A DNA stretch of 32,000 nt from Candidatus Lokiarchaeum ossiferum. Lineage in GTDB: Archaea; Asgardarchaeota; Lokiarchaeia; Sigyniarchaeales; Promethearchaeaceae. This document shows positions 1 to 32,000 of this stretch, one piece after another. The stretch covers positions 5,670,001 to 5,702,000 of the forward strand of contig CP104013.1 in assembly GCA_025839675.1 (NCBI GenBank), given 5' to 3'. Made by a program: the position numbers and the translations under genes. The stretch's first letter is position 1. Each line of letters opens with the position of its first letter. The notes beneath the pieces were generated by a model, which worked only from the letters and a program-made list of their open reading frames with translations, ran no database searches and had not been told where the DNA came from.

Positions 1-2
1 TT

Positions 3-638
3 TTATTTGATTCCTATAATCCTGCGCGAAAAGGATGGTTTGCTATTAGGAGTGAAGTTAATAATTATCCCCATGCACCTTGGTGGAAATACGATCCAGA
101 TATAAATATGACCATTATTGATAAAAATTGGGGCAATCCAAGTGCAGAAATTCTTGCTTATCTTTTAAAGTATAAAACTCTCATTTCTCCAAATATGCAT
201 AAGATAATACCGGATTGTGTTGAAAAAGCAATAAACAATATTGTAAACAAAGTAGAATTTGGTTCCGAAAATGAAATTTTCTGTTATCTTCATTTATTTC
301 CCATCCTCGATGTTGAAGATCAAGAAACTATAAGAGCTAAGTTGAGTTTAGCGATAAATAAACTTGTTATTCTGGATGATTCTCAATGGAATCGTTATGT
401 TCCTCAACCACTTGAATTTTTTCCATCCCCTTCTAATGAGAGGTTTTCATTTCCTGAAGAGCATATTTCTCACAATCTAGATTTTCTAATTGAAAAACTC
501 TACAAATTTGGTCATTTTTCCCCTACATGGAATTTTGATTACCCATCAGATATGAAAAGTGTACCCGATGAATGGAGTGGGCAATTAACCTTGAAATACT
601 TAAAAATTTTGAAGAATTATGGTAGGATAGAATTTTAA
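3..638 (+). CDS. hypothetical protein, 5'-truncated by window edge
   Basis: Frame 3 is open from nt 3 (FDSYNPARKGWFAIRSEVNNYPHAPWWKYDPDIN then M at 108). The gene therefore probably starts left of the window, and ATG 108 is only the first in-window start. I can assign no catalytic motif. Confidence 0.6.
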   Translation, partial: LFDSYNPARKGWFAIRSEVNNYPHAPWWKYDPDINMTIIDKNWGNPSAEILAYLLKYKTLISPNMHKIIPDCVEKAINNIVNKVEFGSENEIFCYLHLFPILDVEDQETIRAKLSLAINKLVILDDSQWNRYVPQPLEFFPSPSNERFSFPEEHISHNLDFLIEKLYKFGHFSPTWNFDYPSDMKSVPDEWSGQLTLKYLKILKNYGRIEF

Positions 639-818
639 TGAATTAATCTGGCTTAAATACACAAAATTTTTTTTTTATATCATATTTTCAAACCAGGAAT
701 AAGGATAAACACTCTTATTCATTATGATGTGAATAAGATAAAACATATATAATCCGTTCTCCCATTATGATATTAATTCTTGGATAAATATCCACTCCAG
801 AAAAACAAGTTTGTTGAT

Positions 819-1394
819 TTAGAAGAATTTAGATGCCCAATTTTTGATTCCAATTAAGATGAAAAATAATCCGGTCATGACCTTTACCCAGAAAAGATTC
901 ATTTTTGATTTAATACCCCCAACATAAACTCCTATTATCGCAAAAAAGAAGTTTATAGTCGCCAATAGAATAAAAAACATAGCAATTGAAAAATCAAGTT
1001 GAGAATAGGTAATACCTATTACACCTTCATCGATACTCCCCAAGATTCCGATTAAAATTAAGATCCAAAAAGAAAAAATGTTTTTTTCTTTTAGTTTTTG
1101 CTCATTTTCTCCTTCTATGGCTTCTCTGATTATCCAAATTCCTACGAATACAAATGCAATCAATACTAGCCATGAACCGATTTTTAATAAGAGATCTGTC
1201 AAAATAATTCCAACAAACCATCCAAGGAGTGAGATAATAATCGTGGAAATAGTAAATGCTCCAGCAATACGAAGCGAAAACAACAATTTCTTAACTCTCG
1301 ATTCTTCAGTTTGCATTATTGCAATAGCGAATGCAAGCGTAAAGTCATCTATACTTAAACCTAAAACAAGAAAAATTAGTGTGAACACATCCAT
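819..1394 (-). CDS. mntP: MntP/DUF204-family putative manganese efflux membrane protein
   Basis: 191 aa with about 6 predicted TM helices. The two half-repeats each carry the S-x-D signature (LGLSIDDFTLAFAIA and GILGSIDEGVIG). The GW..G segment, the acidic central loop (EGENEQKLKEK) and the C-terminal LIGIK line up with E. coli MntP as I remember it. Confidence 0.7.
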   Translation of the reverse strand: MDVFTLIFLVLGLSIDDFTLAFAIAIMQTEESRVKKLLFSLRIAGAFTISTIIISLLGWFVGIILTDLLLKIGSWLVLIAFVFVGIWIIREAIEGENEQKLKEKNIFSFWILILIGILGSIDEGVIGITYSQLDFSIAMFFILLATINFFFAIIGVYVGGIKSKMNLFWVKVMTGLFFILIGIKNWASKFF

Positions 1395-2072
1395 TTTTTC
1401 AAATAGTGTATTTATTGCTTCTGATTATAAATTTTTGGAAATTGGCTAAAAAGAATGCAGAAGAACATTATTGAAGGGTTGTTTTATTTTATTTTTTAAT
1501 CTAAATAGAGGAATATTCACTTTTTCGATAAATTTTCCATTATTCTAAGTAAGACAAGATTGTACACAATAGTTTTGTTTTTAAACCTTCTTCTTTTTTA
1601 GTTTGGAGATAAAAATCACAAAGCTTACAATCACTTTCCCCCCATCTTTCCATCAAGTATTCCATCAACTTCTTTTTGCATTGCAGCTTGACAAATTCCA
1701 AGTTCCTTAACTTAATTTCCACCAGGTGCTCTATTGCATTTTTTAATTTCCCAACAATTCTGTTTGCTGATATATATCCTTTCTTGAAATTCGATTTAAT
1801 TTGAAACCTTTAAAAAAAAATGATTCATTCTAATAATTATTCCAATTTCTTCTATTTCAATAAATCACCAAATCCGTTTTTGAAATAAGATTGGAGATTT
1901 AGTACAATTTTTCAGCATTTTTAAAAAAGAGAATAATAAAAAATCAACTTTTAAATTCGAAAATCGCACTCATTTTTACCTTTTAAAACATTTTTATTCC
2001 AAAGCTTGCTTAAATACATAATACAGGGATTCAAATGAAAAAATGAGTAAAATATAAAGATCTGTGAGAGTA

Positions 2073-3269
2073 TTACTCATTTTGAGAAATTAGAATGGGT
2101 TCTGGAAAGAGAAAGGATTTTGCATTAGAATAAGCTATTTTCTTGAATTCACTTTCTCCAAGATATCCCCGCAAATCTAATCCAAAATTTCGTTCAGAAA
2201 ATGCAATTTGATTCATATAGTAATCAGATCCAAAAAGAATTTGTGAAGATATCCTACTTCTCAATAGTATGACTTTTAGTAAGGAATCAAATCGTCTATC
2301 CCCCCATTGAAATGATATATCGGTATATAGTGATTTATGCTTTATGAGCATCTCTCGAATATACCAGAACCAATTATTAATAACATCTTCTTGAGGAAAA
2401 GGAAACAAATATTTATCGATTTCATCTGCTCCGCCGAAATGTGCCAAACAAATCTTCAATTTTGGCCATCGTTTTAAAAGATGTAAGTAATTAAATGGAT
2501 GAGAGAAAATAGAGCAAATTTCTTTTCGAGTCATTTTTCTTAAATTCTTTGGATTTATTTTTATCCCACAAGCTTTCAACTTTTGAACATTTTCTTCAAT
2601 CCGAGCGATTAAGACTTTTTTTTTTTCTTGAGAGTTAATTATTCCTGACGAACAATGTGTTATCACAGGAATTTCATTCTTCTCAGCATAATCATATAAA
2701 TAATCAAATCGTTCATCCCAAGGAAAATACCCTAAGGGTGGGTAGAGTTTAATTCCATGAAAATTTCGTTTCTCGATCCAATATTGGACGAAGTTCTTTA
2801 GTGCAAGTTTAATATTTATATTGGAAGTATTTTCGATAGTTTCACCATTTTCTTTAAGAAATTCTCGCCTTCTTGGATCAACACAGAGAAATGGTAGAAC
2901 TAAATCCTTATAATCTTTTTTTAAATTGATCAATTTTTTGAGTTGAACGTGATATTTCTGAATGGGTTTTCCTGCTCCCATTGCAGCTAGATCCATAGAA
3001 AGAACAACAAAAGAAGTTCCAGGGGCATAAAACTTGATTGCATGTTCAAATATCTTCCGAGAAGATAATCCTCCTATTTCTATAAATCTCGCAATTCTTT
3101 CTCTCTGATCGAGTCTGGATTTCTTTTTTTGAGACCATCTATTGATTAGACGATCAAACCTTTTATTTTGGTAGATTATTCGTGCAATCCCTCCAAATAA
3201 TTTCCTTGGGACACATGCTGTTTCAAAAATATGGATGTGACAATTATATATAGAATAATGATTAGACAT
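2073..3269 (-). CDS. metal-dependent amidohydrolase-fold (TIM barrel, Amidohydro_2-like) protein
   Basis: 398 aa. It has an N-terminal H-x-H (YNCHIHIF), then ITHCSSG, CLAHFGG and FGSDYY, in the order expected for amidohydrolase-superfamily metal ligands. Confidence 0.65.
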   Translation of the reverse strand: MSNHYSIYNCHIHIFETACVPRKLFGGIARIIYQNKRFDRLINRWSQKKKSRLDQRERIARFIEIGGLSSRKIFEHAIKFYAPGTSFVVLSMDLAAMGAGKPIQKYHVQLKKLINLKKDYKDLVLPFLCVDPRRREFLKENGETIENTSNINIKLALKNFVQYWIEKRNFHGIKLYPPLGYFPWDERFDYLYDYAEKNEIPVITHCSSGIINSQEKKKVLIARIEENVQKLKACGIKINPKNLRKMTRKEICSIFSHPFNYLHLLKRWPKLKICLAHFGGADEIDKYLFPFPQEDVINNWFWYIREMLIKHKSLYTDISFQWGDRRFDSLLKVILLRSRISSQILFGSDYYMNQIAFSERNFGLDLRGYLGESEFKKIAYSNAKSFLFPEPILISQNE

Positions 3270-3562
3270 ATTTCTAGATCTATATGGGATTTCAATGCTT
3301 TTTAATCCATATCTTAAATCTAATGAATAATAATTCTATTTTTAACTGATATCATCTAGGATTTAAATTTTTGTTAATATTTTGAAAAAAAAGGTGTGGA
3401 AATATCAACCAAATCTGTTTCCTATGAAACTTGTCAATTTTGATTTTTTTTCAGTTACAAAAAAAAAGAGGTGAAGAAAGAAATTTACGTCTCTTTCATT
3501 TCATTATCGACACCTAATTCTTTTTCACAAAATTTAAGGATGTATAAATCTATGTAAAGTGC

Positions 3563-4150
3563 ATGGTTTTGATTTTTCTTATTGGACCTCCTGCTGTCGG
3601 TAAAATGGCCGTTGGACAGGCCTTGGCTCGTTTGACTGGCTTTAAATTGTTCATTAATCATGATACCATTGAACTTATCCTCAAATTCTTTAATTACGGA
3701 ACTCCGAGTTTTAAGAAGTTAGATTACCAATTTAGGATGAGCATCTTTGAAGAAGTTGCAAAGTCGGATCTTTCAGGATTAATTTTTACCTACGTAACTG
3801 CGTTGGATGAGCAATCACGTGAAGCAGAAAAGGTGTATTTGGAAGAAATAACTCATATTTTCACATCTCAAAATCGGAAAGTTTATTATGTGGAATTAGA
3901 AGCTACCCTTGAGGAACGTCTTCGGAGGAACAAGCGCTCTTCTCGCCTTAAAGCAAAACCTTCAAAGAAAAATATTCCTGAATCTGAGAAACGCCTTATT
4001 CAAATGAACAATAAATATATATTAAATTCAAGCAGTGAAAACCCTTTTCATTTCTCTCAGAACTTTTTAAAAATTAATAACACCAATCTTTCAGCCGAAG
4101 AAGTGGCTCAAAAGATTCATAATTACTTTGGTTTATCGAACAAAACCTAA
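3563..4150 (+). CDS. P-loop NTPase, small kinase-like (AAA_33 / shikimate-kinase-like) protein
   Basis: 195 aa with a Walker A at the extreme N terminus (LIGPPAVGKMAVGQALA). The size and the K/R-rich lid-like segment (RLRRNKRSSRLKAKPSKK) are typical of small nucleotide/metabolite kinases. The substrate cannot be inferred. Confidence 0.6.
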   Translation: MVLIFLIGPPAVGKMAVGQALARLTGFKLFINHDTIELILKFFNYGTPSFKKLDYQFRMSIFEEVAKSDLSGLIFTYVTALDEQSREAEKVYLEEITHIFTSQNRKVYYVELEATLEERLRRNKRSSRLKAKPSKKNIPESEKRLIQMNNKYILNSSSENPFHFSQNFLKINNTNLSAEEVAQKIHNYFGLSNKT

Positions 4151-4300
4151 AAATCACTATGTCTTTTTTGTTTTATTTCGAAAGATTTACAGAAAATTCT
4201 TCTATCTCTCAAATAGCTATTTTACTAAAAAAAAGGGAGAAAAAACAATAAGTTTTAGTTAAATAGTATATTTAAATAATTAGGTAGGAAGATAAATTGG

Positions 4301-4351
4301 GTTTCGATTCGATTTTTGTTTTTATCAATTTGTTTTTGACGAAGTCGAAAC
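4301..4351 (+). promoter_or_regulatory. imperfect 11-bp inverted repeat (stem-loop) in the presumed csp 5' leader
   Basis: GTTTCGATTCG (4301-4311) pairs with CGAAGTCGAAAC (4340-4351) leaving one bulged C. The loop is U-rich and 28 nt long, and an A10 run follows before the ATG at 4376. Confidence 0.35.
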
Positions 4352-4375
4352 AAAAAAAAAAATAAGTGAATTAAT

Positions 4376-4630
4376 ATGGCAACAGGTTCTGTTAAATGGT
4401 TCAATAGCTCTAAAGGCTTTGGTTTTATAACTCCTGACGAAGGAGATAAAGATGTATTTGTACACCACAGTGCAATTGTGGTAGAAGGCGATGCTTTCGC
4501 TAGTTTAAATGAAAATGATAAAGTAACTTTCGATTCCGTGCAAGGCGAAAAAGGAATGGAAGCTAAAAATGTCGTCGTAACTGAAGCTGCCCCTTTTCAA
4601 CAACGAGAACGACGAAGTAATCGTTATTAA
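4376..4630 (+). CDS. csp: cold-shock domain protein (CspA family) with basic C-terminal tail
   Basis: [31 protein letters not shown] carries the RNP1 (KGFGFI) and RNP2 (VFVHH) motifs. The 84-aa length includes the tail [10 protein letters not shown]. Confidence 0.92.
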
Positions 4631-4670
4631 AACGTAAAATTTCTTTAAACTTTCGTTATTTTTTATTTTT
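4631..4670 (+). terminator. weak hairpin plus T-rich tract after csp
   Basis: AACG(T)AAA...TTTCGTT could form a short bulged stem directly after the stop codon. It is followed by ATTTTTTATTTTT. The stem is weak, and the T-run alone could act as an archaeal-type terminator. Confidence 0.3.
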
Positions 4671-5129
4671 AGTAATTTCTTTTATTTTCTTTAGTCATTT
4701 ATGGATAGAACTTCTATTTTCCCTAGCTGTAAATCGATATGATTCGGTAATATAGAGTGAACATCCGTCCAAGCCATGCATTATGATATTGTATAAATAA
4801 GCAAAATAATTGGCAAGTTTAATATTCCACCCTTCAATTTTTTAGAATAGTCTTACATCCTCATTGTTTTTGACTTTTTGAGGGTCTCCTTCTACTCTGT
4901 GAATTTTTTTCCTGAAATATCAAACCCTAAGACCAAATCGTTTCAAAGTTCAATGATTTCTCATATTGGCACATAAATCCTCAATATGTGAAATGATTCT
5001 AACCAAAATAGCGATTTTATTAATCAATATAATAGAATTGGGTGATTTAGTCACAAAACGTTTATATACTCATGTTAATATACCATTGTTGGTCTATATT
5101 ATTTGGATGAAAATTAAAATGGTGATTGT

Positions 5130-5906
5130 ATGACAGAAAAAGAGAGCGTAGAAGGTAATATACCTGAAATTCAAGATATTTCAACCTTAAAACTGCTAAT
5201 TTCGAATCCAAAGGCGGTTCAAAAGGAAAAAAATCTTGCCTGTCAGAAGTTGATGAAAATTAATACCCCCGAAGCTAAATCCATTTTGGTTGATTATTTT
5301 ATCAAAAGTATCAAGCTGTTAAAGAAAAAAGAAGCAAGTCGCGATGTTGATAAAAGACGTGACAATTACTTCATTGATTTAATGAAAACCGGAACCAAAA
5401 AAGCGGCCGAATACATTTATAAAAATAAAAGACTATCTTTATTTGAATCAGAAAAAAATTTTGCATATTTGGATGATAAAGCTCAAGAAATTATCATTCA
5501 GAAATTCATGAAAGAATATTATGGAAAGAAACCATATCTCCCTCCTTCCTTGTTTAATTATTGCGAAAAAACAGATTTTAAATCACGTAAACAAGTATTA
5601 CAAGCCCTCGCGGATGGTTTTCTCAAGAAAAAGTATATTCAATCAAAAAGCCCTGAGTTTAAATATATTTTAAAATATCTTAATGATGAGGATTTTTCAT
5701 TCAAGCAGGAAGTTTTAAAAAAAATGAAATCCTGGCTCGTTCATGAAGTTTTAGCCCTAAATATTGACAAAGCTATTGGCTTAATCAACCCCAATGATAA
5801 AGCTCTATTTGAAACTTTACAATATCTCTATCAGAAAACCGACTTTAAAGACAATCTCGCAATAAAAGAAAAATGGACTTTACTTCTAGAGAAATTTGCA
5901 ACATAG
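5130..5906 (+). CDS. hypothetical Lys/Glu-rich helical protein
   Basis: 258-aa ORF. GGTGA sits 4 nt upstream of the ATG and is one of the few SD-like elements in the window. No recognisable domain. Confidence 0.55.
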   Translation: MTEKESVEGNIPEIQDISTLKLLISNPKAVQKEKNLACQKLMKINTPEAKSILVDYFIKSIKLLKKKEASRDVDKRRDNYFIDLMKTGTKKAAEYIYKNKRLSLFESEKNFAYLDDKAQEIIIQKFMKEYYGKKPYLPPSLFNYCEKTDFKSRKQVLQALADGFLKKKYIQSKSPEFKYILKYLNDEDFSFKQEVLKKMKSWLVHEVLALNIDKAIGLINPNDKALFETLQYLYQKTDFKDNLAIKEKWTLLLEKFAT

Positions 5907-6516
5907 TTTCAATACAAATCAATTCTAACTTTTTTCTCTTCATTGATTTCAAATAGATGCTGATTTCTTTTAATTTGTCAGTCAGTAGGCTATTTTCCCA
6001 CTATTTTTTGAGAAATGCTTAGATACATTTTCGTTCTGATTCAACATTCCAACTAAGATATTGATTAACAAAGATCCATGGAAGATACTTGACCTAGATA
6101 CTTCCTAATCCCGCTCCAAGGGAATCAAGGTGCATTACGAACAGGGATGACAAGCCTTTTTTTGATATAAGCGGTGGTAGGATCACATAAAGTTACTATT
6201 GTTCTCCAGAATCTTCAGAATTGGCAAAAATGAAATATTAACCGCAATTACATTTTTATCGGGAGTCTATTAAGCTTTTATCTTAAGCAAGCAGTAGAAA
6301 CATCCTTGGGGAATGGATGCCTAAGCATGCCTTTGATATCATCTGTTTCTTTTATATTTTTTATGATAAATCCATTTTAAGGCAAAAGAAAGGGAAAAAT
6401 CAAATCTTGAAATATTTATCTCGATATAAACGCGTTGTAGGTGTTAGGAAAAAAGGTTAAAAAAATAAACAATTAAAGTAAAACCAATAATTAACTGGAA
6501 TATTTGGGTAAGATTA

Positions 6517-8991
6517 CTATTTTTTGATTTTACTCAATTTTGAAATTAAGACAACTATGGGTAATGCAATTGTTGCCATCCAAACTGAAAAGGGTGCAAT
6601 ATTTTCTGAGATGGCGTTAATTGGTGATGGTATGAACACTTTTGCACCATCAACCCAGTAATTTATCACTCGATAGCGAACTCCATTGGTTCGATTCACA
6701 TCATATACAAATAATCCAAATGAGTAATTTAAATCTGACCAAGTATCAGCGTTTTCAATATCCCCAATACTTCCTTCAAATTTGGTTGAATTTCCATATG
6801 TTACCGTGAACCCGGTAGTTTCACTGCTTCCTGTTGATTGCTGATAACCATTTCCCATAACCAATCCGAAATTTGTCGTTTCAGACGAATGTGTTCTAGA
6901 CATTCCTGATCCCATTTGTGCTGAAATATCAATTGAAATTGTATTTTGTGCTGTTCCTTGCCCCACAGTTTGTGTTGTAGAATGCCAATTTGTAGGTGCA
7001 ATGCTCCCCACATCTGATATTGGATGATAGGTCCATGGTTGGCCAATTGTGTGGTTAAATGTTTCAGAACCTATTTGCGTTGCATTGGGGTAAGCTCTAT
7101 TAAACCAACTGGCCGTTGCTTTATAAATAAGAGGTAATTGGGGTATCCCAATACAAACAAATGCACCAACTAAGGTTGCATTTGCAGGATAGGTGGTAAT
7201 TTCATATTCATAATTTTTGTAAGTTGTCACTTGAAATATCACTGCATTATCAGTTGCGCCGGAAGCATACCCTGAAGAAACGGCCACAACTTCTGTGACA
7301 GTTTGTGTTTCAGCAAGAGCTTCTTTTACTAGACTATTTGTTCCTAATTCGACTCCCAATTGCGAAACTTTAAAACCTGTTAGTGCACTAGCGGAAGTTT
7401 CGACAGTGTTCTCAGATGATGATCCATATGACGTTTTATCCCCATATGATGTAAAACTATGTTCTAAATTCTGAGAGATTCCATTATAAGTGGGAGGGGC
7501 GGCCATCACCATCATAATACCTGGGGGTGTTTTTTCTTCCCAATTCACCCCCGTATAATTTAAAACTGCTCCATCACCATCAAAATCACCACAAACTACT
7601 AATGGCCAATCATCTGAAACGTGTTCAGTATCCGAATACAATGTTCCAAACGGAATTGATGAATTTGCATCATCTAATACTGTAAATGAAGCAAAACTTC
7701 CAATAACTATTTCATCCCGACCATCACAATCGATATCACCTGCATCAAGTGATCCTTTGTTGAAATAGGGAACATCACCCGAGAAAAATAGTTCTGCAAA
7801 TCCTGATCGTTGATCATCAAGAACCTTGATATATCTGTCCCGCTGATCACCTCCTTTGAATAAAATAATTTCTTCCATTGGATCCGAATCAATATTTGCT
7901 CCGATGATGTTGCCAAATCCTGGCATGGCGTAAGTAGTTTTTTCATAAGAAGGAAAATGGAGCGCATCCTCAAATATGATAAAGTTATTTGAATCAGAAA
8001 CAACAATGATTTCATCACGTTGGTCTCCATCAATATCAATCAATGCTAGGTCTGAGCCGGAAAAGAGAATCCATTGCTCCACTCCAGGTAAACCAATATA
8101 TCTTAATTCCATAAATGGTGTGGGTGCAATCGCATCATCATAAATCCATATGTAATGATTTCCTCCTATTATAACTGTTTCATCTGCTCCGTCGCCATCC
8201 ACATCTCCTGTATCTATTTGAGGGCTAAAAGCAAATGCCAAATCTCCTAAATCCCCATCATTCCAGACTAGAGAGTTCATAAATCTATCCTCTGCGATAT
8301 CATACCAAGTAAGGTTGAAGAAGTCATGAGTGCCACTTTGCCAGGCTTGCAAACGAGCAAATTCATCAATACCGTCATTATCAAAATCTCCAACTGCCAA
8401 TTTACTTCCTCCGTTGGGTTGATCCACAAAGGAATATTGCCAAGAAATGATATAACTATTGTTTATATTCTTAATAAGAATAACAGTTGAATTTGAAAGG
8501 CCCATCAGAATTTCGTCAGCACTATCATTATCAAAATTTCCAGAAACACAATCTTCAATTACAAATCCAGAACCGTACTCTTTTACCTCCGCAAAATTGC
8601 TCATATTATCATTCAGAATCCAACCTTGTGCAATAGATGAATAGGAAGGGAAGATGGCAATTTCGTCTAGGGGCATAAAAAGTGTAGATTCTCCTCCAAG
8701 AGGATTAGAATAGTCTGAAGCTACTGGTTTTGAAGATTTTGAATGGTAGTTTGCAATTTCTTCTCCTTGATCGCCCCCTCGATATACAATATATGTAGAA
8801 TTGAGCAAAACCGATTCGGGAGTGCAGTCTAAATTAAATTCTCTTTGGTTATCAAATGATTCATCAGATAATGCTTGTGAAATTCCAAACAGATAATTGG
8901 TTGTGCTAAACACTAACATAATTGCTAGTATTATCGAGATCGACTTTCTATTAAATCTTGAGTTATTCACATTTTTTCCTTGATTACTCAC
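6517..8991 (-). CDS. membrane-anchored FG-GAP/VCBS-repeat (integrin-alpha-like beta-propeller) surface protein
   Basis: 824 aa with an N-terminal signal anchor (ISIILAIMLVFSTTNYLFG). It has at least 7 Ca-binding D-x-D-x-D-G-type repeats (GNFDNDSADE, GDFDNDGIDE, GDVDGDGADE, IDIDGDQRDE, ANIDSDPMEE, GDIDCDGRDE, GDFDGDGA). These are followed by ~330 aa of Ser/Thr/Gly-rich beta-type sequence and a C-terminal TM helix with a basic tail (IALPIVVLISKLSKIKK). GTG start. Confidence 0.85.
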   Translation of the reverse strand: MSNQGKNVNNSRFNRKSISIILAIMLVFSTTNYLFGISQALSDESFDNQREFNLDCTPESVLLNSTYIVYRGGDQGEEIANYHSKSSKPVASDYSNPLGGESTLFMPLDEIAIFPSYSSIAQGWILNDNMSNFAEVKEYGSGFVIEDCVSGNFDNDSADEILMGLSNSTVILIKNINNSYIISWQYSFVDQPNGGSKLAVGDFDNDGIDEFARLQAWQSGTHDFFNLTWYDIAEDRFMNSLVWNDGDLGDLAFAFSPQIDTGDVDGDGADETVIIGGNHYIWIYDDAIAPTPFMELRYIGLPGVEQWILFSGSDLALIDIDGDQRDEIIVVSDSNNFIIFEDALHFPSYEKTTYAMPGFGNIIGANIDSDPMEEIILFKGGDQRDRYIKVLDDQRSGFAELFFSGDVPYFNKGSLDAGDIDCDGRDEIVIGSFASFTVLDDANSSIPFGTLYSDTEHVSDDWPLVVCGDFDGDGAVLNYTGVNWEEKTPPGIMMVMAAPPTYNGISQNLEHSFTSYGDKTSYGSSSENTVETSASALTGFKVSQLGVELGTNSLVKEALAETQTVTEVVAVSSGYASGATDNAVIFQVTTYKNYEYEITTYPANATLVGAFVCIGIPQLPLIYKATASWFNRAYPNATQIGSETFNHTIGQPWTYHPISDVGSIAPTNWHSTTQTVGQGTAQNTISIDISAQMGSGMSRTHSSETTNFGLVMGNGYQQSTGSSETTGFTVTYGNSTKFEGSIGDIENADTWSDLNYSFGLFVYDVNRTNGVRYRVINYWVDGAKVFIPSPINAISENIAPFSVWMATIALPIVVLISKLSKIKK

Positions 8992-9539
8992 TTTTTTGCC
9001 CTCCTTTTAGATTTTGGTACTCCCAGTGCCATGATATATGTTCCAGCTGCACAAAAATAAAAACCCATCCATAATCCGATGGAATAAGTTCCAGTTTCAA
9101 GTGTTTTATTATAGGTAAAAAGAGCTGATAGTTCGTTTCCTTGGAAAATAAAATTATTTTTGTCAATAATTTGCATGATCAAGTAAATTGATAGTGGAAC
9201 CGTAATCATTCCTATTGTGCTTCCGATTAATGCGAGTAAACGATTGTTTAGAATACTACTGACAATCCCCAGTACACTCACAATTAAAAACAATAAATAT
9301 ATTAGCAGTGCTAATGTTTCCGAATAACTGTATTCTTGGAGGCCCGTTAAATGTGTAGTAATACTATTGAACGGTTGAATGAATATGCTACCCTCAATTA
9401 TTGTAGGTACATTTCCTTCAAATTTCCAGAATGCAAAGAATTTTGTGAAGAATCCTCCTACGATTGCCACTAAAATTAGTACAGAGCCAAAAGCACATAC
9501 TAAATTAATGTTTGTTTTATTTGATTTCTTCTTTTTCAT
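8988..9539 (-). CDS. polytopic membrane protein (about 5 TM), co-operonic with the FG-GAP protein
   Basis: 183 aa with hydrophobic segments throughout. Its TGA overlaps the GTG start of the downstream FG-GAP gene (GTGA, 8988-8991), which suggests translational coupling. Confidence 0.7.
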   Translation of the reverse strand: MKKKKSNKTNINLVCAFGSVLILVAIVGGFFTKFFAFWKFEGNVPTIIEGSIFIQPFNSITTHLTGLQEYSYSETLALLIYLLFLIVSVLGIVSSILNNRLLALIGSTIGMITVPLSIYLIMQIIDKNNFIFQGNELSALFTYNKTLETGTYSIGLWMGFYFCAAGTYIMALGVPKSKRRAKK

Positions 9540-9805
9540 TGTAAAAACCTTGATGATCTCAAATGTTAACTAAAATAAAAGCAATTTTGTTTTTGATATG
9601 AAATAATAAATGAGCCATGCACAAACAAGGAAAAAGGTAAAATACCTCCAGAGGAATTAAAATTTGATGAAACAGATCTATTTATTCTTAGACAAATATG
9701 TTTTCACTATTTGTTTTATGTCATCTATGAGAAATTGGTAAAAATGGATTTTTATAATTGTTGGACGAATTCTGAAACTTTCTGCTGAATTCCTACTTAA
9801 TTTTA

Positions 9806-10155
9806 TTATATTTTTAAAATAATTGCCATTTCTTTCCCAAACCGGTCTCGATAATCATAAAATCCCATTTTTGAATAAAATTTATGTGTCGCTACATTTT
9901 TAGGTTGATATCCAACCGCGATACGAGTACATTCAGGTAAAGTCGTCATTAGATCGATGAGTTTTTTTAGTGCAATTACTCCCAATCCCTTTCGTTGATA
10001 TTTTTTATCTATCATTATCCGATAAATCCAATAACTGTCTAATTCTTCCTTGATTGAATTAAACATGGCAAATCCGATCATATTGTAATCTGAATTGATT
10101 GCAAAGGGCTTTAATGTGGGTTCAAATTTGGATTGGAGGATTGAAATGGCATCGA
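9806..10155 (-). pseudogene. GNAT N-acetyltransferase (diamine/spermidine-acetyltransferase-like), C-terminal ~116 codons, 5'-truncated
   Basis: The acetyl-CoA motif A is present (YRIMIDKKYQRKGLGVIALKKLI) with GYQPKNVATHKFYSKMGF downstream. The frame stays open upstream of the track's ATG (VDAISILQSKFEPTLKPFAINSDYN-MIGFAMF) and ends at a TGA at 10156-10158, where repeat R_A1 begins. About 40 N-terminal residues are missing. Confidence 0.8.
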
Positions 10156-10157
10156 CT

Positions 10158-10205
10158 CAATGTCGCATTTCTTTCGCTTTTCACAATAATAATAGAAAAT
10201 GGAAA
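10158..10205. repeat. direct repeat R_A, copy 1
   Basis: AATGTCGCATTTCTTTCGCTTTTCACAATAATA is identical over 33 nt to 12072-12104. About 14 further nt are similar (..GAAAATGGAA..). Confidence 0.9.
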
Positions 10206-10213
10206 ATAAAGTC

Positions 10214-10546
10214 TTAAAATTCATATTTTTTTTCATCTTCTTCTAGTAATTGTTCATCATTATAATTGTCTAAAATTTTCATGTATTCTTCTGAAAATTC
10301 TCTACTATACTTTCTTGGATCATAATCATCTATTTCAAGTGCAATAGATGCTTTTTTACTTATTTCTTTTAAAATAACTTTATTACTCTTAATTTCCTTT
10401 ATGAATAAATCCCATTCGCAACCCAAATGAGGACATTTTAATTCCATATCTTCTATAATTTCTCGCTGAAATTCTTCTTCATTGAAAATAATTTCCCCTT
10501 GACAAACAGGGCAGATTCCTGTAAATTGGCTCATTTTGATAAACAC
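10214..10546 (-). CDS. small zinc-ribbon-like acidic protein (cassette 1 cargo)
   Basis: 110 aa from GTG 10546, or 106 aa from ATG 10534. It has a C-x2-C ... C-x4-C arrangement (CPVCQGE...KCPHLGCEW) and a very acidic C terminus. It lies between R_A1 and R_B1. Confidence 0.5.
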   Translation of the reverse strand: MFIKMSQFTGICPVCQGEIIFNEEEFQREIIEDMELKCPHLGCEWDLFIKEIKSNKVILKEISKKASIALEIDDYDPRKYSREFSEEYMKILDNYNDEQLLEEDEKKYEF

Positions 10547-10736
10547 TCATTTCTTTTTTTTCAATACTAAAACTTTTAGGAAAATTAAAGAAAATTTGAA
10601 ACCCTTTGCAATATTTCTCTCTCTGTTTCTTTTTTGTAATTGATCCTTCATTAAACAAGAATGATCATCTATTAAGATATTCAAACTTGATAAATATTGT
10701 CTAATTCTCAAAGTGAGTATCTAAATTTATCAAATA

Positions 10737-10893
10737 ATAATTTTTTCCTTCTTTAACTTAATCAATCGTGCTATATCTTTTCACTTCTTTACTTTATACC
10801 ATTTTTACATCACAAAATACTTTTTTGTCATATAAATTTAAACTTCTATAATTTCATTTATTACTTAGAAACTCAAGAGAATTAGATATGTAT
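10737..10893. repeat. direct repeat R_B, copy 1 (promoter and 5' end of the 82-aa gene, decayed)
   Basis: The core 10798-10893 aligns colinearly (96 nt) with 12756-12851. The first 24 nt (ACCATTTTTACATCACAAAATACT) and the last 15 nt (GAATTAGATATGTAT) are identical. Weaker similarity of roughly two thirds runs ~60 nt leftwards, where minus-strand translation gives MV*SKEVKRYSTID*VKEGK against MVENNNKKRNITIDLGKEGK in copy 2. Confidence 0.8.
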
Positions 10894-11216
10894 GAGTAAA
10901 GGAGAATAAAAAGAAGAAACATACAAGGAAGAACGGTTTTTGGAATCTTTCTTTGAAGCATTAATTGGAACAGTCTGTTTCGATTCCAATATTGATAGAT
11001 CAATATACTTCATCAATTTATTTATCTTTAATTTGCTAATAATACTTATTAGTTTTCAACCTCAAATGTTGTATTACTGAGTATTCAAAATGAACATTAC
11101 ACTGGGATAAAAAAGATCCAATGTTCAAACCCAATCCCTGTTTTGAGTGAATTATGGATGGAAAAATTATACGATTATCCAGAATATTCATTCTGAGATG
11201 AAATAATTTGAAAAAT
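10890..11216. repeat. direct repeat R_C, copy 1 (3' end of RNase III-like gene plus ~185 nt downstream); gene fragment is a pseudogene
   Basis: About 327 nt align with 16239-16564 at roughly 80-85% identity by eye. Plus-strand translation gives MSKGE*KEETYKEERFLESFFEALIGTVCFDSNIDRS. This includes the RNase III EALIGA-type motif but has no upstream two thirds of the gene. Confidence 0.85.
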
Positions 11217-11345
11217 ATTGTGTATGTTAAGCAACTCTTTGATAATCCCATAATAATCGCAATCAAACACCAATTATAATGTTTCGATAATTAGTACGTG
11301 AGATTTTCACAGTATATATTTAAACTCAAAATAGAAATATTAGGC

Positions 11346-11693
11346 ATGATAAAAGATTTTTGGCAAATCACATCAATGTGCTGGAATGATGAACACACGG
11401 ATATCGTAATTCATGATGTTGAGTATGATGATAAGGATCAAGCTGATTTGCAATTTAAGATCATTCAAGAATTTGAGAAGGCAAATAATCCTAAATATCT
11501 CGCTTCACACATGGAAAAAGTGTTCTATTGTGAAATCTGTCAAAAGTACTATTTACAATACATCAGCAGAGAAATTATATTGAATTATAAAGGATTCAAT
11601 ATCCCTATTGTGTATTGTAAACATAATTCTATGGATGAGGTTTTGGAATTATTTGGAAAGAAATTGAACGAATATATGTTTGAGATGCCATAA
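11346..11693 (+). CDS. hypothetical protein
   Basis: The ORF track gives 11298 (GTG); the first ATG is at 11346 (MIKDFWQITSMCW...). It contains C-x2-C (CEICQ) and a later lone CKH. No recognised domain. Confidence 0.4.
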   Translation: MIKDFWQITSMCWNDEHTDIVIHDVEYDDKDQADLQFKIIQEFEKANNPKYLASHMEKVFYCEICQKYYLQYISREIILNYKGFNIPIVYCKHNSMDEVLELFGKKLNEYMFEMP

Positions 11694-11942
11694 TGCTTCC
11701 TAGCATTCTGATTTTTTTTGTTGATAAAAATGAGTACATTCCAAAAATTTGTCAAGCACTTGCTCTTATATTTAAAAGATCTTATTCACGTAAAGATTGA
11801 AGATTCTAATTTGAGGACATCCAATGCTATTGATTGAATTTCTCTTCCAAACTTGATCTTTCTTTGAGTGGATGTATTGATGATGCTCCTATCTTTAATC
11901 GTTGCGATCTGCATTATTTTCAAATTTATATTTGTTTTACTA

Positions 11943-12035
11943 GGCAAATGTATTCTAAACTAATTGGAACACTTCATATTTCCATTGAACTCCATAATTC
12001 GCCTTTCCTACATTCCGAAATGTCAGATTATGATC
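11943..12035 (-). pseudogene. detached N-terminal fragment of the GNAT gene, with in-frame TAG
   Basis: Minus-strand translation gives LTFRNVGKANYGVQWKYEVFQLV*NTFA. This matches the N-terminal consensus I recall for this GNAT subfamily (I-T-L-R-x-I-x-K-D-N-W ... L-K-V-x3-Q-K-N-F-V-A). That is the part missing from 9806-10155. Assignment is by eye only. Confidence 0.45.
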
Positions 12036-12071
12036 ACTCGGAAACCAAAAATTTTGCGAACCCCCCGATGT

Positions 12072-12118
12072 AATGTCGCATTTCTTTCGCTTTTCACAAT
12101 AATACTGGAAAATGGAAT
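12072..12118. repeat. direct repeat R_A, copy 2
   Basis: See R_A copy 1. The 33-nt identical core is at 12072-12104. Confidence 0.9.
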
Positions 12119-12141
12119 TAAATCTATTGAAAATAAATGAT

Positions 12142-12489
12142 TTATTTTGAATTTATACATTCAGCTAAATAATTTAAAATTTTAACTGCTATTTGCTTTT
12201 TTCTAGCGTTTATTTCTTGTATCATGAAGTAATTGACCACTATGTTGAATGAATTTTCTATAAATTCTTCAATTTCAATTATTTCAAAGTTTCTGAACCT
12301 TTTTGAAATGAAATGATCAGATATTATATCCTTCAAAATTTTTCCATATGCGATCTCAATTTCTGTTTCATTTTTTTCCAAGAATACCGTTTCCCAGTCT
12401 ATTTTTAGAATATCAGTAGTCATTTGGACAAAATCAAAATACTTTTCAATTTTTTTGATTTTTTCAGGATCTACTTTTCGAAAATTCAT
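12142..12489 (-). CDS. hypothetical protein (cassette 2 cargo, distal gene)
   Basis: The track ORF runs 12142-12579. I prefer ATG 12489 (MNFRKVDPEKIKKIEKYF...), which removes the overlap with the upstream 82-aa ORF and leaves a 22-nt spacer. Helical and acidic, with no recognised domain. Confidence 0.45.
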   Translation of the reverse strand: MNFRKVDPEKIKKIEKYFDFVQMTTDILKIDWETVFLEKNETEIEIAYGKILKDIISDHFISKRFRNFEIIEIEEFIENSFNIVVNYFMIQEINARKKQIAVKILNYLAECINSK

Positions 12490-12511
12490 TTCTGAAACTC
12501 CAAAACAGCTT

Positions 12512-12760
12512 TCATGAAAATTGAAGTAATTCCTGCAGCTCACAGTCATATTTCTCAAAATATTTCTGGTATTTTTCAACGTAGGTTTTTTCTGTAATAA
12601 GTCTTACATTATACAATATTAAAATACAGTTGAGACATTCAAGCTTAACTGGCATAGGCCAACTTTCAAATGGAGAATCTCGGTCAATCTCATAATTCAT
12701 TTTTCCTTCTTTACCTAAATCAATGGTAATGTTTCGTTTTTTGTTATTGTTTTCTACCAT
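12512..12760 (-). CDS. hypothetical 82-aa protein (cassette 2 cargo, proximal gene)
   Basis: ATG start at 12760 inside R_B2. A decayed copy of its N terminus is visible in R_B1, which supports it being, or having been, a real gene. Confidence 0.5.
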   Translation of the reverse strand: MVENNNKKRNITIDLGKEGKMNYEIDRDSPFESWPMPVKLECLNCILILYNVRLITEKTYVEKYQKYFEKYDCELQELLQFS

Positions 12761-12851
12761 TTTTACATCACAAAATACTATTTTGTCCTCTTCATTTAAA
12801 GGTCTACAAATTCATCTTTTGCTGGGAATTTCATTGGAATTAGATATGTAT
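12695..12851. repeat. direct repeat R_B, copy 2
   Basis: See R_B copy 1. It lies in the divergent region between the 82-aa gene (-) and the 538-aa HEPN gene (+). Confidence 0.8.
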
Positions 12852-12875
12852 TTATTTTTGAAAACAATTAAATAA

Positions 12876-14492
12876 ATGAAAAAAATGGAATTAGACAAAA
12901 TCATCAAGGATCCAGAATTGAAGCATAAATTCTATCAGATTATTGATTCTATTCTTATTTCAGGGATGAAATTTCTGAAGGCAGCCATAAATTCTAAAGA
13001 ATTCTCAATGGCGGAACAAAATTTCGATGGCATGGATTATTATAATTCTCTTCTCTATAGGAAGAAATTAGTCCTTAGCATAACAACTAATCCAAAAGAT
13101 GAGAATTCTTCCAGCTCAAATTTGATTTCTATTATCTCTCTCTCTTTAAGCGGACTAATTAAAATATTAAGGGAATATAAAACAGATCCAAAAAATAATT
13201 CTAATTGGAGTTTTTTAATTGAATACAATTTATTACCAGAAGAACTAACTACATTCTCCCAACCTCGAAAAATTTTCTTTTCCCACCTAATTATGCGATG
13301 TTTTGATCTAATTTTTGAACCTGCATGCATGAACCAAAGTGATCTTGATATCTTATCACTTTTTCAAGATTTATCTTATAATTTTTCCGATTTAGAATCT
13401 TCAATTGAAGAAATAATCGATCTAGAATTATCCCACGAATGTATTCTTGAATATTATTATTTTTTTTATGGGATTGGTGTAAATGGGGACATAAAAATCT
13501 TTAATCAAGAGTTAAAACAAAAAATTGTCTATCCTACGGATAAAGATCGGGAACTTTTAAGTCGAGATCTTGGAATTCCTCGGGATATTAAAGTCCATAA
13601 TCGCCAATCTGACTATGAATCAGATAGCTTACTGAGGAACACAACAGGATGGATTCACTCTTCTGTTCGAGTAAAATTGTCGTCTTTGGATAATTCTGAT
13701 GTAAGAAAATCTCCCCATTTAAAACCTCCAGAATTTAATGAAGAAGGATTACGATTACTTGGATTTACAGGTGCAAACGTTCGATTTTATTGTAGAACTT
13801 CTGCAAATTCAAAAATTAATTATTCCATCGACATTCATAATGGATATTGCTCTTCAGGTTCTGGAGGGATAGTTCCAAGATGGATTAATGACACTATTGT
13901 TCACAAATGGCATTTTGACACATCCATAACTTTTAATTACGAAATGATCTCCTTTCTTAGTCAATTTGTTGAAAATCGTTTTAATCAACGTAACAACGCA
14001 TCATTTGAAACAATTTTCGGCAGATTTTATCGGTTTACCAATTTTACCCGGTTTTTTGACAAAATTATTGAATCTTCAATTATTTTTGAGGTCTTATTTC
14101 CAAATAGAGAAAGTTATGCCAAGAAACAGAAGTTAGCTAACAGAATTTCAAATATTCTATCCAAGAGTCCAGATCAAAAGCAAGTCATCCAAAATTTCGT
14201 TGAAAAAATATATGAAGCAAGAAATAAAATCATTCATGAAGGAGAATTTAACTTAAGATCAGATTTCTCTGAGTTTATTTCTTTATCTAAGGCATCCCAA
14301 TGTCTTTATGATGTTCTTCGTTTATGTATCCTGCGATTTGTCGATTTTGACACTGAAAAACTTCTGATCAATAATGATGATAGAGTAAAAATTGCTGATA
14401 AGTCTCCTAATTTGGAAGAACCTCATTTCTTTAAAGTGGCTCTTCAAGAATTTTGGAATTCTTATCCTTCCAAATTGAAAGATCAAAACTAA
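12876..14492 (+). CDS. large HEPN-domain protein (C-terminal R-N-x3-H; ApeA-like architecture suspected)
   Basis: 538 aa. The C-terminal helical domain carries VEKIYEARNKIIHEGEF, a canonical HEPN R-[N]-x3-H followed by G. It is preceded by a beta-rich middle region (VRFYCRTSANSKINYSIDIHNGY...WHFDTSITFNY) and a helical N-terminal region. Confidence 0.6.
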   Translation: MKKMELDKIIKDPELKHKFYQIIDSILISGMKFLKAAINSKEFSMAEQNFDGMDYYNSLLYRKKLVLSITTNPKDENSSSSNLISIISLSLSGLIKILREYKTDPKNNSNWSFLIEYNLLPEELTTFSQPRKIFFSHLIMRCFDLIFEPACMNQSDLDILSLFQDLSYNFSDLESSIEEIIDLELSHECILEYYYFFYGIGVNGDIKIFNQELKQKIVYPTDKDRELLSRDLGIPRDIKVHNRQSDYESDSLLRNTTGWIHSSVRVKLSSLDNSDVRKSPHLKPPEFNEEGLRLLGFTGANVRFYCRTSANSKINYSIDIHNGYCSSGSGGIVPRWINDTIVHKWHFDTSITFNYEMISFLSQFVENRFNQRNNASFETIFGRFYRFTNFTRFFDKIIESSIIFEVLFPNRESYAKKQKLANRISNILSKSPDQKQVIQNFVEKIYEARNKIIHEGEFNLRSDFSEFISLSKASQCLYDVLRLCILRFVDFDTEKLLINNDDRVKIADKSPNLEEPHFFKVALQEFWNSYPSKLKDQN

Positions 14493-14648
14493 CAAATCTA
14501 GATTATCGAACTCGAAAAATGATTTAGAAGAATAAAAATTAAAATCCAAAAAAGGAGCCATGGGTAGTTATACAAATATCTCAAATAATATATTATTTTG
14601 AATGTACCTTTAATAATTAAAACAAAGACAAAATTAGGGAATAAAATT

Positions 14649-15422
14649 ATGAGTTTTCATGACGAATTGGAATTACTGGTTGGGGAGCATCTCTGGCGTA
14701 TTGATAATTTACGAATTAATTTGACTAATATGGGTGAAAATTACAATAAATTTGTTAAAAATGTGGAAAAATCTTGTTTAACTTCGATTTTACCAAAGAA
14801 AAAGAAGAATTCTCTTTTTAAAAAGAAAAAAAGAATTTTTAAAAAAACAATCCAACCTTTAACAATTGAAAATTATAGACAATTCACACAAGATCATTCA
14901 AAACAAGATATTTTTGAAGAAATTTATGAAGCAAAAATGAATTATATATTAAAATATCCTAATCATTTGATTGAACATAGTATGGATAATCTTCCAATAA
15001 ATAACATTATTTACGAAATTGGATTTATATATTCCATTTCTATATTTGAATCTTTTAATCATGCCTTTTTTAAGTTATTACAATCAAGAAGTGAAGATTT
15101 TAAGAAAAAAACAAGAAAAATTCAAAAAAGGAATCTTACAAATATTGATAATTTTGCAAAAATCTTGTTGAAGTATGGCAATCTTTCCTTATCTGATTTC
15201 ATTGCTTGGGGAAAATTAAGGCTGTATTACTACATCAGAAATTTAATCGTTCATACAGGTGGTGTTATTGATATGAATTTTGGTGAAAGATTTCCTCACT
15301 ACAATAAGAATGTGAATGAAAAATTTAAGATGAGTTATCTTTTATTTGAAAACCAGATATATATTATTTGCAAATATTTTCTTTTCATACAGGAATTAAA
15401 TTTGGAAGAGAATAGGAAGTAA
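14649..15422 (+). CDS. HEPN-domain protein (R-N-x3-H)
   Basis: The track ORF starts at TTG 14598; the first ATG is at 14649 (MSFHDELELL). The C-terminal third carries LRLYYYIRNLIVHTGGVID, again R-N-x3-H with G two residues after the H. The linker is Lys-rich. Confidence 0.55.
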   Translation: MSFHDELELLVGEHLWRIDNLRINLTNMGENYNKFVKNVEKSCLTSILPKKKKNSLFKKKKRIFKKTIQPLTIENYRQFTQDHSKQDIFEEIYEAKMNYILKYPNHLIEHSMDNLPINNIIYEIGFIYSISIFESFNHAFFKLLQSRSEDFKKKTRKIQKRNLTNIDNFAKILLKYGNLSLSDFIAWGKLRLYYYIRNLIVHTGGVIDMNFGERFPHYNKNVNEKFKMSYLLFENQIYIICKYFLFIQELNLEENRK

Positions 15423-15425
15423 AAT

Positions 15426-15978
15426 CTACTGTTTCATTATTTTTTTTCTTTGTTCTTGCGTTAGAATATCAGTATGCGATCCAAATCTGTACCACGCTGT
15501 TGTCTTTTTTAAAGAAAATGCTTTGGAAAAAGAAACATCTCGAGAAACTTCATATACGGTATTTTTTTCACGAAAAATTTTCAAAATTAGTATATGCTTT
15601 TCTTTCAAGTTTAATATTTTAGTTTTGTCTTCTAAAAAAAGAAAATTTACCCCAATTCTTCTTTCAATCTTCAATTCTTTAATATCCTCAAATGTTTGAG
15701 CTAATGGTAAAAAATTTGGGATTGGCTCTACGTAGTTTTTAAGAAGATTGGTTATGGTATCTTCAATTTGACCAACATTGCTGATAGAAAAAAACTGATA
15801 TGTATTTTCTTCTTTCTCTTCAACACCAAAAACAAGATATCCTTCATTTTGATCGCTTGAGTATAAGCCGATTGAATTTAAGATCGCGATTACATCTTTG
15901 ATAAATTCGTACTTATATTTATCAATTTTGAGATCAAGTGTTTTTTTGTAATCAAGGAGGTATTGATTATGAATTTAC
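15426..15978 (-). pseudogene. AlbA_2/Schlafen-like domain protein lacking a start codon
   Basis: The frame is open for ~184 codons: IHNQYLLDYKKTLDLKIDKYKYEFIKDVIAILNSIGLYSSDQNEGYLVFGVEEKEE...WYRFGSHTDILTQEQ. No ATG/GTG/TTG occurs until TTG 15674. The sequence parallels the N-terminal domain of the 583-aa protein at 24007-25758 (VDFKEF..FLRDVVSFANTDETGIILYGV..FWIRGSGSKKQITFNE). Confidence 0.6.
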
Positions 15979-15982
15979 AAAT

Positions 15983-16381
15983 ATGGAATTATTAAGTCAA
16001 GCACTAACTTCAAAAGGGTATTCAAATGAAAATGGAAATTGTCTTTTTAGAGATAGCCTATCCTTATTTGGCGATGAAATTCATAAAATATATTGGCTTT
16101 ATGAAGGGATTAAGCTTGGATTATCAGAAAGAGGAGAAATATCTAAATACAGAGATTCCTGGATAAATCATGAAGCTCAAGTTGAGGAAGTACGACATCT
16201 TTTTTTAGACATGAATATCAAGCCAGAATACTTATTTCGTATGAGTAAAGGAGAATTAAAAAAAGAAACATACAAATAAGAACGGTTTTTGGAAACCTTC
16301 TTTGAAGTATTAATTGGAGCAGTCTATCTAGATTCAAATTTTGATAGATCAATAAATGTCATCAAATATATTTATCTTTAA
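15983..16381 (+). pseudogene. mini-RNase III-like protein (no dsRBD) interrupted by in-frame TAA at 16277-16279
   Basis: MELLSQALTSKGYSNENGN..RDSLSLFGDEI corresponds to the RNase III signature N-E-R-L-E-F-L-G-D, with the two Glu replaced by D and S. After ETYK-TAA the same frame continues ERFLETFFEVLIGAVYLDSNFD, the second catalytic-Glu motif. The paralogous copy at 10890 has GAA where this copy has TAA. Confidence 0.65.
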
Positions 16382-16564
16382 TTTGCTAATTATGCTTAAT
16401 AGTTTTCAATTTCAATGTTGGATTACTGAGTATCTAAAGTAATCATTTCACTGGGAAAAAAAATAGCTGGTATTCAACCCAAATCCTTGTTTTGAGTGAA
16501 TTATGAATGGATAGTTGGGTGATCATCCAGAGTATTCATTCTGAAATGATATAAGTTGAAAAAT
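16239..16564. repeat. direct repeat R_C, copy 2
   Basis: See R_C copy 1. It covers the last ~47 codons of the RNase III-like gene and ~185 nt of 3' flank. Confidence 0.85.
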
Positions 16565-16804
16565 CCCTAAATCATTAATCAATAATAGTTCTTTTAATTG
16601 ATTGAACAAAGAACTTAGGGGGATTTTAGAAGATCCATACAAATCCAAAATATCTTTACTATATCTCCTAGTTATAATTTGGATAATAATTGTCACTTCT
16701 TATGATAGTAATTGAGATGATCATCCAACAAATTAGTGTATTAAAAAGAAATAAAGTCGATAAGGGAAAAAAAGGATAGTAAACAAAAAAAATTGGTATT
16801 ATCA

Positions 16805-17275
16805 ATGCAAATACAAGAGACAAAACTTTGGAATCATTTAAATGATGGAAGGACAAAATTGGAGAAGATTCTTGCTATTAATATTTTACAAATAACTCCC
16901 AGTTTGTTGAAAAGATCAAAACTAATAAGGGATACCTTTCCGCATTTCACATTGCACGATGAAAATCATCTTATCAAAGTAATATATATTATGGGAATTT
17001 TGCTTGAGGATCATATTCTAAATGAGCTGAATCCAATTGAAATATATCTTCTAATTTTAAGTGCTCTGTTTCATGATCAAGGGATGGTTGTAGAAGATCA
17101 AGAAAAACACTCAATTCAGAATTCGATTGAGTATATTAATTCAGTAGAAGTTTGGAAAGAAAATAATCATAACTTAAAATTATCAGAAATTGAAAGAGAT
17201 TATAAATTTTTAATAGAATATCAAAAAGATATCTCTCCAAAAATTGAAGATGTCTTATATTTTTCACATTTTTAG
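16805..17275 (+). CDS. HD-domain phosphohydrolase, N-terminal half (ends at in-frame TAG)
   Basis: FPHFTLHDENHLIKV and LSALFHDQGMVV provide the H...HD motifs. The ORF stops at TAG 17273-17275, in the same frame as the next ORF. The track start TTG 16793 is possible; the first ATG is at 16805. Confidence 0.65.
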   Translation: MQIQETKLWNHLNDGRTKLEKILAINILQITPSLLKRSKLIRDTFPHFTLHDENHLIKVIYIMGILLEDHILNELNPIEIYLLILSALFHDQGMVVEDQEKHSIQNSIEYINSVEVWKENNHNLKLSEIERDYKFLIEYQKDISPKIEDVLYFSHF

Positions 17276-17329
17276 AATTTTATTCGAATAAGACATGGAG
17301 AACGGGTAAAAAAAGTAATATGGGATGAG

Positions 17330-19870
17330 ATGATCTTAAAAGATCCATTTTACATTATTGAAGGTTGTGATATTAGGGCACTATTAGCGAAAATTTGTAT
17401 TTCTCATTCAAAAAAGGCCTCCGATTTAAACAATCAAAAAGATTATCCATATGATATTCAAATTGGGCATTTCCAAATCAATTCAGTTTTTATTGGAATT
17501 CTTCTTCGATTAGCTGATATCTTAGATTTTGATAGAGATAGGACACCTAAAATTATTTGGGATACAATTTCAATTTCTGATACAAAATCCATCAAAGAAT
17601 GGAAAAAACATCTTTCAGTAAATGGATGGAGTATCAATTCTGAAAGGGTTAGGTATTCTTGTGAATGTGACCATCCAGACTATCAAAAAGCAGTATATGA
17701 ATTGATGGAATGGATTCGAATCGAACTTGTCCAATGTAATATTCTTATTCAAAATTTCCCTGCGGATTATTCAAAATATCAATTCAAAATCCCACTCCAA
17801 GTAGATAATTGTAGAATATTTCCAAAAAATGACTCATATATTTATCATGATCTAGTATTTGAAATTAATAAGAAGAAAATAATCGATCTATTTCTAACCG
17901 ACCAATTGTATAAAGATCCTTCTCTGTGCATCCGAGAACTGATCCAAAACTCCTTAGATGCTTTGGAAATGAGAAGGTTATTTTTCTTAAGTGAATCTGG
18001 AGCTATTTGGGAACAGGGGAAAATTGAACTTAAACATTATTTTGATGATGACGGAAATGAAATTCTTGAATGCGAAGATAATGGAATTGGTATGGATGAA
18101 AATGAAATACTAAACTATTTAGTAAAAATTGGTCAAGGATATTATCAATCCTATGAATTCTCAAAAATAAACCATATTTTCAAGAAAAAAGGGTTTGAAT
18201 TCAATCCAATTGCTCAATTTGGAATCGGTTTTCTTGCATGTTTTATGATTGGCAATAGGATTCAAATAACTACTCGAAAATCATATGGAAGCAATAATGC
18301 GCAGATTCCATTGCAAGTCGAAATTGATGGGATAATAAACAGAATTGTAATAAGGAAATTATCAGAAGATATTGAAATTGGTACAAAAGTAAAAATATTT
18401 TGCAAGCAAAAACAACTTTATTACCATCCAAGCTTAGAAATAATCAAATTATGTACTACAATTCTCAGATATGTACGAGGAACTAATTTTTGGATTTATT
18501 CTGAGTGTTTTATTCCAGAAATTGCTAAAAAAGTTTCACTTCCACCAGGAATAAAATATCATAAAACTCATCTTCAAAAAGCAAATATCGAGCAAATTAA
18601 AATCATCGAGCAAGACTTTTGTGAAATAAATTCGAATCTGGAAGGAAAAGTATATGAAACCTTTTTAATTAATGGAGAAAACAATTTTGTTTTAGAAAAT
18701 GAAGAAGCAAAGTGGATTTTTGATGACAAAGGTCCTATATTGGTCGATTCTGAAAATGAAAAAAAAATACTTTATAAATTTTACGACCATAACGTGCTGA
18801 TGCAGAATAAAATTCTGTGTTTTGATGGAATTTTAGTTGCTGGTTCTCCAGATGGATATTCGTATAGAGGAAAAGCTATTTTCCCTCCTAGTACTAGTAG
18901 CTGTATCATGAATATTAAAAATTCACTGAAAACACAATTAACCCCTAGGAGATTTATTGATGAAAATGCAATAATCAGCAAAAATCCACGATTACAGTAC
19001 ATAATTGAATGTCATAATATCGCTGAAGGTTTAATATGGGAAAAAATAATTAGAAATGCCACTTCTCGACCTAAAATGCTTTGGAAACTTGTATTTATCT
19101 ATGGATTTGATTTAAAAAATATTAGAAAAGAAATTTTATGGGAATATCTCTATATTCCAGCTTTGGATGATAAAAATAAATTAAATTGGATAAAATTGAA
19201 AGAAATTATTATAGAAGGCATAGAAAATGTATCTGTTAGCAAAGGAAATCACTATGTTCGCTTTTACTCGTCCAAATATAAGTATGATTTTCCACATAAG
19301 AAAGAGTACTATTCAGTAATTTCAAATGATCCTAATAATACTCTTCTATGGCTTATAATGGGTTTTATGAAGCTATCGTATGATGTAAGTGGATTTATAT
19401 ATAGAATGACAGATGATTTTGATAAAAAGAACATTATTAGCATATCAGATTCCTGTTATAGAAGTAAAACAAAATTGCAAATGTTTTTCCCTCGCTCAAT
19501 AATCCTTTTTTGTAGTGAATGGCCTATCGAAACTGATTTTAGATCCTCTCTTGCAAATGTTTCTCACCAATTAATTAAGAAGATCCAAGAAATTCGTTAT
19601 AAAGAGAATTTAACAATAGGAGAAAAGATCGTTGTTTCTCTTGTAGAATTTTTGACAAGAACACAAGTTATAAAGATCCTGAAGTTGAATCACCCAAAAC
19701 TTACAGTTGAGTTCAAAGAAATAGGCATTCAGTTCAAAATTTTCGAAGAATCCCTAAGTCCGGAATTTAAACCTCCATACAAAATATTAACACGGGAATG
19801 CACAGTTTTGGAAATCACACAAGAACATTTCTATTCCTGGGCAGAGTTGAAAAATGAAGAAATGGTCTGA
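17330..19870 (+). CDS. HD-domain C-terminal half fused to GHKL (Hsp90/sacsin/MORC-like) ATPase and ~500-aa unknown C-terminal region
   Basis: The 18 in-frame codons between the TAG and ATG 17330 read NFIRIRHGERVKKVIWDE. Then LLRLADILDFDRDRTP completes the HD fold. The GHKL motifs follow: N-box CIRELIQNSLDAL, G1 CEDNGIGMDENE and G2 IAQFGIGFLACFMIG. Confidence 0.7.
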   Translation: MILKDPFYIIEGCDIRALLAKICISHSKKASDLNNQKDYPYDIQIGHFQINSVFIGILLRLADILDFDRDRTPKIIWDTISISDTKSIKEWKKHLSVNGWSINSERVRYSCECDHPDYQKAVYELMEWIRIELVQCNILIQNFPADYSKYQFKIPLQVDNCRIFPKNDSYIYHDLVFEINKKKIIDLFLTDQLYKDPSLCIRELIQNSLDALEMRRLFFLSESGAIWEQGKIELKHYFDDDGNEILECEDNGIGMDENEILNYLVKIGQGYYQSYEFSKINHIFKKKGFEFNPIAQFGIGFLACFMIGNRIQITTRKSYGSNNAQIPLQVEIDGIINRIVIRKLSEDIEIGTKVKIFCKQKQLYYHPSLEIIKLCTTILRYVRGTNFWIYSECFIPEIAKKVSLPPGIKYHKTHLQKANIEQIKIIEQDFCEINSNLEGKVYETFLINGENNFVLENEEAKWIFDDKGPILVDSENEKKILYKFYDHNVLMQNKILCFDGILVAGSPDGYSYRGKAIFPPSTSSCIMNIKNSLKTQLTPRRFIDENAIISKNPRLQYIIECHNIAEGLIWEKIIRNATSRPKMLWKLVFIYGFDLKNIRKEILWEYLYIPALDDKNKLNWIKLKEIIIEGIENVSVSKGNHYVRFYSSKYKYDFPHKKEYYSVISNDPNNTLLWLIMGFMKLSYDVSGFIYRMTDDFDKKNIISISDSCYRSKTKLQMFFPRSIILFCSEWPIETDFRSSLANVSHQLIKKIQEIRYKENLTIGEKIVVSLVEFLTRTQVIKILKLNHPKLTVEFKEIGIQFKIFEESLSPEFKPPYKILTRECTVLEITQEHFYSWAELKNEEMV

Positions 19871-20005
19871 TTTCGATTTGAAATCATCATTGACCTTTAT
19901 TTGACAACCTTTTTCCGTTGAAACTAATGTTTTGTATAAAATTTTGCTCGTGTGGGAGAATTTATCCCAAAATTCTTATTTAGAAATTTGGTATTCTCTG
20001 GACTG

Positions 20006-20017
20006 TTTTTTTTTTTT
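20006..20017 (+). terminator. T12 tract between convergent genes
   Basis: An uninterrupted T12 lies ~135 nt after the HD-GHKL stop and 8 nt from the stop of the convergent gene. This is a plausible oligo-T terminator if the organism is archaeal. Confidence 0.25.
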
Positions 20018-20025
20018 GTAAAAAA

Positions 20026-21189
20026 CTATGCTAATAAGGAATTAACTTCTTCTTGGTGTTTGAAGTAGATTTCAGAGTGTTTCTCGTCCTTTTTCATCGT
20101 TTTGATCAAAATTTTTGGAGAAAACGGAATTATGTTGCATAAGTCAGAACCAAACAAATAGATGGCATAAGCATTTACTCTTAAACTATCAAATTTCTTA
20201 TCAAGAGATTTATCAACAAGTATTTTTTCCAAAATTATTTTTAATTTATCTTTATCCACAAAACTAAGAAGAAAAAATAGATTATCCCCTGGTCTCTCCT
20301 TCTTAAAATCTAACATCCAAATCCTTGATATTATTATCTTCCATTGTTCAAAAATAATTTTATTCGCAATTTCACTAAAATTTTTTTCTATTAGTTCTCT
20401 AATTTTATGATTGTATGCAAAAATTACTGCTGATAGTTGATCAAGCAATATATCAATTCCATTAAGAAAGTTTTTCTGAATTAGAAAATTAATGATAACT
20501 CCTAATAGAGGTGAAATCAGAATTCTTGGGTGATTGATCAAAAAGGAAAATGAATCATAATCCAATTCATCATCTGAATTTAATAATTTTTCCAATACCT
20601 TTAATATTGAATTATAGCCGCATTCATTTCTTACATCGTACAAAAATTCATCATAATAGAAATTCGAAAATTCATCAGAATTATTGCTGTTTGATAAATT
20701 GCTAGATATAACTGGAAGTCCTTCATCATTACTCCATAAATCTGGATTGGCTAGCCATGTTTTTACATTAATAATACTATACAATGATTTCTTTTTGTAA
20801 TAGAAGAATAAAAAAACTGGCAAAGGTTGCTCATTCCAGTATTTCAATGTATGTAGATTTCTCTCAGATTTTGGTAATAAAAAATGAGCATAAGGAATTC
20901 GAGATGATTTTTGTCTAAAAAAAGTCTTACCAGATTTAATTTGAAAAATTGCCATTTCTCCCGTCAATCTCTCATCTTCATCAACAATTTTTACATAATA
21001 ATCTTCTCCATAATCATGTTCTAAAGGAATTTTATGCGAAATTAAGCCACAAACATTAATGAATTCTTCAAAAAATAATTCTCCATCCCGCATTGTTTTA
21101 TTATTTGAACGTACTTTTTTACTTGGCAAATCTTTTAGTTTTTCAAAAAATTTTTGTTGAACTTTGTTGACCATAAACACCCCCATCAC
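20026..21189 (-). CDS. DUF4365-like (PD-(D/E)xK nuclease-fold) N-terminal domain protein with helical-repeat C-terminal region
   Basis: 387 aa. GELFFEEFINVCGLISHKIPLEHDYGEDYYVKIVDEDERLTGEMAIFQIKSGKTFF and LKYWNEQPLPVFLFFYYKKKSLYSI follow the DUF4365 pattern as I recall it (G..gE..f...g.....D.GiD....tG....vQvKs ... yw...lPv.lv.yd). The start is ambiguous (GTG 21189, ATG 21186 or ATG 21174). Confidence 0.55.
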   Translation of the reverse strand: MMGVFMVNKVQQKFFEKLKDLPSKKVRSNNKTMRDGELFFEEFINVCGLISHKIPLEHDYGEDYYVKIVDEDERLTGEMAIFQIKSGKTFFRQKSSRIPYAHFLLPKSERNLHTLKYWNEQPLPVFLFFYYKKKSLYSIINVKTWLANPDLWSNDEGLPVISSNLSNSNNSDEFSNFYYDEFLYDVRNECGYNSILKVLEKLLNSDDELDYDSFSFLINHPRILISPLLGVIINFLIQKNFLNGIDILLDQLSAVIFAYNHKIRELIEKNFSEIANKIIFEQWKIIISRIWMLDFKKERPGDNLFFLLSFVDKDKLKIILEKILVDKSLDKKFDSLRVNAYAIYLFGSDLCNIIPFSPKILIKTMKKDEKHSEIYFKHQEEVNSLLA

Positions 21190-21819
21190 CCATTTCTTCC
21201 TTGAAAAAAAGCTATTAACACTATCTAATCTCCTACCGTAATTATCAAAACAAAACCATAATATGAAGAAGATTACTATGTGTTTTGATCTTTAAATATT
21301 CTAATTACTTATAAAGTCGTATAGTTGTAAGTTTTTCTTAAAATTAAAGAGAGATTTTAAAAGAATATATAGATAAAAAATTTTGGACATGATTTTTCGA
21401 TATAAAAATGATTTATTATCTGCAGGCTTAACAGAATTTATAAAAGATTTGTATCCATAATTATAGATTATGATTTTACCCCTAATCCCTATTAATTAGT
21501 AATTAGAAAATCAGTTGATCAAAGATTTACTTGTTTCTACACCTACATTAGGTGATCAATAAAAAAAATTGATGAACACTTGGATTATGCCAACAATACC
21601 GAATATTTCATACAAAGATTTTATATTTATATAACATTTTATATGCTTCTCAATAATATTTTGATATTTTTGATAATACTCTCATCTAAATGAAAAAAAA
21701 ATCTCAATTTTTTTAATTTTTTCAGAATTAATTATTCCAAAATTTATTTTTTGAGACTCCACTGAATTACAGTTTCATAAAAAACTCTTCAAACCAAGAA
21801 AACAGAATTTATCCCTGAT

Positions 21820-23316
21820 TTATTTCCAAAAAGGAAATAAATCAAAAATAAAATGGAATATTTCTACTATCCGTCCTTCATCAGTTTTATATTTTGAAAA
21901 GTAATATTTTTTAGATGAACCTTGGATATTAAATTCTTCAAAAGTTCCAGGTATACTTAATCTATGATTTTCAATTAGTCTATTCTTATATGTTGTATCT
22001 ATCGAATTCAAATTTTCATTAATCATATAAAGGATACCTATTTTATCATTAAATCCCATGTTTCCAATTAATTCTTCAATCGGAGGATATTCTTTGAAGT
22101 TTCTAGGCCATATTTTAAATTCAAAAGAGATTCTAAACATATTATGAGATGTTTTAATATTTAGATCACATTTCGTTTTTTTTATAGTTTCTTTTTCTCT
22201 CTCAGAAATCCAATAATTTGAATGGAATTGATCTAAGAAATAATCTCTAAAATTCTCTTCCTTATATTGCTTATTGATGATTATTTCTTGCATTGTGGAA
22301 TTAAATTCAATCATGTTTTGAATGTCAATAGTTTTTCCAATTAATTTATCAATAAATGAAAGAGGTATATCTAATGAATAAGAATTAAAACTTGTAATGT
22401 ATTCTTTTTCTATTATTTCATTTCCATAAATACTTGAGAAGAATTCAGTCATAGCATACCTAGGTATATTATTCCAATATGATCCAGTATATTTAAATGT
22501 ATTATGTGCTTTTTTTGCAGCTGCTACAATAGATTGGTATAAAATTTTGTCATCAATGGAAGAATAAAGAGAATAACCCAAGGATTGAAATTTTGTCAGT
22601 TTATCTAAATTTCTTAGAATTTCTTGTCTTAAATTTTGATTTTTAGAAATTAGTGCTTTTTCAATATCTGAATTATTTTGAGAAATATTCAATATAAAAA
22701 TCCAAAGAGATATTGCATTTGGGTAAATCTGAATAATTTTTTTTTTTTTTAAGAAATTTGATAATCTTTTTATTGAAATGTTCAAACAATTTCTTGCAGT
22801 TTTACGATAAAAAGCATTTTCCATTGTATTTTTAAGATAATAACCAAAAAATTCTATTGAGAGACAATAACCATAACATACTAACGATCCTAAATATTGA
22901 TCAGTGAATCTTGAACCGAGGTTACTTAAATATCGATGAATTCTTGTAAAAAAAGTTTTTAAAATTGAAATATCAGATGGAACATTGAATAATTCCATAG
23001 TTTTAAACAAAATTAACATTTGTGCAATTAAATTATTACTATTCTTGAAATCATCAATGCTTTTTTGGTTTAATAGATATCCATAATAATAAGATGATAT
23101 ATTTTGACCAAAAAGACTTCCTAAATGATACAACCAATTTTGAATGCTCTTATGGTTTGGATCTTTTTTATAGAAATCATTTAAGAACAATAAAAAATTT
23201 CCAGAATCAACAAAATATTGCTTTACATGCTTCAATGGTTCTTTCTTTGATTCTTCATACTTTCTTAATCGATCGGAAAAATCCTTTATCCATAAATCCT
23301 TATAAATTGTGTCCAT
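21820..23316 (-). CDS. hypothetical 498-aa protein, partner of the minimal nucleotidyltransferase
   Basis: Long ORF whose ATG lies 17 nt inside the 3' end of the MNT gene. The N-terminal two thirds are helical and aromatic-rich, and the C-terminal region looks beta-rich. It contains an A14 coding tract (KKKK). No recognised domain. Confidence 0.6.
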   Translation of the reverse strand: MDTIYKDLWIKDFSDRLRKYEESKKEPLKHVKQYFVDSGNFLLFLNDFYKKDPNHKSIQNWLYHLGSLFGQNISSYYYGYLLNQKSIDDFKNSNNLIAQMLILFKTMELFNVPSDISILKTFFTRIHRYLSNLGSRFTDQYLGSLVCYGYCLSIEFFGYYLKNTMENAFYRKTARNCLNISIKRLSNFLKKKKIIQIYPNAISLWIFILNISQNNSDIEKALISKNQNLRQEILRNLDKLTKFQSLGYSLYSSIDDKILYQSIVAAAKKAHNTFKYTGSYWNNIPRYAMTEFFSSIYGNEIIEKEYITSFNSYSLDIPLSFIDKLIGKTIDIQNMIEFNSTMQEIIINKQYKEENFRDYFLDQFHSNYWISEREKETIKKTKCDLNIKTSHNMFRISFEFKIWPRNFKEYPPIEELIGNMGFNDKIGILYMINENLNSIDTTYKNRLIENHRLSIPGTFEEFNIQGSSKKYYFSKYKTDEGRIVEIFHFIFDLFPFWK

Positions 23317-23626
23317 TCCTAATTCTTCCTGAAATTATTCTATAACCTTTCTTTAAAGACTCATTTAGTTTACTTTTTTTCTGTATATTCGAATAAAATT
23401 CTTCTTCAGTTAAGCAAATTACATCTACATTTGATATATTCTTATTTTTAAAGATATTTTGGATCATTTTAATACGATCAAAAAATATTATTCTAATGAA
23501 GTAATTACTAACAACGATTAAATCAATATCTAAATTGGGATCAAGGAACTTTTTATTTACTTGAGATCCATGTAAAATAATCAATATTGGTTTCAATATA
23601 TTAAGATTTTCCAGAATTTTATTCAT
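23300..23626 (-). CDS. minimal nucleotidyltransferase (MNT, Pol-beta superfamily)
   Basis: 108 aa. LIILHGSQVNKKFLDPNLDIDLIVVS provides the G-S and D-x-D motifs, and NVDVICLTEEEF supplies the third acidic residue. Confidence 0.7.
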   Translation of the reverse strand: MNKILENLNILKPILIILHGSQVNKKFLDPNLDIDLIVVSNYFIRIIFFDRIKMIQNIFKNKNISNVDVICLTEEEFYSNIQKKSKLNESLKKGYRIISGRIRNGHNL

Positions 23627-23841
23627 TTTTCAAGTCTTTTCTTTTTTGGTTTTATAATAAATTACAATTAACATAATCGGAAATTTGAGTTTTATCTTTC
23701 TTGCATTCAATTCTCTGGTTTGAGTTCATAAAAAACTATTAGCTGGAATTGGGAGGAAATTGAAAAATTTTTCTGCTTTTACAAAATTAGCCATATCACT
23801 ATTTCATATGATTCTAAGTTAATAATAGTGTGCTGTTGTGA

Positions 23842-23958
23842 ATGTTGGGCAAAGATAAAAAATGGGCCAATTCTGGAGAATATTGTCATCATTGTGGTCA
23901 ATCACACCATAGCTCTATTGAAAAATCGGTATGTTATCCTTGTTTCAAAAAAAAATAG
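23842..23958 (+). CDS. 38-aa zinc-ribbon micro-protein candidate (below the ORF-track size cut-off)
   Basis: ATG 23842 gives MLGKDKKWANSGEYCHHCGQSHHSSIEKSVCYPCFKKK-TAG, with C-x2-C-x13-C-x2-C spacing. The stretch is locally GC-richer than its surroundings. It overlaps the 60-aa track ORF 23828-24010 in another frame. Confidence 0.3.
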   Translation: MLGKDKKWANSGEYCHHCGQSHHSSIEKSVCYPCFKKK

Positions 23959-24006
23959 TGCTTTTTATTCTGATAAACTCCTCAAAATACTTTTTTATTA
24001 TTTATA

Positions 24007-25758
24007 TTAGAAGCCTGGGGTAGTAAAAAGTGGGAGACTTATGAGATGGCCTCTTTCTTTAAAAATTTGCTTAGTCATTAATGAATTATTATCTAAAGTT
24101 TCTTTTTTATTTAACTTATGATCTATTCTTTTTTTTGAACTTGAATCATAGATTTCTGAAATCCATCTTCCTTCAATTTTTGATAATTTAAGTGAATAAT
24201 GATTTATCTTCAGATAAGATATACCTTCAATAATTTTTAGGGGAAATAACTTCTGAAATTCATAAACATTATTTTCATACATGAATGAAATATGACTCCA
24301 TCTTTCCTTCTCAATGGAATCGCAAAACTGATGCTGAAAAGATTCAATCCATTCCTTCTCATTTTTGTGAGCCATTTCTGGACAAATTTGATCCCAAAGT
24401 TGGTTTAAAACTCCAATACGATGTAAAGACATTCCTTGAAACATTTTTTTATATAAATCTGGTTGTTCTGATTTAATATGATCCAATTTACGACCAATAT
24501 CATTCCAACTTTCGAATTTGAATTGTTCAAATATATTTTCTGTGATATCAACCCGCATTTCAACAATTTTGTCTTTATCATTCATTTGGAGATAATATTC
24601 ACCAGATCCAGTCTCAATACACAATGTAACTCCTCTAATGGCAAACATTTCTAAAATTTTATCATCTTGAAAGATTTGTTGGAGAATTTCTTGAAAATTT
24701 TGATTCCGTCTGTAAGCTTCGCTTATTTCATCAAAGTACAAGTAAAATCTCTCTAATTGGATCATTTCTTGAGTTTTTATAGAAAATTGGTTGTTGATAT
24801 AATTACATAACTCAAATTTAAACTGTAAATAATAATCTAAGATGAATTTTCCCTCCGCGTGAATTGTATTCTTTCCGATACTCCCATTTACTTTTGAGAT
24901 CTTTTCTGGATTATAGGATATACTTATATCAAAGTTTTTTTCATTTTCATTTTGAGAATAAAAAAGAAATTTAATTAAGGTTCGAGCTGATGTGAAGTAT
25001 CCAAATGTATTAGTTCCACTTGATTTACCTTCTTTTTCATCAATAGTTGTAGTTAAGTTTAAAAAATCTTGCAAATTAGATTTATGATTTCTAATAAATT
25101 CTGTTAATATTTTTAGTTGATTTGGATAATTTGGCCCCAAATCTTCATTTTTGGTAATGAAAGCTAAATCCATCAACTTCATGACTTGATTATATGCTCT
25201 AAATATTTCATTATTACTTTGTGTTTCATCATTCTGCAACTTTTTAATTTGTAGTAATTCATTGAAGGTTATTTGTTTCTTACTTCCGGATCCTCTAATC
25301 CAAAACTCATGTAAATCAACAGTTTTATTATGACATAGTTCCTTTTTATGATAAAGGGAGTATATTTTGTTTTTTGGTGTTTTTATTCTTACGATCGTAA
25401 TGAACCGAGAATTTTGAAAATAAATAGGTTGAACTTCAATATTATTTATTATGTTTGGTGAAATTCTTTCATTTAGGATATTTACAAGATGGGTTTGCAG
25501 CTTATCTCCATTAAATGAATCTTCAGTTTTCATTCCTACTATTTTTTTCTCCTTATCAGTAACTCCATAAAGAATGATTCCAGTCTCATCAGTATTTGCG
25601 AAGGAAACAACATCTCTTAGAAATTCATAAGAAAATGCATCATTAGCACTCAAAAATTCTTTGAAATCCACGCGATGGGATTCATTTCCAATATCATTAA
25701 GGAAATTTTCAATATCATCAATCTTAATTCTTTCAATCTCTTTGCTAAACAAGGTCAT
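24007..25758 (-). CDS. AlbA_2/Schlafen-like N-terminal domain protein with ~400-aa unknown C-terminal region
   Basis: 583 aa. NESHRVDFKEFLSANDAFSYEFLRDVVSFANTDETGIILYGVTDKEKKIVGMKT...ITIVRIKTPKNKIYSLY...FWIRGSGSKKQITFNELLQI matches the AlbA_2 (PF04326-type) pattern. It starts 20 nt after the OLD gene's stop. Confidence 0.65.
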   Translation of the reverse strand: MTLFSKEIERIKIDDIENFLNDIGNESHRVDFKEFLSANDAFSYEFLRDVVSFANTDETGIILYGVTDKEKKIVGMKTEDSFNGDKLQTHLVNILNERISPNIINNIEVQPIYFQNSRFITIVRIKTPKNKIYSLYHKKELCHNKTVDLHEFWIRGSGSKKQITFNELLQIKKLQNDETQSNNEIFRAYNQVMKLMDLAFITKNEDLGPNYPNQLKILTEFIRNHKSNLQDFLNLTTTIDEKEGKSSGTNTFGYFTSARTLIKFLFYSQNENEKNFDISISYNPEKISKVNGSIGKNTIHAEGKFILDYYLQFKFELCNYINNQFSIKTQEMIQLERFYLYFDEISEAYRRNQNFQEILQQIFQDDKILEMFAIRGVTLCIETGSGEYYLQMNDKDKIVEMRVDITENIFEQFKFESWNDIGRKLDHIKSEQPDLYKKMFQGMSLHRIGVLNQLWDQICPEMAHKNEKEWIESFQHQFCDSIEKERWSHISFMYENNVYEFQKLFPLKIIEGISYLKINHYSLKLSKIEGRWISEIYDSSSKKRIDHKLNKKETLDNNSLMTKQIFKERGHLISLPLFTTPGF

Positions 25759-25778
25759 TTTTAGTTTATTCCTCTTTT

Positions 25779-28001
25779 TTAGTTGAGATTTAATTTTTGG
25801 GATATTTTGTCCAGTAATTTCTCTTTAACAAATCCTTTTTCCTGAATAATGCGATAGTAATTATCTTTTTCATATATGAAGCCAAATTTTTTTGAACATT
25901 CAGCAAAAACTCTGAGTTTCAATTCCTTCCCAGGAAATTCTTTCCATTCTTCCCCTTTTTTGATAATTAATTCGATTTCTTTAGCATATGTTGCAAATCT
26001 CTCTTTGTAGAATTGTTTATCCAACGAAATATGTTTATGTTTTGTGATAAAATCTTCAATGGTTTTCAAAAAGGAATCTACACGAGTTTCTTGACTTCTT
26101 GTTTCTCCCTCTTTGTTTTCCACAAACGTTTTCGATATTTTTTTTTTGTCTTTTTCACTGAAAACCTTTGGAAATTCGTTGAAAAAGAATTTTATTTGCT
26201 TCTTTCTGATCATCTGTTCATCAACAGCTGATTTGATAATTTGTTTTATTAATTCCAAAGTAGGTTCGATTACTAAGGGGTTACTTGAAGATTTTATCAT
26301 TTCTAAGAGAATTTCCGGATTCAGATACAAATTTTCAATTTCTCGAACCGGGAGAAGAAGAATCTTTTCTTGAATTTCTACTGCTCTATTCTTAAGGATC
26401 TCTGTATTTCCTTCATCATTATCGAGTATAATTAAAAATTTGAAGTTTTTATTGGTGAAATGTTGTATCAGTTTTGCATTTGCCCAATAATGTACATCTC
26501 GTTTACCTCCCAATTGCTGTAAGACTATTCGATTATCTTCCAATAACCCTGGGATGGCATTCTTGAAGAATTCAATATCATCCTTTCCTTCTACAAGTAT
26601 CATTCCGTTATTCATTAGATAATCTGATGGTTTAATGCCAAGATCTTGAAAGAGAATGTCTAAGTTTTCTTTGCTATCATTGAACACTTGAGTCACTTTA
26701 TCAACTCGTTTCACACGATGAATACTCCAGTCCTCCTCTGAATTGTCGATAAAATAGGGTGAATGGGTTGTGATTAGGACTTGGTATTTGCCAAGATTTT
26801 CTTTGATTATTGATAAAAGAATCTTTTGGAGTTGTGGATGGATGAAAAGTTCCGGTTCTTCAATCAGTAATATTCCATCTTCTTCAGTTTCCAAAATAAA
26901 GGCCAAAATAATAACTAGTTGCTGAATTCCTTTTCCAAGTTTGTCAAAAGTAAGTTTGTAATCAAGCTTCTTTTCTTTAAGATAAGGTATCGTAATTGGA
27001 AAATCTGAAATATGTCTATTAAGCTCTGAATTGTATTTAGGATCAAACAATGCATAATCGGGTTTTACTAAAAAATTTTGATTGATTTCTAGGAGACTTG
27101 GATAAAATCTAAACAAATAATTACATAATTTATCTAATTTTGACCTTTGATTAGTGTCATATTCTAAAATCAAAGTTGGAATTTTATTACCGGTTGCGTC
27201 TAAAGCCTTGATATCATTTGTCTCCTTTATTTTAGAAAAATGATTAAAAAATCTGTCTTCTTTAATACAACGCATTTTAGAATGAAAATTTACAATGGGT
27301 TTTAAGAAAAAATAAAGAAAAGGTTCCACTTTCAATATTTCAAAATAATTTTTATCATCTAACATATTTTTTTGAGAATTTGGAAAGCTTGTATGAAATA
27401 TATTTTCAGGTATATATCTCCATTCTTGATGTTTTTCAATTGTTTTTGCAACATGAGTTGGATTACTCAGGTCTAGAATTCTGAAACTGTAATTTGACCC
27501 CAAATTTTTTTTTTCACCAAATGAGTGAGAAAACCACTCATTTTGAAAGGAAACCTTCTTGATAAAAACTCTATTATTAGATCCTGGCATTAAAATTAAT
27601 TCGAATATAATATTTGCAAATGCTTCCTCGATTGTTAAGCTCTCTTTTTCATCATATTGCCTATTTTTATAAATTTTAAAAGATTCTGGATCTAAAATAT
27701 AGTCCTTCGCTCTCGATCTAAAGATGTGTTTAGAATTCTTCACAAAAAACTCCCTTAATTTCAATTTTTCAAACTTAAAATTAATGATGATTTTTGCCAA
27801 AGCTGGATTTTCATCAAACATGATAAATTTATGATTAAGGTTCTGGTTTGGTCTTATTTTTTCAAGAATTTTAAAAAAATTACTCTTACCAGCGTTATTT
27901 GGACCAATTATTACCCCTAATTCTCCAATATTCTCAAAAACTTGATGATCAAAACTGAGGAGGTTGAAGATTTCTACTCGATGCAAACGAGAAATTGTCA
28001 T
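25779..28001 (-). CDS. OLD-family ATP-dependent nuclease (ABC/AAA_15-type ATPase + Toprim)
   Basis: 740 aa. ATPase motifs are Walker A GPNNAGKS, signature-like KLGKGIQQLVIIL, Walker B ILLIEEPELFIHPQLQ and H-loop VLITTHSPYF. The Toprim core has its Glu in GMILVEGKDDIEFF and its DxD in FLIILDNDEG. A ~150-aa C-terminal extension follows. Confidence 0.8.
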   Translation of the reverse strand: MTISRLHRVEIFNLLSFDHQVFENIGELGVIIGPNNAGKSNFFKILEKIRPNQNLNHKFIMFDENPALAKIIINFKFEKLKLREFFVKNSKHIFRSRAKDYILDPESFKIYKNRQYDEKESLTIEEAFANIIFELILMPGSNNRVFIKKVSFQNEWFSHSFGEKKNLGSNYSFRILDLSNPTHVAKTIEKHQEWRYIPENIFHTSFPNSQKNMLDDKNYFEILKVEPFLYFFLKPIVNFHSKMRCIKEDRFFNHFSKIKETNDIKALDATGNKIPTLILEYDTNQRSKLDKLCNYLFRFYPSLLEINQNFLVKPDYALFDPKYNSELNRHISDFPITIPYLKEKKLDYKLTFDKLGKGIQQLVIILAFILETEEDGILLIEEPELFIHPQLQKILLSIIKENLGKYQVLITTHSPYFIDNSEEDWSIHRVKRVDKVTQVFNDSKENLDILFQDLGIKPSDYLMNNGMILVEGKDDIEFFKNAIPGLLEDNRIVLQQLGGKRDVHYWANAKLIQHFTNKNFKFLIILDNDEGNTEILKNRAVEIQEKILLLPVREIENLYLNPEILLEMIKSSSNPLVIEPTLELIKQIIKSAVDEQMIRKKQIKFFFNEFPKVFSEKDKKKISKTFVENKEGETRSQETRVDSFLKTIEDFITKHKHISLDKQFYKERFATYAKEIELIIKKGEEWKEFPGKELKLRVFAECSKKFGFIYEKDNYYRIIQEKGFVKEKLLDKISQKLNLN

Positions 28002-28211
28002 ATAATATTACTCTTGGACAAAGGTGTAGTTAAATTTTATCTAAAAATCCAATCGCCATATTTAACTTTTAAAAAAAAGGGTTAATCTTCTTGAGATAGA
28101 TTCAATGAAAACATAAAAAAGTTGAGACACAATAAATCTAATGAAGATCTAAGGTTTTTCAAATCATGCATGGCAAAACAGTTTTATTGGATAAATAATC
28201 AATCTTAAACT

Positions 28212-28691
28212 ATGAGTAGTCAAAAAGGCTTATTTACAAAATTGAAGGATAATCTTAGGAATTTGGAGATAACCTATGATGGAGAAAAAATATTCTCAAA
28301 AAAGAAGAAAAAAAATCTCCCGCTTTCAGGAAGAAAATTTAACCACCGAAAATATATTGTAGAATTTCCTGAAAGAAAAAGATCTATTGGTTTGATGGGC
28401 ATTTATAACTTGATATTTTCAATCGTTCTGTTTTTGATTTTGTTAAAAATAAATAATGTATGGATGATATTAGTTCTTATTTTGTCAGTTTTCATGTTAT
28501 TTTTATTAACCGGATTAATTGGACAAGAAGAATCAGAATCAAGATTGAAAATAAAAATTAAAAACCAAAAATCATTCGATGAGCAACATCCTGATTATCT
28601 TCTTAATAGGACTACTCGAGGCAGCAAAGAAATAAAAAATATCAAGATAATCTTGAACGGAAGGGGTTCTATTTTGAAAATTGGACACTAA
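28212..28691 (+). CDS. small membrane protein (2 adjacent TM helices, basic N-terminal region)
   Basis: 159 aa. The hydrophobic hairpin is LMGIYNLIFSIVLFLILLKINNVWMILVLILSVFMLFLLTGLI. It is divergent from the OLD gene and ends 14 nt before the next gene. Confidence 0.5.
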   Translation: MSSQKGLFTKLKDNLRNLEITYDGEKIFSKKKKKNLPLSGRKFNHRKYIVEFPERKRSIGLMGIYNLIFSIVLFLILLKINNVWMILVLILSVFMLFLLTGLIGQEESESRLKIKIKNQKSFDEQHPDYLLNRTTRGSKEIKNIKIILNGRGSILKIGH

Positions 28692-28705
28692 TTAATAATT
28701 GTGCA

Positions 28706-29371
28706 ATGTGGATTCTATTTCCATTTCTTATCATTTTAGTTATTATAGGTTTGGCTGGATTATTAGATCCCTCGATTTTGATTCAACCCGAATTGATAAC
28801 TGCGTCAATTATATTCAATTTCATTTTTACCCTTTGTATTTTTCGTTTAGCACATGTCAATAATAAATGTCTAAAGGGATATAGAAATATTAAGAATATC
28901 ATAGAAAACAATATTTCAGAGATTAGACGGGAAGTTGTAAATTTAAGGTACATTGAAAAAATGGATCCAGGAGAGATTTCTGAGATTCTTGATAATTGGT
29001 ATAAGTTTTATAATGCGCTTTATTTTGATGGGGAACTATCCCCGTTAAATTCGATTATTAAAGATTTTAATGTTCTTTTTTTCCCCATCGACAGAATATC
29101 TTCTATTATCACCACTTTTCAAAAATTAAATTCCCGATTGAAATTGCTTGATTGTTCAGATGATAGTAATCAAAATTCCAAGATATTTCGGAATACTTTA
29201 GAAAAAATTAATATTTTTAAAGAAGAACTTGAATTTGATTTAGCAATGCTTAAATCAAACAAAGTTGAAAAAAGAGCACGGTTAAATTCAACTCAGATTA
29301 TAATTACGCTTATCTCATCATGTATTGTGTCAATTATTACGGTATTAACAATTCGTAAATATGGGATATAA
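28706..29371 (+). CDS. membrane protein (2 N-terminal TM, helical middle, C-terminal TM)
   Basis: 221 aa. The N-terminal TM region is WILFPFLIILVIIGLAGLL / ITASIIFNFIFTLCIF. A ~130-aa soluble helical region and the C-terminal TM QIIITLISSCIVSIITVLTI follow. Confidence 0.5.
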   Translation: MWILFPFLIILVIIGLAGLLDPSILIQPELITASIIFNFIFTLCIFRLAHVNNKCLKGYRNIKNIIENNISEIRREVVNLRYIEKMDPGEISEILDNWYKFYNALYFDGELSPLNSIIKDFNVLFFPIDRISSIITTFQKLNSRLKLLDCSDDSNQNSKIFRNTLEKINIFKEELEFDLAMLKSNKVEKRARLNSTQIIITLISSCIVSIITVLTIRKYGI

Positions 29372-29503
29372 AAAGCAAATCGTTTTAACTTAGAATTTTT
29401 TCTTGAATCATTTTGTTCTTATCTATAAATCTCATTTTTTTTCCATATTCCATTTTTTGCTGTTTCAAAACAATTAATAATTCAGAAATCAAGTATTCAC
29501 TAG

Positions 29504-30034
29504 GTGTTTTACATTCCAAAAGATGAGTTGAACCAAGAAAAAGTTGATTACTTAAAAACCGTTTTTCAGCACAATCGCAGTATGATCCAACTGGCAGACA
29601 ATAAAGCAAGTATCCTAATCCGGATTATATCTGTCCTTCTTCCCATTATGTTCGGGGTCGATTCCTATCTTACCACCATCGTGAAAGTTCAAAGTCTGAC
29701 AATTTTGCAATATTCAAGTTTCATTTTATGCATTGTCCTCTTGATCATTTCCTTTTATATGTCCACAGCCGTTCTCATGGCACGCTTTGAGCAATATGAT
29801 GACCATATCTTCTTTTTAAATATTATTAAGGAAAAACTCGAAGAATATCAGGATACCATTGAAGAAATGGATGATTACGTTATTTTTGAAGATTATATCA
29901 AGGAAAATTATGCTATTGCTGGGATTAATGAGAAAAAATATGCCAGTTATAAATATTCCTTCTGGTTTTTGAATATAGGGGTTCTTCTATTGGTCATTCG
30001 TTATATTGTGTTATTTTCTTTTCTTGTTTTTTAA
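29504..30034 (+). CDS. Pycsar-effector-like (PycTM/DUF5706-like) membrane protein
   Basis: 176 aa from a GTG start. An N-terminal cytosolic helix ends in MIQLADNKASILIRIISVLLPIMFG, the aD-x-KA motif entering TM1 that I associate with this family. Two or three further TM helices follow. It is convergent with a class III cyclase 21 nt away. The family assignment is from memory, not a search. Confidence 0.5.
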   Translation: MFYIPKDELNQEKVDYLKTVFQHNRSMIQLADNKASILIRIISVLLPIMFGVDSYLTTIVKVQSLTILQYSSFILCIVLLIISFYMSTAVLMARFEQYDDHIFFLNIIKEKLEEYQDTIEEMDDYVIFEDYIKENYAIAGINEKKYASYKYSFWFLNIGVLLLVIRYIVLFSFLVF

Positions 30035-30055
30035 TTTATTTCTCTATTTAATTCT

Positions 30056-30769
30056 TTATCTATATCTACCTTGAAATTCATATATTTTATATGGTGATTT
30101 TTGACCAAAATGCGATTTTACACCCTTTAAATAATTACAATAAGGAAATGGTGGAATTATTATCTTGGAGTTATTTTTTCTTTTCGCAGAAAGTAGATGA
30201 AAAATATCTGAACCAATGCAAATGGTTGAGTTCTGATCAAACGTTGCGTGTTTTTTTCCTATTGATTCTAATCGTTTTGCTGTAATTGCAGGGCGACCAA
30301 CGATGATCAATTGGGGTTTTGTCTTCAAACCTATTTTTTCAACTTTAATTAGTCCGAAATCAATTCCTATTCTTATCTTAAGGTCTGGAAATTTATGCTC
30401 TTTTTTCAGAACAATTAATAATTGAGACATTTCTAAGGCAGCATTCAAGGCATTTTCACAAGCTAATTCATCTGGTTGATTTTTATCACAGAAACTTATC
30501 ATTGCACCATCCCCTGTATATTTGTCAACAATTCCTTTCTTTTCATTCACAATATGAAAAACCATATGTAGAAATGGACTTACATATCTTATGAATTCAT
30601 TCTCTTCTAACTTTGATGAATTAGCAATATCCAAAACCAAAATTGCTGCTTTTAGTGTTCTTCTTTCTCCAATGGCCATTTCATCAATATTTGGAAAATG
30701 ATTACTATTCTTTTTACCTGGGTTCTTTCTTTTGTTTAAAAATTTATTTAAAACTTGTTTATCTACCAC
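30056..30769 (-). CDS. class III nucleotidyl cyclase catalytic-domain protein (stand-alone)
   Basis: 237 aa. AAILVLDIANSSKL carries metal Asp 1 and VDKYTGDGAMISF carries metal Asp 2. IRIGIDFGLIKVEKIG and IVGRPAITAKRLESIG follow the Guanylate_cyc (PF00211-type) motif order. The GTG start is preceded by GGGGGA 10 nt upstream. Confidence 0.7.
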   Translation of the reverse strand: MVDKQVLNKFLNKRKNPGKKNSNHFPNIDEMAIGERRTLKAAILVLDIANSSKLEENEFIRYVSPFLHMVFHIVNEKKGIVDKYTGDGAMISFCDKNQPDELACENALNAALEMSQLLIVLKKEHKFPDLKIRIGIDFGLIKVEKIGLKTKPQLIIVGRPAITAKRLESIGKKHATFDQNSTICIGSDIFHLLSAKRKNNSKIIIPPFPYCNYLKGVKSHFGQKSPYKIYEFQGRYR

Positions 30770-30872
30770 TATCGTCTTTCCCCCTATTCTTAAACTACTA
30801 ATACATCACTGTATTTGCTTTTGAAATTTACTCTTTTATTGTCATGAGTAAAACTTTGATTTTAAAAAAAAA

Positions 30873-32000
30873 CTATATTTGTATTAGGTAAATACATTTT
30901 TTTGTTCGGGTTAGAGAAGTAAAACAGATATTATCTTCTTCTGATTTTAATCTGGTTTTTTTTTTTGACGGATTATAATCATAATAAAATACTATATCAA
31001 ATTCTAATCCTTTTCCTTTATGATGTGTCATAACTCGAATTTTATTGGAGTCGTGTGGCAAAATTTGGTCTATATTTATGGCAATTCGCAAATGATTAAG
31101 TAAACTGCTTAATAAAGCCCTGCTATCGTCAGATTCATATTTATTAAAAACAATAAAATTCTGTACCTCCACTGATATTTTTTTTTTAAACTCGGAAGAA
31201 AAAAAATTATCATCGTAATTGAAAATGAAATTAATCAATTTTATTATATTAGAAGTACGTTGAAAAATAAACTTATTTAAATAATCCTGATAATCATTGG
31301 GTAAATCTACAAGCAGTATGGGATTGTGGTTAAGATAAAATTGTAATGAAAAGCAAAATTTATCGAATTCATTAATTTGATCTTCACTAATATCTAATTC
31401 AGATATAGGTATTCCATATTTAATGAGTTCTTTTTTAATTTTCAATACAATTGAATTAGTCCTCGCAAAAATAACGATTGATTCTGCTTTTATTCCCTCC
31501 TTTGTCCAAGAAAGTATTTCATTCTTGATGAATTCTATTTTTTTTTGTAAATTATTTGGATTTATTTCTTTTTGTATAATTTTTGCATCATTTTTATTTC
31601 TGAAATCAACATTTTTAATTAATCCCATGGATAAAGTTTCATTTGTATACTCTATGATATTTTTAGGATTTCGAAAATTTACTTCAAGTTTCAAAAGATT
31701 CGCATTGGTTTTTCTAATAAATTTATCAAAAATTGAAGGAAGACTACCAATCCACTTGTAAATAGATTGATCTTCATCCCCCACAACCATAAGATTTTTT
31801 GTTTGTTGAGCTCTCCATAATAACAAAATGAAATTTAACCGGTAATAGGTGCAATCTTGAAATTCATCTACAAGAATAATTGGAAACTTGATATTCAATA
31901 TATAACGAATATTTTTATATTTTTTAATCATCCAAATTGCACATAACTCCATCAATTCAAATGGTAAAAGCCCATTTTTTATATAATATTTTAAAACATC
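30873..32000 (-). CDS. UvrD/Rep-like SF1 helicase, N terminus outside the window
   Basis: The frame is open to nt 32000. Motifs seen are motif II PIILVDEFQD, III VVGDEDQSIYKWIG, IV VNFRNPKNII, V VMTHHKGKGLEFDIVF and VI CFTSLTRTKKCIYL. On the coding strand a T9 run follows the stop directly. Confidence 0.8.
   Translation of the reverse strand, partial: DVLKYYIKNGLLPFELMELCAIWMIKKYKNIRYILNIKFPIILVDEFQDCTYYRLNFILLLWRAQQTKNLMVVGDEDQSIYKWIGSLPSIFDKFIRKTNANLLKLEVNFRNPKNIIEYTNETLSMGLIKNVDFRNKNDAKIIQKEINPNNLQKKIEFIKNEILSWTKEGIKAESIVIFARTNSIVLKIKKELIKYGIPISELDISEDQINEFDKFCFSLQFYLNHNPILLVDLPNDYQDYLNKFIFQRTSNIIKLINFIFNYDDNFFSSEFKKKISVEVQNFIVFNKYESDDSRALLSSLLNHLRIAINIDQILPHDSNKIRVMTHHKGKGLEFDIVFYYDYNPSKKKTRLKSEEDNICFTSLTRTKKCIYLIQI

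Follow-up and report, generated by a model that had tools for sequence, protein, structure and literature searches.

A divergent Apea-like protein and a probable new HEPN family encoded by neighbouring genes in Candidatus Lokiarchaeum ossiferum

Two adjacent genes each encode one HEPN-type motif

Within the 32,000-nt stretch of Candidatus Lokiarchaeum ossiferum DNA analysed here (the window), two co-directional genes, which we refer to as P1 and P2, each encode a protein with one R-N-x3-H (RNxxxH) motif. Given that HEPN active sites arise across a dimer interface (bioRxiv 10.64898/2026.01.26.701840; PMC11162769), this arrangement raises the question of whether the two products assemble into a single composite ribonuclease, as a preliminary description had proposed, or belong to two separate enzymes.

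P1 (NEF87_004837; 12876..14492, plus strand) is a 538-aa ORF, which public gene calls begin at Met4 to give 535 aa, and is 100% identical to the database entry P0001 (NCBI, UniRef). Its predicted catalytic motif, R449-N-K-I-I-H454 (14220..14237, plus strand), lies within the string IYEARNKIIHEG. P2 (14649..15422, plus strand) is a 257-aa ORF read from an ATG, with an identical gene call, P0002; an upstream TTG at 14598 is an alternative start that would give 274 aa. The predicted catalytic motif of P2, R197-N-L-I-V-H202 (15237..15254, plus strand), lies within the string YYIRNLIVHTGG. Both ORFs, both strings and the R and H positions were confirmed as first described, and the separation, originally put at about 150 nt, is 156 nt (14493..14648, 22% GC). 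This spacer is long enough for, and may contain, a putative archaeal promoter of its own; a search with Rfam gave no match in the spacer or in the whole window. GC3 values are similar in P1 and P2 (0.24 vs 0.23), and base composition is thus uninformative about separate origins of the two genes.

We also estimated how often RNxxxH would be found by chance. The expectation is ~5e-5 per residue, corresponding to ~0.4 occurrences across long ORFs totalling 7,991 aa and to a chance of ~1.3% in a 257-aa protein, and a six-frame scan returned four occurrences: P1, P2 and two in probable non-genes at 3275 (minus strand) and 30490 (plus strand). The motif by itself is therefore weak evidence for a HEPN domain.

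P1 is predicted to be a very divergent Apea-like HEPN protein

For P1, the assignment is supported by a profile match. Residues 413-494 (14112..14357, plus strand) match positions 50-135 of the 136 in the Pfam model HEPN_Apea (PF18739), scoring above the gathering cut-off (27.5 vs 24.4 bits, E 4.8e-6), and UniRef likewise labels the protein HEPN_Apea. The R449-N450-x3-H454 motif falls inside this match, with N as the polar residue after R. Other searches with P1 gave no NCBIfam match, no PDB sequence match, nothing among plasmids by tblastn, nothing in viral contig scans and, in a word-seeded homologue search, P1 alone. Zero PADLOC-DB families were matched at E<=10, a collection that presumably includes an ApeA model. 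Residues 1-412 matched nothing in Pfam, NCBIfam or PDB sequences, and a single-sequence AlphaFold model was unusable (pLDDT 34). [quoted passage not shown]

The best-described counterpart is ApeA, a single-protein system in which HEPN homodimers build decamers or ring oligomers with a composite active site, and in which a ligand activates cleavage of tRNA anticodon loops (bioRxiv 10.64898/2026.01.26.701840). Like ApeA, P1 is a single polypeptide of comparable size (538 aa; the HEPN region of Ec2ApeA reaches residue 583); it carries RNxxxH and a C-terminal HEPN_Apea domain that scores above threshold, and its gene lies in a defence island. It differs from ApeA in that the match is marginal and restricted to part of the profile, no PADLOC model is hit, the N-terminal two-thirds have no detectable similarity in the databases searched, relatives are absent from the word-seeded search, and the host is an Asgard archaeon rather than a bacterium.

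P2 probably represents a new HEPN family

P2 itself has no Pfam or NCBIfam match, and a word-seeded search for homologues returned P2 alone. An exhaustive search identified nine distant relatives, placing P2 in a small, uncharacterised family of proteins of ~220-310 aa, for the most part from Asgard archaea. Viral contig scans gave nothing, and tblastn against plasmids gave one uninformative match, an Emticicia plasmid protein annotated as hypothetical (E=0.02).

HEPN domains are recognised by Rx4-6H with a polar residue (N, D or H) after R, by another conserved acidic residue that precedes this motif, and by the position of the motif at a helix end (PMC3710099). The fold expected of the superfamily is a four-helix up-down bundle in which the motif closes helix 3. 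In the P2 family alignment, R and H are each invariant (35/35), and the residue after R is N in 32 of the 35 sequences and H in the other three. Upstream, Glu134 (15048..15050, plus strand), in an S-x-x-E-x-F-N motif, is conserved in all but one of 33 relatives (32/33) and, from the alignment, could be the second acidic residue of the active site. An AlphaFold model built from a 13-sequence alignment is all-alpha (overall pLDDT 78); a long N-terminal helix is joined through a disordered, Lys-rich linker to a helical bundle at the C-terminus. The bundle, residues 117-256 (14997..15416, plus strand), contains both conserved motifs and is modelled with confidence (pLDDT ~84-96 per 10-residue block, counted from residue 121). 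Helix 187-203 ends, at its C-terminus, in the R/H motif (local pLDDT >=90), which is followed by Gly.

These features could also belong to a helical protein of another fold and function, in which the Arg and His serve, for example, in ligand or nucleic-acid binding. Consistent with this alternative, neither a HEPN model of Pfam or NCBIfam nor a PDB sequence matched any family member, PDB searches with P2 and with the family profile both came back empty, and the family HMM picked up neither P1 nor the other HEPN-like ORFs. Comparison of the P2 model with the PDB by Foldseek gave 48 weak matches, the best of them to a HEPN structure having E=1.3 and probability 0.33, and overall none of the HEPN profiles and solved HEPN structures compared matches P2 significantly. 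However, nine of the 48 matches are HEPN chains (HepT 7ae6/7ae8/7ae2, 8yuf, 1jog, 1ylm), PADLOC RTasHEPN weakly matches four of ten family members (lowest E 0.0011), and the features taken as a set (invariant Rx4H, N after R, a conserved Glu upstream, the motif closing a helix ahead of Gly, and an all-alpha bundle that carries an insert) correspond exactly to the HEPN signature described in PMC3710099. We consequently regard a non-HEPN identity as unlikely. Given the invariant R and H, the N after R, the Glu conserved ahead of them and the placement of the motif where a confidently modelled helix ends, P2 probably belongs to a new, previously undescribed HEPN family.

Like RTasHEPN, a HEPN protein associated with reverse transcriptase, and minimal HEPN toxins such as HepT (PDB 7AE8/7AE6), P2 has Rx4H at a helix end and an all-alpha bundle, and it weakly resembles them in profile and fold. 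In contrast to these proteins, to which all its matches are non-significant, P2 has the extra long N-terminal helix and Lys-rich linker and has no reverse transcriptase or MNT antitoxin gene beside it. Taken together, the initial assignment of both proteins to HEPN is supported, by the above-threshold domain in P1 and by the diagnostic features and weak matches in P2; the Pfam HEPN profiles suggested as a check recognise P1 (HEPN_Apea) but not P2.

P2 relatives are found with changing neighbours in defence-type loci

If P1 and P2 formed one enzyme, their genes might be expected to be inherited together. In ~40 loci with P2 relatives, we found no P1 relative, even at E<=10, and the conservation of the gene pair across genomes, put forward at the outset as a way of examining the composite enzyme, with its absence named as a refutation, is thus not seen in these loci. 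The neighbours of P2-family genes change from locus to locus; even P2-like genes that are at least 80% identical (L010, L011, L021, L032) are flanked by differing genes. All-against-all BLAST of the neighbours revealed no conserved partner, the recurrences being limited to near-duplicate loci and to the bacterial relatives, which occur alone, downstream of hisS. Nearly all P2 relatives are found in defence-type neighbourhoods.

The closest relatives of P2 (30% identity; L007 and L014) lie directly upstream of genes for an Argonaute-like protein and an Mrr-type nuclease. This arrangement, together with the prevalence of defence-type neighbourhoods, fits a reading in which the family consists of accessory RNases that cooperate with an adjacent effector without sharing an active site; here, P1 or another gene of the island would depend on P2 for the processing or supply of RNA. 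There is a demonstrated precedent: the RNA-guided Argonaute AmAgo is co-encoded with the RNase Agap-HEPN, which provides guide RNAs for the co-encoded pAgo (PMC11162769). P2 resembles Agap-HEPN, by description, as a small stand-alone probable HEPN protein with a C-terminal R/H motif, and its closest relatives share the adjoining Argonaute-like gene. However, Agap and Ago have a 4-8-nt gene overlap (PMC11162769) while the Asgard pair in L007/L014 is ~180 nt apart; these two loci are near-identical and count as one Argonaute context; most relatives have unrelated neighbours, with hisS beside the bacterial ones; and no Argonaute is encoded in the window. An accessory role for P2 is therefore, in our assessment, improbable.

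A shared active site between P1 and P2 finds little support

The preliminary description had suggested that P1 and P2, contributing one HEPN domain each, form a heterodimeric RNase with a Cas13-like site, in which the additional domains of P1 act as a sensor. The co-directional genes 156 nt apart, the single HEPN-type motif in each product and the formation of HEPN active sites across dimer interfaces are all in line with this proposal. We also noted that P2-family genes co-directionally adjoin a gene for an RNxxxH protein in five contexts (the window, L017, L021, L030/L031 and L037). Except in L017, where the partner is 328 aa with the motif at residue 117, these partners are 384-551 aa and carry the motif in the C-terminal third, and the cases in L021, L030/L031 and L037 also speak for the proposal.

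The comparison with other loci points the other way. RNxxxH is not enriched in the immediate neighbours of P2-family genes relative to the remaining genes of those loci (4/48 vs 6/70; with duplicates removed, 3/26 vs 2/69, Fisher p=0.12), though the family may in some cases pair repeatedly with HEPN proteins that are not homologous. We considered that the large neighbours might be cryptic P1 homologues, but they have no significant pairwise similarity to P1 or to one another. Those scanned also lack a HEPN_Apea match at E<=0.1; the L030/L031 proteins weakly resemble DUF4209, and the large neighbours L021, L011-598 and L037-384 have no family match. When the P2 family was compared with the C-terminus of P1 by hhalign, the two HEPN regions aligned over just 16 columns around the motif (probability 0.5%), in agreement with the initial view that the two proteins are unrelated. 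ApeA proteins, moreover, homodimerise and need no partner. The resemblance to Cas13 consists in two different HEPN domains encoded close together; in Cas13 both reside in one polypeptide and are always co-inherited, whereas P1 and P2 are two genes that are not co-inherited in the loci above, and the Rfam search of the window matched no CRISPR element. With no P1 relative beside any P2 relative in those loci, the composite RNase is unsupported, and we consider it highly unlikely. Very improbable, too, is the broader proposal that P2-family proteins are trans-acting HEPN partners of adjoining fast-evolving large HEPN proteins (P1 and the non-homologous 384-551-aa proteins of L021, L030/L031 and L037), with which they would form asymmetric RNase heterodimers in Asgard archaea, a counterpart of the Cas13 active site divided between two genes.

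P1 and P2 are likely independent genes of a defence island

Within 13 kb of P1 and P2, the window encodes HD-CE/HATPase_c_3, DUF4365, NTP_transf_2 and SLFN_AlbA_2 proteins and an OLD/AriA-like ATPase, and the two genes most likely belong to a Lokiarchaeum ossiferum defence island. We favour the explanation that P1 and P2 are unlinked genes for HEPN-type ribonucleases, each a stand-alone module and probably a toxin or defence gene, and that they are neighbours because both are located in this island. Their independence is argued by the absence of P1 relatives near P2 relatives, the varying neighbours, the 156-nt gap and the single-protein homodimers of ApeA.

As two independent enzymes, P1 and P2 would each pair with itself. 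By analogy with ApeA, P1 would dimerise through its HEPN domain to create a composite R/H active site, would stay switched off until its N-terminal region receives a cue of infection and, once activated, might cut cellular RNA (tRNA anticodon loops in the case of ApeA), leading to abortive infection. Because the HEPN_Apea match is marginal, no PADLOC model is hit and the N-terminal region has no assignment, that P1 works like ApeA is offered as an analogy only. P2, in turn, would be a self-dimerising HEPN RNase that moves as a single-gene cassette.

If these assignments are correct, Asgard immunity gains a very divergent ApeA-like HEPN protein and an unrecognised small HEPN family missed by current Pfam, NCBIfam and PADLOC models, and both can be tested given that Lokiarchaeum ossiferum is in culture. 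The advance would be incremental: HEPN RNases are already known to be abundant, to evolve fast and to cluster in defence islands, and views of how HEPN enzymes assemble would change only under the heteromeric reading, which is unlikely.

We also checked the initial observation that no MNT antitoxin is adjacent to the pair. This holds for the immediate neighbours of P1 and P2, none of which has an NTase domain; the nearest NTP_transf_2 gene (23300-23626, minus strand) lies 8 kb away.

P1 and P2 are adjacent genes that each encode an RNxxxH motif

Two neighboring co-directional genes in the window each carry a single HEPN-type motif. P1 (12876-14492, + strand) is a 538 aa ORF, 100% identical to NEF87_004837 of Candidatus Lokiarchaeum ossiferum (6.03-Mb contig), the source of the window; its start in public gene calls is Met4, giving 535 aa. 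P2 (14649-15422, + strand) encodes 257 aa from the ATG, and an identical gene call already is public. The motifs are R449-N-K-I-I-H454 in P1 and R197-N-L-I-V-H202 in P2, so that both ORFs and both motif strings noted in the preliminary description were recovered. The AT-rich 156 nt spacer between 14492 and 14649 (22% GC) could accommodate an archaeal-type promoter. GC3 is similar for the two genes (0.24 for P1 versus 0.23 for P2), and composition therefore is silent on separate origins. A six-frame scan of the window gave four occurrences of RNxxxH versus ~0.4 expected in long ORFs, with the two sites beyond P1 and P2 falling in probable non-genes. In so N-rich a proteome, RNxxxH by itself is weak evidence, and the HEPN case therefore must rest on family evidence.

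P1 is a divergent Apea-like HEPN protein

The HEPN assignment of P1 is firmly supported by Pfam HEPN_Apea (PF18739), which matches residues 413-494 at 27.5 bits, above the gathering score of 24.4, with the match spanning just profile positions 50-135 of 136. The first ~410 residues matched no family in Pfam, PADLOC, NCBIfam or PDB sequences. For P1 overall, there was no PADLOC model at E ≤ 10, no meaningful NCBIfam family and no match among PDB sequences, and a word-seeded search across 5.8 billion proteins, limited to 8,000 candidates, found P1 itself and nothing else. An AlphaFold model from the single sequence was unusable (pLDDT 34). P1 is most fittingly described as a highly divergent Apea-like HEPN protein rather than as an established member of the ApeA system proper. 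ApeA is a single-protein anti-phage system with a C-terminal split HEPN domain, through which it dimerizes to form a composite active site; it assembles into decamers or dodecamers and cleaves tRNA anticodon loops once a ligand has bound in a pocket flanked by the N-terminal domain and the HEPN domain (bioRxiv 10.64898/2026.01.26.701840). By analogy, P1 may act in a similar way.

P2 belongs to a family with HEPN features

P2 itself had no match in Pfam, NCBIfam or PDB sequences. Searched exhaustively with HMMER, a set of 1.84 billion representatives yielded nine distant relatives (top E 5.9e-21, 32% identity), and scans of genomes and metagenomes added further loci, the majority in MAGs of Promethearchaeota (Asgard) and in metagenomes of marine sediment. 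In a 35-sequence alignment, the motif Arg and His are invariant, the residue after the Arg is Asn in 32/35 and His in the remainder, and Gly is found at +3 after the motif in 32/35; an upstream Glu (E134 of P2, in S-x-x-E-x-F-N) is kept in 32/33. An AlphaFold model built from 13 sequences (pLDDT 78, pTM 0.68; ten-residue block averages of 84-96 for residues 121-250) is all-alpha; helix 187-203 has the Rx4H motif at its C-terminal end, and short helices are inserted between it and the Glu-bearing helix 117-147. Alignment and model together display the features documented as diagnostic of HEPN domains: the motif ends helix 3, the residue following the R is polar, another acidic residue lies upstream, and helices 2 and 3 are separated by an insert (PMC3710099).

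Direct matches were weak. PADLOC RTasHEPN matched P2 at E 0.018 and 4/10 family members (lowest E 0.0011), and Foldseek of the P2 model against the PDB gave no significant match and 48 weak ones, nine of them to HEPN chains (HepT 7ae6/7ae8/7ae2, 8yuf, 1jog, 1ylm). No family member was matched by the Pfam and NCBIfam HEPN models; the P2 family is outside the coverage of current models. Collectively, the conserved Rx4H, the upstream Glu and the all-alpha model indicate that P2 probably contains a HEPN domain, and P2 most likely is the founding member of a small HEPN family present mainly in Asgard archaea. In L031 (1134-1868), the P2-like gene is split into a 141 aa and a 95 aa ORF, each matching one half of the family HMM; the split probably marks a pseudogene or a frameshift in the assembly.

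P1 and P2 likely are independent genes

The most likely account, which we consider fairly probable, is that P1 and P2 are two independent stand-alone HEPN toxin/defense genes in one island, each of which would act as a homodimer. When the P2-family profile was compared with the P1 C-terminus, only 16 columns around the motif aligned (probability 0.5%), and the P2-family HMM did not detect P1. P2-like genes at least 80% identical (L010, L011, L021, L032) are flanked by differing neighbors, the pattern expected of a single-gene mobile cassette, and an all-against-all comparison of neighbors gave no recurrent partner.

There is a small probability that P2-family genes are truly paired with RNxxxH neighbors. 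Such a protein co-directionally adjoins a P2-family gene in five distinct contexts: the window (P1, 538 aa), L017 (328 aa, motif at residue 117 and not C-terminal), L021 (476 aa), L030/L031 (517 and 551 aa, weakly resembling DUF4209) and L037 (384 aa). These neighbors are homologous neither to P1 nor to one another, and those scanned had no HEPN_Apea match at E ≤ 0.1. Motif-bearing proteins were not more common among immediate neighbors (4/48) than among the remaining genes of these loci (6/70), nor significantly so after duplicates were collapsed (3/26 versus 2/69, Fisher p=0.12); the HEPN-like excess therefore belongs to the islands rather than to adjacency. Asgard islands appear to accumulate HEPN-like genes, with at least four RxxxxH proteins surrounding the P2-like gene of L010. 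The Asgard L010 contig carries small RxxxxH proteins of 351, 286 and 273 aa at 1701-7623; Pfam did not recognize the L010 RxxxxH proteins except for a weak DUF3644 match. The heterodimeric, Cas13-like composite RNase suggested in the preliminary description is not supported, because it failed on co-occurrence, the decisive test and one whose failure that description had named as a refutation: no P1 relative, even at E ≤ 10, occurred in about 40 loci with P2 relatives.

Genomic surroundings of P1, P2 and P2 relatives

P1 and P2 lie in a defense island, with defense-type genes up to 13 kb downstream. An HD-CE + HATPase_c_3 (Hsp90/MORC-type ATPase) gene (16793-19870, + strand) is broken into 160 aa and 846 aa ORFs by one in-frame TAG (17273-17275), and one Pfam HD-CE model matches both parts (at its positions 1-65 and 131-261); the gene could be a pseudogene, or the TAG could be read through or stem from a sequencing error. 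On the - strand, a 108 aa NTP_transf_2 (MNT-like) gene and a gene for a 498 aa protein (21820-23626), overlapping by 17 nt at the start of the latter, have the appearance of a two-gene module in which a minimal nucleotidyltransferase comes first and a recognizable HEPN partner is missing, the 498 aa protein having neither a family match nor a canonical RNxxxH. Further - strand genes (20026-28001) encode a DUF4365 protein (weak PADLOC Aga_REase match), a 583 aa SLFN_AlbA_2 protein and a 740 aa OLD/AriA/GajA-like ABC ATPase with a likely Toprim region. Rfam gave no match in the window. A 113 aa ORF 0.5 kb downstream of P2 (15938-16279, + strand) has weak, sub-threshold RNase III similarity (Pfam Ribonucleas_3_3 E 0.023; TIGR02191 E 0.004).

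Elsewhere, two Promethearchaeota contigs (L007, 194-6501; L014, 3227-9529) carry the closest P2 relative (268 aa, 30% identity) in the order RNase J-like, P2-like, Argonaute-like (763 aa; PDB EcAgo E 8.5e-5, RsAgo 1.4e-4) and Mrr-type nuclease (Mrr_cat, 414 aa), a layout that recalls the Agap-HEPN/pAgo pairing (PMC11162769). Other loci carry SLFN_AlbA_2 and a weak, sub-threshold NERD-like match (L037), SIR2-TPR (L039), MmeI-type restriction-modification, SIR2-TPR and an OLD-like ATPase (L040), or NTase or SMODS genes (L008, L009). On three distinct metagenomic contigs from bacteria, with T9SS-type neighbors (L001, 4142-6804; L003, 4433-6927; L005, 4517-6903), a distant P2 relative of 267-308 aa is directly downstream of, and co-directional with, hisS; in contrast to the Asgard copies, these show conserved synteny with a housekeeping gene.

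Follow-up and report, generated by a model that had tools for sequence, protein, structure and literature searches.

An HD-CE and Hsp90-like ATPase fusion gene interrupted by an in-frame TAG in a defence island of Candidatus Lokiarchaeum ossiferum

A single reading frame and its interruption

Within the window, by which we mean the whole 32-kb stretch of Candidatus Lokiarchaeum ossiferum DNA analysed here (29% GC), a single frame of 1021 codons runs along the forward strand through the codons at 16805–17272 and 17276–19867, and its sole break is a TAG at 17273–17275. This codon is in frame between an ORF at 16793–17275 and a stop-free stretch at 17276–19870, which confirms the claim of the original prediction that the ORFs at 16793–17275 and 17330–19870 share one frame with nothing but the TAG to part them. 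Conceptually joined, the two pieces give a protein of 1021 aa that starts at the ATG at 16805, a position that lines up with the N-termini of the homologues in alignment, and in which the TAG is codon 157. A six-frame survey of the window finds no other pair of stop-free segments of at least 80 codons that adjoin in the same frame, and given the 29% GC content of the window so long a shared frame is beyond chance.

Codons 1–156 (16805–17272, forward strand) encode a helix bundle at the N-terminus and then the opening half of an HD-CE domain, including H51/D52/H55 and H90/D91, and are annotated in the source genome as a separate protein of 156 aa (P0375). A protein search with this fragment recovers nothing but the fragment itself, an effect of the word-index prefilter. 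The TAG itself (17273–17275, forward strand) was placed by frame analysis and by alignment with homologues. Codons 158–1021 and the TGA stop occupy 17276–19870 on the same strand; the first in-frame ATG of this portion is at 17330, and the source annotation has for it only a 721-aa product that begins at a later ATG (P0001). In annotation, the 156-aa and 721-aa calls ought to be joined into a single gene that is marked as disrupted.

The TAG is the gene's only lesion, of substitution type. Among 29 aligned homologues the residue in the corresponding column is Thr in 24, Ile in 3, which are all among the closest relatives, and Ser in 2; Lys does not occur there, and a single base change from TAG would yield Ser (TCG) or Leu (TTG). 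A scan of metagenome DNA with the flanks of the TAG returned 0 hits and so gave no near relative in which to read the ancestral codon.

Domain architecture of the joined protein

The first catalytic domain (16937–17728, forward strand; residues 45–308) matches the Pfam family HD-CE (PF24391) in one unbroken alignment that crosses the stop and covers profile positions 1–261 of 263 (E=2e-50; 172.4 bits against a gathering cutoff of 27). The gene is thus a single fusion of HD and GHKL modules with one in-frame TAG inside the HD domain, as originally proposed, and both domain calls survive profile searches. All of the family-invariant HD-CE residues are kept (H51, D52, H55, E79, H90, D91, N123, R161, H164, H201, N226, R235, D238 and D241), as is the H...HD...D metal-ligand pattern of the HD superfamily, and the domain is of the active form and not iHD-CE, the profile of which reaches only E=0.032. 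The motifs quoted in the original prediction are all present, at residues 51 (HDENH), 89 (FHDQG), 236 (LADILDFDRDR), 377 (RELIQNSLDAL), 425 (DNGIGM) and 472 (FGIGF). The 18 codons missing from the ORF track had been taken for a conserved part of the HD fold, and they do hold the family-invariant R161 and H164 together with the nearly invariant G165. The break therefore falls within the HD-CE core and not at a domain boundary. Since the H...HD metal ligands precede the stop and R161, H164, D238 and D241 follow it, neither fragment can be an active HD enzyme.

HD-CE is predicted to be a nucleotide-destroying phosphohydrolase. The domain was modelled at a pLDDT of 84, and a search of the PDB with this fold alone gave no significant neighbour, so no substrate can be inferred from it; the weak similarities that appear are to HD-type domains of PPX/GppA and of class I cyclic-nucleotide phosphodiesterases (E of at least 0.13). 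SAMHD1 and the dGTPases of bacterial defence belong to the same HD superfamily and share the metal-binding H...HD...D pattern, but have no significant fold or sequence similarity to this domain. The combination of HD and GHKL domains in one polypeptide had been thought undescribed, whereas the HD domain proves to be a curated Pfam family whose name, in which "CE" stands for conflict effector, we traced through a citing preprint to the work of Nicastro and colleagues (Nicastro, Burroughs, Iyer and Aravind, Nucleic Acids Res 2023, doi 10.1093/nar/gkad879). Two eLife papers of the Aravind group make no mention of HD-CE.

The HD-CE domain is followed by an N-terminal Bergerat ATPase domain of the Hsp90/HtpG type (17855–18484, forward strand; residues about 351–560). 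HATPase_c_3 matches residues 376–500 (E=1.4e-8), the HSP90 family and HtpG models match the N-domain only (E=3e-24 and 2e-21), and the N-domains of HtpG, Grp94 and Hsp90 are the best sequence match among solved structures (E=1e-16). The Bergerat motifs are kept and are invariant in the family: E378 and N382 (RELIQN), D425, G427 and G429 (DNGIGM), G473 and G475 (FGIGF), and T490. The remainder of the protein (18485–19867, forward strand; residues 561–1021) comprises a region like the Hsp90 middle domain and then a fast-diverging C-terminal region, as judged from a fold search and a gradient of conservation. This part had been described as some 500 aa of unknown sequence, but the predicted full-length model (pLDDT 82.7) aligns over 470–700 columns to HtpG, to N-M fragments of TRAP1 and to full Hsp90s in Foldseek (best fold E=1.5e-13, target-normalised TM up to 0.61), and the top 50 fold matches in the PDB are all HtpG, Hsp90, TRAP1 or GRP94. 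On the strength of this model the region after the Bergerat fold appears to resemble the middle domain of Hsp90; its likeness to the C-terminal domain is less clear. Mean pairwise identity within the family is 57% in the ATPase domain, 49% in HD-CE, 35% over residues 561–760 and 23% over residues 761–1021, and such a drop from the enzymatic cores toward the C-terminal end is the usual pattern of immune sensors.

The likeness to Hsp90, HtpG, TRAP1 and GRP94 is thus one of Bergerat motifs and of the best sequence and fold matches over the N and M domains, and it stops short of orthology. The scores of 76–85 bits lie far below the NCBIfam equivalog cutoffs (371 and 455; for HtpG, 76 against 371) and cover the N-domain only. 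The family carries an N-terminal effector domain that is found in no chaperone, its C-terminal region is poorly conserved, and its gene is solitary and patchily distributed, whereas the chaperones are universal housekeeping proteins.

A relationship to sacsin, MORC or MutL was considered and rejected. The protein reaches 14.9 bits with the N-terminal ATP-binding model of sacsin, for which the cutoff is 50, and no sacsin, MORC or MutL structure occurs among the 60 best sequence matches or the 50 best fold matches. What the protein shares with the sacsin SRR and with MORC and paraMORC proteins is the GHKL ATPase fold, for all of which Pfam has the one model HATPase_c_3, so that the MORC- or sacsin-like ATPase of the original prediction is better described as Hsp90/HtpG-like.

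The homologue family and its genomic surroundings

One search found more than 1,120 homologues, clustered at 90% identity, which come from a wide range of bacterial phyla and from some archaea. Almost all of the best 120 are uninterrupted, at 1,014–1,053 aa, and none of the more than 1,100 has a stop or a split at codon 157; the homologues are thus uninterrupted single proteins. The joined Lokiarchaeum protein aligns collinearly from end to end with 29 of them and keeps all 80 invariant columns. Its architecture is that of the family, namely HD-CE, Hsp90 N and M domains and a variable C-terminal region within about 1,020–1,050 aa. It resembles the conflict systems that combine HD-CE with an HSP90 module in having an N-terminal HD-CE followed by the Hsp90-like ATPase and middle domain in one polypeptide of the same length, collinear with those homologues. 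It differs from them in being broken by a nonsense codon, in its divergence (the next best homologue in the database search is 36% identical) and in coming from an Asgard archaeon. The description of these HD-CE/Hsp90-module systems is said to be a computational one, and the abstract of the paper that named HD-CE reportedly also covers Hsp90-coupled effector systems. A literature search turned up neither an experimental study of any family member nor a solved structure, and searches on HD-CE, iHD-CE, PRTase-CE or Hsp90 with anti-phage found nothing relevant; PADLOC v2 gave 0 component families at E<=1. Because the family is widespread and already catalogued, the Lokiarchaeum gene is an ordinary copy of it and not a new type of system.

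The ORF is intact in about 70 of 80 GTDB loci and interrupted in the window copy. Independent breaks occur at other sites in the family, namely a TAA (locus L003), an IS240-type insertion (L087) and frameshifts (L036, L037 and L065), and the shorter entries that were inspected by contig proved to be a truncation at a contig end (P0241) and an IS insertion (P0247). The Hsp90-like part has 2,291 representatives at E<=1e-10. In most of its 150 closest relatives the match starts at residue 300–390, and the ten with a match nearer the N-terminus that were scanned have either a truncated HD-CE (six) or the Hsp90-like part alone (four). With no alternative effector among these 150 relatives (ten scanned), effector swapping is not seen at this depth.

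In the window the gene adjoins defence genes that encode HEPN_Apea, DUF4365, Schlafen/AlbA_2, an OLD/AriAB-like ATPase, Pycsar and a GajB-like helicase, in keeping with the defence-island context first suggested for it. The HEPN genes next door had seemed worth attention as well. No neighbour gene is conserved across 80 GTDB loci from many phyla or on the contigs of the closest relatives, which have no neighbour in common with the window, and the largest non-self neighbour cluster (10 of 80 loci) reflects local synteny. The adjacent HEPN genes are therefore island neighbours and not partners, and the lack of a conserved neighbour fits a single-gene system. The association with defence islands is itself only partial across the homologues: the flanks of 15 diverse loci hold defence genes (LmuB-like, mad2/3, type I MTase, QatA and KAP NTPase) mixed with housekeeping genes.

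Nature of the stop codon and a proposed mode of action

Taken together, we favour the reading that this is one gene of the HD-CE and Hsp90-like family, that it encodes a predicted stand-alone immune protein in a defence island, and that it is probably a recent nonsense pseudogene. The intact protein would have an N-terminal HD-CE, an Hsp90-type ATPase N-domain with a middle domain, and a rapidly diverging C-terminal region. In the mechanism we propose, the Hsp90-like module would act as an ATP-driven switch or sensor, much as the STAND NTPase does in Avs and NLR proteins. Binding of an invader-derived ligand by the variable middle and C-terminal part would release or assemble HD-CE, and the active HD-CE would then collapse nucleotide or nucleic-acid-precursor pools and so abort the infection. 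STAND/NLR-type sensors (Avs/AVAST, bNACHT) are likewise large single polypeptides in which an effector is joined to an NTPase switch and to a C-terminal region that evolves fast, and their genes are solitary and sometimes lie in a defence island. Their NTPase is a P-loop STAND enzyme, whereas the fold here is that of GHKL/Hsp90, so the resemblance would be a functional one, drawn by analogy. In the Lokiarchaeum copy the nonsense TAG at codon 157 interrupts the HD-CE catalytic domain midway.

The likeliest origin of this TAG is a recent nonsense mutation and, since the rest of the gene shows no decay, this copy most likely turned into a pseudogene very recently. A gene with a single lesion would look identical if the base were miscalled in the consensus or came from a minority allele of the enrichment culture. 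That the gene is intact in the organism, and that a polishing error or such an allele became fixed in the assembly, is rather unlikely in our judgement; it would fit one substitution-type lesion in 1,021 codons with every invariant residue kept, in a genome that was assembled with flye from Nanopore reads of an enrichment culture and polished in four rounds of Pilon, and for which database and metagenome searches offer no close relative for comparison (36% identity and 0 hits, as above). However, Nanopore errors that survive short-read polishing are mainly homopolymer indels and not substitutions, the source annotation has two separate products (P0375 and P0001), and the independent disruptions elsewhere in the family tell us that such lesions happen.

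The other readings would make the TAG part of a working gene. Programmed recoding, in which the codon is read through or decoded (by pyrrolysine, a suppressor tRNA or leaky termination) to give a low and possibly regulated amount of full-length protein, was hinted at in the original prediction and found no support here. The frame is perfectly preserved on either side of the stop, TAG encodes pyrrolysine in some archaea, and a cell might plausibly regulate a toxic effector by making little of it. Against this, TAG is the normal terminator of 4 of the 22 long ORFs in the window and splits no other gene there, and the RNA 3' of the stop has no stable structure, folding no better than shuffled sequence (z = -0.40). 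The homologous column, with its Thr, Ile or Ser, never holds Lys or a special residue, none of the homologues has a stop at this codon, and the genome paper leaves pyrrolysine unmentioned, all of which makes recoding quite improbable. Least probable of all is a true two-gene arrangement, in which the 156-aa N-terminal fragment and a protein of about 846 aa from the ATG at 17330 would rebuild the enzyme or the Hsp90-like part would act alone. An in-frame ATG does lie 18 codons past the stop and the source genome calls both pieces as genes, but the break is inside the HD-CE core, the 18 lost codons include the invariant R161 and H164, and no homologue is split at the same point, the short entries that were checked reflecting a contig end or an IS insertion. 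A scan for promoter and terminator signals between the pieces, which uses a bacterial consensus and is weak for an archaeon, likewise found nothing above background.

The interest of the locus lies chiefly in its family, a predicted immune system of one protein in which the switch would be an Hsp90 fold and not the P-loop NTPase of better-known systems. The family is a good target for characterisation, to which the Lokiarchaeum copy adds little. We give very little credence to the bolder view that the Hsp90-like module is a true immune sensor-switch and that the Asgard copy is also made full-length, because the TAG is read through at a low level or because the population is heterogeneous. If that view were true, an archaeon closely related to eukaryotes would have a nucleotide-destroying effector under the direct control of an ATPase with the Hsp90 fold. 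This might count as a deep precedent for what Hsp90 does in the innate immunity of eukaryotes, namely in NLR maturation, and for Hsp90 fusions of the sacsin kind. As we read it, the copy brings an Asgard archaeon into the range of the family, and it would add to the repeated inactivations of an effector gene that is probably costly.

The reading frame and its TAG codon

The HD-CE/Hsp90-like gene is composed of two ORFs on the forward strand, 16793-17275 and 17330-19870, which share a frame and whose stop-free stretches are parted only by the TAG at 17273-17275. Counted from the ATG at 16805, the joined gene runs for 1,021 codons, of which codon 157 is the TAG (residue numbers below refer to the joined conceptual protein). 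A scan of all six frames of the window for adjoining same-frame stop-free segments, each of at least 80 codons, yielded this gene and no second split gene; since the window has a GC content of 29% and the instance is the only one, the arrangement is far beyond chance. The proposal of one frame with a single in-frame TAG is thus upheld.

A search of 5.8 billion proteins recovered more than 1,120 relatives. The best 120 are nearly all single, uninterrupted proteins of 1,014-1,053 aa from Clostridium, Peribacillus, Bacteroidota, Anaerolineae, Acidobacteriota and many metagenomes, and no relative exceeds 35-36% identity to the window protein. The break sits within the catalytic domain and away from the domain boundaries. 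In no homologue does a split fall at the codon 157 site, as a genuine two-gene arrangement, the alternative considered in the original prediction, would have it. Pyrrolysine-type recoding, also raised there, is unlikely because TAG is an ordinary stop in the window, ending four other long ORFs, because the 120 nt 3' of the codon show no more folding stability than shuffled sequence (z = -0.40), and because the homologous residue is ordinary: in a 30-sequence alignment the column is Thr in 24 homologues and Ser in two, while the three closest relatives have Ile. The single-base neighbours of TAG include TCG (Ser) and TTG (Leu). The most economical explanation is that an effector gene, probably a costly one, recently acquired a nonsense mutation. 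Less probably, the TAG may be an error in the consensus or an allele carried by a minority; the closed ‘Candidatus Lokiarchaeum ossiferum’ Loki-B35 genome is a Nanopore assembly with four rounds of Pilon polishing.

Other family members have been disrupted independently, at sites other than codon 157. The locus from an Alkaliphilus MAG (L003) carries an AAA-to-TAA in-frame nonsense codon at residue ~188 (L003:702-704), another (L087) an IS240-type transposase insertion at residue ~117 (L087:1566-6290), and three more (L036, L037 and L065) carry frameshifts, though errors in MAG assembly may account for some of these. In four of these five, as in the window gene, the lesion lies within the HD-CE domain or at its end.

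Domain architecture of the joined protein

The joined protein gives one unbroken match to Pfam PF24391 (HD-CE) that extends across the stop codon, in which residues 45-308 align with positions 1-261 of the 263 in the profile (E=2e-50; 172 bits versus a cutoff of 27). The 30-sequence alignment is collinear end to end and all 80 of its 80 invariant columns are kept in the window protein, among them, within the HD region, H51, D52, H55, H90, D91, R161, H164, H201, D238 and D241 and, within the ATPase region, E378, N382, D425, G427, G429, G473, G475 and T490. The invariant R161 and H164 are encoded in the stretch of 18 codons from the TAG to the following ATG, which bears out the earlier view of this stretch as a conserved part of the HD fold. 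Residues 1-345, modeled on their own (pLDDT 84.3), had no significant neighbour in a PDB fold search, its best matches being HD-type domains of PPX/GppA and class I cyclic-nucleotide phosphodiesterases (E>=0.13, TM 0.25-0.35); HD-CE is therefore a divergent HD domain without a solved close relative.

The predicted GHKL ATPase is likewise present (HATPase_c_3, residues 376-500, E=1.4e-8), and its affinities are with Hsp90 rather than with sacsin or MORC. The nearest NCBIfam models are HSP90-family (E=3e-24) and HtpG (E=2e-21), both confined to the N-domain and scoring far under the equivalog cutoffs. The sacsin model reaches 14.9 bits against a cutoff of 50, and Hsp90-family N-domains, led by HtpG (E=1e-16), make up all 60 best PDB sequence matches of the family profile, with no MORC protein among them. 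The 50 best PDB fold matches of the AlphaFold2 model of the joined protein (mean pLDDT 82.7, pTM 0.74) are exclusively HtpG, Hsp90/Hsc82, TRAP1 or GRP94 (E down to 1.5e-13; target-normalised TM up to 0.61, for TRAP1 N-M fragments). Because these alignments span 470-700 columns, the ~500 aa after the Bergerat fold, previously regarded as unknown sequence, are modeled as at least an Hsp90 middle domain; less certainly, the last ~260 residues may be the counterpart of the Hsp90 C-terminal domain. Family members share on average 57% pairwise identity in the ATPase domain and 49% in HD-CE, and the figure falls to 35% for the middle region and to 23% for the C-terminal 260 residues.

No other effector was seen on the same Hsp90-like module among its 150 closest representatives. 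The match mostly begins at residue 300-390; ten representatives in which it starts closer to the N-terminus were scanned, and six of them have a truncated HD-CE and four the Hsp90-like part only.

Genomic neighborhood

The window is a defence island. Upstream of the gene, in tandem on the forward strand, lie two candidate HEPN RNases: an Apea-type protein of 538 aa with a C-terminal HEPN domain and the motif RNKIIH (12876-14492), and a 274-aa protein with an Rx4H motif (RNLIVH) and no Pfam match (14598-15422). Just upstream of the gene lies a 113-aa ORF (15938-16279, +). Its weak, below-threshold match to the RNase III-like family PF14622 (E=0.023) takes in the first half of that domain, and the ORF could be either the remnant of a gene or a divergent mini-RNase III. 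Beyond the gene, a DUF4365 protein (20026-21189) is followed on the reverse strand by a 498-aa protein with no detectable domain (21820-23316), whose start is overlapped by 17 bases by a minimal NTP_transf_2 nucleotidyltransferase of 108 aa (23300-23626, -); the layout is like that of MNT-HEPN, although the partner here is unusually large and has no recognized domain. A 583-aa Schlafen/AlbA_2 gene (24007-25758, -) directly follows, on the same strand, a 740-aa OLD/AriAB-like ABC-ATPase(-Toprim) gene (25779-28001, -; PADLOC AriAB, E=1e-26), and the two may form a defence module. Pycsar genes usually form a co-directional operon, whereas the PycTM effector (29504-30034, +; PADLOC E=2e-21) and PycC cyclase (30056-30769, -; E=3e-20) are here convergent, tail to tail. 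A GajB-like UvrD helicase (30873-32000, -; PADLOC GajB, E=8e-36) is open to the window end, so the gene extends past it and is not truncated; no GajA-type partner adjoins it inside the window. The distant best matches of a neighboring amidohydrolase include Asgard archaea, which, like the low GC content of the window, agrees with a Lokiarchaeum origin.

We clustered all flanking ORFs of 80 loci from GTDB representative genomes. Only 10 of the 80 loci share the largest non-self cluster, which reflects synteny among related Lachnospiraceae; the three closest relatives have no neighbor on their contigs in common with the window, and no conserved gene partner emerges from either set. The suggested link to HEPN genes is accordingly lost, since these are not conserved beside homologues across the 80 loci. 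Among 132 flanking ORFs scanned at 15 phylogenetically diverse loci are defence genes (LmuB-like, mad2/3, type I MTase, QatA, KAP NTPase) as well as housekeeping genes. With no conserved neighbor and such mixed flanks, the gene behaves like a mobile module made up of one solitary gene, which lies within a defence island in some cases and outside one in others. An intact 1,032-aa homologue in a Methanosarcinales MAG (L004, match 10001-13054) places the family in at least two archaeal lineages, in addition to many bacterial phyla.

Family status and proposed mechanism

Calcineurin-CE, HD-CE and PRTase-CE have reportedly been defined as predicted nucleotide-degrading immune effectors, and HSP90- and HSP70-related modules are said to be coupled to such effectors as analogues of STAND/GTPase switches. 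On this account, the HD-CE plus Hsp90-like architecture is already described, computationally. ‘CE’ is short for ‘conflict effector’, and the Calcineurin-CE family is attributed to Nicastro, Burroughs, Iyer and Aravind (Nucleic Acids Res 2023). The joined protein has no match in PADLOC v2; the literature searched yielded no experimental work on the family, and PDB sequence and fold searches returned no solved structure of a member.

Indirect evidence bears on the mechanism: the order of the domains, the way conservation falls off along the protein, a distribution that is both solitary and patchy, and an association with defence islands that is only partial. From this we infer that the Hsp90-like N-M module would act as an ATP-driven conformational switch. 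The variable C-terminal part would recognize an invader-derived ligand, and activation would unmask or assemble the HD-CE phosphohydrolase, which would then degrade nucleotides and abort infection. Overall, the sacsin, MORC, HEPN and pyrrolysine leads fail, while the original observation is confirmed and its domain calls are right: the window gene adds a disrupted copy to a family already catalogued and described computationally.

What the first reader, a model, noticed from the sequence alone, without database searches (positions are those of the whole stretch)
24007..28001. Two-gene operon: OLD-family ATPase-Toprim nuclease coupled to a Schlafen/AlbA_2-like protein
The 740-aa protein has a complete ABC-type ATPase (GPNNAGKS, LGKGIQQL, ILLIEEPELFIHP, ITTHSP) followed by a Toprim core (ILVEGKDDIEFF, LIILDNDEG), so it is an OLD-family nuclease. 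A 583-aa gene starts 20 nt downstream on the same strand, with no T-run in between and AGAGGA ahead of its ATG. Its first ~170 aa look like an AlbA_2/Schlafen-fold domain, and I cannot place the remaining ~400 aa. The OLD partnerships I know are stand-alone P2 Old, the UvrD-like helicase of Gabija/class 2, retron-associated OLD, and the split ATPase/Toprim of PARIS. A Schlafen-like partner is not among them. Schlafen-fold domains act as tRNA/rRNA-directed nucleases in eukaryotic antiviral proteins. The pair could therefore be an undescribed sensor-effector immunity module combining DNA- and RNA-targeting activities. A second, degraded AlbA_2 gene lies elsewhere in the same island (15426-15978).
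Basis: partly seen in the sequence, partly recalled or inferred. Interest (0 to 1): 0.8.

Follow-up and report, generated by a model that had tools for sequence, protein, structure and literature searches.

The report
Archaeal OLD nuclease paired with Schlafen
In a defence island of the Asgard archaeon Lokiarchaeum ossiferum, an OLD-type ATPase-nuclease gene is followed 20 bases later by a Schlafen-type RNase gene; related archaeal ATPases are often fused to a Schlafen nuclease, so the two may act as one antiviral module, though they could also be independent neighbours.

Summary
On the minus strand, a 740-aa ABC-ATPase/Toprim protein (25779-28001) is followed after 20 nt by a 583-aa protein (24007-25758). 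The second protein's first ~165 residues are a Schlafen/AlbA_2 nuclease domain with an intact Ex4DxK site. Its last 419 residues have no relative among 1.84 billion protein representatives. The source is Candidatus Lokiarchaeum ossiferum. A separate canonical Gabija lies next door, so this is not Gabija. The exact pair is not conserved: the closest OLD homologue (62% identical) has no Schlafen neighbour, and others carry LRR modules instead. However, the same Asgard ATPase family is linked to Schlafen repeatedly. At least 68 protein clusters are ATPase-Schlafen fusions with the Schlafen domain in place of Toprim. One locus has a split ATPase + Schlafen pair at a TAAATG junction. Two further loci have a separate Schlafen gene just downstream of the ATPase. 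My best reading (about 0.5) is an ATPase-controlled two-nuclease abortive-infection operon. The main rival (about 0.4) is two self-sufficient defence genes side by side. Prokaryotic Schlafens were shown to be defence tRNases in 2025-26, and P2 OLD and AriB also cut tRNA, so the "DNA plus RNA" reading is doubtful. Verdict: a new variant of a known kind.

The parts
25779..28001 (-). Gene 1: 740-aa OLD-family ABC-ATPase/Toprim protein (NEF87_004846)
   Evidence: ORF. Pfam AAA_21/AAA_15. PADLOC AriAB/AriA/Old. AF2 model pLDDT 77. Foldseek top hits are retron Eco8 OLD, Thermus scotoductus OLD 6p74 and GajA.
26667..28001 (-). ABC ATPase domain (residues 1-445): Walker A 33-40, signature 355-362, Walker B 377-389, H-loop 410-415
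   Evidence: Motif positions. These residues are invariant in a 17-sequence alignment.
26322..26606 (-). Toprim core (residues ~466-560): E471, G499-K500, D527xD529, E554xE556-N557
   Evidence: Invariant columns in A1 and A2. The homologous L014 fragment hits Pfam OLD-like_TOPRIM at 3.2e-5.
25782..26264 (-). C-terminal all-helical domain of gene 1 (residues ~580-740), function unknown
   Evidence: Secondary structure of the AF2 model. Conserved W686 and G691-K692.
25759..25778 (-). 20-nt intergenic spacer with AGAGGA; no T-run
   Evidence: Sequence read directly.
24007..25758 (-). Gene 2: 583-aa prokaryotic Schlafen protein (NEF87_004845)
   Evidence: ORF. Pfam SLFN_AlbA_2 2e-16. Source names.
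25270..25683 (-). Schlafen/AlbA_2 nuclease domain (residues 26-163), catalytic motif E26-SHRV-D31-F-K33 at 25660-25683
   Evidence: Pfam. Aligns to ESQSIEFK of SLFN11. Motif definition Ex4(E/D)xK from PMC13056530. Position.
24010..25266 (-). Orphan C-terminal region (residues 165-583), mostly helical; candidate sensor or docking domain
   Evidence: No hit but itself in 1.84 billion representatives. No Pfam, NCBIfam or PADLOC hit. Single-sequence AF2 model unusable, pLDDT 34.
23947..23955 (-). T9 run about 55 nt after the stop of gene 2; candidate archaeal oligo-T terminator for the two-gene unit
   Evidence: Sequence read directly. Terminator function is inferred.
28002..28211 (.). 210-nt AT-rich region between gene 1 and a divergent gene; presumed promoter region
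   Evidence: Sequence. No archaeal promoter tool was available, so function is inferred.

Best explanation
The two genes form one transcription unit in a Lokiarchaeal defence island and act together as an ABC-ATPase-controlled module with two nucleases. Gene 1 is a complete OLD-type protein. Its ABC ATPase acts as the sensor or conformational switch, as in P2 OLD, PARIS, Gabija and retron-OLD, and its Toprim nuclease is attached in cis. Gene 2 supplies a second effector in trans: a Schlafen RNase head with an intact Ex4DxK site. Its fast-evolving 420-residue tail docks on the ATPase and/or provides trigger specificity. On infection, the nucleases are released or activated and cut host RNA, most likely tRNA, which aborts the infection. 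Shown: the domain content, intact catalytic residues, operon-like layout, defence-island setting, and recurrent fusion or adjacency of this ATPase family with Schlafen domains. Inferred: physical interaction, co-regulation, substrate and the defence phenotype.
For: Operon layout: a 20-nt spacer with AGAGGA and no T-run, and a T9 run only after gene 2. Defence island: Gabija, Pycsar-like cyclase + PycTM, HD-CE/HATPase, DUF4365, HEPN_Apea and an MNT-like gene surround the pair. Fusion evidence: L016, L019 and L020 encode ~635-aa proteins with the same ATPase directly fused to SLFN_AlbA_2 at ~470-608, where gene 1 has Toprim. At least 68 full-length 90%-identity clusters share this architecture, down to 33% identity, and all named ones are Promethearchaeota/Lokiarchaeia. 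Their Slfn motif E..lWDFK is conserved. Trans-acting precedent: L017 has an ATPase-only gene (465 aa) and a Slfn-only gene (173 aa) at a TAAATG junction, and that Slfn scores 226 bits against the fusion-family profile. Separate Slfn-plus-variable-tail genes also sit downstream of family ATPases in L014 and L107. Those two Slfn heads are 63% identical and their tails are unrelated. Pfam found AlbA_2 in 3 of 69 neighbour ORFs, all immediately downstream of the ATPase. By contrast, about 80 bacterial OLD loci yielded only 2 loosely placed AlbA_2 genes. Clade A also uses other accessory modules in cis and in trans: N-terminal LRR fusions, and a separate overlapping LRR gene in L012. In the ATPase tree, Toprim and Slfn forms interleave in clade B.
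Against: The closest OLD homologue (P0004, 62% identity) has no Slfn gene or remnant downstream. P0005, P0006, P0007 and 11 metagenomic near-clade loci also lack one. The window's Slfn head is closest (42%) to P0002, which has no ATPase neighbour. It scores only 19.5 bits against the fusion-family Slfn profile, versus 61 bits against general Pfam AlbA_2. The window pair therefore does not descend from the fusion family. Gene 1 keeps a fully intact Toprim and so should be self-sufficient, like Class 1 OLD. Prokaryotic Schlafens with a fused variable domain can defend as single genes (PMC13056530). No interaction or co-folding test could be run.
Confidence: 0.5

Rival explanations
1. Two independent single-gene defence systems happen to lie side by side, and are perhaps co-transcribed, in a crowded defence island. 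One is a stand-alone Class-1-like OLD ATPase-Toprim nuclease. The other is a stand-alone prokaryotic Schlafen whose own C-terminal domain is its sensor.
For: Each kind is known to work alone. Class 1 OLD is encoded by stand-alone genes (PMC12796447). RorSlfn5 and EcoSlfn7 defend as single genes, and 17% of pSlfns carry unannotated fused domains. The closest OLD homologue lacks the partner, and the closest Slfn relative lacks the ATPase. The island is densely packed with unrelated systems. OLD and Schlafen nucleases are both described as common add-on effectors in BREX loci (PMC12839542).
Against: The 20-nt spacing, with the T-run only after gene 2. The repeated and otherwise unexplained linkage of this ATPase family with Slfn domains: a fusion family, a split pair, and two further adjacent Slfn genes. 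The AlbA_2 genes occupy the immediately downstream slot rather than random positions in the loci.
Confidence: 0.41
2. An ordinary Gabija or PARIS system that has been mis-read. Gene 2 would be a divergent GajB helicase, or gene 1 would simply be a fused AriAB and gene 2 irrelevant.
For: The best PADLOC hit of gene 1 is the fused AriAB model (1e-26), and GajA models hit at ~1e-13.
Against: Gene 2 has no helicase or P-loop signal in Pfam, NCBIfam or PADLOC. A genuine GajA (596 aa, OLD-like_TOPRIM) + GajB (569 aa, UvrD) pair lies about 3 kb away. The AriAB match covers only residues 350-708, and the Old and AriA models score similarly. The AriB family DUF4435 was not hit.
Confidence: 0.04
3. A non-defence role, for example a cell-cycle or chromosome function like the archaeal OLD protein Cran1, or a decaying non-functional locus.
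For: An archaeal OLD class with a housekeeping role exists (PMC12796447). Gene 2's tail is an orphan, and a degraded AlbA_2 copy lies in the same island.
Against: Distribution is patchy, neighbours vary and the setting is a defence island or mobile element. This is unlike the vertically inherited Cran1 clade. All catalytic residues of all three enzymatic domains are intact. Both ORFs are long and uninterrupted in a 28% GC genome.
Confidence: 0.05

Closest known systems
PARIS (AriA ABC ATPase + AriB Toprim tRNase), including fused AriAB
   Same: An OLD-like ABC ATPase controls a nuclease effector, encoded as a two-gene operon or as a fusion. Gene 1's best PADLOC hit is AriAB. The split ATPase + nuclease logic is mirrored by the L017 ATPase + Slfn pair.
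   Different: Here the ATPase already carries its Toprim in cis, and the trans partner is a Schlafen-fold RNase with a 420-aa orphan tail, not a DUF4435 Toprim. The clade is Asgard-specific. PARIS-type classes 3 and 4 were reported as bacterial only.
Class 1 OLD nucleases (P2 Old, Thermus scotoductus OLD, Vibrio cholerae OLD)
   Same: A single polypeptide with an ABC ATPase plus Toprim, no helicase or retron partner, and a variable neighbourhood. Sequence and fold hits to 6p74.
   Different: Longer (740 aa) with a ~160-aa extra helical C-terminal domain. Belongs to an Asgard clade whose members often carry LRR modules. Followed at 20 nt by a Schlafen gene.
Prokaryotic Schlafen defence proteins (pSlfn; RorSlfn5, EcoSlfn7; PMC13056530)
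   Same: An N-terminal Slfn nuclease with Ex4(E/D)xK, a fused variable domain, and a defence-island location. The 583-aa protein fits the '17% with unannotated fused domains' class.
   Different: Those were characterised as single-gene systems. The main text of that paper never mentions an ATPase partner or fusion. The tail here has no homologue at all.
PrrC / RloC (ABC-type ATPase + HEPN anticodon nuclease) and Septu (PtuA ABC ATPase + HNH)
   Same: An ABC ATPase switch coupled to a non-Toprim nuclease. This is the same design principle as the Asgard ATPase-Slfn fusions (list of coupled effectors).
   Different: The effector fold is Schlafen, which is not on that list. In the window the Schlafen is a separate gene, additional to a Toprim.
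Gabija (GajA Class 2 OLD + GajB UvrD helicase)
   Same: An OLD-family first gene with a tightly linked second gene.
   Different: The second gene is not a helicase. A real Gabija lies next door.
Eukaryotic SLFN11/13/14 and SLFN-pAgo fusions
   Same: The Schlafen nuclease motif aligns. A Schlafen nuclease is combined with an ATPase: an SF1 helicase in SLFN11, and a GHKL ATPase in SLFN-pAgo.
   Different: The ATPase here is ABC/OLD-type and is encoded separately. The Slfn is a single lobe rather than the two-lobed eukaryotic domain. No helicase is present.

Membership tests
OLD-family nuclease | N-terminal ABC-type ATPase with Walker A, signature motif, Walker B and H-loop | tested here: met
   Pfam AAA_21 4e-22 and AAA_15 2.5e-20. 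Motifs located and invariant in 17 homologues.
OLD-family nuclease | C-terminal Toprim domain with catalytic Glu and DxD metal-binding motif | tested here: met
   E471, D527xD529, G499-K500 and E554xE556 are invariant. PADLOC Old 3.6e-21 and AriAB 1e-26. A homologue fragment hits OLD-like_TOPRIM at 3.2e-5. The direct Pfam hit on the window protein is only weak (DUF3226, 0.034).
OLD-family nuclease | Overall fold like solved OLD proteins | tested here: met
   Foldseek E 1e-16 to 3e-14 against retron Eco8 OLD, TsOLD 6p74 and GajA. TM-scores are low (0.23-0.32) because the domains are oriented differently.
OLD-family nuclease | ATP-dependent nuclease activity | not testable with these tools
   Needs biochemistry.
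Gabija (Class 2 OLD) | [quoted passage not shown] | tested here: not met
   The downstream gene has only SLFN_AlbA_2 and no helicase or P-loop family. Its tail has no homologues.
Class 3 OLD (retron-associated) | Adjacent reverse transcriptase and msr/msd | tested here: not met
   No RT among the Pfam-annotated neighbours within about 8 kb. The ncRNA was not searched for.
PARIS / fused AriAB | AriA-type ATPase with AriB-type (DUF4435) Toprim, split or fused | tested here: inconclusive
   AriAB is the best PADLOC hit but covers only 350-708, with Old and AriA scoring close behind. No DUF4435 hit in Pfam at E<=1. No phylogeny with AriA/AriB was made.
Prokaryotic Schlafen (pSlfn) | Slfn/AlbA_2 nuclease domain | tested here: met
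   Pfam PF04326 2e-16, 61 bits against a cut-off of 25.3.
Prokaryotic Schlafen (pSlfn) | Catalytic Ex4(E/D)xK motif | tested here: met
   E26-SHRV-D31-F-K33, aligned to ESQSIEFK of SLFN11. Motif as defined in PMC13056530.
Prokaryotic Schlafen (pSlfn) | Fusion to an additional (sensor) domain, and location in a defence island | tested here: met
   419-aa extra region. Island content. The sensor role is inferred.
Prokaryotic Schlafen (pSlfn) | Trigger-activated tRNA cleavage and virus defence | not testable with these tools
   Needs experiments.
Asgard ATPase-Slfn fusion family (found here) | Slfn domain of the fusion-family type, covalently or translationally coupled to the ATPase | tested here: not met
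   The window Slfn scores 19.5 bits against the fusion-family Slfn profile, versus 226 bits for the L017 split form. The window ATPase is in clade A, not clade B.
Eukaryotic-type SLFN (group III) | C-terminal SF1 helicase domain after the Slfn nuclease | tested here: not met
   No helicase family hit in residues 165-583.

The most novel reading that the evidence does not exclude
Asgard archaea hold a previously undescribed family of immune modules in which an OLD-like ABC ATPase controls a Schlafen RNase. The nuclease occurs as a fusion replacing Toprim, as a split two-gene pair, or, as in this window, as a trans-acting Schlafen added to an ATPase-Toprim. This would be an ATPase-regulated Schlafen system in the closest prokaryotic relatives of eukaryotes, whose own Schlafens also combine the nuclease with an ATPase.
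Probability: 0.35. Interest if true: 0.78.

Novelty: new variant of a known kind. Interest (0 to 1): 0.6.

Why it matters
ABC-ATPase-plus-nuclease modules (OLD, PARIS, Gabija, Septu, PrrC) are among the most widespread designs in prokaryotic immunity. The 2026 list of effectors coupled to them (Toprim, HNH, HEPN, Menshen modules) does not include Schlafen. Schlafen nucleases were shown only in 2025-26 to be prokaryotic antiviral tRNases, and were described as single proteins that sense through a fused domain. An Asgard-specific radiation in which the OLD-type ATPase takes a Schlafen nuclease in cis or in trans would add a new effector pairing. It would also give a natural set of fused, split and adjacent variants for studying how the ATPase gates a nuclease. 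And it would place ATPase-linked Schlafens in the archaeal lineage closest to eukaryotes. For this particular locus the practical point is narrower: it is a testable two-gene candidate in a cultured Asgard archaeon.

Tried and rejected
1. A structure prediction of the 583-aa protein without an alignment gave pLDDT 34. It was unusable, so no fold search was made on it.
2. An exhaustive HMMER search of the C-terminal 419 residues found only the protein itself. Pfam at E<=1 on the tail alone gave nothing credible.
3. The word-indexed search of the full 583-aa protein found only one relative, P0002, which matches the head domain only.
4. I tested whether the unknown neighbours of other clade members are related to each other or to gene 2: L007 286 aa, L008 308 aa, L013 270 aa, L107 266 aa, L020 366 aa. 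No significant similarity was found.
5. I tested whether the 266-aa protein of L107 is a split Toprim. It is not.
6. tblastn of gene 2 against the P0004 locus, looking for a deleted or decayed partner, found nothing.
7. Scans of viral contigs for either gene found no relatives.
8. The supplementary tables of the pSlfn paper, which list 55 domain architectures, are not held. The ABC-ATPase classification paper of Krishnan et al. 2020 is not held either. I therefore could not exclude that an ATPase-Slfn fusion is listed there.
9. The sigma-70 promoter tool was not used because the organism is an archaeon.
10. The Gabija reading was rejected.

Full report
**Observation**

The window has about 28% GC. 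On the minus strand it carries a 740-aa ORF (25779..28001) and a 583-aa ORF (24007..25758). They are separated by 20 nt that contain AGAGGA and no T-run. A T9 run lies about 55 nt after the stop of the second gene, at 23947-23955. Exact-sequence look-ups identify the source as Candidatus Lokiarchaeum ossiferum, an Asgard archaeon. The genes are NEF87_004846 and NEF87_004845.

**Gene 1**

Pfam gives AAA_21 (4e-22) and AAA_15 (2.5e-20). The Toprim is seen only faintly, as DUF3226 at 0.034. PADLOC's best models are fused AriAB (1e-26, residues 350-708), AriA (3e-23) and Old (3.6e-21), with GajA near 1e-13.

An alignment of 17 homologues shows these residues invariant:
- Walker A, the ABC signature, Walker B and the H-loop.
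- In the Toprim: E471, G499-K500, D527xD529 and E554xE556-N557.

An AlphaFold model built on that alignment reaches pLDDT 77. Its best Foldseek matches are the retron Eco8 OLD nuclease, Thermus scotoductus Class 1 OLD and GajA. A profile search of PDB sequences agrees. Gene 1 is therefore a complete, apparently active OLD-family ATPase-Toprim protein with an extra ~160-residue helical C-terminal domain.

**Gene 2**

Residues 26-163 match SLFN_AlbA_2 (2e-16). The catalytic motif Ex4(E/D)xK was defined for human SLFN11 and prokaryotic Schlafens in PMC13056530. It is intact here as E26-SHRV-D31-F-K33 and aligns with ESQSIEFK of SLFN11.

The remaining 419 residues hit nothing in Pfam, NCBIfam or PADLOC. 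An exhaustive HMMER search of 1.84 billion cluster representatives returned only the protein itself. A single-sequence structure prediction failed, at pLDDT 34. This region is not a UvrD helicase.

**Setting**

The neighbourhood is a defence island. It contains:
- A canonical GajA (596 aa) + GajB (569 aa) pair about 3 kb away, partly beyond the window end.
- A Pycsar-like cyclase and PycTM.
- HD-CE/HATPase, DUF4365, HEPN_Apea and a small nucleotidyltransferase.

The Gabija reading is therefore excluded.

**Is the pair conserved?**

For the exact pair, no.
- The only detectable relative of gene 2 is P0002, 42% identical over the head only. It sits among transporter and metabolic genes with no ATPase.
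- The closest relative of gene 1 is P0004, 62% identical. It has no Schlafen gene or remnant downstream.
- P0005, P0006 and P0007 have other neighbours.
- Many clade members carry an N-terminal LRR fusion (~1270 aa), or a separate, overlapping LRR gene in L012.
- None of 11 metagenomic near-clade loci has an AlbA_2 neighbour.
- Neither gene has relatives in viral contigs.

**Is the ATPase family linked to Schlafen?**

Yes, repeatedly.
- Pfam scanning of 69 neighbour ORFs found three AlbA_2 proteins, all immediately downstream of the ATPase.
- In L014 (Loki_b31), a clade-A OLD gene truncated beside an IS element is followed by a 462-aa Slfn protein with an intact motif.
- In L017, an ATPase-only gene (465 aa, no Toprim) abuts a 173-aa Slfn-only gene at a TAAATG junction.
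- In L016, L019 and L020 the ATPase is directly fused to a C-terminal AlbA_2 domain, where gene 1 has its Toprim.
- A search with the L019 fusion found at least 68 full-length 90%-identity clusters with AAA_15 + AAA_21 + AlbA_2, down to 33% identity. Every named one is from Promethearchaeota/Lokiarchaeia. Their next relatives are ~800-aa ATPase-Toprim proteins.
- The fusion Slfn domains conserve E..lWDFK, and the L017 Slfn is a split member of this family at 226 bits.
- In L107, an ATPase-only gene is followed by an overlapping 266-aa unknown gene and then a 397-aa Slfn protein. Its head is 63% identical to L014's, while the tails are unrelated.
- Fusion genes on long contigs lie next to SduA_C/HNH genes or an integrase, which fits defence or mobile contexts.
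- A rough neighbour-joining tree of ATPase domains puts the window protein in clade A, which is all Toprim and often carries LRR. The Slfn fusions fall in clade B, interleaved with Toprim forms.

**Limits of that support**

The window's Slfn head is not of the fusion-family type. It scores 19.5 bits against that profile, against 61 bits for the general Pfam model. It is only 25-27% identical to the L014 and L107 heads. The window pair is therefore an independent juxtaposition, not a descendant of the fusion.

A rough estimate, which is my own and was made after seeing the data: three Slfn genes fall within two slots downstream in about 13 Asgard loci with usable downstream sequence. This compares with a background of at most about 0.5-1% AlbA_2 per gene in the loci held here. 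Chance would give three or more in well under 1% of cases. The loci are not fully independent, however.

**Mechanism**

The literature treats the OLD-type ABC domain as a sensor or conformational switch for a nuclease effector. The known effector partners are Toprim, HNH, HEPN and the Menshen modules (10.64898/2026.07.10.737580). Schlafen is not on that list, and the main text of the pSlfn paper mentions no ATPase.

My best reading, at confidence about 0.5, is an ATPase-gated two-nuclease abortive-infection operon. Toprim acts in cis and Schlafen in trans, with the orphan tail serving as a docking or specificity element.

The main rival, at about 0.41, is two self-sufficient systems that are merely adjacent. 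Class 1 OLD and pSlfn proteins each work alone.

P2 OLD and AriB cleave tRNA, and so do Schlafens.

**Novelty**

Both gene families are known kinds. Their pairing, and above all the Asgard ATPase-Schlafen fusion and split family found along the way, appear undescribed in the texts I could search. I could not read the pSlfn supplementary tables or the 2020 ABC-ATPase classification. I rate the finding as a new variant of a known kind, with interest 0.6.

Noticed in passing
L016:880-2784, L019:5974-7893, L020:4002-5918; proteins P0123-P0201: A large Promethearchaeota family of ~635-aa proteins in which an OLD-like ABC ATPase is fused to a C-terminal Schlafen/AlbA_2 nuclease instead of Toprim. 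There are at least 68 full-length clusters, down to 33% identity, with a conserved E..lWDFK motif. Its nearest relatives are ~800-aa ATPase-Toprim proteins.
   Followed up: partly
L017:1021-2940 (JAGXOA010000138.1): A split version of that fusion: a 465-aa ATPase-only gene and a 173-aa Slfn-only gene joined at TAAATG. The layout is PARIS-like, with Schlafen in place of AriB.
   Followed up: yes
L107:811-4305; L014:2936-5546: Slfn proteins next to family ATPases share a 63% identical nuclease head, but their C-terminal domains are completely different. This suggests domain swapping in a sensor or specificity region. In L107 an unknown 266-aa gene overlaps the ATPase gene's end.
   Followed up: partly
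P0008-P0017; L013:4116-7922, L095, L098, L102; L012:438-2126: Many clade-A OLD proteins of Thor- and Lokiarchaeota carry a ~530-aa N-terminal leucine-rich-repeat region (~1270 aa in total). In L012 the LRR part is a separate gene that overlaps the OLD start. These look like LRR-sensor OLD nucleases.
   Followed up: partly
window 15429-15974 (-): A degraded second AlbA_2 copy. It is 182 stop-free codons and scores Pfam 1.8e-9. It has no start codon, a stop three codons upstream, and N in place of the first catalytic Glu (NQYLLDYK).
   Followed up: yes
window 30873-31955 (-) and beyond the window end (L001:1399-4886): A canonical Gabija: GajA of 596 aa with OLD-like_TOPRIM, plus GajB of 569 aa (UvrD). 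Only part of GajB lies in the window. The island therefore holds two different OLD-family genes.
   Followed up: yes
window 29504-30034 (+) and 30056-30769 (-): Pycsar-like components, a PycTM effector and a nucleotide cyclase, lie 21 nt apart but in convergent orientation rather than as one operon. Both Pfam hits are modest (1.2e-4 and 1.1e-7).
   Followed up: no
window 16793-17275 (+) and 17330-19870 (+): The HD-CE domain is split between a 160-aa ORF (profile positions 1-65) and the following 846-aa HD-CE + HATPase_c_3 ORF (positions 131-261). This could be a frameshifted or split gene.
   Followed up: no
window 23300-23626 (-) and 21820-23316 (-): A small nucleotidyltransferase (NTP_transf_2, 108 aa) overlaps by 17 nt a 498-aa protein with no family hit. 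This may be an MNT-type toxin-antitoxin-like pair directly downstream of the OLD-Slfn unit.
   Followed up: no
L023:4275-9527 (Paenibacillus sp. LjRoot153): A bacterial island with HerA-like ATPase, then OLD (AAA_21 plus weak OLD Toprim), then a 166-aa ORF, then a 309-aa AlbA_2 protein, all on one strand. It is a looser OLD/Schlafen neighbourhood outside the archaea.
   Followed up: no
L105:4001-5884: A fusion-family gene broken into a 481-aa ATPase ORF and a 118-aa Slfn fragment. It is either a pseudogene or an assembly error.
   Followed up: partly
L109:6545-9938; L108:8001-14765: ATPase-Slfn fusion genes lie directly after a phage-type integrase (L109), or next to SduA_C (Shedu-like) and HNH proteins (L108). 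This fits carriage on mobile elements or in defence islands.
   Followed up: no

Follow-up and report, generated by a model that had tools for sequence, protein, structure and literature searches.

Pycsar systems with a transmembrane (TM) effector were reportedly described by Tal et al. in 2021. The locus presented here has in common with these systems a single-domain class III cyclase of approximately 230 aa with an N-terminal helix, a PycTM/PF18967 partner and a position in a defence island. It differs from them in the convergent orientation of the genes, which do not form a co-directional operon, and in its host, which is an Asgard archaeon.

An N-terminal alpha-helix is a hallmark of the PycC cyclases (PMC11224242). 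BcPycC (PDB 7R65) is a clade B cUMP synthase in which the residues Y50, D94 and R97 select the pyrimidine; the specificity residues differ among the pyrimidine clades B, D and E, and clade D uses a lysine, K104 (PMC11224242). In the clade F system Liu-DS6 the effector-first order (PycTM then PycC) has been called 'typical' (PMC13069673). Liu-DS6 resembles the present pair in that Pycsar lies directly beside another defence system, with which it cooperates in Liu-DS6. However, it is a bacterial system from E. coli, with a co-directional, five-gene operon. The class III cyclases CyaB (3R5G), Cya2 (2W01) and CyaC (1WC1) share the catalytic fold and the metal-binding aspartates. In these enzymes the substrate-specifying pair is canonical (Lys/Asp in adenylate cyclases), the transition-state residues are Asn/Arg, and there is no PycTM partner.

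Compared with other prokaryotes, Asgard genomes more often carry Pycsar (Leão et al. 2024; PMC11291487). Strain B35 of Candidatus Lokiarchaeum ossiferum has been reported to carry two Pycsar systems, detected with PADLOC and clustered with Gabija; the sister strain B36 does not carry them, and, apart from pVip, nearly all of the B35 defence proteins were seen in the proteome (bioRxiv 10.64898/2026.02.13.705702).

Here we describe a cyclase and membrane protein pair in a 32,000-nucleotide stretch of the B35 genome (the window). The pair is almost certainly the locus already annotated by PADLOC in the preprint, since both concern the Pycsar systems of B35 with Gabija adjoining. New with respect to the preprint text (10.64898/2026.02.13.705702) are the orientation, the start codons, the truncated PycTM calls, the survey of arrangements and the neighbouring ORFans. 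The original prediction, made from the sequence of the window, allowed for an archaeal host, as proved to be the case. It further took this to be an unusual phylogenetic setting, which is contradicted by the frequency of Pycsar in Asgard genomes and by the earlier report for B35. The functional unit is very probably a two-gene Pycsar abortive-infection system, pycC plus pycTM, set in the B35 defence island.

Gene layout and the cyclase

All four ORFs of the region from 28212 to 30769 are real according to ORF calling, and the motifs LDIANSS, KYTGDGAMISF, RIGIDFG, GRPAITAKRLE and LADNKAS are present in the translations. Three of the ORFs are on the plus strand and encode membrane proteins of 159 aa (28212-28691), 221 aa (28706-29371) and 176 aa (pycTM, 29504-30034, with a GTG start). 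The first two are separated by 14 nt, and a gap of 132 nt (29372-29503) lies 5' of pycTM. The minus strand carries pycC (30056-30769, GTG start), which encodes a stand-alone class III nucleotide cyclase of 237 aa. With the last base of the pycTM stop codon at 30034 and the cyclase stop codon at 30056-30058, the tail-to-tail genes leave an AT-rich spacer of 21 nt (30035-30055) between them. The ORFs, both short gaps, the quoted motifs and the convergence were thus all predicted correctly. A hydropathy scan found two TM segments in the 159-aa protein, three in the 176-aa protein, none in the cyclase, and two N-terminal segments and one C-terminal segment in the 221-aa protein. In 500 shuffles of the region no stop-free run exceeded 138 codons, so that the ORFs of 159 and 221 codons go beyond chance. 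A frame test based on codon usage could not discriminate genuine ORFs from antisense ones, the DNA being AT-rich. Scans of the window for tRNA genes and Rfam families found nothing.

The 237-aa protein had been predicted to be a bare cyclase domain resembling PycC. Its sequence matches identify it as a class III nucleotide cyclase and as the PycC of a Pycsar pair. It matches the Pfam profile PF00211 (Guanylate_cyc) at 32 bits (cutoff 21.9) and the PADLOC PycC profile PDLC02367 (residues 19-200) at 3e-20, and another 12 PycC models match as well. The best relative in the PDB by sequence is 7R65, BcPycC (5e-14). In the AF2 model (pLDDT 88) a class III cyclase fold is preceded by an N-terminal helix at residues 4-15, the sequence of which is conserved among homologs, so that the hallmark helix of PycC is predicted to be present. 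Among PDB hits to this model 7R65 gives both the highest query TM-score (0.72) and the longest alignment (257 columns), although the structural-alignment identity to BcPycC is only approximately 17%. The Foldseek E-value was unable to tell PycC from ordinary adenylate or guanylate cyclases, as CyaB, Cya2 and CyaC match the model as well as PycC does (approximately 1e-13).

Across 15 homologs the metal-binding residues D47 and D87 do not vary. The N-termini of these 15 homologs all align at the 'MV' of the cyclase, which supports the GTG start. A Shine-Dalgarno-like GGGGG run is found approximately 11 nt upstream of this codon. No relative of the cyclase was found in the scan of viral contigs.

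The class III fold is common to housekeeping enzymes and an NCBIfam scan returned no model that names the cyclase. These observations would fit a cyclase of housekeeping cAMP/cGMP signalling, coupled to a membrane receptor and without a role in virus defence, but such an assignment is extremely unlikely. PycC-specific profiles fit the protein better than generic ones in the PADLOC scan, the gene is set between Gabija and an OLD-like ATPase, and the cyclase is always paired with PycTM. Unlike housekeeping genes, it is also duplicated in the genome and missing from sister strain B36. The data are the opposite of those expected for a single-copy Lokiarchaeia core gene with conserved non-defence neighbours.

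The effector and its linkage to the cyclase

The 176-aa protein is identified by its profile matches and predicted topology as a full-length PycTM, the three-TM effector of Pycsar. It matches the PADLOC PycTM profile PDLC02364 at 2.2e-21 over residues 11-170. This value, like those of the cyclase with PycC and Guanylate_cyc, is far outside what chance would give. The window protein scores 22.9 bits with Pfam PF18967, which is under the cutoff of 27.2, while 14 of 14 PycTM family members match this profile (best 3e-11). The match to effector profiles that the original prediction had proposed as a check was therefore obtained, and the profiles and the PDB match agree with its assignment of the two proteins as a PycC/PycTM pair.

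The protein has a predicted cytosolic N-terminal block (DYLKTVFxHNxxLIQLADxKA). Next come TM1 and TM2, then approximately 55 aa of soluble sequence (EDYIKENYAIAxINxKKY) and finally the C-terminal TM. The three-TM topology was found in all eight PycTM orthologs checked, and the N-terminal block is kept in all orthologs. This conservation indicates that the long pycTM ORF is real and that the gene calls of 91 and 85 aa are truncations; automated gene calls cut PycTM to 85-91 aa and overlook the conserved GTG start.

All 22 distinct loci of the clade have PycTM beside the cyclase, compared with none of 144 more distant cyclase loci examined with the same scans. The clade appears to be Asgard-associated, as the matches from named genomes are only to Promethearchaeota MAGs. 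The order is TM→cyclase in 15 loci and cyclase→TM in three, which gives 18 co-directional loci (18/22); one locus is divergent and three are convergent. The convergent loci are the window locus, its paralog in the same genome and one environmental contig (L177). The pair in the window, with its convergent genes and 21-nt gap, does not form the canonical co-directional operon. Because 18 co-directional, three convergent and one divergent loci all occur within the family, gene layout is not decisive for Pycsar membership. The co-directional operon that the original prediction held to be canonical is too narrow as a strict cyclase-first rule, given that most loci of the clade have the order TM→cyclase.

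The paralogous module is 69% identical to the window at the nucleotide level over exactly the cyclase and PycTM genes (30748-29501), a shared block of 1.27 kb. The two cyclases are 61% identical, and both are encoded on the 6,035,313-bp Ca. L. ossiferum contig. The paralog keeps the convergent layout, with a spacer of 22 nt. This second module lies neither within the window nor in the 7 kb past its right end. The environmental convergent locus L177 is an independent case and is sister to a co-directional locus, L009 (64% identity for the cyclase and 78% for PycTM). The convergent layout has at least two origins, and its spacers measure 21, 22 and about 90 nt. It recurs as one state of a flexible arrangement and is a minor variant. 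The linkage of cyclase and PycTM has outlasted every possible arrangement, which is strong comparative evidence that the pair is functional, and it shows that co-transcription is not needed.

Neighbouring membrane proteins and the defence island

The original prediction raised the possibility of several membrane effectors or accessory proteins. In such a four-gene Pycsar variant, the 159-aa and 221-aa proteins would act with PycTM as extra effectors or accessory subunits. The three membrane protein genes are indeed on the same strand, with the first two 14 nt apart and 132 nt upstream of pycTM, and in a related locus (L174) the cyclase is followed by a TM-anchored helical protein of 178 aa, itself unrelated. 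The comparative data largely refute this variant, and we consider it very unlikely. Both proteins are ORFans, and they appear to be neighbours unrelated to the Pycsar pair. The 159-aa protein found only itself among 5.8 billion proteins, as did the 221-aa protein in a word-indexed search of the same size and in an exhaustive phmmer search of 1.84 billion representatives. Neither matched any family above noise in Pfam, PADLOC, NCBIfam or PHROGs. Both genes fall outside the 1.27-kb block common to the paralog, none of the 21 other clade loci has them, and no comparable small multi-TM pair was found beside any of the eight modules surveyed. The linkage of all four genes, which had been proposed as a test, therefore holds for the cyclase and PycTM (22/22 loci) and fails for the other two.

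The 159-aa protein, a two-TM hairpin, has a faint F.H...E.K.SI block before the hairpin that recalls the PycTM N-terminus. The match of its residues 42-98 to the N-terminal block and TM1 of PycTM is marginal (hhalign probability 0.8%). Block shuffles scored as high against PycTM in 51 of 1000 cases for the 159-aa protein (p ~0.05) and in 920 of 1000 for the 221-aa protein (p 0.92), which bears no likeness to PycTM in these comparisons. BLASTP and hhalign comparisons of both proteins with PycTM were not significant. The likeness of the 159-aa protein is a marginal lead that fails correction for two tests. The 221-aa protein has a helical soluble middle of approximately 145 aa between the N-terminal TMs and the C-terminal TM, and its single-sequence AF2 model is uninformative (pLDDT 43). 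The two genes would be strain-specific ORFans that adjoin the two-gene Pycsar system by happenstance.

On the other side of the cyclase, the C-terminal part of gajB (30873-32000, minus strand; PADLOC GajB 8e-36), which encodes a UvrD-like helicase, is interrupted by the window end. It is separated from pycC on the same strand by 103 nt (30770-30872). In a locus that is 100% identical to the window (L001), a GajA of 596 aa with an OLD-like TOPRIM is followed by a GajB of 569 aa and then by PycC. GajB and GajA, the latter past the window end, are thus identified by sequence as a Gabija system directly upstream of pycC. The genes around the pair belong to defence: in addition to GajA and GajB they include an OLD/AriAB-like ATPase and a Schlafen AlbA_2 protein. 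The Pycsar pair is a known system and an ordinary member of a defence island.

The proximity of Gabija raises the question of coupling. A single gajA-gajB-pycC transcript together with synergy between Pycsar and Gabija would add to the two-gene explanation rather than replace it. The 103-nt gap and the shared strand are found in four of four contigs, the B35 Pycsar systems cluster with Gabija (bioRxiv 10.64898/2026.02.13.705702), and in L177 the cyclase directly follows an OLD/Toprim-like gene. In addition, a bacterial Pycsar in an operon with type IV Thoeris acts synergistically with Thoeris (PMC13069673). However, clustering in defence islands is generic and the other 20 loci have no consistent Gabija neighbour, and coupling is on balance unlikely.

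Nucleotide specificity and proposed mechanism

BcPycC residues Y50, D94 and R97 align with V45, T85 and G88 of the window cyclase, and all three of the latter are invariant in the Asgard clade. Because the pyrimidine-selection residues differ, the clade B triad being absent, the window cyclase is not assigned to clade B; its specificity residues are unlike those of every characterised PycC clade. In manual alignments the position of the class III transition-state Asn is occupied by Ile, as is that of the adenine-pairing Asp of adenylate cyclases, and K83 sits at the purine-binding Lys position of adenylate cyclases (alignment to CyaB). The window cyclase therefore also departs from CyaB, Cya2 and CyaC, from which it differs further in that its PycTM partner is always present. 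With the specificity residues replaced, Ile in place of Asn, and K83, the product of the cyclase is uncertain; by analogy it would most likely be cUMP or cCMP.

Were the signal a purine cNMP, for instance, or any other nucleotide besides cUMP and cCMP, this would be a Pycsar-like system belonging to a functionally distinct Asgard family of cyclases with TM effectors. The replacement of all three BcPycC selection positions by clade-invariant residues, the position of K83, and a structural likeness to adenylate and guanylate cyclases equal to that to PycC are all consistent with this. On the other hand, clades B, D and E already differ from one another at these positions and clade D itself has K104. 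Moreover, the partner is PycTM, the cited characterised PycTM systems use cUMP or cCMP, and the adenine-pairing Asp is Ile in the window cyclase. A purine or other product is thus rather improbable. An extension of the same idea is that the Asgard clade may be a functionally distinct branch making a different cyclic nucleotide, as the loss of all known pyrimidine-selection residues, and of the catalytic Asn in the window copy, would permit, and that convergence may repress pycTM. Read-through from the cyclase or Gabija would then run antisense into the toxic pycTM and repress it until infection. The convergent layout has arisen repeatedly, but we regard this combined proposal as speculative and hold out little expectation for it.

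As pycC and pycTM converge, each would need a separate promoter. A TATA-like TTAATAA is found at 29474-29480 (-30 to -24 from the pycTM GTG), and the paralog carries CTATAAATA at about -33 to -25 in upstream DNA that is otherwise non-homologous, the DNA homology of both modules stopping at the pycTM start. This element, approximately 27 nt upstream of the GTG, is probably the promoter from which a leaderless pycTM mRNA would be transcribed separately, but at 72% A+T the evidence is weak, such AT-rich motifs being common by chance. For pycC both a promoter of its own and co-transcription with Gabija, by read-through from gajAB, are possible. In both modules the spacer between the stop codons is rich in T along the sense strand of pycTM and rich in A along that of the cyclase. 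A scan for sigma-70 promoters and intrinsic terminators was at background level, and this model is inappropriate for an archaeon.

By analogy with characterised Pycsar systems, we infer that a cyclase dimer would be activated upon virus infection and would form a cyclic mononucleotide via the invariant D47 and D87. The cyclic nucleotide would bind PycTM, which would compromise the membrane, and growth would stop before the virus is released.

The specificity pocket of the clade, unlike that of the characterised PycC clades, makes the product worth measuring. For the organism, the analysis mainly confirms the existing PADLOC annotation, in that Ca. L. ossiferum carries Pycsar in duplicate and apparently expresses it. 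The species is one of two described cultured Asgard species, and its strains differ in carrying Pycsar.

A cyclase converging on a PycTM effector

Four open reading frames (ORFs) make up the locus. The plus strand carries ORFs of 159 aa (28212-28691), 221 aa (28706-29371; 14 nt from the first) and 176 aa (29504-30034; GTG start), and the minus strand the 237-aa cyclase gene (30056-30769; GTG start), which faces the 176-aa gene tail-to-tail across a 21 nt spacer (30035-30055). All were found as the original prediction described them, together with its cyclase motifs, the LADNKAS motif and the multi-TM layout of the plus-strand proteins (2, 3 and 3 TM segments by hydropathy; none in the cyclase). 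The longest stop-free run in 500 shuffles of the region was 138 codons, shorter than the 159- and 221-codon ORFs.

The proposed assignment of the 237-aa protein to the PycC-type cyclases of Pycsar, the antiviral pairing of a nucleotide cyclase (PycC) with a membrane effector (PycTM), is borne out. The protein matches Pfam Guanylate_cyc above the cutoff and 13 PADLOC PycC models (best 3e-20, residues 19-200), and with a profile of 15 homologs its best solved relative is BcPycC (PDB 7R65, 5e-14), a clade B cUMP synthase (PMC11224242). All the homologs keep the metal-binding aspartates D47 and D87, and the GTG start is valid because all of them open with 'MV…'. The AF2 model (pLDDT 88, pTM 0.87) shows a cyclase fold with a helix at the N-terminus (residues 4-15). 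In Foldseek 7R65 gave the top query coverage (TMq 0.72), but its E-value (~1e-13) was equalled by CyaB, Cya2 and CyaC. On structure alone, therefore, PycC and ordinary cyclases are not told apart.

The 176-aa protein likewise belongs to the PycTM family as predicted, matching PADLOC PycTM over its full length (2.2e-21). Pfam PF18967 scores 22.9 bits against it, under the 27.2 cutoff, and is matched by 14/14 aligned orthologs (best 3e-11). An N-terminal block, DYLKTVFxHNxxLIQLADxKA, is kept in every ortholog. The 176-aa ORF is thus real, and the automated calls of 91 or 85 aa on identical or paralogous contigs (L001, identical to the window, 9044-9319; L005, with a second Pycsar pair of the genome, 927-1184), which start at an internal ATG and lack both the block and TM1-TM2, are truncations. 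Both Lokiarchaeum pycTM copies begin with GTG directly after an in-frame TAG (TAG-GTG-TTT) and have a TATA-like element ~24-33 nt upstream, in surrounding DNA that is otherwise non-homologous. In DNA of 72% A+T this is a weak hint of a putative separate promoter and a leaderless pycTM mRNA. The cyclase GTG has GGGGG ~11 nt 5' of it, and GAGGAG precedes the TTG of its paralog. The Pycsar reading of the convergent pair is right.

Linkage and gene order in the clade

The paralogous cyclase (NEF87_002687, Candidatus Lokiarchaeum ossiferum) is encoded on the same contig and is ~60-61% identical to the window cyclase. Its module is also convergent, with a spacer of 22 nt. At the DNA level the two modules are similar (69%) over the cyclase and PycTM (window 30748-29501), and the similarity stops at the PycTM start codon.

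Related loci were gathered by exact-protein look-ups, a GTDB genome scan and a metagenome scan, and their cyclase and PycTM ORFs were found with profiles. PycTM adjoins the cyclase in 22/22 distinct clade loci, the named genome matches being Promethearchaeota MAGs only, and in 0/144 more distant cyclase loci from the same scans. PycTM precedes the cyclase at 15 loci (including L011, L012, L014, L016 and L174) and follows it at 3 (L009, L094, L176); the genes diverge at one (L015, the same as L100) and converge at 3 (the window, its paralog and L177). The description of Pycsar as a co-directional operon therefore holds for 18 of the 22 and fails for the convergent and divergent loci. A bacterial clade F system with the TM-first order has likewise been called a 'typical Pycsar' (PMC13069673). 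Linkage through every arrangement is strong comparative evidence that cyclase and PycTM are a functional pair, and shows that in this clade the two need not be co-transcribed.

Convergent L177 and co-directional L009, whose genes overlap, are one another's nearest relatives, and the window and paralog form a separate pair, so the convergent state arose at least twice. The convergent layout is genuine but a minor variant of the architecture in a clade with fluid gene order. PycTM has diverged less than the cyclase in both sister pairs (78% versus 64% identity for L177 and L009, 75% versus ~60% for the window and paralog), which is consistent with faster evolution of the presumed virus-sensing part. 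Some loci hold several cyclases per PycTM: at L011 (1414-4475) PycTM is followed by one cyclase, with two further cyclase genes in tandem on the other strand, and at L095 (2629-4729) two cyclases in tandem come after PycTM. Several sensors might feed one effector.

Other genes and repeats of the island

The 159- and 221-aa proteins had been suggested as further effectors or accessory proteins, but such a multi-effector system is not supported. Among 5.8 billion proteins both matched only themselves, as did the 221-aa protein in an exhaustive phmmer search of 1.84 billion representatives, and Pfam, PADLOC, NCBIfam and PHROGs gave no family match. Their genes lie outside the block common to the window and paralog modules and occur at none of the other clade loci; of the proposed four-gene synteny only the cyclase-PycTM linkage stands. 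None of eight modules surveyed is flanked by a similar pair of small multi-TM genes; only at L174 does a gene for an unrelated 178-aa protein (2619-3155; N-terminal TM and helical coiled coil) come directly 3' of the cyclase. Neither protein matched the PycTM profile significantly, block-shuffled decoys reaching the score in 51/1000 cases for the 159-aa and 920/1000 for the 221-aa protein. A single-sequence AF2 model of the latter was unusable. Judged by sequence comparison, both are best treated as strain-specific ORFans in the same island and not as Pycsar parts. Residues 42-98 of the 159-aa protein (window 28335-28505) bear a faint likeness to the invariant N-terminal block of PycTM (F.H..(I/V)(V/I)E(F/L).E.K.SI, then a TM hairpin); the likeness is not significant (hhalign probability 0.8%; 51/1000 shuffles as high).

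On the same strand 5' of the cyclase, contigs 100% identical to the window encode GajA (596 aa, OLD-like TOPRIM) and GajB (569 aa), the window holding only the C-terminal part of GajB. This Gabija/OLD neighbourhood is echoed at L177 (3-689), where the C-terminus of an OLD/Toprim-like ATPase lies directly 5' of the cyclase. Divergent from the ORFans (24007-28001, minus strand) are genes for a 740-aa AAA_15/AAA_21 ATPase and, 20 nt on, a 583-aa Schlafen AlbA_2 protein. The best PADLOC matches of the ATPase are AriAB (1e-26) and also Old, HEC-01A and GajA; the Schlafen protein matched none of the PADLOC models. Together the two genes may form a defence system that is as yet unclassified. Other defence-type genes encode a HEPN_Apea protein (12876-14492), an 846-aa HD-CE + HATPase_c_3 protein (17330-19870), a DUF4365 REase-like protein (20026-21189) and a 108-aa nucleotidyltransferase overlapping a 498-aa protein (21820-23626). 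None of those in 12876-23626 was placed in a PADLOC system.

Two 92% identical copies of a ~99-bp repeat, at window 12002-12100 and L001 1-99 (~7 kb past the right end), lie in direct orientation ~27 kb apart with most defence genes between them. A partial 46-bp copy is at ~10158-10204, and a Logan contig ends at the repeat. It has no Rfam or tRNA match and might mark the edge of the island or be a MITE-like element.

Archaeal setting and predicted product

Pycsar is already annotated in the genome of this strain, B35, as two PADLOC-called systems grouped with Gabija (bioRxiv 10.64898/2026.02.13.705702), and Leão et al. 2024 (PMC11291487) name it among the systems that Asgard genomes carry more often than other prokaryotes do. 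Both the system and its archaeal setting were thus already reported, and the setting is not phylogenetically unusual as had been supposed. The sister strain B36 lacks the Pycsar systems of B35, and almost all defence proteins were detected in the B35 proteome (bioRxiv 10.64898/2026.02.13.705702).

Homology with Pycsar systems characterised elsewhere (PMC11224242) suggests that infection would prompt the cyclase dimer to make a cyclic mononucleotide, to which PycTM would respond with membrane damage that aborts the infection. BcPycC carries the pyrimidine-selection residues Y50, D94 and R97, whereas the window cyclase has V45, T85 and G88 at the aligned positions, all invariant in the clade. 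In a manual motif alignment the transition-state Asn position is Ile in this copy, and K83 occupies the purine-binding Lys position of adenylate cyclases, the partner Asp position being Ile. These changes do not argue against Pycsar because specificity residues already vary among the known clades B, D and E (PMC11224242). The identity of the product, a predicted cyclic mononucleotide, is uncertain from the sequence. It is the main question raised by this system, and the changed specificity residues make it worth measuring.
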